Virus record (IMG/VR): IMGVR_UViG_3300030095_006531
Location: 12,457-76,456 of that record
From: a virus
Lineage: Duplodnaviria > Caudoviricetes
Direction: 5' to 3' (one strand)
Length of the DNA: 64,000 nt
The number at the start of each line of letters is the position of its first letter. The stretch's first letter is position 1. This document shows positions 1-64,000 of this stretch, one piece after another. Position numbers and translations under genes: made by a program. The notes beneath the pieces are model-generated. The model was not told where the DNA came from. It worked only from the letters and a program-made list of their open reading frames with translations, and made no database searches.

Positions 1-275
1 TTGTTTGCTGGATGTGGTTGAATGTGAACCTTAATAAAATCATCCATTGAATCAAACACAGCAATACCACCGCGAGGAGGTGGATACAACCAGTGAATAA
101 CCGCTTGTCCTGTTGCTAATTTAACTCCCTCGATCACAACACCCTCGCCAGAAACACCTGTCTCATCTGTCTGCCTAAATACGGTAAATGAGCGAATTCC
201 ACGAGGTGCAAGTTTGGGTAAGGGTTGTGGCTTCAGTTCTTGTAACTGCTCTAATTCTTTCTTTTTTGTCGGCAA
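1..275 (-). CDS. Hypothetical phage protein, truncated at the window edge (not in the ORF track)
   Basis: Open frame from TTG at 275, preceded by GGAGG: MPTKKKELEQLQELKPQPLPKLAPRGIRSFTVFRQTDETGVSGEGVVIEGVKLATGQAVIHWLYP... Confidence 0.7.
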   Translation of the reverse strand, partial: MPTKKKELEQLQELKPQPLPKLAPRGIRSFTVFRQTDETGVSGEGVVIEGVKLATGQAVIHWLYPPPRGGIAVFDSMDDFIKVHIQPHPAN

Positions 276-277
276 AA

Positions 278-1252
278 TCAACCTCCAGGAGCACCTGGTG
301 GGGCAGAGCCGCGATAGTCAATCGGTGCCTTTTCCTTGAAAGGTCCACTATCTTGATTGCCTCCGTGCCTCAAAAGTCTTTTCATCTGCTTTATTAAGCG
401 AGGTTTTAATTTTGTTTGGAAGTCTTCTTCGAGTGCTCCCAAAAATGCAGACAACTTTTCACCTTCTGTTTCGATACTTGAATCCATATCATCGTCTGTT
501 GCTATGATATGGAAAAAATTATCTCCGAATAATTCTCTATACGGCTCACGATTTTTACTAACCGCATTCCAAGATCGCTCTACTGATTTGGCATCCAGCG
601 AGCGTCCGCCTCTTTCCAAACGATCTTGCTGGCGAGATAATGTAGTTTCAAGGGGAATATCAACAAAGATCATCCCAACATCGTACCCAAGCTCTTCCAG
701 CTTATTCTTCTGGTTTCTAATGACCCCAAATTGACCACCAGTCCCGTCTACAATAAAGCTTTCACCAGCTTCTATTGAGGCTTGTTGTTTTTCTTTAGCG
801 GCTTTTCGGGCTTTGTTAAACAATATAGCCATTTGGCTCATCTTGCTCCTGGTGAGTTCATAATCTTCCATTGTCTTTTCAAGATTATAGATGAAAGTTT
901 TATCACCATTGGATTCTTGGCTGGCTGAAACATAAAGATCCTGAAGAACATCATGGCTCCAGCCATCTTCTGGCTCTTGCAATTGCAAAATTTGACTTAA
1001 CAGTTCTTTTAGTTTTGTTCTGGCATTACTAAAATCATCTTTTATTTTTGCTATGTTCTTTCCAAGACCTGACTGATCCAACATTGGTTCATAAAAATCA
1101 TCGGGATTTATTATGTCCAACGTTTCCAACCCTAACCTATCAATTACCGTAGATTTGCCTGCACCTGGTGCTCCTGCCATAAAAATAACTTTAGGTGCTA
1201 CAGTCTCCTGTTCACCCAGATGCCGACGCCAGCTTTCCATTATGAGTTTCAT
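278..1252 (-). CDS. P-loop kinase of the zeta-toxin/AAA_33 type, with a helical insertion
   Basis: Walker A VIFMAGAPGAGKS, INPDDF, SFIVDGTG and GYDVGMIFVDIPLETTLSRQQDR motifs. Confidence 0.7.
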   Translation of the reverse strand: MKLIMESWRRHLGEQETVAPKVIFMAGAPGAGKSTVIDRLGLETLDIINPDDFYEPMLDQSGLGKNIAKIKDDFSNARTKLKELLSQILQLQEPEDGWSHDVLQDLYVSASQESNGDKTFIYNLEKTMEDYELTRSKMSQMAILFNKARKAAKEKQQASIEAGESFIVDGTGGQFGVIRNQKNKLEELGYDVGMIFVDIPLETTLSRQQDRLERGGRSLDAKSVERSWNAVSKNREPYRELFGDNFFHIIATDDDMDSSIETEGEKLSAFLGALEEDFQTKLKPRLIKQMKRLLRHGGNQDSGPFKEKAPIDYRGSAPPGAPGG

Positions 1253-1461
1253 TCGGACAGCTCCTTTATTAATTCTTTCTTTTGCTCTGAAGAGAGGTGA
1301 CGATTTAAAGACTCTTTAATCACCTGAAATGATGCCTCAATGATTTGTTTCCTGTCTATGTCACAATATGGGCAATTCACAAAAACACCTTTCCTTAGAC
1401 CTTTTAAACACACGGAACAAGCTGCTCTAATGTATAGCTTAGAGTCAGATTCTTCCCCCAT
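1249..1461 (-). CDS. Small Zn-ribbon protein
   Basis: CSVC...CPYC; 4-nt overlap with the kinase start. Confidence 0.6.
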   Translation of the reverse strand: MGEESDSKLYIRAACSVCLKGLRKGVFVNCPYCDIDRKQIIEASFQVIKESLNRHLSSEQKKELIKELSE

Positions 1462-1468
1462 TATAATA

Positions 1469-1476
1469 TAAATAGT
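1469..1476 (-). promoter_or_regulatory. Putative late promoter motif ACTATTTA
   Basis: 7 nt upstream of ATG 1461, no Shine-Dalgarno (SD). Confidence 0.6.
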
Positions 1477-1494
1477 TCAAAACAATAAGAGAAA

Positions 1495-1535
1495 CAAAAG
1501 AAAAAAGGTGACTTGCGAATTCACAAGTCACCTTT
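1495..1535 (-). terminator. Rho-independent terminator after Hsp20
   Basis: AAAGGTGACTTG/CAAGTCACCTTT stem followed by a U-tract on the minus strand. Confidence 0.85.
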
Positions 1536-1562
1536 AGGGGTACAACAAAGAAAAAGAAACAA

Positions 1563-1964
1563 TTATTTAATTTGAATTGTTCTTGGTTTTGCTGAATCTG
1601 CTTTGGGCAACGTCAGAATCATTACTCCGTTTTTGTATGAAGCACTGATTTTTTCCACATCACAATCTACTGGAACTACATAGGATTTTGAATATTTAGT
1701 TGCGTAACAATAAGTGTTTTCTTTTTCACTAACGTCGTAACTGATTTTAATTTGATTTTGTTCTAACGTGATGTTAAAGTCTTTCTTGTCCAAACCAGGA
1801 GCAATTAAAGAGATTTCATACTTATCTTCAAGATTTTTAACAGTCGGTTTATATAAGTCTTTTGTCTCTCTCGTCCGCACCAAAGGTGGTGCGAAGTCTT
1901 CGAAACCAAAAAAGCGATCCAAAAAATCTGAATTAGTATTGTTGAAAAATGTTAATGATGACAT
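1563..1964 (-). CDS. Small heat-shock protein (Hsp20/alpha-crystallin)
   Basis: YEISLIAPGLDKKDFNITL and ISASYKNGVMILTLPK motifs; start moved to ATG 1964, which follows GGAGG. Confidence 0.92.
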   Translation of the reverse strand: MSSLTFFNNTNSDFLDRFFGFEDFAPPLVRTRETKDLYKPTVKNLEDKYEISLIAPGLDKKDFNITLEQNQIKISYDVSEKENTYCYATKYSKSYVVPVDCDVEKISASYKNGVMILTLPKADSAKPRTIQIK

Positions 1965-2020
1965 ATCATTTCCTCCGTGTCTATAACTTAAGCACCATAA
2001 ATTTAGCGTCAAGCCAAAAA

Positions 2021-2311
2021 TTATCCATGAAGAATATTTTTTACTTTTTGCCCCAACATATCAGGACTACCAACCACAGTAATCTCACGCCCATTTGTTA
2101 ATGATAAGCGAGAAAATTGTTGTGCCTGATGTAGACCTTCTGGTAATTTTCCATTGGCATGTAATCCGGCTACGTTTTCGTCTGGTGTCATCGAAACAAT
2201 GTGGGCCGAATTTAAAACAACTTCTCTTAAATTATAGTGACCTGAAGACTCCATGACTTGAACTAATTTAATCATGTGCTTCTGTGGTGTTTTCGGAATT
2301 AACATTATCAT
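2021..2311 (-). CDS. Hypothetical protein, weakly FlbD/SwrD-like
   Basis: LNSAHIVSMTPD...LSLTNGREITVVGSP resembles the FlbD pattern. Confidence 0.4.
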   Translation of the reverse strand: MIMLIPKTPQKHMIKLVQVMESSGHYNLREVVLNSAHIVSMTPDENVAGLHANGKLPEGLHQAQQFSRLSLTNGREITVVGSPDMLGQKVKNILHG

Positions 2312-2660
2312 CTCCCACTACACTTAATATATCTCGTGGTGCTACTTCTTGGGTTCCTTGAGCAACTTGAGCCACTTGGTTTGCGTCGTGCCCCAAATGA
2401 ATATCTGCATTTGTTTTTGTGTACCCTGCCAGAATGCTTGAACAGTCCATCAATCTTAGATCGATTTTCGCCAATTGTTGGCGCAGGGTGTCAATCGTTT
2501 TCAGTGCATCTGACACAGCGTTTGTCTTTGATAGGGTGATGGAATCCTCTAGGGACTCTTGCACCTCCGTCAACTCTTCTGCCACATTGCTTAGAAGTTG
2601 TGATGTGTTGCGCGGGACATCTTCGAGTTCACACGCATAGCTTACAATAACTTTAGTCAT
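2268..2660 (-). CDS. Hypothetical coiled-coil protein
   Basis: Tightly packed ORF with heptad pattern. Confidence 0.6.
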   Translation of the reverse strand: MTKVIVSYACELEDVPRNTSQLLSNVAEELTEVQESLEDSITLSKTNAVSDALKTIDTLRQQLAKIDLRLMDCSSILAGYTKTNADIHLGHDANQVAQVAQGTQEVAPRDILSVVGDDNVNSENTTEAHD

Positions 2661-3331
2661 GAATTTTCTCCTCTTTTATTTGGTTTCATTAAGTATCTTT
2701 CTTCTATAGAAAAAGTATTTGTCTCGCCCATCGGCAAAATTTTATATCGCTTTCCTCCAATGACTGCACTTATGATTGGTAAATTATTTTCCAAGACAAA
2801 ACATACTCTGTTTTTTAAGTGTTTAATGTTGTGGTTTGTCTCAGTGTTTAAAACGCTCGCACGAACCTGAACCATAGCTCCTATTGGGAATCTGGGTATT
2901 GCATATGTTTCATCTAGAACTTTCCGAGCATATTTGTTTTTTGACATCTTTTCGTAATCTTTTTGGTTTGGAATGTAGGTTTCTTCTAAAATGCTATTAG
3001 CTAATTTTGTAAAATATCCCACGTGCTTATAATAGGCGGCCAAGATCTTTGCATCTTTTTGATGATTATCAAGGTATTCTTTTTTCCAAGCACCAAACTT
3101 CACCTTTTCTTGCGGAGAGAAGCGACTCTCAATTCTTTCAAGAGATTCAACTTGCTTTTCAGAAAGACCACCTTTCTGCTCTAAAAAGTCGTATAGAGAG
3201 CTTAAAAATATCTTTGAACTCTTGGAAATATCCTCCTTTAAAAGTTTCTCTATCCTGTTTTTGAAATTGGGGCTTTCTTTTAAATAGTTGCTATAAGACT
3301 GTAGGTATTTATTTGTTTTCCAATAGCTCAT
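2657..3331 (-). CDS. Hypothetical early protein
   Basis: 224-aa ORF directly behind a sigma70 promoter. Confidence 0.7.
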   Translation of the reverse strand: MSYWKTNKYLQSYSNYLKESPNFKNRIEKLLKEDISKSSKIFLSSLYDFLEQKGGLSEKQVESLERIESRFSPQEKVKFGAWKKEYLDNHQKDAKILAAYYKHVGYFTKLANSILEETYIPNQKDYEKMSKNKYARKVLDETYAIPRFPIGAMVQVRASVLNTETNHNIKHLKNRVCFVLENNLPIISAVIGGKRYKILPMGETNTFSIEERYLMKPNKRGENS

Positions 3332-3337
3332 GTACTA

Positions 3338-3366
3338 ATATTACCATAAGAAATAACAGTTGTCAA
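3338..3366 (-). promoter_or_regulatory. sigma70-type promoter, leaderless
   Basis: TTGACA-17nt-TAATAT with TG extension; 6 nt to ATG 3331. Confidence 0.8.
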
Positions 3367-3374
3367 GGTATAGA

Positions 3375-3656
3375 TTAGCCCATATGAGAAAGAATTGCAG
3401 TGGCAATAGCGCCGACGCCCATTGAAAGTAGAAGCCATAAAAACTTATTCTTTTGCTTAACATCTTCTTCTAACAATCTTAATCTGGCATACAACCCATT
3501 ATCTGGATTATACACAGCTTCCTTAATTTTGGAAATATCATTAGACATTCTTTCTTGGTTTTCTTTTAAAACCATGAGAGCGTCCATTATTCGATCTTCG
3601 AGAAACTCTACACGCGCTGCTAATTGATCAACGTTTTGTTGTTCTGCTGGTGACAC
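3375..3656 (-). CDS. Small coiled-coil protein with a C-terminal TM helix (XhlA/holin-like)
   Basis: Coiled coil followed by FLWLLLSMGVGAIATAIL. Confidence 0.5.
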   Translation of the reverse strand: MSPAEQQNVDQLAARVEFLEDRIMDALMVLKENQERMSNDISKIKEAVYNPDNGLYARLRLLEEDVKQKNKFLWLLLSMGVGAIATAILSHMG

Positions 3657-3660
3657 ACTT

Positions 3661-3668
3661 TAAATAGT
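3661..3668 (-). promoter_or_regulatory. Putative late promoter motif ACTATTTA
   Basis: 4 nt upstream of GTG 3656. Confidence 0.55.
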
Positions 3669-3678
3669 TTTATGAGTC

Positions 3679-5250
3679 TTATTCTTTCTCAACAATCGCA
3701 TGATCAGTCAATAAAAGTGTTGAGGCGGCAGATGCGGCATTTTGCAAAGCACATCGAACCACCTTGAATGGGTCAATAATACCATATGTATACATGTTCA
3801 CAATATCCCCAGAAGCGAGATCAAGTCCAGCATCTGGATTGGTGTGATTTTCGATTTTTTCTACATAAATATCCGGTGACAACCCAGCATTTGAAACCAT
3901 CTTTTTGAAGGGCTCTCGGATTGCTTGTTTCACGATTTCTACTCCCAATTCTTGTTCTTTGTTTTCTGCTTCCACTGATAATGTTTTTGCGATACGCAAC
4001 AAGCAAGAGGAGCCACCAGGAATAATCCCCTCTTTCTGAGCGGAACTGACGGCTTCGAGTGCGTCTTCGACTCGATGCTTCTTTTCAATCATCTCCACTT
4101 CCGTCAACCCACCAACTTTAATAACCGCAATGGCTGATGCCAAACGTGAAATGCGCTCTTGAATGCTATTGCACTTATCCAAATCCTCTTCGTTGATTAA
4201 TTGCTGATTCAGGGCTTCTATTCTTTCCTCCACCCTCTCATCATCCTGTTTTCCTCCAACAATAGTTGTAAATGTTTTATAGGATTCAACAGTTTGAGCG
4301 GAGCCGAAGTGTTCCAACCGGACTTTATTCAGGGGAGTGCCGCTTTCTCTGGAAATAAAAGTAGCACCAACCGACATGCTCAAGTCTGAAAGAATATTTC
4401 GGCGTTCTTCGCCGTAACGTGGAGCTTTAATGGCGGCAACTTTCATAGTCCCTTTCATTGAATTCATGATCATTGCAGCCAGGGCTTGACCTGAAATATC
4501 TTCTGCTACAATTATAAATGCTCTACCATCACGGGCTGCAATTTCTAGTGCCGGAAGAATCTCATCAATTGTTGAAATGCTTCGATCTGTCACCAAAATC
4601 ATACAGTCTTCATGGCGCATTGAGCCTCGGCGTTCGTCCGTAACAAAAGCGTTTGCAAGAAGACCTGAATCAAATCGAAAACCCTCAGATAGTTCCAAAG
4701 AAGTTTCATTCGATTTTGCTTCTTGTATCGTAATTGCACCATCCTTGCCCACTTGATCAACCGCTGTCGCAATTAATTTTCCAATACCTTTGTCTCCATT
4801 GGCAGAGATAGTAGCGATTTGTTCAATCTCCTCCTTCGTAGAAATAGGTTGAGATTTTTTAGCCAAGTTCATCACGATTTCTGAAATTGCCAAATCAATA
4901 CCTCTTTTCAGTTCGACTGGACTTGCATTCGTGGCCAAATGTGTCTGGGATTTTTCCAAAATTGCTCTTGCCAAAACAGTAGAAGTTGTTGTGCCGTCAC
5001 CAGCAGAAGAGTTGGTTGCTTCGCTTGCCTGCTTAATTACCTGAACTCCTAAGTTTTCATATGGATCATCAAGTTCAAAGAACTTCGCCACAGTCACACC
5101 ATCTTTAGTGATGACAGGTTTTGTGTTTGTTCCTTTAAGAATAACATTTCTACCTCTTGGTCCTAAAGTTGCACCGACGGCATCAGCCAACTTATTGACT
5201 CCTAACATAATTTTTTCGTTTAGAGGTTTCCCAGATTGTATATGTTTCAT
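3679..5250 (-). CDS. groEL: Chaperonin GroEL
   Basis: TLGPRGRNV, ITKDGVTVA, GDGTTT and EGIIPGG motifs; lacks the GGM tail. Confidence 0.97.
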   Translation of the reverse strand: MKHIQSGKPLNEKIMLGVNKLADAVGATLGPRGRNVILKGTNTKPVITKDGVTVAKFFELDDPYENLGVQVIKQASEATNSSAGDGTTTSTVLARAILEKSQTHLATNASPVELKRGIDLAISEIVMNLAKKSQPISTKEEIEQIATISANGDKGIGKLIATAVDQVGKDGAITIQEAKSNETSLELSEGFRFDSGLLANAFVTDERRGSMRHEDCMILVTDRSISTIDEILPALEIAARDGRAFIIVAEDISGQALAAMIMNSMKGTMKVAAIKAPRYGEERRNILSDLSMSVGATFISRESGTPLNKVRLEHFGSAQTVESYKTFTTIVGGKQDDERVEERIEALNQQLINEEDLDKCNSIQERISRLASAIAVIKVGGLTEVEMIEKKHRVEDALEAVSSAQKEGIIPGGSSCLLRIAKTLSVEAENKEQELGVEIVKQAIREPFKKMVSNAGLSPDIYVEKIENHTNPDAGLDLASGDIVNMYTYGIIDPFKVVRCALQNAASAASTLLLTDHAIVEKE

Positions 5251-5286
5251 ATGTTTTTAAATCCTATCACACTTTGATAATACTTT

Positions 5287-5850
5287 TTAGTAAATCGAAG
5301 CAGTTTTAATGTTCTCAACCAATTCAATTGTTTGAACTGCTTTATTGTGGAACTTTTTTTGTAGTTTTTTACTGACGCTTCTTCGGATGAAGCCAGGGTT
5401 TCTTGGGTCTTTTAACGCTTGTGTGGGTATGATTAAAACTTCCCACTTAGAAGTGTCGTGCCAATCGTTTGGTTCGTTCTCAGACCAACTTCCAGGCCGA
5501 ACAAAAACTGCAACATCAAATTCATTATCTGAGTATGCAACATGACCCGACTTTGAGGCTGCACCGTGATTCTTTTCGGAGTTTCGGCGAGTGTTTTCCA
5601 TATGTATTGTTCGAGATCTTAATTTTACTTGCACCCTTTTCCCGTTTTTAGTTACGAGATCATATCCTCCTTGGTTGTTTTCTTTACCTCGATTTGGTCG
5701 CAGCTCACACTGAACTGAGGTGTTTTCATTGATCCAATCTCTTGCAAACAATTCAGCCGCAGGAGCGAACAATTTACCCAATTCATTTGGCTTGCACGTA
5801 ACCAACATAGAGTTTAAGGTTTCATTGATGTATTGATGTGATGACTTCAA
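5287..5850 (-). CDS. Hypothetical protein, possible PD-(D/E)XK endonuclease
   Basis: GGYDLVTKNGKRVQVKLRS; start moved to TTG 5850 after GATAGGAG. Confidence 0.45.
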   Translation of the reverse strand: MKSSHQYINETLNSMLVTCKPNELGKLFAPAAELFARDWINENTSVQCELRPNRGKENNQGGYDLVTKNGKRVQVKLRSRTIHMENTRRNSEKNHGAASKSGHVAYSDNEFDVAVFVRPGSWSENEPNDWHDTSKWEVLIIPTQALKDPRNPGFIRRSVSKKLQKKFHNKAVQTIELVENIKTASIY

Positions 5851-5879
5851 ATGTTTTCTCCTATCACTTAAGATACTGA

Positions 5880-5908
5880 ATAGTAACAAAAAGGGTATGA
5901 GATGTCAA
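5880..5908 (-). promoter_or_regulatory. sigma70-type promoter
   Basis: TTGACA-17nt-TACTAT with TG extension. Confidence 0.75.
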
Positions 5909-6687
5909 GAGATTTCTTCTAAAATTTTATCAATATCGAAGCCAGCGCAATCAATTTTTCTGGTGGTGATATGATAATGATTAACAACACCCTTATAAGT
6001 GCCAAGAGCTACAGATGGAACTTTGGTTTTGATAATTTTTTCATTGCGAGTTGGAGTTTCTAAGGGAATACCATACGCTTGATTAAGGGTTTTCACCAAT
6101 GCTTTAAAGGCTGAACGCTGTGCATCATAAAAACCTAAAAATGGTTCTAGAGTGTTTCCGTGTACTTTCACATCTTTCCAAGTCGGTCGTGGTCCAAAGC
6201 CGCGAGAACGATAAATGTCTTGATACTTGGGGTAATAAGCGTTTGATATTTCAACACCAACACTGGTATTATTAACCTTGCGATTACCTGCATGAAAGCC
6301 GATGTGGTTACAATCCATCAGTTGATATATTGTTCCATCATTGTCAATCAAAAAATGAACCGATAGTTTGCGTTTTTTTAACACATTATAGCAACTTTTT
6401 GACGACAAACATACATCCCAATGGGCAACGAACATCGTTGGAGTACGTTCATTTTTTACAGTTTTATAGCAATTTTTAGGCAACGAAAGTCCTTCAGTAT
6501 TTTCGTGAGTAACAACTTTGTCCCAATCAATTGAAACCTTGTTGCCACCGCATATAATATATTTCGTCGGCTCTTGCGATTCTTTCAAGATTTTGCTGGC
6601 TTCTTGTTCGGTTTCGTATCTTCTTATATCAGCGGGTTCAAGCTTTGCTGAGATCAAAAAATCTACTGCTTTGTTAAACCACTTCAT
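5905..6687 (-). CDS. N-acetylmuramoyl-L-alanine amidase (Amidase_2, endolysin candidate)
   Basis: AHWD, SVHFLIDNDGTIYQL, FHAG, SVGVEIS and NHYHI..KIDC motifs. Confidence 0.88.
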   Translation of the reverse strand: MKWFNKAVDFLISAKLEPADIRRYETEQEASKILKESQEPTKYIICGGNKVSIDWDKVVTHENTEGLSLPKNCYKTVKNERTPTMFVAHWDVCLSSKSCYNVLKKRKLSVHFLIDNDGTIYQLMDCNHIGFHAGNRKVNNTSVGVEISNAYYPKYQDIYRSRGFGPRPTWKDVKVHGNTLEPFLGFYDAQRSAFKALVKTLNQAYGIPLETPTRNEKIIKTKVPSVALGTYKGVVNHYHITTRKIDCAGFDIDKILEEIS

Positions 6688-7330
6688 CTGCTATTCCCCA
6701 TTTAACCGCAGTTTCAGCATCAAAATAGGTGTCTGTTTTTCTTCTAAAAATATTTTTTATTTGGCGCTCGGACAATGAAGTTTCAGCAGCAAGAGCTTTC
6801 GCATATTGATTTTGAAACCAGCGAACCTCTTTTATATCAACCTCCAACTCTTTTAAAGAGCCGAAGTAGCCACCAGATATGGAGTGCAACATTAGGCGGC
6901 AGTTTTTCCCCACCCTTCTTTTACCTTTTGTACCACCAGCCAAGAGCAAAACACCAGCGGACATGATTTTACCAATACCAAGACAGTTAATTTCTGCTTC
7001 TTTTCTAATATCCCTCATACAATCATAAAGAGCAAACATATCAGAAACAGAACCTCCCTCTGTTGAGATGATAAATTCTATGGGAAGGTGGCTGGTTTTA
7101 ACCACTGCCTCCTCTTCCTCTTCACATTCCACAATTTCTTCGACTGCACCGGAATCGTGTAAGGAGTATAGCCCAGCAATTGCATTTTTGCAACTTAGCT
7201 CACTTACTTCCCCGTATAGACTAACTATGCGTGGGATATAATCTGAACCAAACAATGAGGGCAACAGTAAAAGTTCACTTGTCTTTTCTTCTGTCTCTTC
7301 GTTTTGATCCAGGTGTTTCTTTTTCTTCAT
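6674..7330 (-). CDS. clpP: ClpP-like serine protease subunit
   Basis: ISTEGGSV, IMSAG (Ser), MLH (His) and DTYFDAETAVKWGIADEV (Asp). Confidence 0.9.
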   Translation of the reverse strand: MKKKKHLDQNEETEEKTSELLLLPSLFGSDYIPRIVSLYGEVSELSCKNAIAGLYSLHDSGAVEEIVECEEEEEAVVKTSHLPIEFIISTEGGSVSDMFALYDCMRDIRKEAEINCLGIGKIMSAGVLLLAGGTKGKRRVGKNCRLMLHSISGGYFGSLKELEVDIKEVRWFQNQYAKALAAETSLSERQIKNIFRRKTDTYFDAETAVKWGIADEVV

Positions 7331-7622
7331 TTATAACCTCGATTACTTCAAAATTATTTTCTGTCCATTTTATCTCAACAACCCCTGCAATATATTGGGC
7401 CAAGATATTTCTATATTTTCCCCATAATTGTGGCGTTAATTTTTTTTCCTTAGCGCGTTCATAGCACCACCTTAAGACAGCATTTATCTTGAATGCTTTT
7501 TCTACAATGATAAGATTACTTTCTGTTCTTATCACATCTTTTTGACGGATAAAGTCCAAAACAAATTCTCGACGCTTATCTTCAGACGATGCATTTATTT
7601 CGGAACTCGTACCCATATTCAT
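7275..7622 (-). CDS. Hypothetical protein
   Basis: ORF in operon-like packing. Confidence 0.55.
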   Translation of the reverse strand: MNMGTSSEINASSEDKRREFVLDFIRQKDVIRTESNLIIVEKAFKINAVLRWCYERAKEKKLTPQLWGKYRNILAQYIAGVVEIKWTENNFEVIEVINEEKETPGSKRRDRRKDK

Positions 7623-8008
7623 ACCTTCTTCTCTTTATAAATATGCGTCAGCTCCTCCATCATCCCTTTCCAATCATCAAATTCGACATGCCACTGGTAT
7701 TCGAGTGGATAATTTTCAATATAATCATTTAATAATTCGTCTTTCCAATCTTCGAATTGGTGTTGAAAATCTATTCTAATTTTTTTTGCTTCTTCGGTTT
7801 CACCGACATCTTCAACCCTTTTAATGCACATTTGTTCAATATATGAAACCTTATATACTATGGTTCCAATCAATGCTAAAATTTTATAAGATATTTTTTG
7901 AACAAATAAAGAGCCAGACCTGAATGCGGTCCAACTATAAAGAATGGTCTTAAAGATGTATCCGGCGATAAAACCACAAACTGCAACAAGTAATAATTCT
8001 TGATTCAT
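7619..8008 (-). CDS. Hypothetical protein with an N-terminal TM segment
   Basis: Start moved to ATG 8008 (MNQELLLVAVCGFIAGYIF). Confidence 0.6.
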   Translation of the reverse strand: MNQELLLVAVCGFIAGYIFKTILYSWTAFRSGSLFVQKISYKILALIGTIVYKVSYIEQMCIKRVEDVGETEEAKKIRIDFQHQFEDWKDELLNDYIENYPLEYQWHVEFDDWKGMMEELTHIYKEKKV

Positions 8009-8015
8009 GTGATAC

Positions 8016-8044
8016 AGTATACACCATACCAAGACACAAATCAA
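8016..8044 (-). promoter_or_regulatory. sigma70-type promoter, leaderless
   Basis: TTGATT-17nt-TATACT; 7 nt to ATG 8008. Confidence 0.65.
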
Positions 8045-8139
8045 GAACAATTTTGTAGAGAAATAAGAAATATTAGTGCCGTAACAAAGACACCTAATTG
8101 AAAACCAAATGAAAAATATACAAATTTTTCATTTATCAT
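8041..8139 (-). CDS. Small 32-aa membrane peptide (not in the ORF track)
   Basis: MINEKFVYFSFGFQLGVFVTALIFLISLQNCS exactly fills the intergenic gap. Confidence 0.45.
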   Translation of the reverse strand: MINEKFVYFSFGFQLGVFVTALIFLISLQNCS

Positions 8140-8147
8140 AATGAGGG

Positions 8148-8978
8148 TTACTTAGTTTTTTTACTTTCGGAAATTAGTCGTTTTACCACTCGTTCGTAAA
8201 CACGACGTTTGATTTCTTCGATGACTTCGGGAGTAATTGTAGGTTTGCTTTCAACAATCTCCAAATCTAGTCCTTTAAGGGCGGCTTCGTAAAGTTCAGC
8301 ACTAACTTCTTCATCAAGATCTACGTCCATATCTACTTCCATCTCGTCATCGACAACCAAAGCATCATCAGAATCTCCAACTGCTCCACGAAGTTTGTCG
8401 GCCAACGCGATTATATCTTGTGCTTCATCGTCAGTAATAGTAACTTCGCCATCACTCATCGCGTCTGCGGCATCTAATTCGTCAGCTTCTTCGTCAGCTT
8501 CTTTATCTTCTGCGCCAAGCTCATCTTCGGTTGCATCCAATTCCGATTCCAACTCTTTCTTGTCATCATCATGGGCTTCTTCTTCCATATAATCGCGGTG
8601 ACTGCGAGATTCATCACCCTTATTTCCGCCATATTCTTCGTCAAGGTCTTCTTCTTCCTTCATATAATCACGATGACTGCGAGATTCGTCGCCTTTGTTG
8701 CCACCATATGGCTGCTCTTCTTTCATGTAGTCACGGTGACTGCGAGATTCATCACCCTTGTTTCCACCATAAGTTTCATCAAGCTCCTCTTCCTCTTGCA
8801 TATAATCACGACGGCTTCGGGATTCATCTCCCTTATTTCCACCATATGGATGACGTTTTTCGTCCAATGAGGTATATTTGTCACTAATGAAACCATCACC
8901 TAGTGCATCCATGTTTGCTAATTTCATCATGCGACGGACGGTTCCTTCATTTAATAGGGGCTTGTTTTTTTTTGCCAT
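8148..8978 (-). CDS. Acidic repeat-containing protein, probably a prohead core/internal protein
   Basis: Very acidic; four YGGNKGDESRS(H/R)RDYM repeats; late motif and SD upstream. Confidence 0.6.
   Translation of the reverse strand: MAKKNKPLLNEGTVRRMMKLANMDALGDGFISDKYTSLDEKRHPYGGNKGDESRSRRDYMQEEEELDETYGGNKGDESRSHRDYMKEEQPYGGNKGDESRSHRDYMKEEEDLDEEYGGNKGDESRSHRDYMEEEAHDDDKKELESELDATEDELGAEDKEADEEADELDAADAMSDGEVTITDDEAQDIIALADKLRGAVGDSDDALVVDDEMEVDMDVDLDEEVSAELYEAALKGLDLEIVESKPTITPEVIEEIKRRVYERVVKRLISESKKTK
8575..8846 (-). repeat. Four dispersed coding repeats, YGGNKGDESRS(H/R)RDYMxEE
   Basis: Near-identical peptide copies with synonymous DNA differences. Confidence 0.95.
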
Positions 8979-9018
8979 TTTGCGGGTTCTCCTTAACTTT
9001 TTAAAAGTCTTACTGCTA

Positions 9019-9026
9019 TAAATAGT
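9019..9026 (-). promoter_or_regulatory. Putative late promoter motif ACTATTTA
   Basis: Intergenic, 40 nt upstream of ATG 8978. Confidence 0.65.
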
Positions 9027-9048
9027 AGGTAAAATAGTAAAAAGCAGC

Positions 9049-9291
9049 TTATAAAATGTTGAAAATTGAGGTTAATCGGTTATTTAGTTTTTTTAGTGCT
9101 GCACTTTCAATTTGTTTAACCCTGGATGGGGTCAGATTGAGTCTTTCACCTATCTCTCTAAACACCAGTTTATCGTGTTTTTGTACCGAAATTTCACTAC
9201 AATTAAAATCTTCTGGGTAATCTATCCATAGCCTGCAATCCTTTGCTTTACAGCTTTCTTTTTTCTTTTTACACTCGTTATAACATGTCAT
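9049..9291 (-). CDS. Stand-alone sigma70 region-4 HTH protein with a Cys-rich N-terminus
   Basis: LVFREIGERLNLTPSRVKQIESAALKKL; five Cys in the first 31 aa. Confidence 0.8.
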   Translation of the reverse strand: MTCYNECKKKKESCKAKDCRLWIDYPEDFNCSEISVQKHDKLVFREIGERLNLTPSRVKQIESAALKKLNNRLTSIFNIL

Positions 9292-9608
9292 AGATCTGGG
9301 TGCTCCTTTTCTAAAATATCAAATATGTTTTCCACTTCCTCGTCTCCTAGGGCAAATTTATTTTTTGTTTCTTCAGCTTTTTTAATATTCGTCATCACTT
9401 TTTTTCTTTGAACATTATTTTGGATCGAATTGTCTTTTTTAAATTTATTAAGAAATAGTGCCAATTCGGGATCTCTATTGATATATCCATCCATAATTGC
9501 TCGGAAAAATTTTGCCTGAGTTAGGCTGTCATACTGTAGCTGAATTTTAAACTTGGCTTTAATGTTTTCATCTACAGTAAAAATAATTTTAACTTTTTTA
9601 TCACTCAT
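9288..9608 (-). CDS. Hypothetical protein, possibly ribbon-helix-helix DNA-binding
   Basis: KIIFTVDENIKAKFKIQL...LTQAKFFRAIM; TGATG coupling with Dam. Confidence 0.45.
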   Translation of the reverse strand: MSDKKVKIIFTVDENIKAKFKIQLQYDSLTQAKFFRAIMDGYINRDPELALFLNKFKKDNSIQNNVQRKKVMTNIKKAEETKNKFALGDEEVENIFDILEKEHPDL

Positions 9609-10099
9609 CACCTCTCCATTGTAAGTATTTTTGGGGTTGGCGACCATTGAAAACCTCCAAACTCAACCACTACAGAAGGGAAGGGTGCTGAATGGCTTGG
9701 CGCATCTGAATTAAGATTCTTAAACTTTAATCGACCCTTAATAAAATGAATCGCACTTGCATACTTCATAATGTACTCATGCCAGTATTTTGTGTCGGTT
9801 CGTGCCGGAATCAACAGAACAACTAAAGCTCCATTATTTGCTGATTCTTCAGCCGCTTTTTTGACCCAAGCACCTATATTTCCATATGGTGGATTGACAA
9901 ATACAACCTCGTCGGTCCAGGCTTTGGACAACCCATCATCCATAAGGGTATAATACTTGGAGCACTTATGATTGTTAGTAGTGGCACAAGGATCGAGAGT
10001 GAATTTATACTTTCTATTCAATTTATTATAAATGCTGTCTGGGGTTCCCCACTCATCACTTTTAGAACTAAATATCACCTTTTGACTTCGTGTATCCAT
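9608..10099 (-). CDS. Phage DNA N6-adenine methyltransferase
   Basis: DEWGTP, FTLDPCA, VFVNPPYG and LLIPARTDT motifs. Confidence 0.9.
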   Translation of the reverse strand: MDTRSQKVIFSSKSDEWGTPDSIYNKLNRKYKFTLDPCATTNNHKCSKYYTLMDDGLSKAWTDEVVFVNPPYGNIGAWVKKAAEESANNGALVVLLIPARTDTKYWHEYIMKYASAIHFIKGRLKFKNLNSDAPSHSAPFPSVVVEFGGFQWSPTPKILTMER

Positions 10100-10340
10100 C
10101 TTTCATCTCCTCCACTAATTTTTTCGCTGCCCCCCAACATTCAGGGCAATAAAGACGTACCTTCTCTTCTTTGACGACCACACTCCAAGACATTACCATA
10201 TCTTTATTTTTTTTATCAAATGCTTTTTGACACACCAAGCACTGATCTCCGAGTTTGTTAAAAAGGCCCACTTTTTTTTGCAGCTCTTTCTTGGCTTCTT
10301 TTTCTTTGTTTCGTTTGAGCTTTTTCTTTAAACTATTCAT
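10068..10340 (-). CDS. Small Zn-finger hypothetical protein
   Basis: CLVC...CPEC. Confidence 0.6.
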   Translation of the reverse strand: MNSLKKKLKRNKEKEAKKELQKKVGLFNKLGDQCLVCQKAFDKKNKDMVMSWSVVVKEEKVRLYCPECWGAAKKLVEEMKDGYTKSKGDI

Positions 10341-10833
10341 TTTTTTGTTTTTTTGCGTCGGTTGAACCTAATGCTCCGTCACCTCGTTCAGACATGGTAA
10401 TGGGCCACCAATCATACAGGTTTCCATTGCCTGTTTCCAATGCCCTAAAGTGAACTACAGGGATCATAACGGCTTGAGCGATTTTATCTCCCGGCTCTAC
10501 TACCTGCTGATCATTGCCAACATTATGTAGGTTGATAAAAACTTCTCCATCGTATCCACTATCAACAACACAAGCTCCCACAATCAAGGAACGCTTTGAT
10601 GCAACTCCCGAACGGTTTTTTATCTCCAGCATGTAACCGTGAGGAACGCCGAAGCGCAACCCTGTTGGAAGTAATTTGCTTTCGCCGGGTTTAACAATAA
10701 TTGCATCCACGGTCGGGCTTGGCAAAAAACCTTGAGGCTCTGGGTTAAAAAATAAATCCAACCCTGCATCGCTTGGGTTGGCTCGCTCGGGGGGTCGAGC
10801 AGTTGTTCTAACACGTGCATATTCTATAATCAT
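10333..10833 (-). CDS. dut: Trimeric dUTPase
   Basis: AGLDL, NRSG, VDSGYDGE, IAQ and RGDGALGST motifs. Confidence 0.95.
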   Translation of the reverse strand: MIIEYARVRTTARPPERANPSDAGLDLFFNPEPQGFLPSPTVDAIIVKPGESKLLPTGLRFGVPHGYMLEIKNRSGVASKRSLIVGACVVDSGYDGEVFINLHNVGNDQQVVEPGDKIAQAVMIPVVHFRALETGNGNLYDWWPITMSERGDGALGSTDAKKQKNE

Positions 10834-11148
10834 TTATCTCTCCTTAACATTTGGGTTTCTAAAACTAACCCATGACCGGAGCAGCTTGCCCCGACCAGGA
10901 CCTTCAGAGTGTTTGTTATACCACATCACCTTCCAGCCCATTTTTTTGTATTCATCTAAAATGGAATATTCATTCAGCAAGAAATCTTGCCATTCTGATG
11001 GAATATCCACTTCAATACCTTTTAAAGTATCTCTTTCTGAGCGTCTTGCCTTTATTTCTGCATTGAAAAGCTTAATAATATCATTCCTAGTTACTGGTTT
11101 GTTAATCACTTCCTCAAAGTCACTAATATTAATGTCGTAATCATCCAT
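10834..11148 (-). CDS. Hypothetical protein
   Basis: Abutting ORF. Confidence 0.55.
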   Translation of the reverse strand: MDDYDINISDFEEVINKPVTRNDIIKLFNAEIKARRSERDTLKGIEVDIPSEWQDFLLNEYSILDEYKKMGWKVMWYNKHSEGPGRGKLLRSWVSFRNPNVKER

Positions 11149-11367
11149 TTAAAAATACCTCTCACAGTAGTAAAAAAGTATCCAATCCCCTGACTGGGGA
11201 TCTTCAACCACTTCAAATTGTTTTACTTTCTTTTTTTCCATCCCGAGTTTGTTTCCATGCCGTGCGGCTCTTTCCATCAAATACTCTGAGATTCTTCCGG
11301 TTGCTTCATATTCCGCCTCATCTCTACCAACTATAAGTCGGTAGACCTCTAAAGTTTCTTCTTCCAT
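11149..11367 (-). CDS. Hypothetical protein
   Basis: Abutting ORF. Confidence 0.5.
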   Translation of the reverse strand: MEEETLEVYRLIVGRDEAEYEATGRISEYLMERAARHGNKLGMEKKKVKQFEVVEDPQSGDWILFYYCERYF

Positions 11368-11376
11368 AATAATAAT

Positions 11377-14300
11377 TTATCCTATTAGTTTAAAATTAGC
11401 CTTAATTGATCTGGTAGAGAAACCCCATTGTGGATCATATTGCAATTTAGAAACATATGGGCGGTTTATGTGTACCAATTCATTGGGCCTTACATTCCAA
11501 CACTTAATGTTTGTTATTTGACAAGTGTCATCAATGGCATTGATTATCCAAAAGGTTTTTCCGTTTCTTGTTTTTTTGGGAATCACTTCTCGTGGGACGA
11601 ACCAACACACCTGTAGATCCTTATCGTATTCGGCGATGGGAGGAACCTTGAGGTAGTTTAACCTTTCCTTAACCTTTTTATCAACAACAAGCTCAAATGG
11701 AAAAATACCAGTCAAACTTACAACATTTTCAATCTTTTCTTCCTCTGAAAAGTCATGTTCTGTTGCAAACTTTTTAATATTTTCGTCCAATTTCTTTTTG
11801 GTCTTTGGTCGATTATCGATAATAGACAACCACAGATGTCTACAATGTTTAAATCGGCTGTCAACAATGGTGTCACAAGCGCCAGATCGTACCAAGACAT
11901 CTAAAGATTTCTTGTTTAACTTTGAATAACTTATTTCTGGGTTGAAAAGTAACTCTTCCACTGTTTTGAAGGGTCTGTGTTCGAGAATTTGGTCCATGGC
12001 CTTATCGCCCAAGCCCTTGATGGAGGTTAGTGGTTGAACCAACTTATTGCCATTAGAGACATCCCAGTTTCTTCCTGATAGATTAATATTTACTTCCTGG
12101 ATTTCATAGCCCAAATTCTTAACAATGTTGATTGCCTTTTCTTTACGACTTTCTGGTTCCTTATTTAGGAACGCTGCGACCCATTCTAGTGGATGGTTGT
12201 CTAGTAACCATGCACATTGAAAGGATAATATACTATAACCCAGAGCATGAGACTTGTTAAAGCCATAACCACTGAAATACTCAAAAGTCTTCCAAAGAGC
12301 TTCCGCCTGCTTCTCTGCAATTCCCTTTTCTGCACATCCGTCCACAAACTTTTTATGTATTTTAAGCTTTTCCGTTGCACCCTTTCCTGTTCCTTTCTTA
12401 GTTAATAATTTACGTAAAAGATTTCCCTCATCCAATGAGATATTTTTACCTAGTCGGTGAGCCAAGAGAGCAATTTGTTCTTGAAAAATCAAAAAGCCAT
12501 ATGTCTCTTCTGTCACTTCTTGTACAATGGGGTGAATATACTTCACATAGTTGGGATTCTCTTTTGCCTCGACATAGCTCTTGTCCACCTTTGCACTTAA
12601 TGGTCCCGGTCGAAAAATAGAGGTAATAGCTGCAATATCTACCAGTGAGGTGGGTTTAGCTTGTTTGCAAAAACTTTGCGCCCCAGATTCAGTAAACTGA
12701 AAAATGCCCGCCCACTTACCCCTGTGGAAAATGTTTTGATAAATCTTTTGGTCGTCAAAGTCCATAGTATCTGGGTGTAGATTTTCTTCGTAAAACTTTT
12801 TAACCTGAGTAAATGCTGGTGTCTGGCCTGTTTTCTTTTCGATAATGCGAGAAATTGCATCCTCGATCATCCTAAGTGTACTGAGTCCCAAAATGTCAAA
12901 CTTGATAAAGCCCATTGGCTCCAGGTGTCTTACGTTTTGCCCTTCTGTCCATGGAGTCTGTCGTACACCACCAGAATAAATTAGTGGCATATATTTATTC
13001 AAGTCTTCACCCACAACCAACCCACCAGCATGGCGAGAACAGGAGCGCACTTGTCCCTTCAGCGTTTTAACATGTGGTTCGACCTGCGGATATTTCTTCA
13101 AAAATTCCTGTAAACTCTTGCTATACTTCATCAGTTCGTCAAACGTCGGATCATACACCCCTGCTTTAATCCCATGATCACGTTTGGCTGGGCCTGTTGC
13201 TTCAAACACCATCTTCTTGGTTACGAGATTAACTTCTTGATATGGAATATCGTAAAACTTAGAAATATCTTTAACCAAAGAACGTAACTGTAGTGTGTTC
13301 CAGTTTGAAATCGGAACCACATTGTCTTCGCCCCACTCCTCAATCAGTGCTTCTTTTAAAGACATTGGATCAGAAACATCATAGTCAATATCAGGATAGT
13401 CTTTTGCATCCGACCTTAAAAAGCGTGAAAAAAGAAGTCCATACTTGATTGGATCAACTTGGGTTATTCCAAGGACATATGCAACAAGTGAGCCACCAGC
13501 GGAACCTCGTGATGGTCCTGTGATTTGCATCGAAGAAGCCTTGTCTGAAATTGCTTTCATTGTTAGAAAATACCTGCTGAATCCTCTGTCCTTAATGACT
13601 TGAAGTTCATGCTGTAATCGCTCTATGTACTTGGGCTCATTAAGGCTTTTTGATTGCATACTGTTGGTTGATAGAACTGAAAGGGCTTCATCCTCAGACA
13701 TCCCTTCGGGAATAACAAACGAGGGCAAGCGTACTTTGTTGTCGGGATAAAACTTTTCGATTCTATTGTGGGCAATGTGATGAGTTCGAGAGATGGAATC
13801 CTTAATCAATTCATCATCAAACTTAAAACCCAATTCCGATGAATATTTTTTGTAGGATGCAAACATTTGATCACCATTCTTGGGGTAAAGTTCCATACCA
13901 TACTCCTCCAGATCATCAGCCATTTCACCAAAGAAAGCTGTTGCGCCTGGTCTGAATCGCTTGTAAAGCTCCCTTGACTTCCAGACATCTGGATTAAAAT
14001 AATGACTATCAGCAGTTGAAATCAGTTTGACATCATACTCTTTTGCAACTTGAATAATTAAACTATTTAGCTTCATTTGTGTTGGATGCTTGAACCATTG
14101 CAACTCTGCATACCAGCGATCACCCAAAATACGTTGCATATTTTCAGTAGTTTTACGCATTGCATTTAGGATGGCCTCATCCCCATTGTCCATGTTTTCC
14201 CACAAATCCCCGGCATAAACTCCACCCAAACAAGCAGAGGAAGCGATGATGCCTTCGTTGTGTTGTTGAAGTAGGTTATAGTCAATTCGCGGAAAGCGAT

Positions 14301-14769
14301 AAAAATTACCTGGCTTATATGATTGAGAAATTAGCTGAAATATATTATTCAGCCCTGTTTGGTTTTGTGCCAGAAGCACCAAATGTCTTCTACGATTAAG
14401 AATGTCTTTTACTGCTTTTGTTTCAGCCTCGTCTTCTACAGTAAAACCTCCGCTTGTATCAGCTTTTTTAGAGCCCTTTTCATTCTTACTTTGTTCATAC
14501 ACTCTTGACCACTCGTCCAAAGATGGTATAAAATATGCTTCACACCCATAAATTGGCTTGAAGTTTTTGCCCGCTTTATCCATTGACTTTGCGTGTAAGA
14601 CCTGATATGCTAGGCCATTACAGTTGCCATGATCTGTTAGAGCGAGAGCGTCACACCCATTTTGATAGGCAAAGTCCATGTGTTGTTGGGGAAACCCTAT
14701 AGCATCAAAGGGAGAGCCCGCAGTTGAGTGAGCATGTAATCCAACGAAGGGTATAGAAGACTTAATCAT
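11377..14769 (-). CDS. dnaE: DNA polymerase III alpha subunit (family C) with PHP domain
   Basis: PHP motifs HAHS/TDHG/TADSH; GPSRGSAGGSLVAY, PDIDYD, KFDILGL, FQEQI, YGFNKSH. Confidence 0.96.
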   Translation of the reverse strand: MIKSSIPFVGLHAHSTAGSPFDAIGFPQQHMDFAYQNGCDALALTDHGNCNGLAYQVLHAKSMDKAGKNFKPIYGCEAYFIPSLDEWSRVYEQSKNEKGSKKADTSGGFTVEDEAETKAVKDILNRRRHLVLLAQNQTGLNNIFQLISQSYKPGNFYRFPRIDYNLLQQHNEGIIASSACLGGVYAGDLWENMDNGDEAILNAMRKTTENMQRILGDRWYAELQWFKHPTQMKLNSLIIQVAKEYDVKLISTADSHYFNPDVWKSRELYKRFRPGATAFFGEMADDLEEYGMELYPKNGDQMFASYKKYSSELGFKFDDELIKDSISRTHHIAHNRIEKFYPDNKVRLPSFVIPEGMSEDEALSVLSTNSMQSKSLNEPKYIERLQHELQVIKDRGFSRYFLTMKAISDKASSMQITGPSRGSAGGSLVAYVLGITQVDPIKYGLLFSRFLRSDAKDYPDIDYDVSDPMSLKEALIEEWGEDNVVPISNWNTLQLRSLVKDISKFYDIPYQEVNLVTKKMVFEATGPAKRDHGIKAGVYDPTFDELMKYSKSLQEFLKKYPQVEPHVKTLKGQVRSCSRHAGGLVVGEDLNKYMPLIYSGGVRQTPWTEGQNVRHLEPMGFIKFDILGLSTLRMIEDAISRIIEKKTGQTPAFTQVKKFYEENLHPDTMDFDDQKIYQNIFHRGKWAGIFQFTESGAQSFCKQAKPTSLVDIAAITSIFRPGPLSAKVDKSYVEAKENPNYVKYIHPIVQEVTEETYGFLIFQEQIALLAHRLGKNISLDEGNLLRKLLTKKGTGKGATEKLKIHKKFVDGCAEKGIAEKQAEALWKTFEYFSGYGFNKSHALGYSILSFQCAWLLDNHPLEWVAAFLNKEPESRKEKAINIVKNLGYEIQEVNINLSGRNWDVSNGNKLVQPLTSIKGLGDKAMDQILEHRPFKTVEELLFNPEISYSKLNKKSLDVLVRSGACDTIVDSRFKHCRHLWLSIIDNRPKTKKKLDENIKKFATEHDFSEEEKIENVVSLTGIFPFELVVDKKVKERLNYLKVPPIAEYDKDLQVCWFVPREVIPKKTRNGKTFWIINAIDDTCQITNIKCWNVRPNELVHINRPYVSKLQYDPQWGFSTRSIKANFKLIG

Positions 14770-14775
14770 GTTCGT

Positions 14776-14804
14776 ATATTACACGATTAAAGAGAAGATG
14801 TCAA
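14776..14804 (-). promoter_or_regulatory. sigma70-type promoter, leaderless dnaE
   Basis: TTGACA-17nt-TAATAT; 6 nt to ATG 14769, no SD. Confidence 0.8.
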
Positions 14805-14809
14805 GAACT

Positions 14810-15052
14810 TTATTTGATATTTTGTTTTATTATTAGCAAAATATCACGACATTCTTTTGCCAAATCATCGCGGCGAGACTCAAAATAAAGATTCATGCGT
14901 TGTTGTAAAAAATTTGCCATGATTTTGTATATCTCTTGTTGCCCAACTAAAACGCCTTTTTCATAATTTTGCTTTATCAGTTTGTCCGCAAACTCCTTAT
15001 CATAGGTTGATTTATTATTTGATTTTGCGGGGGTTTTTTTTGCTGCTGCCAT
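14810..15052 (-). CDS. Hypothetical protein
   Basis: AAGGAG SD upstream. Confidence 0.65.
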   Translation of the reverse strand: MAAAKKTPAKSNNKSTYDKEFADKLIKQNYEKGVLVGQQEIYKIMANFLQQRMNLYFESRRDDLAKECRDILLIIKQNIK

Positions 15053-15120
15053 TACAATCTCCTTTATATAAATACACTCTAGTGCTGTCTTTTGTATTTA
15101 AAAAACTAATTATATGTGCA

Positions 15121-15543
15121 ATGGGATTTGGTGGCGGATTTTCTTCTTCAGCTTCAAGAGGTGGGCTTACAGTTGTAAGCGGCTCACACGGACAAGTATT
15201 AAGGTTTCACGAAGGTAAAGGTGCTGTCATCGGAAGTAATGATTTTACATTCGATCATGATACAAAAGCTGTGGGCTTGACAGGTTCGATGAGTTTAAAA
15301 GGTAATTTGTCCCACTCTGGCAGCATTACTCCCGAGTCTGGTGATCCTTTGGGGAATTCAAACAATAAGTATTCCGAAGTTCACACTAACAACTTTCATG
15401 CGGCAAATGTTTACACAGGCGATCTTCACATGAAAAACGAACGCGGTGACTGGACTGTTGTGGAAGAGAAGGATGCTTTAGTTGTTCGAAATAACTTAAC
15501 GGGCGAGCGTTTTAAGTTGATGATGGAAAAAATTAACGATTAA
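15121..15543 (+). CDS. Short tail-fibre-like protein
   Basis: Start ATG 15121; C-terminal NVYTGDLHMKNERGDWT domain shared with the next gene. Confidence 0.7.
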   Translation: MGFGGGFSSSASRGGLTVVSGSHGQVLRFHEGKGAVIGSNDFTFDHDTKAVGLTGSMSLKGNLSHSGSITPESGDPLGNSNNKYSEVHTNNFHAANVYTGDLHMKNERGDWTVVEEKDALVVRNNLTGERFKLMMEKIND

Positions 15544-15805
15544 AGTCGTTTTCTCTAAAACCCCTTAAAACACCCTCTAACTAACTTTATAATGGCTTTT
15601 AAGTTTTTTCTCATTATAATAAAAAAACATATATTTTTTTTCTTAAGCACTATTGATAGGTTAAGAAAAAAACACAGATTTGTTTCTCGATTGCGCCTCG
15701 AAAGGTTGCTGGCAACACTACTTAGGGACTGAACGCAATGACTTTCAATCGGGGAACTTTCGGGAACGTTCAAATTTAAACACATATTTTAGGAGGAAAA
15801 AAAAT

Positions 15806-17953
15806 ATGAGTACATTTAGTTATGGTATTCTGTCTGGTGGGACCGGCTCGTTCGGAAACATGCAGTACACAGACAATAGCTCAGGCACAGCAAGAGAATT
15901 TCTGGTGTCTGGTTCTAAGGGTCCGACCCTTAAAAATCTTACCGACGTAACAATTCAAGGAAACTTGACTGTTCAAGGTACAACAACAACAGTTGATTCC
16001 ACACAAGTTACAATCGGGGATCGTATTCTACAATTGAATACGTCTGATGGTGCTGGTGATGGTGGTATTTACGTTAATGACGCAGGTACAAATCAAACTG
16101 GTTCATTTTTGTGGGACTCTGACACAGATCGTTGGATGGGTGGTCTAAAAAATGCAGAGGTTATTCTTGTAGATAGAACTTCCACTGACACAATGACCAA
16201 TAAAACTCTAACAAGCCCAGTCATCAACACTGGTGATATTAACAACCCGGATATTGATGGTGGTAATATTGATGGAACAGCCATCGGTGCTTCAACACAA
16301 TCATCCGTTAAAGCGACTACGCTTTCTGGTTCAAGCACATTGGATGTTGATGGTAATGCACAATTTAATGGTTCTGTAACTGTTAAGAATGGCCAAACAT
16401 TCACCTCAAACACTGTTGATATTAACGGTGGTGCAATTGATGGTGCAAACATTGGTGCTGCTTCACGCGGTACTGCTGCTTTTACAACCCTTGATGCAAA
16501 TGGCGACATCACACTTGGTAGTGATTTTAACGACACAATTACCTTCAATGGTTATGCAACAACTTTTAGACCTTCAGATACTTCTCAAGATCTTGGTGCG
16601 GACGCAAGCAAATGGCGTAAACTTTATGTCACTGACATTGAAGGGTCGGCTTCGTCTGATTATGTAGGGTTCGGTTCAAGAGTTGGTTTTGAACAGCAAG
16701 TGTTTATGTCTGGTAGTGTTGTTCTTGGTGATGCAACATCTGATACAATCACAGCAACTGCTCGTTTTAATACAGATCTTGTTCCAAGCACTGACTCGGC
16801 TCGCGATCTTGGTACTTCTGCTCTTCAATGGGCTCAATTGCACGTAGATGCTGGTTATATTGATCAGTTGGGTGCGGCGCTTGATGCAAACAGTCAAAAC
16901 ATTACTAACGCTGGCAACATTTATGGTTCCGCAGTTTCAGGTAGTGTGTCTGTTCAAGGTGGTGCTGGTACATTTGCAAGTGCGGCGGTTGCTGGTGCTT
17001 TAACAGTAGATGGCAATGTTGATCTTGGTAATGCAACCTCAGATACAATCACAGCGACTGGTCGTTTTGATTCTGATCTTGTTCCAAGCACTGACTCTGC
17101 ACGAGATCTTGGTACTTCTGCTTTGCAATGGAAGGATCTTCACTTGGACAAAGGTTACATTGACCAACTTGGTTCTGCTCTTGATGCAAACAGCCAAAAC
17201 ATTACTGGTGCAGGAAACCTTTATGGTTCTGCTGTTTCTGGTTCTGTTTCTGTTCAAGGTGGAGCAGCTTCATTTGTGAGCGCAGCAATTGCTGGTGGCC
17301 TAACAGTAAATGGAAACGTTGATCTTGGCGATGAGTCAAGTGACACAATTACGGCTAATGGTCGTTTTGATTCCGATCTTCTTCCAAGCACTGACTCTGC
17401 TCGTGACCTAGGTTCATCTGCTCTTCAATGGGCTCAGTTGCATGTTGATCAAGGTAATATTGACCAACTTGGTTCTGCTCTTGATGCAAACAGTCAAAAC
17501 ATTACTGGTGCTGGAAACCTTTATGGTTCCGCAGTTTCTGGTAGTGTCTCTGTTCAAGGTGGTGCTGGTACATTTGCAAGCGCAACTATCTCCGGTCTTT
17601 TTGAGGCGAATGGAAATGTTGATCTTGGTAATGCAACATCCGACACAATCACAGCGACTGGTCGTTTTGATTCGGATCTTGTACCTTCAAGTGATGACGC
17701 ACGTGACCTTGGTACTTCTACTCTTCAATGGAAAGACCTTTATGTTGACGGTATTGCTTATATCGATCAACTCGGTACTGATGGCGATAAAATCGCCGCT
17801 GTTTACGCGACCAACGTGTACACAGGCGATTTCCATATGAAGAATGAGCGTGGCGATTGGACACTATTCGAGGAAGCAGATCACTTGCGGATCCGAAACA
17901 ACCAAACTGGTCAAGAATTTAAAATGGATATGACTCCAATTTCTGAAGAATAA
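15806..17953 (+). CDS. Long tail fibre/adhesin with 100-aa repeats
   Basis: AGGAGG SD then ATG 15806; G/S/T/D-rich beta repeats; shared C-terminal domain. Confidence 0.8.
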   Translation: MSTFSYGILSGGTGSFGNMQYTDNSSGTAREFLVSGSKGPTLKNLTDVTIQGNLTVQGTTTTVDSTQVTIGDRILQLNTSDGAGDGGIYVNDAGTNQTGSFLWDSDTDRWMGGLKNAEVILVDRTSTDTMTNKTLTSPVINTGDINNPDIDGGNIDGTAIGASTQSSVKATTLSGSSTLDVDGNAQFNGSVTVKNGQTFTSNTVDINGGAIDGANIGAASRGTAAFTTLDANGDITLGSDFNDTITFNGYATTFRPSDTSQDLGADASKWRKLYVTDIEGSASSDYVGFGSRVGFEQQVFMSGSVVLGDATSDTITATARFNTDLVPSTDSARDLGTSALQWAQLHVDAGYIDQLGAALDANSQNITNAGNIYGSAVSGSVSVQGGAGTFASAAVAGALTVDGNVDLGNATSDTITATGRFDSDLVPSTDSARDLGTSALQWKDLHLDKGYIDQLGSALDANSQNITGAGNLYGSAVSGSVSVQGGAASFVSAAIAGGLTVNGNVDLGDESSDTITANGRFDSDLLPSTDSARDLGSSALQWAQLHVDQGNIDQLGSALDANSQNITGAGNLYGSAVSGSVSVQGGAGTFASATISGLFEANGNVDLGNATSDTITATGRFDSDLVPSSDDARDLGTSTLQWKDLYVDGIAYIDQLGTDGDKIAAVYATNVYTGDFHMKNERGDWTLFEEADHLRIRNNQTGQEFKMDMTPISEE
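16718..17745 (+). repeat. About 3.4 tandem copies of a 300-nt coding repeat
   Basis: Equivalent positions at 16721, 17021, 17321 and 17621. Confidence 0.95.
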
Positions 17954-17986
17954 AATATTATTCTTTAGTTCTTGAACTAAAATAAA

Positions 17987-18027
17987 GTCCCTCGTCCGGC
18001 TAGTAGTTGGGCGAGGGCATTTTTTTT
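17987..18027 (+). terminator. Rho-independent terminator at the convergent junction
   Basis: CCCTCGTCCGGC-TAGTA-GTTGGGCGAGGG followed by a T-tract. Confidence 0.85.
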
Positions 18028-18235
18028 ACTTATCTTTTACTTGGATGGGGATCAGTACAACACTACAGGTTTCTTCTTCGCATTGTATGTTTTCAAATGT
18101 ATAGGGGCCAGCATGAAAAAAAGCAGGCGTGTTTTCAATCTTATAATATGTACCCCTATCTCCGTTAATAATAATAAAAACCTCTTCATCAGGGCGTTCA
18201 TTTTTAAGACGCCTTATTACTTCACTTACTTTCAT
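18026..18235 (-). CDS. Hypothetical protein
   Basis: Start moved to ATG 18235 (ATGA overlap with the upstream gene). Confidence 0.5.
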   Translation of the reverse strand: MKVSEVIRRLKNERPDEEVFIIINGDRGTYYKIENTPAFFHAGPYTFENIQCEEETCSVVLIPIQVKDK

Positions 18236-18543
18236 ACAAAATAACCCAATGTAAATGAAAGGCTTAAAAGTGTTAATACATTTGTCCAAAGAAGAAACTT
18301 AAGTAATTTGTTTCTTTGCCTCATCATGTCAATAAATTCAGCTATTGTTTCGTCTTGTTTCAAAATTAAATTACTCTCCACCTCATCCATCCTTATTTCA
18401 ATATCTTTTAACAACTCTGGGTTTATTCTCGAATAAACCTCATCGCCAATCTTTTGTCGCTCTTGGGCATCTTTTCGCTTTTGAGCTTCTGTTTTCAAAA
18501 GGGCTGCTCTTTGAAAGTCCCTGCTAAATCCACCTTGCGGCAT
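18232..18543 (-). CDS. Hypothetical protein with a C-terminal TM helix
   Basis: LLKFLLWTNVLTLLSLSFTLGYFV. Confidence 0.55.
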   Translation of the reverse strand: MPQGGFSRDFQRAALLKTEAQKRKDAQERQKIGDEVYSRINPELLKDIEIRMDEVESNLILKQDETIAEFIDMMRQRNKLLKFLLWTNVLTLLSLSFTLGYFV

Positions 18544-18544
18544 T

Positions 18545-18967
18545 TTATCCTACTCCTTGAGAGCCAGTCCAGTTATGGTGTAGCTCTACCTGATCAATCG
18601 TGGTCAAGCCTGCTATAACAGAGGCGGTTGCGTTAAGTGCTCCGCCTGTTGGGTCGATTCGCATATAGACGGCTTGAACTCTCCAGTCTGCTGAATATGA
18701 CTCTTGATTGTTTAAAATCAACCAATTGTTGTTGCCCGAGTCGTTTACTCCGTTTTCGGAAAAACCAATTCTTACGTCCACTTCGTTGGAACCATCGGGA
18801 CCAGTGTTTTTAATCGTTACAAATCTGGTCACATTTGGAAATTCTATTTTTATTATACTATTGTTGCTGGGAATTTCAATCGAAGCAGATAGGAACGGCT
18901 TTGCACTTGATTGATACGAACCAACATTACCCAAGCCTGCACGATAGTCAAAGTAGTTAGTTGCCAA
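18545..18967 (-). CDS. Small virion protein, paralog of the three genes at 50924-52166
   Basis: AGLGNVGSYQ..KPF, FPNVTRF and NWTGSQGVG shared motifs. Confidence 0.7.
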   Translation of the reverse strand: MATNYFDYRAGLGNVGSYQSSAKPFLSASIEIPSNNSIIKIEFPNVTRFVTIKNTGPDGSNEVDVRIGFSENGVNDSGNNNWLILNNQESYSADWRVQAVYMRIDPTGGALNATASVIAGLTTIDQVELHHNWTGSQGVG

Positions 18968-18969
18968 TT

Positions 18970-19932
18970 TTAATTTTCCTCTTTATCATAAGTAGTTAGA
19001 GTCTCATCTTCCCCAATCTTATTCCACTTTTTATCACTAAAAAATTTTAATTTTGGCTTCAACATCCTTTTTCTCTCTTCAGAAGACAGGTAAATGCACA
19101 AGTTGTCCCAAGAACTAATATCATAATACCATTCCATCTCCAGTTTCATTGTGGGTTTTGATAAATCTATTTTAGCAAAGATTTCTTCTATTTTAAAATA
19201 TCTTCCTGAATATCTTTCTTCTGCTGGTAAGAGCTTCGTATAGTATTTTTCTTCCCTCAAGCTTTCTTTGGGCTGGGATGTGTCATATTTTCCAGTTTGT
19301 TGATCCCAAAAATACTTTATTAATTTTCCTAGCTCACTTTCTTCAAACGCAAAGCCCACATATTTTCCATCCAATACAGACTCCCCTTTATCTGTGAGAA
19401 CAAAAAAGTTTCCTTTACTCGATATGTCTTTACGATATTTGCGTAAATACTGTGATGGGTAAACAGAGTTTGGAAATGCAACATAGTATTTGTTTGGAGC
19501 GACCCACTTGCTTAACCCTAAACACACTTTTTTGGCCACTTTTGCCCCATAAAGAATACTCCACGGCAAAGAATCCCTCTTGTCTTCATCGCGAGGATGT
19601 ATGCCAACATAATAAATGGGGATTTCTTTCCTATAGTTTGAGGGGTATGGGCTAAATTTTCTACTGATCCAGACTGGATCTTGTATCATTTCCCCCACAC
19701 GGTGCTTTAATAGGGGTTGAATATTTGAATGACATATCACCCAAATTGTTTCACATCCCACGGTGGCACACTCTAAGACTGCTCTTTCGATTGCTAGAAA
19801 ATCTGAAGATATTGGAACCATAGAATCTGGCCAAGGGAAATTAAAATCCATTTGTGGGCCAGCGACGGGAACTATTCCAGCTAAGTGATAAGATTTTGTA
19901 CTAGGTAATTCTTCGGGCGAGGTTTGCGGCAT
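18970..19932 (-). CDS. Divergent sugar-nucleotidyltransferase-like protein
   Basis: LAGIVPVAG...SMVPI...IERAVLECATVGCETIWVICH. Confidence 0.55.
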   Translation of the reverse strand: MPQTSPEELPSTKSYHLAGIVPVAGPQMDFNFPWPDSMVPISSDFLAIERAVLECATVGCETIWVICHSNIQPLLKHRVGEMIQDPVWISRKFSPYPSNYRKEIPIYYVGIHPRDEDKRDSLPWSILYGAKVAKKVCLGLSKWVAPNKYYVAFPNSVYPSQYLRKYRKDISSKGNFFVLTDKGESVLDGKYVGFAFEESELGKLIKYFWDQQTGKYDTSQPKESLREEKYYTKLLPAEERYSGRYFKIEEIFAKIDLSKPTMKLEMEWYYDISSWDNLCIYLSSEERKRMLKPKLKFFSDKKWNKIGEDETLTTYDKEEN

Positions 19933-20830
19933 AACATTTTTTTGCAGTGTTTTGTTTTATTATATCACGAAGTGAAGAATAAATGAAGACCATATCATCA
20001 CTTGAGTCATATAAATTTTGCGAAAACTTAACAGCGCGGGAAACAGTTTCTAATTTAACAGAATAATATTTATACTTTGTTTTATCATTTACATCTCTCC
20101 CGTTTCTGGCACCCCTAATTCCAACCTCTTTCATCATATAAAGTGTTTTAAACCTGGCATTTATGTCTGAATATTCAAAATCTTCTAGTTGTTTCTTATT
20201 CAAATACGAAACTCCAACTGCATCTTTAAGATTGTGCTTGCCGTCGATTCGTTGGGATGGGTAAAAAATTATTTCACGCACGAAATCGTTTTCACTATAA
20301 ACTAAATCGTAATCATGTTTCATACCGCTCTTAACATCAAACCAGTCATACACAGCACACCTACTATCACTTAGTGTGGGTGGAGGTAAACCATGTAAGT
20401 TATAGTCATCAAAAATAATTAATTTGTTATAAGATGCCTTAATCAGTCGAGCATTGGATGTGGATATTTTTAAAATACCATCCTGTATCCTTAGAGATGA
20501 CACGTTGTTCGACTTAATACACAGGCCAGATAAATTTAAATAAAAATATAACTTTTCCCACAAAGGCAATTTTAGTGAACCCACTTCTAAGGGGGATTTA
20601 TTTGTTTTTAGATTTTTTATTTCGTTTTTAAAATTAAAAACTGTTAAATCCAAATCGGGGTCAAATCTTTCAAAAAAATAAGGAGCAATAGTTCTGGTAG
20701 AAACAAAGGGAGTATTGGTTAAATATGAATAAGCAAGTGCTTCGAGGGATGAACCGATAATAATTTTATCGTGATTGACCTCGATATTTCGTATCCTCGA
20801 ATGCAAATCACTCTTTGGTAAAAAACTCAC
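19901..20830 (-). CDS. Hypothetical protein with a degenerate Rossmann-like start
   Basis: DKIIIGSSLEALAYSY. Confidence 0.4.
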   Translation of the reverse strand: MSFLPKSDLHSRIRNIEVNHDKIIIGSSLEALAYSYLTNTPFVSTRTIAPYFFERFDPDLDLTVFNFKNEIKNLKTNKSPLEVGSLKLPLWEKLYFYLNLSGLCIKSNNVSSLRIQDGILKISTSNARLIKASYNKLIIFDDYNLHGLPPPTLSDSRCAVYDWFDVKSGMKHDYDLVYSENDFVREIIFYPSQRIDGKHNLKDAVGVSYLNKKQLEDFEYSDINARFKTLYMMKEVGIRGARNGRDVNDKTKYKYYSVKLETVSRAVKFSQNLYDSSDDMVFIYSSLRDIIKQNTAKKCYAANLARRIT

Positions 20831-20878
20831 AGAAAATAACCCAAAACAACAAGAAAATAATAACCCTATCTACTCTCT

Positions 20879-21190
20879 CTAGTTCAAGCATTGGAGTTTG
20901 TTTTTAATTTTTGTCGCCATGTCAAAGTTTTGTTTTGTAATTTGTTCCATCTCTTGTAAAACAAACTCTCTGTTTTGGCCAAAATCCTCCGAATATAATA
21001 GCAGTGATATTCCTTCGCTTTTAGCCCTCATTTTCTCAAAATCAGGAATAATAAAAGAAATCATTTCCTGCTTAACAGGATCACCATCACACAACATTGC
21101 TGCGTTCAATAATTCTTTGCTGGATGTTACAAAGTCGTTACATATCCTTGCAAAATTTTCAACATCATTTTCTTCCATAATCATCATCAT
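20879..21190 (-). CDS. Hypothetical protein
   Basis: ORF in operon packing. Confidence 0.5.
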   Translation of the reverse strand: MMMIMEENDVENFARICNDFVTSSKELLNAAMLCDGDPVKQEMISFIIPDFEKMRAKSEGISLLLYSEDFGQNREFVLQEMEQITKQNFDMATKIKNKLQCLN

Positions 21191-21524
21191 ACCTCACTAT
21201 ATCATCTTCTCCAAAATAGTCTCCAACTTGCACCTCAACAAACACCAAAGGCTTTTTTCCATTACACTCCATCCGATGTTTTGATTCACGTGGGATAAAA
21301 AAGCACCGGCCAGGAAATGCGTCAAGTTCTTGTCCTTCCAGATTTACAATACCAGAACCTGCCACAACTGTCCAAACCTCAGTTCTTTTATGATGAGATT
21401 GATAGGACAATCTTTGGCCAGGATTAACAACAATTTCTTTTAATTTATAATATTTTCTGTCCTCTAGAACCTCATAGGTTCCCCATGGTCGGACTTCAAC
21501 GCCTTTTCGCTTTCTCATATGCAC
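21165..21524 (-). CDS. Mannose-6-phosphate isomerase type II cupin (ManC C-terminal-like)
   Basis: RPWGTY, VNPGQRLSYQSHHKRTEVWTVV, HRM and EVQVGDYFGEDDIVRYDDDYGR. Confidence 0.9.
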   Translation of the reverse strand: MHMRKRKGVEVRPWGTYEVLEDRKYYKLKEIVVNPGQRLSYQSHHKRTEVWTVVAGSGIVNLEGQELDAFPGRCFFIPRESKHRMECNGKKPLVFVEVQVGDYFGEDDIVRYDDDYGRK

Positions 21525-22194
21525 CCACTGTTATTGGATATAACTGTTTTACCACTTCTAACACAGCTTTGGCAACTTTTTGAATTTCGCCTTGTGCGCC
21601 TTCATGACTTCGTAAATCCACAAATTTTAAAATGTTATTAAGATTTGCTGTGCCGTAATACTCTGTATACATATTTTGCGGCAACAATCCTCTAGCTTGC
21701 TCTCGGCAAACTCCAGATTCCAGCAAGTTTTCATAATATTTTCTTACCAAATTGAGGTGTCGCCTTACTGATTCATGGACTTGACAACCTAATATGGGTT
21801 GACACATCGGCCCTGTGACAAACTCGTCCTCATGACTGGCTTGTCTATTAGACTTATGTTGTGTTCTGTATAAATCTGGATTATAAAACTCTATATTATA
21901 TTCTGTATATCTTCTGGAGATTTCATTATAACTCCATGTTCTATGTCTGTGGTGTTGTGAGCGAACATATAAAGGGACTTTAAACCTGAACGTCACAACA
22001 CAATGTTCTAGTGTAGAAGTGTGACGATGCTTGATCAAGTAATTAATCAATTTTTCGTCCTTCTCATCTAATAATTGTTTATGCTTCCCAAAAGATACAC
22101 GAGCAGAATTAACGACAGATAAATCGCAACCCATGTGCTCGACATATTCTACTTTTCCTATATTATCATCATAAAGATAAATTGGCTCAATCAT
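21496..22194 (-). CDS. thyX: Flavin-dependent thymidylate synthase
   Basis: HTSTLEH, RHRTWSYNEISRRY and EQARGLLP motifs. Confidence 0.96.
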   Translation of the reverse strand: MIEPIYLYDDNIGKVEYVEHMGCDLSVVNSARVSFGKHKQLLDEKDEKLINYLIKHRHTSTLEHCVVTFRFKVPLYVRSQHHRHRTWSYNEISRRYTEYNIEFYNPDLYRTQHKSNRQASHEDEFVTGPMCQPILGCQVHESVRRHLNLVRKYYENLLESGVCREQARGLLPQNMYTEYYGTANLNNILKFVDLRSHEGAQGEIQKVAKAVLEVVKQLYPITVGAYEKAKRR

Positions 22195-22879
22195 TTTTAA
22201 TCTTAGCCTCAATTAAATTAAGGTAATATTGTTTTTTCATTGCATCTAATCGAGATTTTGATTTAAAATTTTTCCATTTATCGTATATTTCTTTGAACTG
22301 AGTTTTCTTGCCAGCTATTTTTGACCAATATTCGGCAGCGTCATCCACGATGAAAAGTTCGTCATACCCTTCTTCACCTCCAGCCCACACTTCATCAATG
22401 ATGGTTCCATCATTCGTATACAAATGTATTGCATAAGGATTATCTGGCTCATTGTTTCTTGGGCCACCGAAAATAAATGAATCTTGTTCAAATTCTTTTG
22501 CTAGTTCTTGAGCAGCGTCAAATAGAGATGTTGAGGTTCTGAATTTATCACCCCTTGGCTCTTCCCAGACCAAGATAGAGTCTTCAACAACCACATCACC
22601 CTCTGGTCCGCCTTCTTTATATCCACTTCCAGGCATACCCACATAAGAAAAGCCTGCCTCATCAAGAGATAATTTTAATTCTTTATTTCTTTCGATGTTC
22701 TCTTCCTTATTGTAGTCGCCTCGAAAGGCGGTCAACATGGCAAAAGGAATTTTTTCACCTTCTATTCTTCTCTTGATTCTTCCATAGTTTGCTTCATTCA
22801 AGATTTGTGGTTTGGCTAATAAAATTGTTTTTGGATTTAACGCTTCCACAATTAACTTTTTTAAGTCTTTTATATTCAT
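22187..22879 (-). CDS. Hypothetical protein (DUF3293-like) with a leader motif
   Basis: FAMLTAFRG...N.ELK..L...GF...EDSILV...EFEQDSFIF. Confidence 0.5.
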   Translation of the reverse strand: MNIKDLKKLIVEALNPKTILLAKPQILNEANYGRIKRRIEGEKIPFAMLTAFRGDYNKEENIERNKELKLSLDEAGFSYVGMPGSGYKEGGPEGDVVVEDSILVWEEPRGDKFRTSTSLFDAAQELAKEFEQDSFIFGGPRNNEPDNPYAIHLYTNDGTIIDEVWAGGEEGYDELFIVDDAAEYWSKIAGKKTQFKEIYDKWKNFKSKSRLDAMKKQYYLNLIEAKIKND

Positions 22880-22891
22880 ATCTATATTCCT

Positions 22892-23251
22892 TTATTCGTC
22901 AACAACCCCTACAATGTAGTTTTGATGGATGATGTTAAAGTTTTTTCCCATCACTTTAACGTCCTCAATCATCGAATTGTCTACAACCAAAGTAACCTGT
23001 CCATTATTCTTTGCTGAACTCACGAACATATCGTCCATAGTACCAGTGGAGGTGGTCCAACTTGGTTGATTTGGGTTTAGATTTTTTAAAAATTGCTCAC
23101 AATCAGAAGCAGCACATAAAAATTCTACCAAACCATATCTTTCAGTATTACTAAGTTTTGCCTCTTCCGGGATAAGGACTGGGCTCGTCTCTTTGACCTC
23201 CTCCACTTTCTTCACTAGAACATGTTTGTTGAATGGTTTAAATTTACACAT
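22892..23251 (-). CDS. groES: Co-chaperonin GroES-like, with an insertion
   Basis: FKPFNKHVLVKK at the N-terminus, NFNIIHQNYIVGVV at the C-terminus. Confidence 0.7.
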   Translation of the reverse strand: MCKFKPFNKHVLVKKVEEVKETSPVLIPEEAKLSNTERYGLVEFLCAASDCEQFLKNLNPNQPSWTTSTGTMDDMFVSSAKNNGQVTLVVDNSMIEDVKVMGKNFNIIHQNYIVGVVDE

Positions 23252-25106
23252 ATTTTACCTCGCAAGCTCCTCCAGCGCAGGCAATTTCTCCGCTGAGGTT
23301 TGTATTGTCATCATACTCTGTAATCTTAGTTAAATCAACATCTTTTAGAGAGTCCATCATTCTTTTGTATGTCAACTCATCGCAATCTTCAAATGGAGCT
23401 TGCTTGTATGAGCCGCCATTATAAGGTAAAACAGATAGTCCATTATAATGATTTCTGTTTTCCCACATCCAATTACTGATAGTGTCCCACTCGTCCTCTT
23501 TTACCGAAATGGTTGCAGAGATGTTATGAGTATTATTTCCTCTTTTGTGGCCATTCTTGATCCAATTTTTAGAAAACCATTTTACCCTATCCAAAAGGCT
23601 TAAGGCGGATTCGTGGCGCAAGATTGCATTTTCTGGAGATTTTTGGGGTACAGAAATAACAGCCGTATCATGGGGTCTGAAGAATTCATCTTCTACTAAT
23701 TCTGGATGATTGATTGAAAGATAATGATATATATCCTCGTTCTTTCCCACTCGAATCCTACGAATATAATACTCGTTATGCCAAGCATGAATTCCACTTG
23801 AACAACCCAGAACAAGCGAGGATGTACCACTTGGTTTGATTGTGGTTACACGATTTGCAGGTCGAATACCTAACCGAGCGGCCACACGAACATTTTCGTC
23901 TTTTGCAACTTTAGCAGCAGCTTTCATATCCATCTCTTGTGCAAGGCCAGAAGCAATTCCTGTCAATCCTATACCCAATAAGGCTTCTTTTTCGGTGGTA
24001 CGTTGCCAAATAGGGCGCAAATAATGAAAATCAGTATAAGAGGCTTGAAGTGTGCCGACTAAAGCAGCAGCTTTTACCCTTTCATTTAAATCCTCTTGAG
24101 ACTCAATATTGGAAACATTTACTTCACAAAGATTACAAAATTGAAATGGGCGCAAACCAATCTCACAGCACGGATTTGTTCCCCAATCTTTATCGTGTGT
24201 AAAATATATTCCCGGTTCTCCAGAGTTTGAATGTTGGATGCGATCCCAAACTTCGTCAAAAAATTCCTTCTCTACGCGATGTCTTACCAACACAGCACTA
24301 TTATTTGCTCTAGCTCGTTGTGGGTTTTTTTCCCACCAGTTTCCTGATTTGCAAGCAATCATTTCTTTGTCATCGGCGGAAAATAGAGAGATTAGAGCAG
24401 CGCGTCGGATTCCACCAGCAAGGACAGCATCAGCAATATGACACACAATATCGTGAACTTCAATTGGCTCAAGCTGAGATCCTTCTTCCTTTTCGTTCAA
24501 GATAGATTTAAGTTGTCGAATGCATGTTTTAAGCGGTTCTGGTCCTGGAGCTTTACCGCCTGAAGTAATTAATTTTGCTCCCTTGGGGCGAATATCAGAA
24601 AAGTCAAAATCAATTGTAGAGGTTCCCTCAAAATAGGATCTCATCAATACTTTAACTGCATCAGCCCAACCCTCAATAGAGTCACCCACCAAGAAGCGTC
24701 GTTTTCGATCTGCACGAGGGTGGCGGATTTCCGGCAACTTTTCAACATGATGTCTTTGAACTGAAAAGCCGATGCCTGTGCCACCTAACAATAAAAATAA
24801 GATTTCATTAAAAGCTCGGTAGTCATCAACAGGCAAGAAACCGCAATTATAAACACGGTTTGGACTGATTTCGATTGGCTTACCTCCGAACTGTAGTGAG
24901 CGCATTGATGGTAAAATCTTTTTATCATAGACTAATTCATATGCATTTTCGATTTCCTCTTTCATCTCAGGAAACTTCTTTATGTGCATCTCCTTGTTTC
25001 GTGTAACTAATTCTTCCCATGTCTCTCTACGACCTAAATCCTTTCTATATTTTGCGTACTTCATAAACACTGTAATATCTGACAGTATTTTGCTTGCTAG
25101 TTCCAT
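23244..25106 (-). CDS. nrdJ: Class II (B12-dependent) ribonucleotide reductase
   Basis: YNC, NPCCEI..FCNLCE, TIKPSGT and C-terminal ACAGGAC. Confidence 0.92.
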   Translation of the reverse strand: MELASKILSDITVFMKYAKYRKDLGRRETWEELVTRNKEMHIKKFPEMKEEIENAYELVYDKKILPSMRSLQFGGKPIEISPNRVYNCGFLPVDDYRAFNEILFLLLGGTGIGFSVQRHHVEKLPEIRHPRADRKRRFLVGDSIEGWADAVKVLMRSYFEGTSTIDFDFSDIRPKGAKLITSGGKAPGPEPLKTCIRQLKSILNEKEEGSQLEPIEVHDIVCHIADAVLAGGIRRAALISLFSADDKEMIACKSGNWWEKNPQRARANNSAVLVRHRVEKEFFDEVWDRIQHSNSGEPGIYFTHDKDWGTNPCCEIGLRPFQFCNLCEVNVSNIESQEDLNERVKAAALVGTLQASYTDFHYLRPIWQRTTEKEALLGIGLTGIASGLAQEMDMKAAAKVAKDENVRVAARLGIRPANRVTTIKPSGTSSLVLGCSSGIHAWHNEYYIRRIRVGKNEDIYHYLSINHPELVEDEFFRPHDTAVISVPQKSPENAILRHESALSLLDRVKWFSKNWIKNGHKRGNNTHNISATISVKEDEWDTISNWMWENRNHYNGLSVLPYNGGSYKQAPFEDCDELTYKRMMDSLKDVDLTKITEYDDNTNLSGEIACAGGACEVKYV

Positions 25107-26482
25107 TAAATAACTGCTCCTTTCATTAATTTTTTGTATTTATCTAACATAAATTTTTGTTGCTCTTCTTGTGACAGGGCTGGGCCTGTCATTTCTTGCG
25201 GTTCATATCTGTCCAGCACCTTAATATCAATATTGGCCGTATCCATGAAAATATTATGAACTAGACCGTCTGGCCCATTGCGATTTTTAGCTATATAAAT
25301 TCTGCCACCGTTGTTCTGCTTATCCTCTGCCGTCCTTGATACAGAAAAAATAAGATCTGCAACAAAGCACTTATTAAATGCTTCCGAGATTGATTGCATT
25401 GTGATGATTTCTGCCTGCAACCCTGTTCTGTTTGTTTGAGATGCCGTCCAACCAACAACATTATTTTCCATCATTATTGCTCGCAAATCTTCGTAGATTG
25501 ATTCCAGTTCTTCACGCTTTTCCCTTCTCATGGAAATAGTTTTGAGTAGATCGGCATAGTCCACAATGATCATGTCAGGAATAATACCTTGTTGTTTTAA
25601 TTTTTCTAAATGAGCGCGAATTGTGTTTGTGTTTGCCGTTTTTGTTGGATACTCTTTAACAATCAATTTACCATCAAAACCCTTAAGCTCTTCTCTGATC
25701 TCTTGTTTCCTATCTAATAGTTCATCCAGAGGGATTCCCGTGATGCATGAATCGTACCTATTTGCGATTACCGTATCTTTTAATTCAAAAGTGTAGTGTA
25801 CAACTGTCATCCCTGCCTTGAAAGCAGTAGCGCCCAAATGAACAAGAACCATAGACTTACCCACTCCTGTTGGAGCTACAACCACACCTAATTCACCCCG
25901 ACCGCCGCCACCTCCAGTGATTTTATCTAAATTTTCCCACCCTGTTGTGATTGCTTCTCGACCAGAGAACATAAATCTTTCTTCAAAATCTTTGATATAA
26001 TCGTAACCGAAATCGGCGTCGGCACCTGCCTTCAACGCATCATTGATGAGTACAGAAATTTCATCAAATGAGCATTTTTTGAGCAATGAAGTTGATTGTA
26101 GCATCGCTTCTCGTAGTTTCTGTTTCCTACAAAAATCAATAGCAGTATCTTTCACATATTGAGACGACTCCAGGATATTGACATTGGCCAAAGTCCTTGC
26201 ATAGTAATCACGAATTTGCTTTTGAAGAGCTTCATTCAAATCTTCTAGTTGCGACTTTATAACCGTCTTCATAGTTTCGTGAGATGGCTGTTCTTTATAC
26301 TTATTTTTGTGATGAAAGATTTTTTCAACAAAAACCTGAAGGTATTTAAACTCCAAAAACTCGACATTTAATACTTCAAGCATTCGATCTGCAAAGACTC
26401 GGTCATCTAGAATTAAAAATGTTAGTTTTTCTTGAAATGTTTTTCCATATTTTGAAAAAGAAATCTGCTCATTATCGGACAT
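25106..26482 (-). CDS. Replicative helicase (DnaB/T4 gp41-like)
   Basis: APTGVGKS, IIVDYAD, WTASQTNR and IYIAKNRNG; start moved to ATG 26482 after GAGG. Confidence 0.92.
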   Translation of the reverse strand: MSDNEQISFSKYGKTFQEKLTFLILDDRVFADRMLEVLNVEFLEFKYLQVFVEKIFHHKNKYKEQPSHETMKTVIKSQLEDLNEALQKQIRDYYARTLANVNILESSQYVKDTAIDFCRKQKLREAMLQSTSLLKKCSFDEISVLINDALKAGADADFGYDYIKDFEERFMFSGREAITTGWENLDKITGGGGGRGELGVVVAPTGVGKSMVLVHLGATAFKAGMTVVHYTFELKDTVIANRYDSCITGIPLDELLDRKQEIREELKGFDGKLIVKEYPTKTANTNTIRAHLEKLKQQGIIPDMIIVDYADLLKTISMRREKREELESIYEDLRAIMMENNVVGWTASQTNRTGLQAEIITMQSISEAFNKCFVADLIFSVSRTAEDKQNNGGRIYIAKNRNGPDGLVHNIFMDTANIDIKVLDRYEPQEMTGPALSQEEQQKFMLDKYKKLMKGAVI

Positions 26483-26511
26483 TATTACCTCGTAAATTTG
26501 ATTCAATATAG

Positions 26512-26540
26512 ATCATACATCATCCAATCAACACTGTCAA
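26512..26540 (-). promoter_or_regulatory. sigma70-type promoter
   Basis: TTGACA-17nt-TATGAT. Confidence 0.8.
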
Positions 26541-26567
26541 CACTTTTGTTCAGAATGAACAATGTAA

Positions 26568-27545
26568 CTAGTGCTTATTCGTGTCAATCAACGATCTAAA
26601 TTTCTGAAAAAGAGAATTCCAATTGAACTCGTGTATCCCATCAAGTGACATCATTTTCAAGACTTCAGTTCTATTGAAAGATGGTTTAAAATTTGTAACA
26701 GTATTATTAATATGTTGTGAACTTTTCACAGAAATGTGTGGAGAATAAAGCTGCATTAATTTGTAGTTCAACTCAACTTTATTTTTTTCTGATATTATAT
26801 TTTTAAATATTTTGTGACCAGAATCAGATTTGCGACAAAAAGAAAAAAGATCGTCCAAAGTGCAAGATTTTTCTTCTGAAAGAAATGAGAAATTTTTTGC
26901 AATGGTTTTTAAGCCAGCACCTCTTACGCCGTCGAGATTATCTGACTTATCTCCATCTATTGCTCTAGCGATGGCAAAATTGTTTGGATGGATAGAAAAC
27001 TGATCCAAGATCCTTTTCTTGTTCAAAAACTCATTCTTAACTGGACTATAGATCATTGTCTTATCGTCACATAGTTGATAAAAATCCTTATCCATGGAGA
27101 CGATTATTTTAACATTCTCTCTTAAAGAGGGCATCCGACAAACATATGCAATCACATCATCAGCTTCAATGTCTTCAATCATTAGTTGTATGATTGGCAT
27201 CACATTGAGATATTCAATAGTTTTTTTCATCTGGTCGTATCTATTTTGTGACTCCTCAATCGAGGACATTCCATCGTAGGCTCTGTTTAGTTTCAGAGGT
27301 TTGCGGCCTTCTTTATATTGATTTGCCAAGGCTTGGCGTTTTTTGCTTCCGCCGCCACCGTCCCATACGACCACTATTTTATCAGGTTGAATATCTCTTG
27401 TCATTTTTTGCAATGACATTAAAAATCCTTTCGTCCCCCCAATAGGAGAGCCGTCTGCCGCTAAAGACGGGTTCATAACATAATTTCTTATGAACAGGTT
27501 CATTGCATCAATTATTAAAATCTTTTCAGACATTTTATCCCTCAC
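26568..27545 (-). CDS. 5'-3' exonuclease/flap endonuclease (PolI N-domain, T4 RNase H-like)
   Basis: LIIDAMN, VVWDG, IEADDVI, SMDKDFYQL and GDKSDNLDGVRGAGLKT. Confidence 0.93.
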   Translation of the reverse strand: MRDKMSEKILIIDAMNLFIRNYVMNPSLAADGSPIGGTKGFLMSLQKMTRDIQPDKIVVVWDGGGGSKKRQALANQYKEGRKPLKLNRAYDGMSSIEESQNRYDQMKKTIEYLNVMPIIQLMIEDIEADDVIAYVCRMPSLRENVKIIVSMDKDFYQLCDDKTMIYSPVKNEFLNKKRILDQFSIHPNNFAIARAIDGDKSDNLDGVRGAGLKTIAKNFSFLSEEKSCTLDDLFSFCRKSDSGHKIFKNIISEKNKVELNYKLMQLYSPHISVKSSQHINNTVTNFKPSFNRTEVLKMMSLDGIHEFNWNSLFQKFRSLIDTNKH

Positions 27546-28350
27546 TTATAAAGCTGTTAATCAAATTTTCAACGATATTATGCGTTTCTTCTACATTTTT
27601 AACCTCATATGCACGTTCTGGGTGTGTCTTTTTTATTTTATCATACAGAGGTTTATCATTACCTTCAGGGATTTTGCACCTATCTCCAATAAACCAAACA
27701 TCATGGTCTTTAAAATGATTTAAAGCCTGAGTCTTATCCCAGCCACAGGGGTAAATATCAATAGAGGTACTGCCACCCAAAGAAAAGCACAGTTTTTTTG
27801 CCAACCATGTACGATTAAATTTTTCTATATATTTCTTTCTCGCGCCTTCTTCCTTATCCAAGTCCATAAACTCCATTCGATCCCGAAGGTTGGCCGATCT
27901 ACCAACCGGACACCAATTTATTAGAGATTCTCGGTAAGATATAAAATGACCACTCATTGGAATTTTTTTAGGATGAGTCATATGAAAAATATACATTTGT
28001 TCCAGCAGTGCAAAAGATAATTTGCGATAATATTCTTCTCCCAAATGTTCACGCATATTCAGGCCAAAAACTTTTTTCCAACTTCCCGTTTCCCATTCTT
28101 TATAGTCCCAAATGTATTTTTGTGTGCCATTGCAAGGTAAAATAAAAAAGTTGGAATAATTTTCGTTCTTGTTAAACAGGGATTTGCACTGTTGCATTAC
28201 ATAATTGAAATCACTTCCAGTAACAATTCCAACTTTTGCGACCTTAGAGAGGGAAAGAAGGGCTTCTTCCATCTTTTTTTCAATTAATTGGCGTGGTGGG
28301 GTGATTGTTCCATCCATATCTAACAATACAACTTTATTGCTCATCATCAA
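27535..28350 (-). CDS. HAD-family phosphomannomutase (eukaryote-type PMM)
   Basis: LLDMDGTITPPR, VTGSD, INWCPVGR, GGSTSIDIYPCGWDK and IGDR...GND. Confidence 0.85.
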   Translation of the reverse strand: MMMSNKVVLLDMDGTITPPRQLIEKKMEEALLSLSKVAKVGIVTGSDFNYVMQQCKSLFNKNENYSNFFILPCNGTQKYIWDYKEWETGSWKKVFGLNMREHLGEEYYRKLSFALLEQMYIFHMTHPKKIPMSGHFISYRESLINWCPVGRSANLRDRMEFMDLDKEEGARKKYIEKFNRTWLAKKLCFSLGGSTSIDIYPCGWDKTQALNHFKDHDVWFIGDRCKIPEGNDKPLYDKIKKTHPERAYEVKNVEETHNIVENLINSFISEG

Positions 28351-28361
28351 CTAATCCCTAC

Positions 28362-29498
28362 TTATTTTGCATTAACTTTCGCTTCTTTAACCGACTCTTC
28401 TTCTAGGTCATAAAAGTCTTCTGCTTTACCGCTTTTATTTTCAAACTTTTGAATAACTTCCTCGTCTATTATCTGATGTACAATTTTGGAGAATTTTGGA
28501 TCTGTTTTCATAAGTTTTGGAAATGTTGCTGCTTGAAACTTCTTTTCGTAACCCTCCAGAGTAAACCATGCTCCACTGTTTTTAAGTTTGTCAGATGGTT
28601 TAATTGCTGTCAAAAGGGATTCGTCATTTAAAATTCCAACCTGCTCTCCACCCCACAAGATTTTAAAATTACAAATTCGACCTTGAGTACCGAATTTAGA
28701 TTTCTCTAGTTTGGCTTTTACTTCCGACCCTATTCTATATCCATTATCATCTTCAATAAAAGTCTTTTTACCTTTTAGGCCGGTGAGCCAAACTCTTAAT
28801 GAGTAAGCATAAATAATCGCTTTGCCGCCAGGTGTAAACCAAGGTTGCGACAACATCATCATAGGGTTGGACGTGTTAATGTTTGTCTTGAGTTGGTTAA
28901 GAACTAGCAATGTTGACTGAGATTTGTTAAGTGCAACTGTCAGTTTCTGCATCCCCAGCGAAAGGACTCTTGGTTTTTGAGCCATTGATGCTTGTGGGTT
29001 AAAATCTTTTTCTAGATCTGCACGGCATGGGGTCATTGCTAAAGAATCCACAACGAACAAGTATCGATTGTCGGGATCGTTTGACATGCACAGCTCGGCG
29101 GTTTCAAGAACCATTTCGATGTCGTCGGGCTGAATGATAAGGATTTGATTATCACCTTCCATATCACAACCAAGTTTTTCAAGAAATTCACTTGTCATTG
29201 TTTGTTCGGAGTCAAAGTAAAGAACCTTGATGCCTTTCTTTTGAGCTTCTCGGGCAACCTGACCAGCCATATAAGATTTTCCAGAACTTTCAAGACCCGC
29301 TATTTCGGTTACGCGACCAACAGGAATGCCTGCTAGTTGGCCTCGGCAGATGATAGAGTCTAGCCAGCGCGAGCCCGTGGAAATCCAGTCTTTAATATCG
29401 GCAGGGCTTTCTTGATCTCCTGAAAAGGCAACAGTTCGGCCTGCTTTCTTGTTGATCATTTTTAAAATATCTTTTGATGAGAGTTTTCCGTCACCCAT
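28362..29498 (-). CDS. recA: RecA/UvsX recombinase
   Basis: EIAGLESSGKS, YFDSE, VVDSLA, LNQLK and TPGGKAI; start ATG 29498 after AGGAG. Confidence 0.95.
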   Translation of the reverse strand: MGDGKLSSKDILKMINKKAGRTVAFSGDQESPADIKDWISTGSRWLDSIICRGQLAGIPVGRVTEIAGLESSGKSYMAGQVAREAQKKGIKVLYFDSEQTMTSEFLEKLGCDMEGDNQILIIQPDDIEMVLETAELCMSNDPDNRYLFVVDSLAMTPCRADLEKDFNPQASMAQKPRVLSLGMQKLTVALNKSQSTLLVLNQLKTNINTSNPMMMLSQPWFTPGGKAIIYAYSLRVWLTGLKGKKTFIEDDNGYRIGSEVKAKLEKSKFGTQGRICNFKILWGGEQVGILNDESLLTAIKPSDKLKNSGAWFTLEGYEKKFQAATFPKLMKTDPKFSKIVHQIIDEEVIQKFENKSGKAEDFYDLEEESVKEAKVNAK

Positions 29499-29510
29499 AT
29501 ATTCTCCTAT

Positions 29511-29558
29511 AAAAAAAGAAAGCACTGCGACATTAGATTTTAACATCGCAGTGCTTTC
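29511..29558 (-). terminator. Rho-independent terminator after SSB
   Basis: GAAAGCACTGCGA/TCGCAGTGCTTTC stem plus U7. Confidence 0.85.
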
Positions 29559-29577
29559 AAAAACTAAATGTTTTTAT

Positions 29578-30309
29578 TTACGCAGACAATTCGCGAATTG
29601 CTTCGTCTACACTACTGATTCCAACATCATCGACACTTGGACCATCAATCGGGTTTAGGAATGCTTCCAAAATGTTTTTAACATCTGTTGTTGATTTACG
29701 CTGAAATAGAGAATCAATTTCTGGAACCTGTTCCAGTATTTCTTTGATTCCCGCTTTTGAACTTGCCAAAGCTGAGGATTTTCTCTTGGGTACGAGATTT
29801 GTTTGAGGAAACGCACCTTTTGTCTTTGGAAGAGTATAATTTAAGGTAAAGTCCACACCAGAATCAGTGTCAGTAATATCACCATAATCAGGATTTAAAA
29901 CAAGACCCAAAAGGGTTTCATAAATGGTTTTACCATAGCCCCAGATTTTCACACCTTGTTCTTCCTCACCACGCACAATTACAGGGGAGAAAAACCGTTG
30001 GCGAACAAAAAGAGACTTAGCCATCTTCTTGCTTTCTTCAGTACCCTCTTGCCACAGTTTTGATGCGAAATCACAAACTGGACAATTATCCCCAAATTGT
30101 CGTTTAGGGCAAAGAATCCCGCCACGAGCGCCTTCACCTAGATTATAGTGAAAGTGATATACTTTGAACGGATCCCCATCTTCGGTGGGAACAAGACGGA
30201 TGTCTTGATCACCCTCTTGAGGTCGCCACCAAACATTGTCTGATTTAGATTTACCACCTGATTCAAGTTCCTGAAGTTTGGCCTTCATTTTAGCCATGTC
30301 TAATGCCAT
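29578..30309 (-). CDS. Single-stranded DNA-binding protein (T4 gp32-like)
   Basis: WWRP...IRLVP, CPK..G..CPVC, KIWGYGK, DYGDITD and an acidic tail. Confidence 0.85.
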   Translation of the reverse strand: MALDMAKMKAKLQELESGGKSKSDNVWWRPQEGDQDIRLVPTEDGDPFKVYHFHYNLGEGARGGILCPKRQFGDNCPVCDFASKLWQEGTEESKKMAKSLFVRQRFFSPVIVRGEEEQGVKIWGYGKTIYETLLGLVLNPDYGDITDTDSGVDFTLNYTLPKTKGAFPQTNLVPKRKSSALASSKAGIKEILEQVPEIDSLFQRKSTTDVKNILEAFLNPIDGPSVDDVGISSVDEAIRELSA

Positions 30310-30360
30310 ATTTATTTTCTCCTTAAGGTAAGATCAGCAAATATCCCAATCTTCCAGTTT

Positions 30361-31191
30361 TTATTTTTGTATCACCGATGAGTGATTTAAACAATAAATG
30401 TAATCTTGTTCATAATCAGTCTCGAAGATCCCATAAGTAACTCTAACACCATCTTCTTTCTTCAAAGAAACAGCATTTTTTATTTTACTCATGAGCGCGA
30501 AATCTGATTCAAGCTTTTCTTTATTGTGAGTGTAATAGTACACTATATCTGTCACGTTGTCAAGCGAAAAAAACATTCGTTCTTCATTTTTTTCTAAATT
30601 TGACATACCAACTGTTGTTAGTCTTGCTCCGGTTGGTAGATTACAGTAAGTATCTGTAATTGCTTGATTATTTTTATAAACATTAATCATGTGAATTGTT
30701 GAAACAATCATTTCATTAATCTTTTCATGATAATTTTTAACTGAAATATCACCAATAATATCGGCTATTTCTTCATTAGAAACAATGTACATTCTCTCGA
30801 AAACGCCAGACCTAGTATACTCTTGAAGTACGTTATACACTAATCGCTCTAGCTTAACTTGATCTTCGTTTAATAGTGACATCTCTGGTTTAATATATAA
30901 AATATTTATTGAGCACTTCTTTAGGTTTTCTAGAATTGATAGAGTTGCGGAACTTACTTTTCCTGAGCCTGCTAAAACAAAAAGAACATCACCCTTTACC
31001 CCCTTAAAGAATGACCTCATTGAGGGTATTTTTTCTTCATAATCTTCTAACTTTTGATGCTCTTTTATGGGGTAAGTATGTTTGGTCTTCTTCAGACCAA
31101 CATCAATTTTATATGTCAAATATTGAGGAAATTGAGCAAACTTGTCGGCGATATTACAACCGGCTTTGCCCAGGCCAATAACTGCATCCAT
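30361..31191 (-). CDS. Tubulin/FtsZ-like protein (PhuZ/TubZ-type), divergent
   Basis: VIGLGKAGCNIA N-terminal motif; signature loop degenerate (LAGSGKVSSA). Confidence 0.7.
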   Translation of the reverse strand: MDAVIGLGKAGCNIADKFAQFPQYLTYKIDVGLKKTKHTYPIKEHQKLEDYEEKIPSMRSFFKGVKGDVLFVLAGSGKVSSATLSILENLKKCSINILYIKPEMSLLNEDQVKLERLVYNVLQEYTRSGVFERMYIVSNEEIADIIGDISVKNYHEKINEMIVSTIHMINVYKNNQAITDTYCNLPTGARLTTVGMSNLEKNEERMFFSLDNVTDIVYYYTHNKEKLESDFALMSKIKNAVSLKKEDGVRVTYGIFETDYEQDYIYCLNHSSVIQK

Positions 31192-31499
31192 TATTCTGAT
31201 ACTTCCCGAAGAACATATTTTTTCTGAAATGCTCCACGTTTTAAGTTCTTTTTAATTCTTGCCCCCAACAAATCCCACTTGTTCGTTTCAGCGATTGTGA
31301 CAACTACTTCATGGAGATCCGCCAATTCTTCAACACAAGGGTTTTCTTCAAACTCTTGGAGTTCTTCTTTTAATTTATAAATTAATCTATTTTGATATTC
31401 ATTATCGTCGGCAACATAATAAGAACATTGCTTTCCCTGCTCTTTTATAATTGATGGAATTCTGTCTCTTACTAGTTTGTCATACTTTTTAATTGTCAT
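31191..31499 (-). CDS. MazG-like nucleoside triphosphate pyrophosphohydrolase
   Basis: KLVRDRIP...KLKEE...EELADL.EV. Confidence 0.85.
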   Translation of the reverse strand: MTIKKYDKLVRDRIPSIIKEQGKQCSYYVADDNEYQNRLIYKLKEELQEFEENPCVEELADLHEVVVTIAETNKWDLLGARIKKNLKRGAFQKKYVLREVSE

Positions 31500-32734
31500 T
31501 TGAACCTCTTCATATTTCCAAAATCTGTTCCAAGACTTGCATTTACTTTAAATTTTCCCATATCAGTATCGCTGAAAACATCCATCAGTTCTTGGATAAT
31601 TTCTTTATCATCACGGGAAAAATCAATCACCATACTATCATGAATCAGCGCCATTGTAAAGGATTTTCTGTTTCTTAATATTTTATTTACTGCGATTGCT
31701 CTTCTCAAAAACACATCAGATGTTGTGCTCTGGATGATCGCATTCAGTGCGTGAAACTCGTCAGCCTGAACAGTTCTTCCAAACGGATTTTTAATTTGAG
31801 TCCCGTCCCAATATTTATTTAATGCTTTCTTTTTGTCGTAATATTTTTCAATCTGAGGGATTCCCAACGATACATTTGGTGGTCCATAAAGCCAGCCAAA
31901 AATCTTTCTTTTAATCTCATCACGATCAAACACATGATCCGATAATTTATTAAGAATTTGACCATGCCATTCGTGTATATCGTTATTTGGTTGCTCCTCT
32001 TCATTCAAAGCAAGCAAACATCTTAGCTCTGCCGCATTGAAATCCAATTCAATAAACCAATCATTTTTGGGTTTAACAATTTTTCGATAATTCTTATCCA
32101 TCGTAAGGATCGGAAAAGAGTCACGTTTTGTGGTGAGACGCCCAGTGATAGTGCCAAATATATTATATTCAATGAATGGTCTGAGACATTTAACCTTGGC
32201 CTTAAACCTTCTAGTTTTGTATTGGTGTAGCTGATCGCTTAACTGACTCAAGTCAATACGCAATTTGTTACTCTCTATATCTGATATTAACTTGGACAAT
32301 TCCAGTAAAAACTCATAATTATCTGGTTTTTCGTAATTGCTTAGAACATGTTCTGTTATTTGTGTCCTGAGATCAAAATATTTCATTGAAAAACTTTCAG
32401 GCACCAAGTCATAAAAGCAATAATCATAATGTTTTACTTTCGCCTCTCTAAATGAGTTGTAAAAAGCATGATGCTTTTTCTTGACTTGTTCCCACTCTTC
32501 TTTTATACTGTCAGGACAACACTGATCTATATTATTATTTTTAATATATAAGGATGCATATTCAATATCATAATCTTTTAAGACAGGACTATATGACCAT
32601 GTTTTTGAATATTTATTATATTCAGGGTGTTTTATAATCGCTTTGTCTGCATAAACACTTGGACATTCCTGTTTTTTATCAATTATGTGAAATAACATAT
32701 TTGAGATCGTAGCATATTTTTGAAAGGCTGTCAA
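31496..32734 (-). CDS. Family A DNA polymerase, polymerase domain only
   Basis: TGRL, motif A DFNAAELR, motif B K..IFGWLYG, NAIIQST and motif C IHDS. Confidence 0.85.
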   Translation of the reverse strand: MTAFQKYATISNMLFHIIDKKQECPSVYADKAIIKHPEYNKYSKTWSYSPVLKDYDIEYASLYIKNNNIDQCCPDSIKEEWEQVKKKHHAFYNSFREAKVKHYDYCFYDLVPESFSMKYFDLRTQITEHVLSNYEKPDNYEFLLELSKLISDIESNKLRIDLSQLSDQLHQYKTRRFKAKVKCLRPFIEYNIFGTITGRLTTKRDSFPILTMDKNYRKIVKPKNDWFIELDFNAAELRCLLALNEEEQPNNDIHEWHGQILNKLSDHVFDRDEIKRKIFGWLYGPPNVSLGIPQIEKYYDKKKALNKYWDGTQIKNPFGRTVQADEFHALNAIIQSTTSDVFLRRAIAVNKILRNRKSFTMALIHDSMVIDFSRDDKEIIQELMDVFSDTDMGKFKVNASLGTDFGNMKRFK

Positions 32735-33861
32735 CCAGGATTATTAAATTTTTCAAAAATAATTTTATAGGCTGTTTCGCTTTCGTTTTTTCTTACTAAA
32801 GTTTGTGCTGTCGAGGTCAGATTTAAAATATCGGAATTATTAAGGATATTGGGCGACTCATTGTGTAATAATTGTATATAATATCCAACCCAAAAAGGAT
32901 CGGGAAATTGTTCATTCATTTGAGCTTCAGTTATTAGTTCGCGTTCAATCATTTTTCTTAATGTTTTTTTGCACTTTCCATAATATTGATACATTTGGAT
33001 ATAAGGACTATCGGTGATAAAATTTAGATAAGATGAAAGTAAAAGATCTTTTATTAACTGTATTTCTGCGCTGTATGTCTTTATGTAATAATTTTGAAAC
33101 ACACTTTCAAAAGACTGGCTGTATTTTTGTAGGTATGGTTTCATAAAAGGCGACTTAAGATCCGCAACCAAGCGCCAAGGAGCATTTTTATCTATTTTAA
33201 ATCCATATTTTTGGGCTGCTTCAGTATAGCAAGTAAAGCATTCATTTTTCATATAAAATAAAGACTTAACAGTATCATTACCATGATCTGCATTTGCCAG
33301 CTCAATCATAATCCCTGAAGATAAAGGAGATATTTCGCTTGTTAATAGATAATTTGTTAATGTTAGTGGCATTTTGTGAGCAAAATTTCTCATGAACATT
33401 TCAAATTCCATTATGTAATCTTTAAACGTTACAATCTTTTCATCTCGTTTTTCAAGAGACAACCACTCTTCAATAAAGGCATTTATTATTTTGGCTGAAT
33501 ATGACTCCCATTTTAGCAGCGGATTATCATAACCTTTTCTCGCCAGTAATTCTTCAAATATACTACCTTCTGGATTTAACTTTTGTGTTAATATGTAATC
33601 CTGTCGCATATCTTCAAATGCGTCTGCAACAAAATCGAGAACAAATAAGTTTTCACCTTCTTCAGAAGCCTCTATTCTTTTCATGACCGATGCTATTGGG
33701 TAGATTGTGGATCCATCCGGTGCAATTTTTCCATATAGTTTTTTTTCACTCCATAAATCAATAGGATTAATCTCAAAATTATAACCATTAGCTTGGTATA
33801 ATGCTCTTTGATTAAACATGTTTTTAGCTCTTAAGCCATTTTTCCCATTGTAAGTTGGCAT
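32731..33861 (-). CDS. Hypothetical protein at the end of the baseplate operon
   Basis: 376-aa ORF coupled to the hub gene. Confidence 0.6.
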   Translation of the reverse strand: MPTYNGKNGLRAKNMFNQRALYQANGYNFEINPIDLWSEKKLYGKIAPDGSTIYPIASVMKRIEASEEGENLFVLDFVADAFEDMRQDYILTQKLNPEGSIFEELLARKGYDNPLLKWESYSAKIINAFIEEWLSLEKRDEKIVTFKDYIMEFEMFMRNFAHKMPLTLTNYLLTSEISPLSSGIMIELANADHGNDTVKSLFYMKNECFTCYTEAAQKYGFKIDKNAPWRLVADLKSPFMKPYLQKYSQSFESVFQNYYIKTYSAEIQLIKDLLLSSYLNFITDSPYIQMYQYYGKCKKTLRKMIERELITEAQMNEQFPDPFWVGYYIQLLHNESPNILNNSDILNLTSTAQTLVRKNESETAYKIIFEKFNNPG

Positions 33862-36416
33862 TATTTACTGCTTATGTCCTTTTTCATATTATTTTGTGAT
33901 GGTTTTTGGTTCCCTAATTTTGGTTTGATAGAACCTATTTGAGCACTGTCTGGCTTTCCATAGACTGTTGTTGTATATCCTTGTCTCGTTACTGTATTAG
34001 TTGTTCTTGTCACTAGATAATAACCTGCTAATCCTATATATGAGGCCCATTCATATGCCGGAACTTCCCCTTTTAGTGATTTAGGTAAATTGCTTGGAAC
34101 ACCAAGCGAGCGAGGCTCTAAATATATATAATTGCCGTTTTGTATAATGGGGTTTCCAAACATCTCAACATTACAATCGTACATTTGTGCCACGACCAAA
34201 CTGTTTCCTGAACCGTCTGCGTGTCTAACTATATTTTCAGCCACGAAAGATTGTGGTGTTTTGATCCTATTTAGTGTGATTTTTTTAACCAAACCAGAAC
34301 TTCCACCTATTGTAAGTGTTGAAATGCTATTTTTTTCATTATAAAGACGTTTGGCGGATAGATCTCCTTTTTTAACTTTTAAGAAGTCAGGAGAAGAGAC
34401 ATTACCTTGGAGAACCATATATTCCTTAACATCGTTGCCCCTATTTTCTTTAACAGATTCCCATCTTGCCTCCGCTATTTCTTCCAGAGTGATCCTTTTG
34501 TTTGTCCCTTTTTTCCATATTTCGTCTAAAGGATCGCCGTTAGGAATGTTAAATCTGTATATTGATGCACGACCTCTTTCCCCATCAAGTTTTCCACCGA
34601 ATAAACACCCACTCATAGCTCTTGATACTAAATCACCACAAACATCTCGAAGAAGTTGGGGTAAAGGATATGAGTCTTTTTGGGCTGCCCAAACATTTTC
34701 ATTCCAAAAATTTTGAAATGTATTGAAAGAAATAGGTATATCAGCTAAACAAATACTATCAACTAAAGTTTCTTTTTCTTTGCCGCCAATTACTTGAATT
34801 GCCGAAATAGGGTTTTTAATTCTTGTAGTGCCCACAATTACCCTTATTTGATCCCACATCTTTTTTTCTAGATCATTTGCTTTATTGCCTGATTTATTAA
34901 GATTACAGTCGCTTTTGATTTCTGGTCTTTCGTGAATAATGGCACAAGCCGCTTGAATCAGATCTCCTAAGAAAAAAAAGTTTAAACGATGTGGTGTATC
35001 TTTTTTTTTCTTGTTGTTTGAATATTTTTTACCCCAGTTTGCCTGGAAGTCTTTTCTTTCCTTTTCTCCCTGTAAGTTCGTTTTTTTCACTAGTGCAATA
35101 GCGTCTGAAACATACTGATCGGTTGTGGAGATTTCGGGAAGTTCGAGAGCATCATTTATTGTATCATACACCCTTTTAACTTTTTTGTTTTTTTCGTCCT
35201 GCTTTTGTTTGAGTTGAGCAGTGGTTATGGCTTTTTTGCCCTTACCTTGTTCTATCTCTTTCGCGAATGTTTCTTTTAAATCTCCGTAAGCGTTGACAAC
35301 ATCTGCTGTGAGATCAATATAAAACAATCTGCCTCCAAGTTCATCTCTGCTCCCCTTAAAGGTAAGAATATAATTTAACAATTGAGAGTATGCATCTTGT
35401 TCGGATACAGAATTTAAACCGTATAACCTTTGCTTCAAGCCATTTAAGGTGTTTTTATCCACTTCTTTATCTCGATCAGATATTAATTCTTCACCTTGTT
35501 GCTTCTTTTTAACGTCTTGTATTTGTCGGTTTATTCTAGATTTTTCGTTTTTAACAATTTGATCCTCCAGTGTAGTAGGGGATGTCAAAAACAAATCATA
35601 TTCAACACTAGTTGGTGCTCTAAAATCCATGTTCCCTGTAAAAGTAGCTGCAAACTTAACTGAGCCGTCTTCAGCGAAATCCATCTCGTGCTTGTATACG
35701 TTCAATAAAAGAGTTTGTTTTAACGAGTTTACAAGATTTATCTGTTGTTGGGTAAAAATACTGTTTTGAGGATCGTCAGGGACTGAATACCCCACAACAA
35801 CTTTAATTGGCCATGCAATGTTGGCGTCTTGAACATTTTGTTGTTGTTGGGACACATACTGATCTTTTGCTTGTTGGGCATGAATTAAATTAAAGAAACC
35901 ATATTCAACTCCCTCTACAGTTCCTCTTTTCATGAAAAGCCCTTCGAGGCTTTGAAACCGCATCTTTAAACTACCTTCAAAGGAGCCAAAATTATCATTT
36001 TTGTTTTGATCAACCCATTGGATACTCTCAAAAGTAACATCAGTTCCGCGACCAGAAAAGCTCTTTGTAATAGATTCCAAAGATTGAACATCATTCAAGG
36101 GAAGTTGAGCATAAATTGGACCTTGATCGGTTCGTATGGTGACATATATTTTTATTTGAGGAACTAGCAGTGATAATTGAGCTGTTGTGAAACTGTTAAA
36201 CTCTAATTCTTGTGAATAGGGTGTACTAATTAATCGATTAACTTCGGCACCAGGTTCTCCGCTTAATTGTATAAAGTTCGGATAGTTTACTGGCACCATT
36301 ATAGGTTCATCGGGCTTGCGATCAGCATTATATACCGTGTTTTGAAAAATATGAATAAAATCCATCAAAAATGCTTGGTCTGAAAATTCATAACCTTTGG
36401 TATTTTTGGTTCCCAT
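33861..36416 (-). CDS. Baseplate hub-like protein (gp27/late-control D type)
   Basis: C-terminal VEMFGNP..GNYIYL..GYYLVT..TTTV pattern; position. Confidence 0.55.
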   Translation of the reverse strand: MGTKNTKGYEFSDQAFLMDFIHIFQNTVYNADRKPDEPIMVPVNYPNFIQLSGEPGAEVNRLISTPYSQELEFNSFTTAQLSLLVPQIKIYVTIRTDQGPIYAQLPLNDVQSLESITKSFSGRGTDVTFESIQWVDQNKNDNFGSFEGSLKMRFQSLEGLFMKRGTVEGVEYGFFNLIHAQQAKDQYVSQQQQNVQDANIAWPIKVVVGYSVPDDPQNSIFTQQQINLVNSLKQTLLLNVYKHEMDFAEDGSVKFAATFTGNMDFRAPTSVEYDLFLTSPTTLEDQIVKNEKSRINRQIQDVKKKQQGEELISDRDKEVDKNTLNGLKQRLYGLNSVSEQDAYSQLLNYILTFKGSRDELGGRLFYIDLTADVVNAYGDLKETFAKEIEQGKGKKAITTAQLKQKQDEKNKKVKRVYDTINDALELPEISTTDQYVSDAIALVKKTNLQGEKERKDFQANWGKKYSNNKKKKDTPHRLNFFFLGDLIQAACAIIHERPEIKSDCNLNKSGNKANDLEKKMWDQIRVIVGTTRIKNPISAIQVIGGKEKETLVDSICLADIPISFNTFQNFWNENVWAAQKDSYPLPQLLRDVCGDLVSRAMSGCLFGGKLDGERGRASIYRFNIPNGDPLDEIWKKGTNKRITLEEIAEARWESVKENRGNDVKEYMVLQGNVSSPDFLKVKKGDLSAKRLYNEKNSISTLTIGGSSGLVKKITLNRIKTPQSFVAENIVRHADGSGNSLVVAQMYDCNVEMFGNPIIQNGNYIYLEPRSLGVPSNLPKSLKGEVPAYEWASYIGLAGYYLVTRTTNTVTRQGYTTTVYGKPDSAQIGSIKPKLGNQKPSQNNMKKDISSK

Positions 36417-36417
36417 T

Positions 36418-36756
36418 TTACACCTCTGTTTGATCTAGCCATTCATCAAGTGGAGTAGGTATGACAATTGTGTCTCCTATTTTAAGATGAGCTTCAGTTG
36501 GCGCACGATTAAACCATGCAATTACCCACCATAAACTAGAGTCATTATAATATTGTTGAGCCAATTTATAGTAGCGATCTCCAACCTTCCACAAGTGAGA
36601 GATGCCGTTAATGTTTTTCATTTCTTTAGCGTCCAAATGTTTTAGTTTTGGGGTGAAATATTGACGAATAAATTTAACATCTCTTTCTTTAAAAAGATTA
36701 TCATACTGGGTTGATGAATTTGTTCCTATCTCGGTTTTAGAATATCTTGATGTCAT
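36418..36756 (-). CDS. LysM-like baseplate protein (gp53/tail X type)
   Basis: GDRYYKLAQQYYNDSSLWWVIAWFN..LKIGDTIVIP. Confidence 0.8.
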   Translation of the reverse strand: MTSRYSKTEIGTNSSTQYDNLFKERDVKFIRQYFTPKLKHLDAKEMKNINGISHLWKVGDRYYKLAQQYYNDSSLWWVIAWFNRAPTEAHLKIGDTIVIPTPLDEWLDQTEV

Positions 36757-37544
36757 TCGTTCTCTCCCGTTATTTTGTTTTTGTCTTTCTGATCAAGAGA
36801 TGGGTTTGGTTTGTTATTTTCTGCTATGAGTGTTGGGGTTGGACTTCCTGCGATAAGCTGTCCATAGGGAAAATTTGGTGCTTGTGGTGAATGATAATTC
36901 AATGAACCTTTTTGGAGTTTAATTTCACTGAATTTCCAACCCAATTTGTGTTGATGAATGATTGTCAAGTTCGTAGTGATTGTACAAACTTTTGGGTAAA
37001 GAACATTTTTGTTTTTTCCATTTTTTTCACGCGCTGTAAAAACACCTGGCTCTAATGTTGGTTGATATGCAAAACCTTGGCAAGCACATACAAGCCCCAT
37101 TCCATTTTCAGAATCTTGTGCCCAATTCATAAATTTGACTTTAAGTAAAGGAGCTGCTTTAATTGTTTGTGGACCGGAATCTCCCTCGAATGTAGGATAC
37201 AGCATCTGAGCCAATGTTGAAATTCTAGATAAATTTTGTTTTGCTTCCGTTAAATCACCAGCTACAACATCAAAGCCCAAAGTCATTGTCCTTTTTGTAG
37301 ATTCAAACTGCATAACATCATCCATTCGTCCATAACCAGAGTGAGCATTCCACCTAGAGCTGTATTGGTCCTGGAAATTCTTTAAAAAGGCTTTAAATGT
37401 GACGCGAGTTCCAGTTGGAACATGTTCAAATGTAATAACCTGCCCGAGGCCGCGAGCCAACGCCTCGGTTTGGTCAACATAGCTTCCTTGAATGTTCCTG
37501 AAAAAATCAGCTAGTGCTCCTGGTCCTCTATCATTATCAGCCAT
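36753..37544 (-). CDS. Tail tube initiator-like baseplate protein
   Basis: FKAFL..F.D.YS..W...GR.D...F..TKR.M.LGF; position after the tape measure gene. Confidence 0.65.
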   Translation of the reverse strand: MADNDRGPGALADFFRNIQGSYVDQTEALARGLGQVITFEHVPTGTRVTFKAFLKNFQDQYSSRWNAHSGYGRMDDVMQFESTKRTMTLGFDVVAGDLTEAKQNLSRISTLAQMLYPTFEGDSGPQTIKAAPLLKVKFMNWAQDSENGMGLVCACQGFAYQPTLEPGVFTAREKNGKNKNVLYPKVCTITTNLTIIHQHKLGWKFSEIKLQKGSLNYHSPQAPNFPYGQLIAGSPTPTLIAENNKPNPSLDQKDKNKITGENE

Positions 37545-37594
37545 TATTCTTGTCCTCTCTTAGTATATATGAGGAAAACAAAAAATACGTTTTA

Positions 37595-39997
37595 TTATCC
37601 TGAAACGTCATAATTGTTGCCAAACAACACTCTCCCTACTTTTTCACCATCTAGATAAATGTTGCCCTTATCATTGTTCGAGCCAGGATTCATACCGTTA
37701 TTGTTCATCAGTGAAGCTGCCATTACAAAGGCATTTCCTGATGGTGCATAAATAAGACCTTCGTCTTGTCGAAATCTTGTGGGGGTCATTGATTGTACAT
37801 TTCCACCAGAGTGTCTGTTTTCTCTAATTGCATCCAAGATGTCAGACTTGCTTGTAAGATCGCCTACACCCATAGCACTCAAAGCTTGACCAACCGCAGT
37901 CATTTGAAGGTCGTTCGAACTTCTTCCCGCTTTTAATTCTGAAATAAAATCATTTACTGCCTGTAACCCACCAAGTTTCGCGTTATTCGCTGCAAGCTGT
38001 CCAGCAAATTCTTGGTCGAAAGCTTTGATGCCTGCGAATTCCAGTGCCTCATCAGGGATAAAACGCCCGAGGCCACCTGCCGCGCTATTTCTTTCTGTAT
38101 TTATAAATTCCCCTAAAATACCACCATATCTATCTGATAATTTGACTTCAAAGGATGTCAAAACAGAATCGATAATACCATCAACCTCTTTCTTTATAGC
38201 CTCTCCAATCGCGCCAAAAAGAGATTTTGATTCTCCACCTTCTTTGTTATATTTTTCAAAGAAATTACCAACACTCGTCAATCCTTCTTTAATTTTTCCA
38301 ATAAAATTTGTCCAAGTATTGAGTAATCCATCAGTAACAGCTTTTGAGTTGTTGAGTGGACTGTTGGTTCCACTAAAAAGATTTCTTATGGCAGTATACA
38401 GTTCTTTAACGGGTTTAATCCAATCCTTTAGTGGACCTTCTTTTGAGTATTTATCCAAAAAACCGGTAATACTTTTGTCCAACTTAATAAACTGATTTGC
38501 CAGTGAATTTACAAGGCCGGGAACACCTGTGTTTTCGTCCCAATTAGTTAGAAGCCATGTAGTCACTGCAACTAAGCCAGTTGCAGGTGACGTGAATAAT
38601 TCTAAAAGAGGCATCATTGCCTTCTTTAACCCACTAACTGCAAATGATGTGGCAGTCATTTTAAGGGCAAATATTCCAAAACTTTTAATCTGGTCTTTTA
38701 GTTCAGGGCTAAAACCTTTGTACAGGTTTGTGACACTTTCAATACCAGACGCAAATGATGACAGGACTGTAGTAATGGCTTTACCGCCTGATCCAGACAT
38801 CATAAAACTAGCAAATTCTTGCATTATTGGAAGAAACTTGCTTCCGATTATCCTACTTGCGCTCTCAAAAAATGCTTGGAATCTTTCTGCAATTGTGACA
38901 CCTTTTTCGATGGCTTTGTTTAAGTTTATCTGTGCGCGTTGTTGCGGACTCATCTTTTCCACTACTCTATCTATAGCTGATTGGTTTGCTCCTAATTCTC
39001 GATACATTTCTGCCATGTCTTTAAAACCAAACGCTCTCATCAAATCTTTTTGACGGAATCTGCTGAATTGGTCAATGGATTTTCCACTAAGCCTAATAGA
39101 GTCTCTTAACAAATCTATTCTTTCGGCCTCATCAGCTTTCAACATTTTAATGCTGTTAAGATAAGGGCCACCCAATAACATGTTCAATTTACCAACTTTT
39201 TCTGCACCTGATTCAAACTCATCAAAGTCTTCGGTAATAGCTACAAGACGACTCATTTCAGTTCCTGTTGCCTTAGATTGAGCTGCCAATTTCAAAAAAA
39301 TATTTTCTGCTCCCTTTCCATATCTGATAAGATTCGGCATTACCGAATTATAGTCCGCAATCATACGTTTTGGTGCAATCCCGGCAGAAAGAGCAGCTTT
39401 AGTGATTCTGTCTTGAGTCTTAATCATGTCTGTTTGGCTCATATTTAGGGCTTTGCCCAATAATTGAAATTGTTTTGCAGTATCTCCACTACTTATTCCA
39501 AGTTTTTCCATTTGAAGTGCTTGTCTGGCAAGTGTTTTTTGCACTTTTGGCCCCAACAAAGAAAAATCACTAAAACCTTCGTTCAACTCGATAAAAGAAC
39601 TTTTAACCTCGTCGGTGTTGACACCAAGCCCCACTAAAGCACCTTGAAGACTAAGCACACTAGAGGCGTATTGATCTGATTGTCCGGTTGCTCTTTGTAA
39701 TTCTGCCCTTACACTATCAATTTGACCTGCTGCGTCAGAAAATGACTTAAACCAACCTCCACCACTTCCCATGACACCTGCCAAACTTTGGGCATTCTTG
39801 TCAAAGGTGTCAAAGCTTTTTGTAACTGTATCAACAGCTCTTTTGAGGTTGTCTATAACGTTTGTAAGACCTTCAATACCAGCAGTTGTGGATGCGACTG
39901 CGGCTCCGGTGCCAGGTGCAATTTGCCCTGCTGCTGCTCCGGCAAGCGCAGCTCGACCAGCAGCGCCGAGTAGTCCTGGGTTTATTGGGTCAGCCAT
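37595..39997 (-). CDS. Tape measure protein
   Basis: 800 aa, helical Ala/Gly/Leu-rich, located between tail chaperones and baseplate. Confidence 0.85.
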   Translation of the reverse strand: MADPINPGLLGAAGRAALAGAAAGQIAPGTGAAVASTTAGIEGLTNVIDNLKRAVDTVTKSFDTFDKNAQSLAGVMGSGGGWFKSFSDAAGQIDSVRAELQRATGQSDQYASSVLSLQGALVGLGVNTDEVKSSFIELNEGFSDFSLLGPKVQKTLARQALQMEKLGISSGDTAKQFQLLGKALNMSQTDMIKTQDRITKAALSAGIAPKRMIADYNSVMPNLIRYGKGAENIFLKLAAQSKATGTEMSRLVAITEDFDEFESGAEKVGKLNMLLGGPYLNSIKMLKADEAERIDLLRDSIRLSGKSIDQFSRFRQKDLMRAFGFKDMAEMYRELGANQSAIDRVVEKMSPQQRAQINLNKAIEKGVTIAERFQAFFESASRIIGSKFLPIMQEFASFMMSGSGGKAITTVLSSFASGIESVTNLYKGFSPELKDQIKSFGIFALKMTATSFAVSGLKKAMMPLLELFTSPATGLVAVTTWLLTNWDENTGVPGLVNSLANQFIKLDKSITGFLDKYSKEGPLKDWIKPVKELYTAIRNLFSGTNSPLNNSKAVTDGLLNTWTNFIGKIKEGLTSVGNFFEKYNKEGGESKSLFGAIGEAIKKEVDGIIDSVLTSFEVKLSDRYGGILGEFINTERNSAAGGLGRFIPDEALEFAGIKAFDQEFAGQLAANNAKLGGLQAVNDFISELKAGRSSNDLQMTAVGQALSAMGVGDLTSKSDILDAIRENRHSGGNVQSMTPTRFRQDEGLIYAPSGNAFVMAASLMNNNGMNPGSNNDKGNIYLDGEKVGRVLFGNNYDVSG

Positions 39998-40005
39998 CTA
40001 GTATA

Positions 40006-40275
40006 TTACCTCAGAGGCCAATCGATTTTCATTGTTTGTTCAAACTTATCGACTTGTCGTTCCAAAGATGATCTTTCTTTTTCTGTTCTTGGATGCTCTG
40101 AACCATACTGTTGGAATGCTTCTAAGTATCTTTTTTCTTGCACCAACGTCCTCGTCAAAAGGTCTAACTGTTCTTGTGTTCCTTTAATTGACACAGGAGC
40201 AACATCTGCACCCATCATCGCTTTTAAGATATTTTTAATGTTTTCAGAAAAATTAATTACCTGTTCATCTTTCAT
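40006..40275 (-). CDS. Hypothetical tail-module protein
   Basis: Start moved to ATG 40275 after GAGG. Confidence 0.6.
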   Translation of the reverse strand: MKDEQVINFSENIKNILKAMMGADVAPVSIKGTQEQLDLLTRTLVQEKRYLEAFQQYGSEHPRTEKERSSLERQVDKFEQTMKIDWPLR

Positions 40276-40293
40276 GATGTAAACCTCACAAGA

Positions 40294-40301
40294 TAAATAG
40301 T
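40294..40301 (-). promoter_or_regulatory. Putative late promoter motif ACTATTTA
   Basis: Just downstream of a terminator, 18 nt before ATG 40275. Confidence 0.65.
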
Positions 40302-40310
40302 TCATTCAAA

Positions 40311-40337
40311 AAATAAAAAACCTCCACAAGGGAGGTT
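40311..40337 (-). terminator. Rho-independent terminator
   Basis: AACCTCC-CTTGT-GGAGGTT plus U-tract. Confidence 0.75.
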
Positions 40338-40345
40338 CTAAAGTA

Positions 40346-40555
40346 TTAACGACCTCTCACATTTCCTCTTTGAGAGGCTTGAGAGGCTTTTTCCATTTGT
40401 TCTTGTTCTCGCTTGAATTCTTTGCCGATTCTTTCTACCCACCACTCTCTTAATTTAATGGGTAAACTATAGGCTTCGGCGAAACTCCAACCACCATAGT
40501 GTTTTAAATAGAATAAATGTTCATACACATATTCTATATACTTATCACTTAGGCC
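40346..40555 (-). CDS. Tail assembly chaperone C-terminal frame, probably a frameshift product
   Basis: Frame stays open from the T7 run: GLSDKYIEYVYEHLFYLKHYGGWSF... Confidence 0.65.
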   Translation of the reverse strand, partial: GLSDKYIEYVYEHLFYLKHYGGWSFAEAYSLPIKLREWWVERIGKEFKREQEQMEKASQASQRGNVRGR

Positions 40556-41375
40556 AAAAAAAGTTGGTTGAGAACGGGATGTTTACGTCATTTTCAGCGC
40601 CACAATTTTGACACTCAAACTCGCAACTCATGTCTACGTCTGGACGGGCGCGATCATATTCTTTACGAAGATGACTGGCGTCCATTGCAGGCATTACATC
40701 AACAAATTCCTCAACCTTACTCCTTTCTGTTACTCCATTCAAAGATACAATAATCATTTTATATTGATCTGTCATAGTTGTGTCTGTTAGATTCATTTTA
40801 TTTCTTTTTTCTGCTCTGCGGAGCAGCTCGGCTTCATCTTTTCCGGTTAATAGGCAACATTCTGCTACAACACCTGTTTTAGGCAGTGTAATGTAAAATG
40901 TTCCGTGTTCAGAGAACTCAATGTCTTCTGGTGTTTCTTTTGTTTGTAGAGCGGAAAGATCATACGATTGCTCGCTCTTGTGACCGCACTCCTCACATAT
41001 AACATGTGCGTCATAGTTTTCACCAAAACCACTGATTCGGGCGGCAACGACTAGAGCGTTTTTGTCGCCTGTAAAAATCTCGTTTGCTTTAATGTTTTTA
41101 TCAACAACAAGACTTTCTATCATCCTGTCAATTGCAATTCCCTTTTTTAAAAGTGATTTTGATGTTAAAATATCTGTTTCTTTTGCGCTCATATAGCGCA
41201 TCTCTACTTGTTCCACATTATGTAGTGGATGGTCTGGGGGATAGAATTTTCCTTTTGTTGGAATTGGTACAAATTCTGTTGGTATTACAAAGTTAAGTAA
41301 TGAATTTGTACTTTCAGAAGACGATGATTCATCTTCTTTACGAACCCCCAAACGAGATTCATTGTTTCGTGGCAT
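40545..41375 (-). CDS. Tail assembly chaperone / T4 gp26-like protein
   Basis: VPIPTKGKFY, KETDILTS, DKNALVVAARISGFG, two CxxC and the end NFFWP. Confidence 0.75.
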   Translation of the reverse strand: MPRNNESRLGVRKEDESSSSESTNSLLNFVIPTEFVPIPTKGKFYPPDHPLHNVEQVEMRYMSAKETDILTSKSLLKKGIAIDRMIESLVVDKNIKANEIFTGDKNALVVAARISGFGENYDAHVICEECGHKSEQSYDLSALQTKETPEDIEFSEHGTFYITLPKTGVVAECCLLTGKDEAELLRRAEKRNKMNLTDTTMTDQYKMIIVSLNGVTERSKVEEFVDVMPAMDASHLRKEYDRARPDVDMSCEFECQNCGAENDVNIPFSTNFFWPK

Positions 41376-41403
41376 ATATACCTCTTGTAGTTCCTTTTAT
41401 TTA

Positions 41404-41940
41404 TTAACCGCTGAAGCCAGTAGGGTAGTTTCGAGGAGGATTAACCGTGGTCAAACCTGCATTATCGTAGCTCAGTGAAATTTCAACATTTAGAATATCT
41501 TCACTGTCATACGACAACTGCCCGAAATCGGCAGACTCAATCCAAGCATTTTTTAATCGCCAAGACTCTATCACATCACCCTCTGCGTTAATAGTTTGTA
41601 TCTGTACTGATTGTAACGCATTTACGGCTGATTTTTTAGAAATTGTTTGAAATGAATTTACTGCTGGCAAATTATACCCTGATGCGTCCAAAAGAGCCAT
41701 CAGTTTGGCTGAACCGTTGTCTTCATCTCCAACCGTATCAACAATCGTGAAGTTAATTGGGTTCCAAGTTGTTCTTCCTGGGTAGTAAAAAGTGTGATTA
41801 AGATACTGGTGTTGCGATTTACCAATCGTGAAAGATGGTTTTTTTACACTCTTAATAATATATTGCGGAAAGCCTGGAATGCTTAAGATAAACCTATAAC
41901 CGCGTTTAGGTTCTACGTCTGTTGTTTGCCAAAATGCCAT
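41404..41940 (-). CDS. Tail tube protein (gp19-like)
   Basis: EPKRGYRF, YYPGRTTW and W.LKNAW...FG.LSYDS motifs. Confidence 0.88.
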   Translation of the reverse strand: MAFWQTTDVEPKRGYRFILSIPGFPQYIIKSVKKPSFTIGKSQHQYLNHTFYYPGRTTWNPINFTIVDTVGDEDNGSAKLMALLDASGYNLPAVNSFQTISKKSAVNALQSVQIQTINAEGDVIESWRLKNAWIESADFGQLSYDSEDILNVEISLSYDNAGLTTVNPPRNYPTGFSG

Positions 41941-41957
41941 TTGTTATTCTCCTTTTG

Positions 41958-41965
41958 TAAATAGT
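41958..41965 (-). promoter_or_regulatory. Putative late promoter motif ACTATTTA
   Basis: Intergenic, upstream of the tube gene SD. Confidence 0.65.
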
Positions 41966-41978
41966 GCCCTTTTTTATT

Positions 41979-44960
41979 TTAGTCTTCAAAAGCAGCACCG
42001 CTATTGGTAATTACAAAGTCGATTGCAATAAACTCAATTGAACGAGCTGGTTTCAAATAAATTTTGGCGTACATAATGTTTCGGTCTACCAAATCTGGTG
42101 TTGTGGTTGTTTTGTCCAACAATACCTTAAAGTCGGTCAACCCTAATTTAATCTTCACATTGTCCAAAAATGGAACAACTTGTGCTGTGAAGCGATCCCA
42201 TGTTGCTTGAACATTTTGTTCAAACAGTAATGTCGCTGCCATCCGTGAAATTTCTTTCTTGACATAAATCATCAACCGTCGAACATTTACTCTATCCAAG
42301 GCAGATGGTGTTTTTTGTAGTGTTTTTTGTCCGAACATTACGATTCCTTCTGCTGGAAATGAAGCGATTGGGTTGATGTTTGCGTCATAAAGTTGATCCC
42401 TATCTTTAGAGGTCAATCTTTGGCGTACTCCAATCACTGGAAGTCCTGCTGCACCGTTGGTCAAACCTCCACGCTTAAAGCCTGCTGGAGCAAACCACAA
42501 TTCTTCGTTTGCTTGAGCACTTGAGTAGGTGCCGACTGCCGCAATTGATGGTGGACCCCAAAAATCCAGTCCGTTGTTTTCATCAACATATTGCAGCCAT
42601 GGGTAATAAGTTACACCATAACTATTGTTAATAACTCGGTCGTTCAATGTACTAACAGCGGTTGAAACATTGCCTCGAACATTTGTATTTGAGTCACTTG
42701 CATAATATGCTGAACGGTCTGCGCGAGGAGTGTAGTTTCCTTCGATGTCAATCACGCCCAAAGCATCTCCCCTATCCTCACAAAGATTAATAATCTTATC
42801 AGTCAAGGTACTTTCAGTTAGTCCAGGCATTGTCATCATGTTATATTCAACAACTTCAGGGTCAGCGCATGAATCAACTGCCATCTTAACAGAATTGTAA
42901 GCATAGCTTGTAAATTCATTGGCACTATTCCCCAGAGTATTGTTGTTAAACGGATTCAACTCTTTAATGTTAATGCCGTTGAATCCACCAAACATTGGAG
43001 CTGTAAATTTATCGAAATCTGCGTCTAAAATTGCCTTGTATGTTGGGGCAGAGCCTGTAGCTGTAATCGAGAAGCCAGCTCGTCTTGAACCGGACAAGTA
43101 AAATGCTTGCGTAGTAGAAAATGTTGTTGTTCCATCAACAATTGAACTTGCTGCGGAAGCTGAGTACCTTGTTACATTATCAAGTGTAAATACATACTCA
43201 TACTCTGTTGGTCCGTTGGTTGAGGTTCCATCTGGGGTTGTGTTTCCTGGGTCTGTCGCCCTAAGAACATCTGGTAAGCCCCTTACTACGTCAACATAGG
43301 AATTCTCGAACCGGTTTGAACTACCAGAACGGCTTGTATCTACTCCAAAGTACGCATCAGTAGGGCTGGATAGGTTGCCGATTTCCGAACTTCTACGTAA
43401 ATGTGTTTTTGGATAAAAGAATGTGCCCCTAAATTGGTCGCCTGCAAATGACATAATACCAGTTGAATAAGCACCTTTTCCACCCACTGACAATACGGCA
43501 TTGGAAGTATAGGAAGTTGTTGCACCAGAATTGTCCTCTCTGAGGGTGAGAACTTGGGTTGCAGTCGAACCGGTGACTGCAAATCCACGCAGACGAACTG
43601 GGCCATAGTACCCGAATGGAAGAAGTTCAGGATCGGTTGCTCCAGCGCGGACATCCGAATGTACATCAACATACACATACTTGGATTTGTTTGGATAATC
43701 TCCATAATCCCTATAACTTCTATCGGTGTCACTCCATTCTGCATAGGAATCGCCGATTTTCCGAGCAATATAATCTTCAGAAGAAGGATTAAGATTGCAA
43801 TTCGTAAAACTCTCTAAAACTACAGGATCTGCATCACTATCAGTTGCGGAACGAACTTCGACGGTAAATGTTCCATATGGTTGAAACTCGTTTGGTGCAG
43901 CAGTAATGTCTCGAATTGAAACTTTGATATTTTGTTGGTTCCAATCACCACCTTCAAGACTTCTAAATCTAAACAACTTTTTAATGTTGTCATTTTTAGG
44001 ATAAAAACTTGAATAGCTATTTAAGTCTTGCGAGATAATCCACCCTGTGGATCCTTTGATCAGGTTTGAGCGGTTATGATTTGTGTCAGTGTTAGAATTC
44101 GCCAACGGAACCATAACACCTACAACATTTCCGTTTGCACCTGTATTTGTTACATACTCATCAATTTCTCTATCATAAGTTTCGCCAAGCACATAGGTTC
44201 TTCGGTTGGTAGAAGCATATTGTCTCTCACCCGCAGACCCTAAAAGTGTTGGGTTGGTGTTAAACACTTTACGAATGTATTTTTTAGAGTTTTCATCAAA
44301 ATTGAAAGTAATGGTTTCTGAAACGTTCATTGCTGAACCGCTTTTAACAAGAGCTACAAATTCTTTGTTAGTTCCAGCACTTGTAATCAGTGCATTTGAA
44401 GAGCCAGTGGTGACAGTGCCACCCAGTATAGTTCCCGACAAATCAACACGACCCTCGGAGCAATAAAAAATTGCAGCCAAAGTTCCGGTTTGTGGTGCGA
44501 CGTTATAGTTTGTACTTGAGGAGTTGATTAAGAAAAGACCCATCGCGCCGCCGCTTGTTCCCGGAGCGGAAGTTGAATAGGAAGAGCCGATTTCCCAACC
44601 TGCTCTACCAGCAGCAGTCCTGTCAGTATTTTCACGACCTAAAAGGCGAACAAAAGTAACAGCACTGTTGTTTCTGAGCCAAGCTTGTGCAGCGTAAGCT
44701 CCATAAGTCGGTGTCAACCCAAAATTACCCTCTCTCCAGATGTCTCCGCCTTTGTTTCCTGCTTGAGGCATTCCAAAGATTTCTACAAACTCTGAAAATG
44801 AATTTACTTTTGTGGGTCGCAATGCTGGTCCTTGCACTGCCGTTCCGATAATTACTGGACCTATCTCTTCTGGTTCACGAGGTAATTGAGAATTGTCGAT
44901 TTCTGCAATTTGAATCCCAGGTGAAATAAATCTAAATTTGCTGACGCCGGTTTTTGCCAT
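41979..44960 (-). CDS. Contractile tail sheath protein (gp18-like)
   Basis: FISPGIQIAEID, WFAPAGFKRG, LYDANINPI, GQKTLQ and DRVNVRRL. Confidence 0.95.
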   Translation of the reverse strand: MAKTGVSKFRFISPGIQIAEIDNSQLPREPEEIGPVIIGTAVQGPALRPTKVNSFSEFVEIFGMPQAGNKGGDIWREGNFGLTPTYGAYAAQAWLRNNSAVTFVRLLGRENTDRTAAGRAGWEIGSSYSTSAPGTSGGAMGLFLINSSSTNYNVAPQTGTLAAIFYCSEGRVDLSGTILGGTVTTGSSNALITSAGTNKEFVALVKSGSAMNVSETITFNFDENSKKYIRKVFNTNPTLLGSAGERQYASTNRRTYVLGETYDREIDEYVTNTGANGNVVGVMVPLANSNTDTNHNRSNLIKGSTGWIISQDLNSYSSFYPKNDNIKKLFRFRSLEGGDWNQQNIKVSIRDITAAPNEFQPYGTFTVEVRSATDSDADPVVLESFTNCNLNPSSEDYIARKIGDSYAEWSDTDRSYRDYGDYPNKSKYVYVDVHSDVRAGATDPELLPFGYYGPVRLRGFAVTGSTATQVLTLREDNSGATTSYTSNAVLSVGGKGAYSTGIMSFAGDQFRGTFFYPKTHLRRSSEIGNLSSPTDAYFGVDTSRSGSSNRFENSYVDVVRGLPDVLRATDPGNTTPDGTSTNGPTEYEYVFTLDNVTRYSASAASSIVDGTTTFSTTQAFYLSGSRRAGFSITATGSAPTYKAILDADFDKFTAPMFGGFNGINIKELNPFNNNTLGNSANEFTSYAYNSVKMAVDSCADPEVVEYNMMTMPGLTESTLTDKIINLCEDRGDALGVIDIEGNYTPRADRSAYYASDSNTNVRGNVSTAVSTLNDRVINNSYGVTYYPWLQYVDENNGLDFWGPPSIAAVGTYSSAQANEELWFAPAGFKRGGLTNGAAGLPVIGVRQRLTSKDRDQLYDANINPIASFPAEGIVMFGQKTLQKTPSALDRVNVRRLMIYVKKEISRMAATLLFEQNVQATWDRFTAQVVPFLDNVKIKLGLTDFKVLLDKTTTTPDLVDRNIMYAKIYLKPARSIEFIAIDFVITNSGAAFED

Positions 44961-45006
44961 TGATGTGTATCTCCTTATTTAGTATTACAATACTTAAATT
45001 CTTTAA

Positions 45007-45014
45007 TAAATAGT
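45007..45014 (-). promoter_or_regulatory. Putative late promoter motif ACTATTTA
   Basis: Intergenic, upstream of the sheath gene. Confidence 0.65.
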
Positions 45015-45045
45015 ATCTTATCCGAGCAAAAGACAAATGGAAACA

Positions 45046-45942
45046 CTATGAGCGGTATTTTCCATTTTTCCAATCTGGTATGTCACCAAATATCACTCTT
45101 TCCCTAGGAATGCGGACTTGGACTGCATTTTCTCTTATCACTATATTTGGCTGTTCTTGGTTTTTATCTGCCCCAACCAAATAACCTAAAACGTTTACAT
45201 TTATTTCTGTCTCATAAATCCTTAGCTCTGAGCCCATTTCGGCAACATTGTTTTTTGTTGCAAAATCTTGCTGCATAAAAGCCTCATATTGATGGTCGTC
45301 GCGACTAACTATGATTCTAGAGTTGATCCCACCTGTATTCACTACAAAAGGTTGTACTATTTCGTTCATTTGTTGTTGATATTCAGTTCTTACGCTGATG
45401 GTGTAAGATACGTCAACATATACAGGCATCGGAATTGTAATTGTTTCATATACAATTTTGGGGTTTTTGTTTTTTTTATTTGGAAAATTAATTTGCTGTC
45501 CACCGAATTCACCAGCATTTCCAGCAATCCCAGATTTTTTTCGATAAGTGTCTGCATTTAAAAAGTTGGCTGATTTATTTTGTTGGACTTGACGAGCAAT
45601 TGTAATTGAGCCTCCTTTTTTATCTGGAACCGGAAACACGTTGCCATAAAAATTTCCTTTTTTGTTTGGATTTTTTTCAAATTTGTTTCTTCGTATAGCG
45701 ATAATAGGAAATATGAGAGTCCCTTCAGAATCTCTTAAATTTTTATGATTTTTGATCTGTGAAGAGCGTTCTCCCGACACCCATACGCATGGAACTTTTT
45801 TAAAGCCTTTGTTGGTCGTGCAGAAAACATCCATCTGTTGTTGGATCCAATCATACATGGCATAATCAATCGTTTCTAATGTAGATGGTTTAAAAGGTAA
45901 GATTTGCTTGATGGTTCCGCTAATGTTGGTTCTATCTTTCAT
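45046..45942 (-). CDS. Tail terminator/sheath stabiliser (gp15-like)
   Basis: Position after the neck genes; P.PVYVDVSY.I...Q.NEIV pattern. Confidence 0.65.
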   Translation of the reverse strand: MKDRTNISGTIKQILPFKPSTLETIDYAMYDWIQQQMDVFCTTNKGFKKVPCVWVSGERSSQIKNHKNLRDSEGTLIFPIIAIRRNKFEKNPNKKGNFYGNVFPVPDKKGGSITIARQVQQNKSANFLNADTYRKKSGIAGNAGEFGGQQINFPNKKNKNPKIVYETITIPMPVYVDVSYTISVRTEYQQQMNEIVQPFVVNTGGINSRIIVSRDDHQYEAFMQQDFATKNNVAEMGSELRIYETEINVNVLGYLVGADKNQEQPNIVIRENAVQVRIPRERVIFGDIPDWKNGKYRS

Positions 45943-45944
45943 TT

Positions 45945-46436
45945 CTATCTCCCATCAAACAAGCCTTGACGAGATTTTTTACACTTGGCTGAAATCTCTA
46001 ACATGTAATCTTTATTACCAAACAAGCGTTTTGGTTCTGTCAAAGTAACTATCTCATAATAAGATTCGCCATAAAGAATAAAATCACCCTCTCTTACGTA
46101 CAAATCTTGATCTTCAGTTAATCGGCGCTTGTGAAAATGGCACGTGACCATGTAATCTCTATCTACACCATATTGGGTAGTATTAGATTCGTTCCCTTCC
46201 CAATCGATAAGAACATAAACCCTTATAGGTGCTAAAAAGTTTTTCTCTATTGCTTCTTCGTATAAAGGGTGAAAGTTGGTGTGGGTCTGGCTTATTGGAT
46301 AATATAAGACAGTCTGACCGATTACTCGCTCCATCAATTCATCATTGACTTGTTTGACCAAATCTCTTTCTTTTTTGTTAAAAAAAAGAGGAGGTGGAGG
46401 ACTGTCGGGTCTGTTCCATTTATTATCATCTGCCAC
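45945..46436 (-). CDS. Neck/head-completion protein (gp14-like)
   Basis: GQTVLYYP..LYEEA..K.F; EGDFI.YG..YYEI. Confidence 0.7.
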   Translation of the reverse strand: MADDNKWNRPDSPPPPLFFNKKERDLVKQVNDELMERVIGQTVLYYPISQTHTNFHPLYEEAIEKNFLAPIRVYVLIDWEGNESNTTQYGVDRDYMVTCHFHKRRLTEDQDLYVREGDFILYGESYYEIVTLTEPKRLFGNKDYMLEISAKCKKSRQGLFDGR

Positions 46437-46441
46437 TTGAT

Positions 46442-47752
46442 TTACCCTCTATAGACCCCTAAAGGAATTTGTACTTGAATTCGACTAGAGTCTTCGGACA
46501 TTTTAGCATCTTTCTCCATAACTGCCGCATATGTTAATTCATCTAATAACGCTTTTAATTCTTCTTTTAAGCTATTCTGCTCTTCTTTGGCCTGAGAGCC
46601 CAACTCAGATGCATTTAGTGTGACCGAATCGCCAGGAATTGGAACTGTGGCAAACTTACCGCGCACTTGTGCAAGCATTTCTTTAGAAATTGCTAAAGCG
46701 TATTTCCTAATCCATTGCTTACCCATGCTATTGATGTTGTCGTATGGGATGTTGGCGAATGGTATGGTGTTATAATTGTTGACCCCATCGGCACCGTCTT
46801 TTCTTGTGTCGTCTTGAACCCAAGAATCAGTATGAACACTAAATTCGAACCACACTTTTCGTGGTGAGCCTGTACCAGGTTCGGTGGGTGGTGGATAAAG
46901 TCGAATCTTGTTGTCTCTTATTTCATAAGAATAGTGTGAAGCGCGGGTGTAAAGGCTGGTTTCAAAAGCCATTGCTTGTAATTTATTTTGCCAAGCCGGA
47001 ACGACCTCAAATGTGGATTCATCCGAATATTGACCATATGTGTTTAAATTGCCTACAACATTTAATCCGCCGTAGTACCCATAAAATCTCCACATCACAC
47101 CAGGCGACCGATAATACACTCTTCTAATGTCGATTCTTTTATTATTAATACTACCCGTAAAAGCTATATCATCTGTGGCTGATGAAGATACGGACAAGTC
47201 TTGAACAATCTTTTGTAGATCATATTCTTGTTGGTTGTTTTGCACATCGATAGAGGCTGAGTAGATCGTTACATCAGGTCCAATGGCTGCACCGGCTGCG
47301 AGTCCCCTACTAACTCTTTTGCCATATTCAAAAGTAAATTTTGGGTATTTAAGGGATGCATGGGTTCCTCCCAAACTAGAAGAAAGTGAGCCGGATTGTA
47401 TCTTCCCTTCATGATCGAATGTTCCGGTTGCATTTCCCAAGAAATCGGACAAAACATTTTTGGCCTGATGATTGTTGACAATATAAGAATATTCTAGGGT
47501 GGCCAACTCATAAGATGTATAAACATTGTCCTCAGTCAACTCGATGTCTAAAACATCGCCACCAAGCATCTTATAAGTTAAAGAAACCTGCGCGACGGCA
47601 CCAGAAATCCATTCAGTAGATTTCATTGTACCATCAAGATAAACACCATACGGCACACTTGTTGATATTACCTTGTCATAGGAACCGGTTGATTTTAGTA
47701 CATATGGACTGGTTTTTTGGACTGGTGATAGTTTAGGTGGTGCTGTAGCCAT
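46442..47752 (-). CDS. Neck protein (gp13-like)
   Basis: LGGDVLDIELT; WIRKYALA..KEML..VRGKF..PIPG..VTLN. Confidence 0.8.
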   Translation of the reverse strand: MATAPPKLSPVQKTSPYVLKSTGSYDKVISTSVPYGVYLDGTMKSTEWISGAVAQVSLTYKMLGGDVLDIELTEDNVYTSYELATLEYSYIVNNHQAKNVLSDFLGNATGTFDHEGKIQSGSLSSSLGGTHASLKYPKFTFEYGKRVSRGLAAGAAIGPDVTIYSASIDVQNNQQEYDLQKIVQDLSVSSSATDDIAFTGSINNKRIDIRRVYYRSPGVMWRFYGYYGGLNVVGNLNTYGQYSDESTFEVVPAWQNKLQAMAFETSLYTRASHYSYEIRDNKIRLYPPPTEPGTGSPRKVWFEFSVHTDSWVQDDTRKDGADGVNNYNTIPFANIPYDNINSMGKQWIRKYALAISKEMLAQVRGKFATVPIPGDSVTLNASELGSQAKEEQNSLKEELKALLDELTYAAVMEKDAKMSEDSSRIQVQIPLGVYRG

Positions 47753-47769
47753 TTTTTTCTCCTCCTAGT

Positions 47770-47777
47770 TAAATAGT
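47770..47777 (-). promoter_or_regulatory. Putative late promoter motif ACTATTTA
   Basis: Between the capsid terminator and the neck gene SD. Confidence 0.65.
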
Positions 47778-47794
47778 TGAAAAAGGCTGAAACG

Positions 47795-47836
47795 AAAAAG
47801 AAAACCCTGCCTCTCACGAAGAAAGACAGGGTTTTC
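47795..47836 (-). terminator. Rho-independent terminator after the major capsid gene
   Basis: GAAAACCCTGTCT...AGGCAGGGTTTTC plus U-tract. Confidence 0.85.
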
Positions 47837-47861
47837 AATGATTATAAAGACATCTAATAAA

Positions 47862-49610
47862 TTAGAGTAAGTCTTCTACGATTACGAGTCCGTACATATC
47901 TGGACGCACCATCTTCTTACCGTAACGGGTCATGACACCCTTACGTGGTACGAAGTCTTCTGGTCCAAAAATGGTTGGAGTAACTTGTAATGGCACATAA
48001 GGTGCATATACGTAGCCACTTTCTAGGAAGCTATTGCCCTTACGACCTACAAGTAGAACATTTCGTGGGAAATATGGATCAACATAGATGTCCCATTTCT
48101 TGCTCACTTGGCCAACCTTAACTGCACCGGCAGTTCCACGATTCTCATCGGCTGTTGTGTCAGCACGGAAACCACTAGTAAACTCAAGAACGTTTGCAAC
48201 TTCTGGGCTAGTAACGATAAAGTTCGCCCCGCCGCGAAGTGTCTTTCTGTGAATTTGTGCAGAAACATCATTGACTGTCTCAAGAAGTGTCTCGTACCAT
48301 TCAGAAACAGTACCTGTGAAATCCGGATACAATGTTTCGTTGGTAGATGAACCGCCTGGGGCAGCTGCTGTTCCGCTACGCGCTACAAACTTACCTGGTT
48401 TACGTGACCAGAAGAAAGTTCCTGCTTGTGCGCCAATAATCAAATCTTCAAGAATTTCTTGATCGATTTCAAGTGCAATTGTTTCAGAAAGAATACCAGT
48501 CAACTCAACTTCAGCATCCAAGTTGTGGTATGCATTGATGTCTTGTTGCAGTTCTGGTGTCCATTTGGCCTTTAACTTCTTGGTTACAGCGGTGATTGAT
48601 ACACTGTCAACCTTGATGTCAATTTCTGGAATTTGGTTTGTATTTTCAAGTGCCCAGTCGGTTCGACCAACAATAGCACCTTTTGCAACACCAGAGGTGG
48701 TGAATGCATCTACAATTGAACCAGTTGCAATATCAACCAGAGGTACAGAAGCGGTAATGTCACTATTTTTATTAGCAGCACCAGTCCACTCAAAGACAAA
48801 AAGAAGCTCAGTGCCGTCACGACCTCCACCAACAAAAGAGCCACTGCTAAGTTGCGTTAGGCGTCGAACTTGTCGAATGTTAGTAAGACTACCAACAGAA
48901 GCATCATTTACTTCAACCGTGATTAAATCATCAAAATTGAGTGTTTTTTGAGCTGTTTCAAAGCTGGATCTAGCAATTGAGCCAATGCCGACAACACTAC
49001 CTGAAAGATCAGGGTCATAACGAGTGATCGCATTAGCGTTTGCGGGAGTTAGGCTTGACCACGAGGCTGCATCTGTTGCAGACGCTGTACCCCAACCCAA
49101 TAGTGTGGTTGTCAAAGATGCAAATGAAGCAGTTGGACTAGAATAGCCATTATTAAGAGCGTAAAAGCTCTTCTCTGCATTAGCACCAGTTAGATCAACA
49201 CCACCAGTGATTTGATTACCAACTGCACCACCGCCATAGACGGAATTGCCTTTAGTATACTGCGCCTTGGTGTCTCCATAGGTAAAGTCTAGGAAGAAAA
49301 TAAGGCCAGATGGCAAGCTCATTGGTTGAACTGACACTAGCTCATTTGCGATTAGTCCACCAAATACTCGACGGACAATTGGAAATGCAACCGCAGCGAA
49401 GCCTTCAACATCACTACCTTGCATTGTAGATGCTTCACGAAGAAGCTCTTTTGCTTGGTTTTCAAGAAGTGCAGCCATACTATTACGACCGTGATCACTC
49501 TCTAAACCTTCTAGAAGACCAGTTTTTTCCCATTTGTTGAGAACAGCTTGACCTTCTTTTTGGACATTGCGACTAACAATACCCTCAGTAAGTTTTTCGA
49601 TAATACTCAT
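47862..49610 (-). CDS. Major capsid protein (T4 gp23-like)
   Basis: SVQPMSLPSGLIFFLDF, KKLKAKWTPEL.QD..AYH.LDAE, YAPYVPL and MTRYG. Confidence 0.97.
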   Translation of the reverse strand: MSIIEKLTEGIVSRNVQKEGQAVLNKWEKTGLLEGLESDHGRNSMAALLENQAKELLREASTMQGSDVEGFAAVAFPIVRRVFGGLIANELVSVQPMSLPSGLIFFLDFTYGDTKAQYTKGNSVYGGGAVGNQITGGVDLTGANAEKSFYALNNGYSSPTASFASLTTTLLGWGTASATDAASWSSLTPANANAITRYDPDLSGSVVGIGSIARSSFETAQKTLNFDDLITVEVNDASVGSLTNIRQVRRLTQLSSGSFVGGGRDGTELLFVFEWTGAANKNSDITASVPLVDIATGSIVDAFTTSGVAKGAIVGRTDWALENTNQIPEIDIKVDSVSITAVTKKLKAKWTPELQQDINAYHNLDAEVELTGILSETIALEIDQEILEDLIIGAQAGTFFWSRKPGKFVARSGTAAAPGGSSTNETLYPDFTGTVSEWYETLLETVNDVSAQIHRKTLRGGANFIVTSPEVANVLEFTSGFRADTTADENRGTAGAVKVGQVSKKWDIYVDPYFPRNVLLVGRKGNSFLESGYVYAPYVPLQVTPTIFGPEDFVPRKGVMTRYGKKMVRPDMYGLVIVEDLL

Positions 49611-49633
49611 TGTATTAATTCTCCTTAAATAAT

Positions 49634-50848
49634 TTAAATAATTCCTGCAAGCCTCTTCATTCGCTCTGCGGCGGAATCCGAAGATTGCGTTTTTTCTTTG
49701 TTTGATTTCAAAACAAGCCTGTTATTTTTACTTATAGCTTCTCTTAGATTCTTCGGAGTGTTTTGATTACTCGAAGGTAAAGATTCCTGTAAGGTTTCAT
49801 AAATAACCTTGGCTTCTTCAGTTGAATTCGCGTTTGAAACCGCTTCGACAAGATTTTCTTTTTGTCGCTCATTCAAGGAGTTGGATTCCAGTATTCGATT
49901 CTTGTATACCAATTTGGCATTTGTTGTGTTAAGTTCAGTTAGTTTTTCACTAACTTGACGGGCAATACTCTTAAGTTCGTTGTGCTCACCTTCAAGCCTA
50001 TTCTTATCAGACTTGAGAGAATTTACTTGCTCTTCTAATTTTGCGATTTTTTTAACAGCTTCTTCAAAGGCTGCGTTTTCTTCTTCGTTCTCGGTTGATT
50101 CATCTGCTGCTGCTGCAACATCGACTGCATAAATTTGTTGAGCTTTGGTTGGATGAGTAGTTCCCAAATCTCCACGAGGCACATTTTCTAAATCAACTTT
50201 TAACATTTCTGCAATTGCATCTTTAAGAGATTCTTCATCAAGCTCAATCTCTTCTTCTAGTTCTTCTTCTAACTCTTCTTCCTCAAAAACTCCACGACCT
50301 TTCAAGATGTCGGCTTGTGTAACTTTACCATCTCCTGTTAGGTCTGGGAACTTTTTACCTTCAGCAAAAGCATCTACTAGGGCGTCTTCCACCTCTTCTT
50401 CTTTAACGTCTTCGGCGTCCGTATCATCTTCCATCTCTTCATTTAGGAGATTTTCAAGATCAGAGGTGTTTGCTTCAAACATAACTTCATCTTCTTCATC
50501 TTCTACATCAGAAGCAGCTTTCATAAGAGCATCCAAGTCTAGTTCAACGACTTCCTTGTCTTCAGGACAAGGACAAGCATCTTGACCATCTAGAGCTTTC
50601 ATGGGGATTTGATCTGTAAATTCATCAGGTTCGGGTGCTGCTGGATCTATCATGCTTGCGCCTTCAAAATCTTTTTCAGCTTCTAGACCCATTAGATCCT
50701 CTTCTTCAGTTTGCTCTAGCAATGTGTCAACCGCTTCTTTAATTTCGCCTGCATATTTTTCAAGAACTTCCTGTTCCGCGTTCTTAATTGCAGCTTCTTT
50801 AAGTGCTTGGGCATCTATAACTGCTTGTTCTAACATTGATGATGACAT
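49634..50848 (-). CDS. Prohead scaffolding protein (gp22-like)
   Basis: Acidic coiled coil directly upstream of the capsid gene; ends ERMKRLAGII. Confidence 0.85.
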   Translation of the reverse strand: MSSSMLEQAVIDAQALKEAAIKNAEQEVLEKYAGEIKEAVDTLLEQTEEEDLMGLEAEKDFEGASMIDPAAPEPDEFTDQIPMKALDGQDACPCPEDKEVVELDLDALMKAASDVEDEEDEVMFEANTSDLENLLNEEMEDDTDAEDVKEEEVEDALVDAFAEGKKFPDLTGDGKVTQADILKGRGVFEEEELEEELEEEIELDEESLKDAIAEMLKVDLENVPRGDLGTTHPTKAQQIYAVDVAAAADESTENEEENAAFEEAVKKIAKLEEQVNSLKSDKNRLEGEHNELKSIARQVSEKLTELNTTNAKLVYKNRILESNSLNERQKENLVEAVSNANSTEEAKVIYETLQESLPSSNQNTPKNLREAISKNNRLVLKSNKEKTQSSDSAAERMKRLAGII

Positions 50849-50880
50849 TCAAATCTCCTAATAGTAATAATTGTCTCAAA

Positions 50881-50888
50881 TAAATAGT
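50881..50888 (-). promoter_or_regulatory. Putative late promoter motif ACTATTTA
   Basis: Intergenic, upstream of the scaffold gene. Confidence 0.65.
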
Positions 50889-50923
50889 GTGTAAAATTGT
50901 TAAAATACTAAAATTGTAGTATA

Positions 50924-51331
50924 TTAGCCAACTCCTGCTGATCCAGACCAGTTGTTTTGTATGGATCCTGTTGGTATGTTTGTTAGACCGGCAACAAGAT
51001 CAAATGCTGAATCTGATGAAATTATTCTTTTGTAGTAGAGTTTGGTGACTTTTACATGAAGAGTGATTGAGTTTGTATCATTTTCTACATTTGCAGATAA
51101 TAAATCAAAATAATTATTTGTATCCATTCCATTTTCTGAAAAAGATATTCTTGGGCCATCAGCAGCAAGGAGTGTTTCAATGTTTCTTATGTGAATCCAA
51201 TTTGTTATTGTTGGGAATTCTATAACTTGTATTGCTGCCTTAGCGATAAGACTACGAAAATATGGTTTACTTGAAACTTGATACGATCCAACATGTCCTA
51301 AGCCGGGTTGACTCAAAGTATAAACGCTCAC
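50924..51331 (-). CDS. Small virion protein, paralog 1
   Basis: PGLGHVGSYQVSSKPY...NWSGSAGVG. Confidence 0.7.
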   Translation of the reverse strand: MSVYTLSQPGLGHVGSYQVSSKPYFRSLIAKAAIQVIEFPTITNWIHIRNIETLLAADGPRISFSENGMDTNNYFDLLSANVENDTNSITLHVKVTKLYYKRIISSDSAFDLVAGLTNIPTGSIQNNWSGSAGVG

Positions 51332-51753
51332 TATCCTATCCCCGCAGACCCAGACCAGTTGTCTCTAATTGATTCGGTAGGTACACCAGTTAATCCCGCA
51401 ATTACGTCTACTTTATCCGAAGAACCCGTTAAGTAAATTTTAGTCATTTTTAATTCCATTCGTGGCGTTGTTGCGTTTCGTCTTGCTCCACTTCCGTTAT
51501 AGTCATCAGAGACTCTAAAGTATTCTCCTGTTATGAAACCATTAGCGGAACCTGCGACTTTAATTATCTTTGAATTATCGGCAGACACGCCCCTATTCCT
51601 AACTATAATCCAGCGAGTCACAGAAGGGAAATTAATCTCTATTGGCCCCTCTGTGTAAACAGAGAGATCAATGTTTCCGCTTACAAATGGTTTTCCAGAT
51701 ACTTGATAAGCTCCAACCTGTCCTAAACCGGGTGGTTGCGGGGTATAAGGCAT
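51331..51753 (-). CDS. Small virion protein, paralog 2
   Basis: PGLGQVGAYQVSGKPF...NWSGSAGIG. Confidence 0.7.
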   Translation of the reverse strand: MPYTPQPPGLGQVGAYQVSGKPFVSGNIDLSVYTEGPIEINFPSVTRWIIVRNRGVSADNSKIIKVAGSANGFITGEYFRVSDDYNGSGARRNATTPRMELKMTKIYLTGSSDKVDVIAGLTGVPTESIRDNWSGSAGIG

Positions 51754-52166
51754 TATCCCACTCCCGATGAACTCGACCAGTTATTTTGTATTTCTTGCGT
51801 ATCGATTCCAGTTAATCCTACAATAACATCAACTTGGGTTGATGCCCCAGTCAAAAATAGCGATGTAACTTTTAATTCCATTCTTTGAGTCATCATGTTT
51901 GCGCGATCATTTGTGTCGCTAGAGACTGTAAAAAAATTATTTGTATCAAATCCAAGTTTTGAAAAGCCGACATCTACATCATTATTGACATCATGATTTG
52001 TAACAATAACCCAGCGGGTGACAGACGGAAAAGAAATTTCTAAAGGACCAAGAGCGCCTGCGGTTGCTACATTGACATTGATGCCCCCACTCAGAAAAGG
52101 TTTTCCTGAAACCTGATATGACCCTACATTCCCAAGACCGGCCCCATAATTTTTAAAAACTGACAT
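51753..52166 (-). CDS. Small virion protein, paralog 3
   Basis: AGLGNVGSYQVSGKPF...NWSSSSGVG. Confidence 0.7.
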   Translation of the reverse strand: MSVFKNYGAGLGNVGSYQVSGKPFLSGGINVNVATAGALGPLEISFPSVTRWVIVTNHDVNNDVDVGFSKLGFDTNNFFTVSSDTNDRANMMTQRMELKVTSLFLTGASTQVDVIVGLTGIDTQEIQNNWSSSSGVG

Positions 52167-52182
52167 AATTTACCTCACCTTA

Positions 52183-52190
52183 TAAATAGT
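52183..52190 (-). promoter_or_regulatory. Putative late promoter motif ACTATTTA
   Basis: Intergenic, before a GAGGT SD. Confidence 0.65.
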
Positions 52191-52192
52191 TA

Positions 52193-52408
52193 CTATTCTT
52201 CTAATTCTTTTCTTTTCTGTTTTTCAATCTCAGCCAATCTTCGGAAATGTTTTTCTCTTTTGATTTCTGATGGTTTTTTATAATATTGTCGTTCTCTATA
52301 TTCTTCAACAATATTTGTTTTTTTTGATTTGCGAATGAACCTTTTAATTAGGTTTTCAACCGTTTCGTTTTTTCTTTTTCGTACTTCCATTACTTCAATT
52401 GCTTCCAA
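52193..52408 (-). CDS. rpsU: Ribosomal protein bS21 homolog
   Basis: ETVENLIKRFIRK...EYRERQYYKKPSEIKR; likely start is ATG 52390 (TAATG coupling). Confidence 0.88.
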   Translation of the reverse strand: MEAIEVMEVRKRKNETVENLIKRFIRKSKKTNIVEEYRERQYYKKPSEIKREKHFRRLAEIEKQKRKELEE

Positions 52409-52812
52409 GCCCCGCCAGCAATATTGACGATTCCTGTAATATCTACACCGGGATCGCTTGGGTCCATGTCCCGAAGTGCCCCATGGCCTTGAGATTTATT
52501 TTTGCCGCCAGATGTCATTGGTTTTACACCTTCGAACACGCCTTTAAGACCGGTAGAGTTTTCTAATTTTTTTCTGGACTCTGCCAAATGTTCATGAAGG
52601 TTGCTGCCAGCTTGAATTTCCTGCTTTATTTTGTTAAAATTATTTGAATTTTGTTTCGGTTTTGTTTTCACTAAATTAGCAGATTGGTCGTTATTTAAGC
52701 CGCGAGCGACTTCAGTGACAATACCTGATATTGTCCCATCTTCAAAAATCACTTCCTTTATACATTCTTTGATAAGGGGTTTTAATATTTTTTTTAATTC
52801 GTTTTTATTCAT
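52390..52812 (-). CDS. Hypothetical head-module protein
   Basis: LKKILKPLIKECIKEVIFE leader; ends DPGVDITGI. Confidence 0.65.
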   Translation of the reverse strand: MNKNELKKILKPLIKECIKEVIFEDGTISGIVTEVARGLNNDQSANLVKTKPKQNSNNFNKIKQEIQAGSNLHEHLAESRKKLENSTGLKGVFEGVKPMTSGGKNKSQGHGALRDMDPSDPGVDITGIVNIAGGAWKQLK

Positions 52813-53414
52813 TTGTTGCCTACAATGTCGTTCAATAAACGGTTTAATCGATCAGCTTTGCTCCAGAGTGTTTTATTCTTTGATTCGTTCATCGTCATAT
52901 AGGCACCTTGTGTTGAAGGCTCTGAAACAATATCAAAACATATTAGCTGAAAGTCATCTTCCACCAATGTTTGCCCTTGCTGCTCCCGAACTGAACCCAG
53001 ACCTCGGGAAGAAATACCAAGCATTACCCCATCATTTATAAGAGATTCTAAAATTTTCCCCGAGGGAGTTGAAAGAACCTTAATCTTACCCATAAGATCT
53101 TTCCCTTCCCACCACATGGAAGTAACCACATGGGAGGCATTTTTAAGATTCACAACAGAATCTTCAGGGTGATCAAGTTCTCCACAGGCTCTGCTTTCTT
53201 TCACAACTTTCATGTAATTCTTAACTTCTCTTTGTAAAATCTGTGCAGGATATACCCTTCCATTTCCGTTTTGCTCGTCACATCTTTGCATAACTCCGGT
53301 TAAGAACACAGTCCCTTCTTTAACTTGCCTTTTTTCATCTTCCGTTAAGAGATCGTGGCAGACGCCACCGGCACACAATTCAAAGTATTCTCTTAAGAGG
53401 TATTTACTATTCAT
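52809..53414 (-). CDS. Prohead protease (T4 gp21-like)
   Basis: NGNGRVYP, GELDHP, GISSRGLGS and FDIVSEPST; start moved to ATG 53414. Confidence 0.93.
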   Translation of the reverse strand: MNSKYLLREYFELCAGGVCHDLLTEDEKRQVKEGTVFLTGVMQRCDEQNGNGRVYPAQILQREVKNYMKVVKESRACGELDHPEDSVVNLKNASHVVTSMWWEGKDLMGKIKVLSTPSGKILESLINDGVMLGISSRGLGSVREQQGQTLVEDDFQLICFDIVSEPSTQGAYMTMNESKNKTLWSKADRLNRLLNDIVGNK

Positions 53415-53754
53415 CGCTTTCACCCTTTTTCTTGGCTTCTTTGAGTGTACTATAAAATTCTTTGGGAGACTCTCCACCACCCAAATCTTCGTGACCATCC
53501 AGCATTCGCCAAACATCGGCGACTTTTTTGTGGATAAGTTCAAAATCAGGGGATACTTCCTCTGTTTCGGCCATTTCGCCTCGGTATTCGTGTATTACAT
53601 CCAATGCTTTTCCAAGAGTCATATAAACAATTGAGGCGATAGGGATCTCGTTCTCTCCCATTTTGTTGTCGGGGAAATCGCCCTCGGTCAAGTCAGAGGA
53701 ATAGTTGAGTTCCTCTTGAATTATATTTACTAGTCTTGTTTTAGTGATTTTCAT
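53407..53754 (-). CDS. Hypothetical protein with MKITK leader
   Basis: MKITKTRLVNIIQEEL. Confidence 0.65.
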   Translation of the reverse strand: MKITKTRLVNIIQEELNYSSDLTEGDFPDNKMGENEIPIASIVYMTLGKALDVIHEYRGEMAETEEVSPDFELIHKKVADVWRMLDGHEDLGGGESPKEFYSTLKEAKKKGESDE

Positions 53755-53757
53755 AAC

Positions 53758-53859
53758 TTATTCCTTTGCGGGCGCAACCCGCACGGGCTTGCAGCCAGCT
53801 TTACATCGACGTGCTGGACGCAACATACGTTTTTTTGATGTCCAAATATTGTCAAACAT
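53758..53859 (-). CDS. Small basic 33-aa protein (not in the ORF track)
   Basis: AAGGAG SD then MFDNIWTSKKRMLRPARRCKAGCKPVRVAPAKE; fills the gap. Confidence 0.55.
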   Translation of the reverse strand: MFDNIWTSKKRMLRPARRCKAGCKPVRVAPAKE

Positions 53860-54142
53860 GGTGACTCCTTATATTTATACCGGAATCCCCAAACACCATA
53901 TTGAGAGCATAGGAGGTTCCAGAACTCAAACACCCCAGCAAAAATGCTGTAACAGGTGAATAATCAAATGTAAATAGTTCTGTATGTCCGTTAATTGCCC
54001 ACAAAAAGATTCCTACCCAAAATCCTATACACATGGGGCAAGAAAAGAAGTGATATGATGGACGAATTTTATCAAAAATTTTTCCGTAAACTAAAATTTG
54101 AGTAAGCCCGTATGAAGCAAGGGCAAACAAAATTAAATTCAT
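53852..54142 (-). CDS. Small membrane protein (DUF1360-like)
   Basis: FFSCPMCIGFWVG with three hydrophobic segments. Confidence 0.7.
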   Translation of the reverse strand: MNLILFALASYGLTQILVYGKIFDKIRPSYHFFSCPMCIGFWVGIFLWAINGHTELFTFDYSPVTAFLLGCLSSGTSYALNMVFGDSGINIRSHHV

Positions 54143-54705
54143 TAATAATATCCGTAGCCGCTCAAGTATGCCCTAATTCGATAAGGTGTGATTGAACCTT
54201 TTTTAGGTTCTTCGGGAACCTCGCCCAACTCAGTTGAATCTTCTGCTGTTGGCTCTAATAGGTGATCCTCTAGTTCATTTTCAATGAAATCTTGCATCTC
54301 TAAATGAGGTGCCTGAGCATCAATAAATTTTTTAGTTGACAGAAGAACCACTTGGCTGGCATTTACACCTTCGTCTGCTGGTTTTGGGTATGTTGCCTCT
54401 AGGCTGCCAAAAACATTGCCACTCCTAATACTACCCGGCAGTACAACACCCTCGTTTACCAGATATTTAAAGTAAGAATTTTGAATCGCATAGATTTCAT
54501 CACTTAACTCTTCTTTAGGAAAAGTAATAACCTTGCTCAGTGACGTATCAAGAATTATATCGATAAGATTGTGTTCCAGTACCATGATTTTTCCGTCCAA
54601 AGTCTTTCGGACTTGCATAGAAATTTTAACTGGATCGTCCTGACGCTCCGTTTCTGCAAGAGCTTCAGTTTCTGAATCTGAATCGACTTTAATTTTGATC
54701 GCCAT
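54142..54705 (-). CDS. Hypothetical protein
   Basis: Coupled ORF in the head module. Confidence 0.6.
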   Translation of the reverse strand: MAIKIKVDSDSETEALAETERQDDPVKISMQVRKTLDGKIMVLEHNLIDIILDTSLSKVITFPKEELSDEIYAIQNSYFKYLVNEGVVLPGSIRSGNVFGSLEATYPKPADEGVNASQVVLLSTKKFIDAQAPHLEMQDFIENELEDHLLEPTAEDSTELGEVPEEPKKGSITPYRIRAYLSGYGYY

Positions 54706-55522
54706 CTTCTTTTAACTCCTCAGCCAATGCTTGAATTTTAATTATTTCTTCTACCATTTGTTTATCGGGCTTTCTTTCTTTGCAAGAATCTAGAATATCT
54801 ATAACTTTTTGTGCATTTTCAGTCATTTGAGAGTCCGACATAATCTCATCTTTACCAAAAGACATTTGCAATTCTTTTTTTAATCGTCCCACCTCTTCAT
54901 TTAAATAGTTCTTTAACTCAAGACCGTTATTATGAAAAGAAGTAACAAACTTATTTAACAATTCTTTTTGTGTAGGGAGGAGTTTTTCTGAATATTCTTG
55001 ATTAAATCTTTTAATGAAAGATTTATACACCAAATTATCAATCGGCACCATTCCTTCTGTAAGTTTTTGGGAAGACATTTTTTCTACAATTTCACCTTCC
55101 AAAAGAATTTTAGACTTCACTGGTATTTTGTCATTAAAAATTTGAGCAATAGAGGCCAAGTCTTTGTAACTGGGGACAAAATTATTAAAAGCTTTTTCGC
55201 TGGCTAATTTTTTAATTTTTCTTGTCAACTTGTTTTGTTCAGAAACTAACTTTTTCTTGTTAATCGCAGCATGTCGGAGTTTTACCTCGGTCAACATCTT
55301 TTCCGCAACAACTGTGTCAACACTTTTAGTATTTATGATGGCTTGGTAGAGTTTCAACTCTTGATACATCATAGAATCTCTTGAGTAAAACTCTTTAATT
55401 AAAGAAGTTAAGCTCTCTCTTAGTTCTAAATTTTTAGAAATAACTGCTTTTGTTAATTCCTGAACCAATACTTCATATAAAAAAGCACTATTTTTCTTCT
55501 TGTTGTGTTTAAATTTAGCCAT
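54689..55522 (-). CDS. Hypothetical head-assembly protein next to portal
   Basis: KHNKKKNSAFLYEVL; coupled to the portal stop. Confidence 0.6.
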   Translation of the reverse strand: MAKFKHNKKKNSAFLYEVLVQELTKAVISKNLELRESLTSLIKEFYSRDSMMYQELKLYQAIINTKSVDTVVAEKMLTEVKLRHAAINKKKLVSEQNKLTRKIKKLASEKAFNNFVPSYKDLASIAQIFNDKIPVKSKILLEGEIVEKMSSQKLTEGMVPIDNLVYKSFIKRFNQEYSEKLLPTQKELLNKFVTSFHNNGLELKNYLNEEVGRLKKELQMSFGKDEIMSDSQMTENAQKVIDILDSCKERKPDKQMVEEIIKIQALAEELKEDGDQN

Positions 55523-57510
55523 TATTTGTTTCCGCTTTTACCTTTTCTTTCAAGATTTTCAATAATTTTTTGAATTTCAATGTCATTTTCTAACACCCTA
55601 AGCTCATCTTGAGCTTGTTTGTCATTATAATTAGTTTCAAGTTTTTCATAAATTCCACGAGCAAGTTGATTCAGCTCGGAGGCACCTTTAAATATATTTC
55701 TGGCTGTATTTTTTCCTGTCTCTTCTGAGTATTGGGCCTTGTATGAACGATTTCGCGCACCCATATCTCTTTTGTCAGTTTTAACCGGCTTATATTTTTT
55801 ACCTTTTGCACCAGGTGTTGTATATTCTTGTTGCCTTAATCTCCACTTCATGTCGTTTCTTTTACCAGGTTCGGCAAGATCTGTGGCGGGGGCGGCTGCT
55901 TCATCCGGTGATGCGAGAAGTGTTTCTTCTCCTTCTTCGCCCGGAGCGGCAGGCTCGTCTGCGGCGGCATCTGCGCCGAGGGCATCACCCAAACCAGCGG
56001 GTCCACCCAAGCCATCAGAACCACCCATGCCGTCCATGAGCCCTGATTCCTCTGCGACAGCATCATAAGCGACATCGAGTTGTTTGTCAAAAAACAACTC
56101 GCGTTGGTTACGCACAATTTCTTCATCAGACAAATCAAAAATATGTTTAGAAACCCATCTACGACTAAAGAAGCCTTCTGTTGCTGCACCAGCAATTTCA
56201 AACTTTGTACGCCAATGCTCAAGCTCTTGAAGTTCTGCAATTTTAGAAGGCTGATTGAGGCGTATCTTAAATGAAATTAAGTCTTTGTTTTTATAACCTA
56301 ATGTATAAAGGTGAATAACGGCAATCTTTTCCAGCTCCGAAACGATGCTTCTTTGCAATCGGGAAATAGTACGAGCAAAGCGAATGTCTCTTTGAGCAAG
56401 AGTTGTCTTATCTTCGCTCCCTTCGTCTCCTTGAGTGAGATAGGATGCAGGGATTTTTAAAGCAGAAAATAATTTGTCTCGCAAATATTTTACATCATCA
56501 ATATCTCCGGTGTATGTTCCGCCCGGAAGAGATTCAATTTTTGTTCCACCAGCAGTTCCACGAACAGGAATAAAATAATCTTCATCAACTGACATCGGAT
56601 TGTAGCGCAAATCAACACGACCTGAGTCTGCATCAATAACTTGATTTCTTTTCATTTGTGTTACGATTCTTTGCATATGTTGTTCAACTTCGCTTTCAGG
56701 AATACCACCAACATCAATATAAAAAACTCTTCTTTCTGGTGAACGAACAACACGATACGCCATCATTGCATCCTCAATCAACATCAACTGTCTCCAGATT
56801 CTGCGAGAAGACTCTAAAACAGATGTTCCGTATGGTGCATATTTGTCATTTCCTAAAATTCTAAAATGTGCGACTTGCCAGTTTTCAAAAGTAAGTCCAC
56901 CTGAATTCCATTGAAATTGAACATAATTCGGATTTGTTTTATCTTCACCCTCCATTCTTTGGACTTCCGCAGGCGGCAAACCAATTACAGACTTAACTCC
57001 TAGGTTTTCATCAATATCTAAATATAGAAAGTAATCCCCATACTTACACATGCTTCGACACCAACCATAAAGGTTAAAATCTACATTTAAAACACTATAA
57101 AATAAATCATTAAGAACGCTTTTAATTTCTTCGTTTGGACAATTGATGGTTAGGATTTTTTGAAGAGGAGAACTTGTAGTCATCTCATCTGCATAAATAT
57201 CTAAACCTGATGCTAATTCAGGCATAAACTCCATTTGATCAAAATCTATATACCTTTCTGCGCGGGCCATGTTGGTGGCTGATTCGGCATAGATGCCGTC
57301 GAATGGGCTGTATGCAGTTTTTTTAAAATGAAGACCACCAGCAGATTGAAACTTGTATTTATCAAGCTGCCATCTTTTTAGTTGTCGTGGGTTTTGTCGC
57401 TGATATTGGGTCAAAGGACCGGACAAAAGCCTAGTCAGGGCTTTGAAAAGAAAATTATCAGGATTCCTTGTGTTTGAAGTATTTTTATTATTGTTATTGT
57501 TGTAAGCCAT
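55522..57510 (-). CDS. Portal protein (T4 gp20-like) with a long C-terminal extension
   Basis: LMLIEDAMMAYRVVRSPERRVFYIDVG, EDYFIP and DVKYL..KLF.ALKIP. Confidence 0.95.
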   Translation of the reverse strand: MAYNNNNNKNTSNTRNPDNFLFKALTRLLSGPLTQYQRQNPRQLKRWQLDKYKFQSAGGLHFKKTAYSPFDGIYAESATNMARAERYIDFDQMEFMPELASGLDIYADEMTTSSPLQKILTINCPNEEIKSVLNDLFYSVLNVDFNLYGWCRSMCKYGDYFLYLDIDENLGVKSVIGLPPAEVQRMEGEDKTNPNYVQFQWNSGGLTFENWQVAHFRILGNDKYAPYGTSVLESSRRIWRQLMLIEDAMMAYRVVRSPERRVFYIDVGGIPESEVEQHMQRIVTQMKRNQVIDADSGRVDLRYNPMSVDEDYFIPVRGTAGGTKIESLPGGTYTGDIDDVKYLRDKLFSALKIPASYLTQGDEGSEDKTTLAQRDIRFARTISRLQRSIVSELEKIAVIHLYTLGYKNKDLISFKIRLNQPSKIAELQELEHWRTKFEIAGAATEGFFSRRWVSKHIFDLSDEEIVRNQRELFFDKQLDVAYDAVAEESGLMDGMGGSDGLGGPAGLGDALGADAAADEPAAPGEEGEETLLASPDEAAAPATDLAEPGKRNDMKWRLRQQEYTTPGAKGKKYKPVKTDKRDMGARNRSYKAQYSEETGKNTARNIFKGASELNQLARGIYEKLETNYNDKQAQDELRVLENDIEIQKIIENLERKGKSGNK

Positions 57511-57512
57511 TT

Positions 57513-59102
57513 TTACCCTTTAATCAGCCAACCAAAATCTTTATAATTTTTGTCTGCTGTCTTTATTTTATCAAAAGATTGTTGCTTTTTGTAGCCAAAC
57601 ATACCAGGAATTGTTGTATTTAATTTTGTATTTGAAGAAACCATTGAGTTTAAAAATGCTCTTTTATATTTTAAATCTTTGGTGTTCTCTTCTAATACCG
57701 TGTCCCTAACCCAACATGCAATCGCTAATGACATTACTAGGTCATCGTTGTATCCTCTTTGAGCTTCTGGTCTGCCGTTCCTCCAAACAAAAGTCTTTAA
57801 CTCTTGATAAGTTCTAATAGATTTTATCGTAATTAGTTCATTTCTCACGAATTCTTCAAGTTTTGCAACAATCAGTGGTCTTGTTTTTTGAGATGTTGTA
57901 AAACCTGGTACGGCATTTGATACACTTTCGGCTAAATATTGCTCCACATATTCGTGTGTTCCCTTTGTAGAATAATAAATATTTGAATAACCAGCGTCTA
58001 TTAGCTTCTCTAACACAGAAAACCCTATATTGTTGTTTTCCACAATAAGCATAGCGTCACCATATTCTTTACCAGCATCAAACAATATTCGAGCAAACAA
58101 ATCGGTTGTTGGTTTTCCTCTATATTCTGCAACTTGTTCCATTGTGCTTGTTTTAAAAACGTGAAAAACTGAATAATCATTTCCATCGCCACGAGCAACA
58201 TCACCAACCATCAGATATTTATTTTCTGGATTGTATTCTTCCCATATCCAAAAGTTTCTGTCAAAACCTGTTTGGTGTTTTGGATCTCCACAAGCTGCAT
58301 GAATTGTGTTAAGGTTGTCCGGATGTATTACAGTTTCACCAGAAGCATTAAAATTGCACTCATATTCTTGTGCAACACGACGCCTTGAAAGGTTTCTTGT
58401 GGTTTCATCAAACCATGCTTGATCTCTTTCAGGGTGCAAAGTCCAATGAAGGCGTGTTGGATGAAAATCATTTTCCCCAGATTCAGATGCAACATATGTT
58501 TTGTGAAACCAATTGCCAACACCATTTGGAGAAGAAAGTGCAATACATCGACCACCTGCTGCCATTGTAGGTTGAAGTGCTGTCCACAAATCTTCAAAGC
58601 CTTCGATGTGCGCTGCCTCATCAATGACGAGCAGTGAAAGTGCTTCTGAACGACCAGCGTCTGCGGAGGTTGATGATGCTTTTATTTCTGAACCGTTATT
58701 TAAAACAAACGATGATCTGTTGTCGATGGCTATTGTGGCCAACTGATCAAACCAAGGTGGCAAAAGTTTAATCATTGCTTTTACTTTCTTAACCAAGTTT
58801 GAAGCTGTGCTGAACTTTGTGGCAATAACAAGAATATTTTTGTCACGATGAAACAGCATCATCCACGATACATAAGCAGCAGTAATTGTAGATATACCCA
58901 TCTGCCTAGATTTTAATATCACATTGTTGCGATAATCGTTAAATTTGTATAGTAATTCTTGTTGAAAGTCCCACGTCTTGAATGGTACTTGTCCGCGAGT
59001 TGGGTGTGAAATCTTGCAATAATTGTCTATAAAATAAACAGGATCTTTCCCACACTTAACAATTTCTTTTACTAAGTCTTTCTTTGACAAATATTGTGAC
59101 AT
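57513..59102 (-). CDS. Terminase large subunit (gp17-like)
   Basis: ILKSRQMGIST, LLVIDEAA, SSPNG, GDVARGDGND and DDLVMSLAI. Confidence 0.95.
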   Translation of the reverse strand: MSQYLSKKDLVKEIVKCGKDPVYFIDNYCKISHPTRGQVPFKTWDFQQELLYKFNDYRNNVILKSRQMGISTITAAYVSWMMLFHRDKNILVIATKFSTASNLVKKVKAMIKLLPPWFDQLATIAIDNRSSFVLNNGSEIKASSTSADAGRSEALSLLVIDEAAHIEGFEDLWTALQPTMAAGGRCIALSSPNGVGNWFHKTYVASESGENDFHPTRLHWTLHPERDQAWFDETTRNLSRRRVAQEYECNFNASGETVIHPDNLNTIHAACGDPKHQTGFDRNFWIWEEYNPENKYLMVGDVARGDGNDYSVFHVFKTSTMEQVAEYRGKPTTDLFARILFDAGKEYGDAMLIVENNNIGFSVLEKLIDAGYSNIYYSTKGTHEYVEQYLAESVSNAVPGFTTSQKTRPLIVAKLEEFVRNELITIKSIRTYQELKTFVWRNGRPEAQRGYNDDLVMSLAIACWVRDTVLEENTKDLKYKRAFLNSMVSSNTKLNTTIPGMFGYKKQQSFDKIKTADKNYKDFGWLIKG

Positions 59103-59107
59103 ACATA

Positions 59108-59698
59108 TTAAATAGGTTTTTTATTCTTTTTTGGTTTTGGTGTCGGTTTTTTAGTTTTGCCGGACAAGTCATCAATTGCATCTTCTACAGTTTGAAATCC
59201 CCACCAATCATATCGCTTCGGTTCTTCTTTGTCGTCTTTAGATTTCTTTTTAGCTTTTGCTGCTTTAGCCTTCTTTTTATTCTTGTCGTCTTCAGAACCG
59301 GCTCCGGGGATTTTTTTGCGCCCATCATCATTGTCATCATCTTTTCCATCACCGGCATCGCCACCACCACCGAATATTTTATCCAGACCGTATGCTACAA
59401 TCAAAGAGCGAGGAATTAACTTGCCAAGATCCATTTTAAGATTTTTTCCGACCCAAGTGCTGAGTTGTCCTGGTGTTTTCTTCACCAGTTGAGAAGCGAT
59501 TTTGTTTGCGGCAGAAGGTCCAAGGCGTTTTGTAAGCTCTCGCCCTACGAAAGGAACTATAGCTCTTGTAGCCGAGGAACGAACTGCACCCATCGCAGCT
59601 CCCATTGCGGCGGCGGCGACAGCCGGAGCTACTTCATTTAAAAACAATTCAAGCTCTTCTTGAACGAGTTGTTCTAAAAGGGTGGTGTCAAGCTTCAT
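59108..59698 (-). CDS. Hypothetical protein with MKL leader and a Lys/Asp-rich tail
   Basis: MKLDTTLLEQLVQEEL..FLNE. Confidence 0.6.
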   Translation of the reverse strand: MKLDTTLLEQLVQEELELFLNEVAPAVAAAAMGAAMGAVRSSATRAIVPFVGRELTKRLGPSAANKIASQLVKKTPGQLSTWVGKNLKMDLGKLIPRSLIVAYGLDKIFGGGGDAGDGKDDDNDDGRKKIPGAGSEDDKNKKKAKAAKAKKKSKDDKEEPKRYDWWGFQTVEDAIDDLSGKTKKPTPKPKKNKKPI

Positions 59699-59701
59699 GA
59701 T

Positions 59702-60277
59702 TTATGAGCGAGGTTCTTCGTCACGCTTTCCTTTAACGTTTTCTGGTTTTTTAGTGTTTGGAAATTTGTCTTTTCCAAAACCAAGCCAATTTTTAAAAGC
59801 AGTATCTAGCCTTTCTTCAACAGTTGTCCCTAGTTCAGGTTGTTCTGGCATTCCACCAATTTTAAATTTTTGTGTGGCATTGCAAATAGAGCGAACACGA
59901 CTTGTTGATTGAACGAGAATATCAGGTTCTTTATCAACTTTGGTAAGAGTCAATCCATTTCCAGTGACCTTTTTATATTCTTTCTTGAGGAAGGAAGCAA
60001 TGTCTTGTAGTCGTTGAGAGATTTCACCTTCAAAATCACCTTTATGAACTTCTCTTAGTGTGATTTCACTTTGATATTTCAAAATCAAAACATCACCAGC
60101 AAACGAAACTTTAAAACCATCAATAACTCGTTTGTCCAAAATAGGATCCCCTTCTTCACGCTTTAATCCAATTTTAAGTGGTTCTCCATTTTCATCCAAT
60201 GAACCGTCATATGCATTTGATGCTGCTTGTTGAATACCGTGAATAATTTCTAATACATTTGATTTTTTCTCAGCCAT
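59702..60277 (-). CDS. Hypothetical protein
   Basis: 191-aa ORF, tightly packed. Confidence 0.65.
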   Translation of the reverse strand: MAEKKSNVLEIIHGIQQAASNAYDGSLDENGEPLKIGLKREEGDPILDKRVIDGFKVSFAGDVLILKYQSEITLREVHKGDFEGEISQRLQDIASFLKKEYKKVTGNGLTLTKVDKEPDILVQSTSRVRSICNATQKFKIGGMPEQPELGTTVEERLDTAFKNWLGFGKDKFPNTKKPENVKGKRDEEPRS

Positions 60278-60280
60278 TAT

Positions 60281-60613
60281 TTATTCCTTCTCTTTTTTCT
60301 TTAGCCAACACCCAAAACATTGGTTAAATTTTACCATGTAAAGATCGTCCCTTGAGCTAAACGAATAAGTTTTGCACACAGGACAAGTTCGCTTTGATTC
60401 TTTCCTAAATAGTTTCTTAGGCATTAAAACACCATCAATCTCTATTTTCTCTTTTGGTTTCTCTTGTTTAGCAATTTTTTTAATCTGTTCTAGATATTCT
60501 TTTTCTTTTTCTTCGTCCCAGGTTGCTTTTGGGTTCTGAATTGTTTCTTCACCATACTTTTCTTGAATGGCATTTTCAACCTTTATTAGGTAATTGTCGT
60601 CTTTGTCTTTCAT
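60281..60613 (-). CDS. Zn-ribbon hypothetical protein
   Basis: CPVC...CFGC. Confidence 0.6.
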   Translation of the reverse strand: MKDKDDNYLIKVENAIQEKYGEETIQNPKATWDEEKEKEYLEQIKKIAKQEKPKEKIEIDGVLMPKKLFRKESKRTCPVCKTYSFSSRDDLYMVKFNQCFGCWLKKKEKE

Positions 60614-61059
60614 TTAGCGATTTCAGTTGATGCGTAAAAAATTGCAATCGACATTCCTGCTCCCAATACAAAACCAATTGTTGCCCACCAAGTATTATCA
60701 GAGCCTTTTGCCAACCCTCTTAAGGTTTCTATTTCTTCTTTTTGTGCGTTGTAAATCAATTTATTCTTTTTTCTTTCAATCTCTAATTCGTATTTTAAGT
60801 AATTTGTATCACGATCACAACCGGCTTTGGCCATAGCCTTCTCATACTCTAGCTCTACCTTACACTTTTCTTGTTGATATTTTTTGTCTGCAATTATTTT
60901 TGCAGTTGCCACCGGGTCAAAAAGTGTTCCCTTGAAGGGCGCTTTCTCACCCTTTTCCACAAGAGCAAATTTTCCAGAAGTGCTTGTTGTTGTTTGGGCT
61001 AAACTTGTTGAGGAAAAAAATAAAATACTAGTCAGAATTGTTGCGCTTTTTAGGAACAT
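60610..61059 (-). CDS. Exported coiled-coil protein with a C-terminal TM helix (spanin-like partner?)
   Basis: Signal-peptide-like N-terminus; ends WWATIGFVLGAGMSIAIFY. Confidence 0.5.
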   Translation of the reverse strand: MFLKSATILTSILFFSSTSLAQTTTSTSGKFALVEKGEKAPFKGTLFDPVATAKIIADKKYQQEKCKVELEYEKAMAKAGCDRDTNYLKYELEIERKKNKLIYNAQKEEIETLRGLAKGSDNTWWATIGFVLGAGMSIAIFYASTEIAK

Positions 61060-61423
61060 ATGTTAATCCAAATAAATCAGAAATCTCTTTTGAGATTTTG
61101 TCTGGTTCATTATAATGTTTTTTAACAATTTTTTTAATCTCTTTTTTGCTTTTTGCTTTCAATTCTTTGTTTTGCGATTCTCGTACTCGCTCAATTGCTG
61201 CAACCGCATCTTCATATTCTTCTTGAACTTTTTGTTTTGCCACAGTTTTTTCTACGGCAGCAGTTTCGATTGCTAATTTTTCTTTTTCGTAGGTTTCTTT
61301 TTGGGCATCAATAATTTTCAACAAATCATCACTTTTACTTTTCATTATCACACCAATGATAATGAGTGCGGGTATATACCAGTGGGTCTTTAAAAAGGAA
61401 AATATGATCTTTAGAGTTTTCAT
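61028..61423 (-). CDS. N-anchored coiled-coil protein (i-spanin-like)
   Basis: WYIPALIIIGVIM followed by a long coiled coil. Confidence 0.5.
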   Translation of the reverse strand: MKTLKIIFSFLKTHWYIPALIIIGVIMKSKSDDLLKIIDAQKETYEKEKLAIETAAVEKTVAKQKVQEEYEDAVAAIERVRESQNKELKAKSKKEIKKIVKKHYNEPDKISKEISDLFGLTYVPKKRNNSD

Positions 61424-62172
61424 TTTTTACCTGTAAGTGCTGTAGCTAGGGCAATTAGGGCATCTTCTTTTTCACCACCAGCGCCTGAATCAACAGACTT
61501 AATTGAGTCGATGGCAGATTCATCAACTTTCTTTTTTATTTTTATAGTTACTTTTTTTGTCTTTGTTTCTTCTTTTAATTCTTGCTCTTTCATTTTTCTT
61601 CCCACAACCTCATAGTCTTTTGCTAAATTTTCAATTTCACTATCAACTGCATCGTCAATGAGTTTCATCAAACGCTTTTCAAATTCTTGTTCATCCCTAA
61701 AGTTCATTGAGCCGATGCGCGTTTTTCTTATTTTTGCAACCAACTCTCTCTTCATTACATCTAGGCTTTTGCTTGGTGTCGCCTTTTTTTGTTTGGGAAT
61801 TCCACCAGAACCTAACTCAGAACCATAAAAATCAAATCTTGCTTCGTTTATTTTTTTTACACCTTTTTGGTTCATGATCGTAATTACAATTTCGCCATCT
61901 TTCTTTCGAGATTTTTCTTTCCGCCCTCGGTTTTTTGAAACTGGAACACATTTAACTTCATCACTTTCTATTCCATTTATATGATGCAGTTCCGTCCCTT
62001 CTGGGCATTCACCAAATTCCTTATCGTGTTTGCGTTTATCTCTTTTTCTTTTATTTCTTTCTTCTTGCTCTTTTGATCCGGGCTTGTTATATTCTTTTGA
62101 ATAGTCGCGTGGAGTTTCAGAATCTTTATTCCACTTGCGTTCACTCAATTCCTTTTTGACACGGATCTTCAT
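61420..62172 (-). CDS. Modular protein with a degenerate HNH-like segment
   Basis: RDYSKEY...CPEGTELHHING...VPVSKNRG. Confidence 0.45.
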   Translation of the reverse strand: MKIRVKKELSERKWNKDSETPRDYSKEYNKPGSKEQEERNKRKRDKRKHDKEFGECPEGTELHHINGIESDEVKCVPVSKNRGRKEKSRKKDGEIVITIMNQKGVKKINEARFDFYGSELGSGGIPKQKKATPSKSLDVMKRELVAKIRKTRIGSMNFRDEQEFEKRLMKLIDDAVDSEIENLAKDYEVVGRKMKEQELKEETKTKKVTIKIKKKVDESAIDSIKSVDSGAGGEKEDALIALATALTGKK

Positions 62173-62177
62173 GGTAT

Positions 62178-62185
62178 TAAATAGT
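62178..62185 (-). promoter_or_regulatory. Putative late promoter motif ACTATTTA
   Basis: 5 nt upstream of ATG 62172, no SD. Confidence 0.6.
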
Positions 62186-62187
62186 TG

Positions 62188-62658
62188 CTATGCAACAAGC
62201 TCTTCTAAGGCTTGCAACATTCCTTCTGCTGCTTCGATGCCAAATTTTTGAGCTATTATTTTCCAGTTCTCTCGAATTGCTGGCATGTGTTTTTTTAAAA
62301 AGTTCCCAACGACCCCTTTCTTGATTCTAACTTGCTTTCCAGCTTTTACATGCTTGTCTGCTTTAGACAATATAATACCCAGTTTTGTTCCTTTTCCAAC
62401 AACATCACCAAGTGCTGGGAGCATTGACATGGCGGATAAAGCCGCCATTAAATATTCACCCTTTTTAAGATAGAGTGCTGCGTTTGCAGCATCAAAAACT
62501 GCACCTGCGCCACCAGCCACATCACCAACAATGCCAGCGACATCTAAAACGCCATGGACCCAACCGGGCACCTCTTTTTCTTCTTTTTTCTTCTCATAAA
62601 CAACTTGGTCGATCTCTTCTAATACAATTTGTTCAAGTTGTGATTTTGTGATTTTCAT
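62188..62658 (-). CDS. MKITK-leader protein with a pre-toxin (PT-TG-like) module
   Basis: LDVAG...FDAANAALY...GEY..AALS..SMLP..GDVVGKG.K. Confidence 0.6.
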   Translation of the reverse strand: MKITKSQLEQIVLEEIDQVVYEKKKEEKEVPGWVHGVLDVAGIVGDVAGGAGAVFDAANAALYLKKGEYLMAALSAMSMLPALGDVVGKGTKLGIILSKADKHVKAGKQVRIKKGVVGNFLKKHMPAIRENWKIIAQKFGIEAAEGMLQALEELVA

Positions 62659-62671
62659 ATTCGTTATTCCT

Positions 62672-63163
62672 TTATCCTGATTTTACATCAGGTTCATAGC
62701 CTGATTTTCCACCAGGGCGAGCTTTTTCAACTTCCCTTTTACGCTTGATTCCCCAATCCAATGTTGCTCCACCTTCTTTTCTAGAGTCGGTACAGATTGC
62801 GGCTGCTGCGTCTTCGACCGTCTTTCCTTTAAATGGTTTGTAGCCATATTTTTTAAACGATTTTTTAACACTATTTATACAATCATGAAATACATCATCG
62901 GCAGTGCCTGGTTCTTGAGTTGGGTTAAAATGTTTCGGAGTTTCGACTTTTTCTTCTGATACTCTTTTAAAATATTGAACTTCTCTCTCTCGATTTTCAG
63001 CACCTTTTCTGGATGAATAACATCCAAGATTTCTTGCTTTACCTGTTTTGGGATTCTTTTTTTTGGAATAAAGACAATACTCGCCACCAGACTTTCTAAT
63101 GACCTCATCTATCTCTTCTTGGATAAATTCTAGAAGTATTGTCTTTGAGAGCTTCATTAGCAC
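62672..63163 (-). CDS. MKL-leader modular protein
   Basis: MKLSKTILLEFIQEEIDE, then a basic module and a Cys-flanked module. Confidence 0.6.
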   Translation of the reverse strand: MLMKLSKTILLEFIQEEIDEVIRKSGGEYCLYSKKKNPKTGKARNLGCYSSRKGAENREREVQYFKRVSEEKVETPKHFNPTQEPGTADDVFHDCINSVKKSFKKYGYKPFKGKTVEDAAAAICTDSRKEGGATLDWGIKRKREVEKARPGGKSGYEPDVKSG

Positions 63164-63600
63164 TTTACCTTACCAAATTTTGGACCTTTTTGTTTTGAGC
63201 GAATTGCAAAATTAATTTGTCTAACTTTTTTTTGCTCGGCATCTGTGCGTTTTTCTTTTTTCATTAATTTGTTTTTCATGGCACATAATTCTTCAGAGGA
63301 TTTACCAGAATATTCACCAGTTTGTTCAATTTCTGCATCTCCCTTCCACGCTTCAGACAACGACTCACCGCGCATATAATTCATTACTGAGGAAAGATAA
63401 TCATTCGCTTTAGTAATTTTCGACTCGACCCATTCTTCGAGGTCTGTGTCTTCTTGGATCATATCCCCAATCATTGTTGCCAACTCTGCTGTTCTTGCCA
63501 GTTGATTTTTTGCCATCGATCCTTCGCCATAGTCACCTTCTGATAGTGTGCTTAATTCTTCGTTTATAATCTTAAAAAGTTTTTGTTTAGTTATTTTCAT
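63157..63600 (-). CDS. MKITK-leader modular protein
   Basis: MKITKQKLFKIINEEL..LSE; EGSMAKNQL..EWVESKITKA.DYL module. Confidence 0.65.
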   Translation of the reverse strand: MKITKQKLFKIINEELSTLSEGDYGEGSMAKNQLARTAELATMIGDMIQEDTDLEEWVESKITKANDYLSSVMNYMRGESLSEAWKGDAEIEQTGEYSGKSSEELCAMKNKLMKKEKRTDAEQKKVRQINFAIRSKQKGPKFGKVKC

Positions 63601-64000
63601 TTGACTCTCCAATTACAGACATAATGTGTTCATGTACCTTGTTAGTAATCATCTCTTCACTTAGTTCTTTTTTATCTTTAAACAAAGATGCAAAATCGAA
63701 CTCACAAACAGTTTCCGCAACCGCCACATTAATACCTTCTAAAAAGGTTTCGCCAATACTTTCTCGGGCTGCGCCTGCAAACCAACTATCAGTTTTGATG
63801 CCCAGTATCTCCGGGATGCTTTCTGCAATTGTTTCGGTTACGCCTCCCGCAAGTTCGCTAGTTGCGGCAATACATTGTCGATCTCCACTCATTATGTTAG
63901 ACAAATCTTCAAGAGTTAAGTTGCCAAACATGTTTGTAATAATTTTTGAAAGAAGACCGCCACGTTCGATGCCCATAAAGCCCAAAACTTTCATTGCGAT
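63587..64000 (-). CDS. Hypothetical protein, truncated at the window edge
   Basis: Open frame running to the window end. Confidence 0.55.
   Translation of the reverse strand: MAMKVLGFMGIERGGLLSKIITNMFGNLTLEDLSNIMSGDRQCIAATSELAGGVTETIAESIPEILGIKTDSWFAGAARESIGETFLEGINVAVAETVCEFDFASLFKDKKELSEEMITNKVHEHIMSVIGESNENN

Follow-up and report, generated by a model that had tools for sequence, protein, structure and literature searches.

The window analysed here is a stretch of 64,000 nucleotides from a 76,456-base contig of an uncultured marine T4-type myovirus (IMG/VR), with homologues of gp20, gp23 and the S77 protease gp21. A portal protein of the gp20 family (55522..57510; Pfam PF07230, E 6.3e-78) and a major capsid protein of the gp23 family (47862..49610; PF07068, E 3.6e-73) are encoded on the minus strand, and their presence indicates a T4-type head. 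The same strand carries at 52809..53414 a prohead core serine protease of the T4 gp21 family (PF03420 Peptidase_S77, E 2.7e-31, 109 bits for a cut-off of 27), confirming the gp21 homologue named in the preliminary description of this DNA. PF03420, PF07068 and PF07230 each scored above their own cut-off on the contig. A variable island filled by the genes described below adjoins the large terminase gene (57513..59102, minus strand) on its upstream side.

At least five unrelated small proteins of the window open with one helix of 16 to 22 residues, here called leader A. Their genes are on the minus strand with ATG codons at 53754, 59698, 62658, 63157 and 63600, the five starts at which the preliminary description had placed a common helix. 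Two further copies are found on the contig, upstream of the window. The consensus, M-K-[IL]-x-K-x-x-L-x-x-[ILF]-[IV]-x-E-E-[LI], fits only 7 of the 1,621 possible starts on the contig, all seven being ATG codons on the coding strand. With a leader HMM, the seven contig copies scored 27-39 bits, clearly separated from the next-best contig start (12.4 bits, genome position 7751, outside the window) and from the rest (≤6 bits). A profile made mostly from other phages gave 26-36 bits for the window copies. Five of the seven contig leader-A proteins have basic payloads (pI 9.2-10). The strand-biased putative late promoter does not lie directly upstream of the leader genes.

The leader-A protein identified by the HMM at 53407..53754 (minus strand, 115 aa) has an acidic payload (pI 4.6). 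The stop of its gene and the first bases of the protease gene overlap, a position corresponding to the gp68 slot of T4, and in relatives leader-bearing homologues fill this slot beside the protease gene. This family was not equated with T4 gp67 or gp68: hhalign gave a probability of 0.1% for both, and gene position is all that is common. The other four genes are in the island, also on the minus strand. The gene immediately upstream of that of the large terminase (59108..59698) encodes a 196-aa protein that combines an Ala/Gly-rich hydrophobic stretch with a Lys-rich tail (pI 9.9) and displayed no family in Pfam or PHROG scans. The protein encoded at 62188..62658 (156 aa) has a Gly-rich hydrophobic payload (pI 9.5). 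Its assignment as PT-TG was rejected: Pfam gave no match, and the sole signal, a PT-TG cluster scoring 0.90 in the Atlas feature search with 142 features in common, is kept only as a lead. Hydrophobic stretches in two payloads reached a maximal 19-residue Kyte-Doolittle mean of 1.3-1.6.

The payload encoded at 62672..63157 (161 aa, ATG at 63157) is basic (pI 9.5), and the C-terminal half of this protein is found again behind other leaders in relatives. Two shuffled modules, M1 and M2, make up the payload of the 147-aa protein encoded at 63157..63600 (ATG at 63600). An AlphaFold2 model of this protein was all-helical (mean pLDDT 63.5), and Foldseek retrieved nothing for it from BFVD at E ≤0.001. 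The last ORF (63587..64000, minus strand) is open at its 5' end, being cut by the contig end. It is probably a sixth leader copy of the window, since its homologue in a related contig (L008) has a leader-like N-terminus that begins some 54 residues before the aligned region. The interval 59108-63612 also contains four leaderless genes (59702-60277, 60281-60613, 60610-61059 and 61028-61423), plus 61420-62172.

A second leader class, type B, is carried by a zeta-toxin/AAA-like kinase encoded at 278..1252 on the minus strand (PF06414, E 1.4e-12). Its consensus, M-K-L-[LI]-M-E-x-W-[KR]-[KR]-x-L-x-E, is unrelated in sequence to leader A and has the same geometry: leader B ends in F/Y-L-x-E at residues 11-14, and the copy starting at 1252 has its hydrophobic-x-Glu at residues 12-14. 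This ending resembles the cut sites given in the T4 record (F-L-T-E in gp23, F-L-I-E in gp67). The 76 kb contig carries 7-8 leader-A and at least 7 leader-B genes. The starts at 1252, 22879, 52812 and 62172 had initially been listed together as looser variants of the first helix. With 37.9 bits for the leader-B HMM, 1252 belongs to the second class and is not a loose copy; 22879 and 62172 gave no score, and 52812 was marginal (4.6-5.7 bits). The start at 62172 is not a leader, because in L049 its homologue forms an in-frame fusion with a preceding payload.

From the sequences, we consider it rather probable that the common N-terminus serves as a propeptide for targeting to the prohead and is then cleaved off, working like the capsid-targeting sequence (CTS) of T4. 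We infer docking, cutting, residence in the virion and injection along the following lines. During assembly of the T4-type prohead, the amphipathic helix of about 16 residues would dock the precursor on the scaffolding core. The S77 (gp21-type) protease, presumably the one encoded at 52809..53414, would cut after the Glu of a hydrophobic-x-Glu site, either after residue 14, after residue 18, 21 or 22, or at both. This would free inside the head a small, mostly basic mature protein, which could exit with the DNA at infection. Any payload placed behind the tag, or in tandem between tags, would be loaded. Such proteins might act as effectors, but this name is a guess, because no payload has an assigned function.

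The candidate cleavage sites are in a fixed register across relatives. Among 90 non-redundant leader proteins, 89 have I/V12-x-E14 (hydrophobic-x-Glu at residues 12-14), and 63 have a further L/I/V-x-E whose Glu is residue 18, 21 or 22; this second site is missing in approximately 30% of leaders. An (L/I/V)xE site had been proposed to follow each leader, and LTE, LNE, VYE, IDE and LSE are indeed present in the window. However, a downstream site occurs in only about 70% of leaders, and the invariant candidate site, at 12-14, lies inside the leader. One hydrophobic-x-Glu site alone is weak evidence, because 16-22% of control windows (14 residues, same proteins) have one; any such site at residues 17-30 is found in 69/90 leaders. 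For residues 19-30, 57 sites were observed, whereas shuffling gave 32 ± 4 on average and at most 46.

In a library of 1.84 billion proteins, the leader was present in 10,704 clusters. These include tandem leader-payload polyproteins with hydrophobic-x-Glu sites between the units. Internal leader copies numbered 167, of which 62 have no Met start codon. A hydrophobic-x-Glu ends at most 6 residues upstream of the internal leader in 114/167 cases, against 11% of background windows, and when a Glu stands just before an internal copy, P3 is hydrophobic in 67-69% of cases, against 22% elsewhere. A Shine-Dalgarno origin of this Glu was rejected, because copies devoid of a start codon show an equal hydrophobic P3 bias.

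The leader genes are also linked to the protease gene and the head module. In G000 and L050 they are immediately upstream of the S77 gene, and in L050 immediately downstream too. A complete 185-kb relative has three leader-A and five leader-B genes within 13 kb before the terminase gene. The S77 gene is present in 17/22 large contigs with the consensus leader, and none of the four with a completeness of 85% or more lacks it; this co-occurrence is confounded by ancestry, since all carriers found belong to one broad clade of T4-type phages.

The leader might instead be a docking or oligomerisation coiled coil that is retained and binds a common partner unrelated to the head, such as the chaperonin of the phage, a replication factory or a nucleoid protein. 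We regard this as unlikely, while it remains the most serious competitor. Leader A is indeed amphipathic with a heptad-like pattern (hydrophobic residues at 1, 3, 8, 11, 12, 16, 19 and 20), copies exist at internal and C-terminal positions as well, a GroEL-like protein is encoded by the phage at 3679-5250, and cleavage itself is a prediction from sequence. However, a retained helix leaves unexplained the invariant Glu with its hydrophobic P3 at a fixed register, the hydrophobic-x-Glu just ahead of internal copies, and the gene positions at the S77 gene and head module.

The payloads proved as diverse as the preliminary description suggested. BLAST sorted the 90 non-redundant leader proteins from relatives into 57 unrelated payload clusters, with the window's five leader-A payloads each in a different one, and the payloads are between 49 and 510 aa long. 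No family was detected when the window payloads were scanned with Pfam and PHROG, nor when 88 leader proteins of relatives were scanned with Pfam. M1 and M2 are shuffled behind the leader, each also standing without the other or following a different insert, and larger proteins of S-SM2, HTVC008M and Mel-JY01 contain a leaderless M1. Divergence of one gene into a fast-evolving paralogue family, its N-terminus kept for folding and no address tag involved, would fit with small proteins in clustered arrays, tandem arrays being typical of duplication, and with payloads that display no known fold. It is nevertheless improbable in view of the spread of lengths and clusters, of the separate and leaderless occurrences of the modules, and of the second, unrelated leader with equal geometry.

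Tag, site register, modularity and linkage to the protease and head module are direct observations. Of the modular address-tag system proposed initially, what stands at the sequence level is a portable N-terminal tag with a register of sites, S77 co-occurrence and adjacency to the protease and head module; three of its four looser variants do not belong to the family.

The composition of the leader bears on a possible role in membrane association or export, to the envelope or outside the cell. The leader is N-terminal and amphipathic, and two payloads have hydrophobic stretches. Over the 90 leaders, however, positional composition showed charged residues every 2-4 positions, with Lys, Glu and Gln throughout, and no hydrophobic core, twin-arginine, lipobox Cys or Gly-Gly cut site. 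Internal tandem copies also misfit a signal peptide, and an export signal is thus very improbable.

In the 1.5 Mb of related DNA, 285/340 leader matches are at a Met start, and many others are at likely GTG or TTG starts. Where leader residues match, codons are identical in only 45% of pairs, and the DNA upstream of leader genes is 26% identical; selection thus acts on the leader peptide, not on the DNA. Over 16 codons, type-A leaders share 61% of nucleotides and 52% of residues. An element acting as nucleic acid (translation-initiation enhancer or border of a recombination cassette) with an incidental peptide, for which the 30 leader bases identical in T4 ipII and ipIII would speak, is the least probable explanation, given free synonymous variation of type-A leaders, unrelated upstream regions and 62 internal copies devoid of a start codon.

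Among GenBank cultured phages, tblastn with a 25-residue consensus leader found no close copy (chance-level match only), and the nearest cultured-phage leader, a single weak copy, belongs to Flavobacterium phage immuto. The leader strings were absent from the literature searched, in which a marine CTS was not described. Returning to the cleavable propeptide, we tentatively propose a wider picture: uncultured marine T4-type phages may stock their heads with a very large, rapidly changing set of small proteins by means of two portable tags, used singly or in tandem polyproteins cut by S77. This set would span thousands of payload families in ocean metagenomes and might form a hidden reservoir of injected first-strike factors (anti-defence or take-over), far exceeding the handful known from T-even phages. 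If the tag loads heads, it would provide a simple sequence rule for listing the virion-delivered proteins of abundant unculturable ocean phages, with thousands of candidate injected factors, and, with tandem polyproteins as cargo, several proteins would be packed from one gene in a new manner. If it is a retained docking helix, it would still rank with the most widespread motifs that lack annotation in proteins of marine phages.

Short helical tags also dock diverse cargo inside the self-assembling, HK97-fold-related shells of encapsulins (cargo-loading peptides) and bacterial microcompartments (encapsulation peptides). Those tags are usually C-terminal and uncleaved, and serve cellular compartments, not virions; we know of no sequence relation between them and the phage leader.

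In phage P1, the Dar antirestriction proteins (DarA, Hdf, DarB and others) are loaded into the head during assembly and injected against host defence, and DarA is processed (PMC9024508, PMC12810830). Dar loading needs a hierarchy of specific proteins, however, and no common portable leader. The giant phages phiKZ, 201phi2-1 and SPN3US have long propeptides on ejection or inner-body proteins and a gp21-related protease cutting at S/A/G-x-E (PMC5694885, PMC10052503). Head-internal cargo cut after Glu by an S77-related protease, conserved N-termini of paralogues and multiple sites are points of likeness to the processing predicted here (PMC5694885, PMC10052503). In contrast, those propeptides mostly exceed a length of 100 residues and do not form a single short tag that is portable, and the preference at their P3 is for small residues, whereas the leaders described here have Ile, Leu or Val.

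The closest parallel is the T4 CTS, an N-terminal sequence of 10-19 residues (PMC9026906) on IPI, IPII, IPIII and Alt that is removed by gp21 (PMC9026906, PMC5694885). It targets the scaffolding core and suffices to load foreign proteins (PMC9026906, PMC5694885, PMC3012670), and T-even internal proteins are basic with CTS-like leaders (PMC9026906). IPII and IPIII have a common 10-residue leader ending in I-A-E and no other similarity; this leader alone cross-hits several PHROG internal-protein families. The leader proteins matched none of these families at E ≤0.01. Leader A and the T4 CTS have no sequence similarity, the leader profiles giving only noise on T4 proteins. One window leader resembled the scaffold N-terminus by eye, a likeness that was dropped when the profile gave no score. 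Leader A is longer than the T4 leader, with two candidate sites: its conserved core of 16 residues, or 18-22 (about 22 with the second site) if that site is cut, is at or slightly beyond the CTS range. The known T4 cut sites read here have a small residue after the Glu, whereas in leader A the invariant Glu14 is followed by Glu15. The repertoire of putative cargo is far larger than that of T4, for which tandem leader-payload polyproteins have not been described.

In the payload encoded at 63157-63600, module M2 has in common with T4 IPIII the invariant 8-residue motif S-K-Q-K-G-P-x-F, and W-x-x-D-x-x-I-E-x-x-G is also common to both at similar spacing. The match to the IPIII family (phrog_5341) is weak (BLASTP E 0.014 in a 193-sequence set; hhalign probability 20-26%), and a PHROG scan gave no match, phrog_5341 included. 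Homology of M2 to T4 IPIII is thus suggestive but unproven. Both leader A and the T4 CTS are short N-terminal sequences ending in hydrophobic-x-Glu, on otherwise unrelated proteins with small and often basic payloads, in phages with a T4-type head (gp20, gp23 and S77 homologues). Altogether, the leader would most likely be a much enlarged version of the T4 signal by which proteins are loaded into the head and then clipped.

The five leader starts named in the preliminary description were all found on the coding strand, each with an ATG codon. Over the contig (the full record, including the stretch upstream of the window), 7 of 1,621 candidate starts fitted the pattern of leader A, the N-terminal helix of 16-22 residues shared by unrelated small proteins, and two of these seven sit upstream of the window. 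Scanning the contig with a leader HMM gave seven copies at 27-39 bits; the next best start scored 12.4 bits and the background 6 bits or less. The contig end truncates the open reading frame at 63587-64000, which probably represents one more copy, because its homologue in a related phage (L008) has a leader-like start. The proposed looser variants did not hold up: those at 22879 and 62172 gave no score with the leader profile, that at 52812 scored marginally, and that at 1252 has a leader of another kind, type B (M-K-L-L-M-E-x-W-[KR]-x-[YF]-L-x-E), found at the head of at least seven genes within 13.7 kb spanning the window start. The 230-aa protein of 22187-22879, whose N-terminus is not a leader by profile, matched the S-adenosylmethionine lyase family below threshold (PF23780, E 3e-5; 24.4 bits, cut-off 28) and is a possible anti-restriction enzyme. 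Just downstream of the protease gene, 52390-52812 encodes a conserved 140-aa head-module protein; the leader profile scores its N-terminus, a Lys/Leu/Ile-rich helix ending V-I-F-E-D, at only 4.6-5.7 bits, and this helix may be a third, private propeptide.

A terminase search yielded 80 related IMG/VR loci with 125 leader-A starts, every one on the terminase strand, from which 90 non-redundant leader proteins were taken for the site counts. Their consensus is M-K-[LI]-T-K-x-x-L-x-x-[IL]-I-x-E-E-[LI], then x-x-[LV]-[L]-x-E. Ile/Val12-x-Glu14 was present in 89 of the 90 leaders, and a second Leu/Ile/Val-x-Glu ended exactly at residue 18, 21 or 22 in 63. At least one such site ended at residues 17-30 in 69/90, as compared with 16-22% in windows of equal length further along these proteins, and 57 sites were observed at residues 19-30 against a shuffled mean of 32 +/- 4 (maximum 46). 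This enrichment indicates that the (L/I/V)-x-Glu site previously noted downstream of the leader is real and fixed in register; to it must be added an invariant candidate site inside the leader itself. In type B, hydrophobic-x-Glu occupies residues 12-14, as in leader A.

The IMG/VR record is linear, 76,456 bases long and estimated to be 42% complete; the window takes up its bases 12457-76456, and its minus strand holds nearly all genes. Judged by its gene content, the head is of T4 type, with a gp20-family portal (PF07230, E 6e-78), a gp23-family major capsid protein (PF07068, E 4e-73) and an S77/gp21-family prohead protease (52809-53414; PF03420, E 2.7e-31). Among cultured phages, Flavobacterium phage immuto and Microcystis phage Mel-JY01 have the nearest large terminases (45% identity); those of T4-like cyanophages show 35% identity. 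A weak copy of the leader is present in the immuto gene immuto136C_190. The leader-A gene at 53407-53754 and the beginning of the protease gene overlap, an arrangement that gp68 shows in T4, and in relatives the family of this leader-A gene retains both the protease-adjacent slot and the leader. One relative (L050) has a 238-aa leader protein in the slot ahead of the protease gene and a 351-aa one after it. The slot immediately before the terminase gene varies in content, holding leader-A or leader-B genes; a complete 185-kb relative carries three A and five B genes in the 13 kb before its terminase gene. The exact-consensus leader pattern was found in 90 IMG/VR stretches, and 17 of the 22 large contigs among them (all four of at least 85% completeness included) carry an S77 gene, an association not independent of ancestry. 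The main rival reading, that the leader is a docking helix retained on the protein, leaves both the site register and these gene positions unexplained.

Between the protease gene and the scaffold-like gene (49634-50848) are three tandem paralogues of about 137 aa (50924-52166), with a fourth 32 kb off (18545-18967). All four start G-L-G-N-V-G-S-Y-Q-V-S-G-K-P-F and end N-W-S-G-S-x-G-[VI]-G; no Pfam family was found for them, and the triplet is kept in L050. In a head-module family of relatives (L022:8424-9380, L023:8648-9652, L031:17115-18104), leader A is N-terminal and a leader-like helix lies at the extreme C-terminus, propeptides at both ends recalling T4 Alt; a central D-G-H-H-R-W is reminiscent of ParB-like nuclease domains, with no Pfam hit. 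Two overlapping small genes at 60610-61423, inside the interval first described, have no leader. The first encodes an N-terminal transmembrane segment and a coiled coil (weak OmpH-like match, E 1e-4), the second a signal-like start and a transmembrane segment at its C-terminus; the two may form an envelope or lysis pair. The sequence ACTATTTA is strongly strand-biased (16 sense, 2 antisense) and lies 12-54 bases upstream of ten genes (1476-62185), including the scaffold-like gene and those starting at 47752, 44960 and 41940, which makes it a candidate late promoter. It was not found directly upstream of the window's leader genes, and the canonical T4 late box TATAAATA showed no such placement.

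Payloads, taken after residue 24, fell into 57 BLAST clusters, 46 of them singletons. As first described, the leader stands on unrelated payloads: no two of the window's five share a cluster. Basic payloads make up five of seven (pI 9.2-10); that of the protease-adjacent gene is acidic. Among 88 leader proteins scanned, none contained a real Pfam domain, the sole match being one low-complexity hit. The 63157-63600 protein consists of the leader and two payload modules, M1 and M2, which in a 5.8-billion-protein collection are found separately behind this leader, accompanied by different inserts or C-termini. Leaderless M1 is present too, within larger proteins of cyanophage S-SM2, pelagiphage HTVC008M and Mel-JY01. 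S-K-Q-K-G-P-x-F is common to M2 and the T4 internal protein IPIII and invariant in both families, with a second motif at similar spacing, the statistics being weak (BLASTP E 0.014 over 193 sequences; hhalign probability 20-26%). In L049 (144-1673), a single 510-aa frame joins the homologues of 62672-63157 and 61420-62172, and the intervening gene, 62188-62658, is absent, which is direct evidence of cassette gain and loss in the island. Plain paralogy of the leader proteins and an export function for the leader are both contradicted by specific results. So is a DNA-level element: among the seven contig copies, codons match in only 45% of pairs at same-residue positions and the 40 bases upstream are 26% identical, and the leader is conserved as a peptide, not as DNA.

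Among 1.84 billion representatives, a 30-column leader profile matched 10,704 clusters (50% identity) with E values no higher than 0.001. The ten looked up derive from metagenome collections (ENA, JGI/IMG, NCBI), ocean surveys such as GOS and Tara among them, and were annotated as unnamed or hypothetical proteins. Among the 150 best-scoring matches, 140 contained two to four leader copies. Met is absent from 62 of the 167 internal copies, so these are real tandem units rather than merged genes. Hydrophobic-x-Glu ends no more than 6 residues upstream of 114/167 internal copies, against 11% of background windows. Where Glu is present there, a hydrophobic P3 accompanies it in 67-69% of cases, compared with 22% elsewhere, and the bias is equal ahead of copies with and without Met. 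The downstream site was also found in 120 of 157 internal copies. This tandem leader-payload layout is the one expected of a polyprotein built for a Glu-specific protease.

A search of a literature library found none of the leader strings in its papers, and no description of a comparable system beyond the T-even and giant phages. In T4, the only part common to IPII and IPIII is a leader of 10 residues with the end I-A-E, and known gp21 substrates carry L-R-E (gp24), F-L-T-E (gp23) and F-L-I-E (gp67) (T4 record). Taken by itself, the T4 leader gives cross-hits to several PHROG internal-protein families. The T4 capsid targeting sequence (CTS), removed by gp21, comprises 10-19 residues and targets proteins to the core; the positions that determine its processing are P3 and P1, and foreign proteins can be loaded with it (reviewed in PMC9026906, PMC5694885, PMC3012670). 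With Asp at P1, T4 precursors are still targeted but no longer processed (PMC9026906). Gene 108 of the cultured cyanophage S-SM2 (L189:827-1255), which adjoins the gene holding M1, has a 10-residue start, M-K-T-L-K-Q-F-L-K-E, very like the T4 CTS, a resemblance suggesting that T4-type leaders may also occur in cyanophages. Leader A and the T4 CTS are alike in logic but not in sequence, which is why we file leader A as CTS-like in its working and leave it outside the T-even CTS family.
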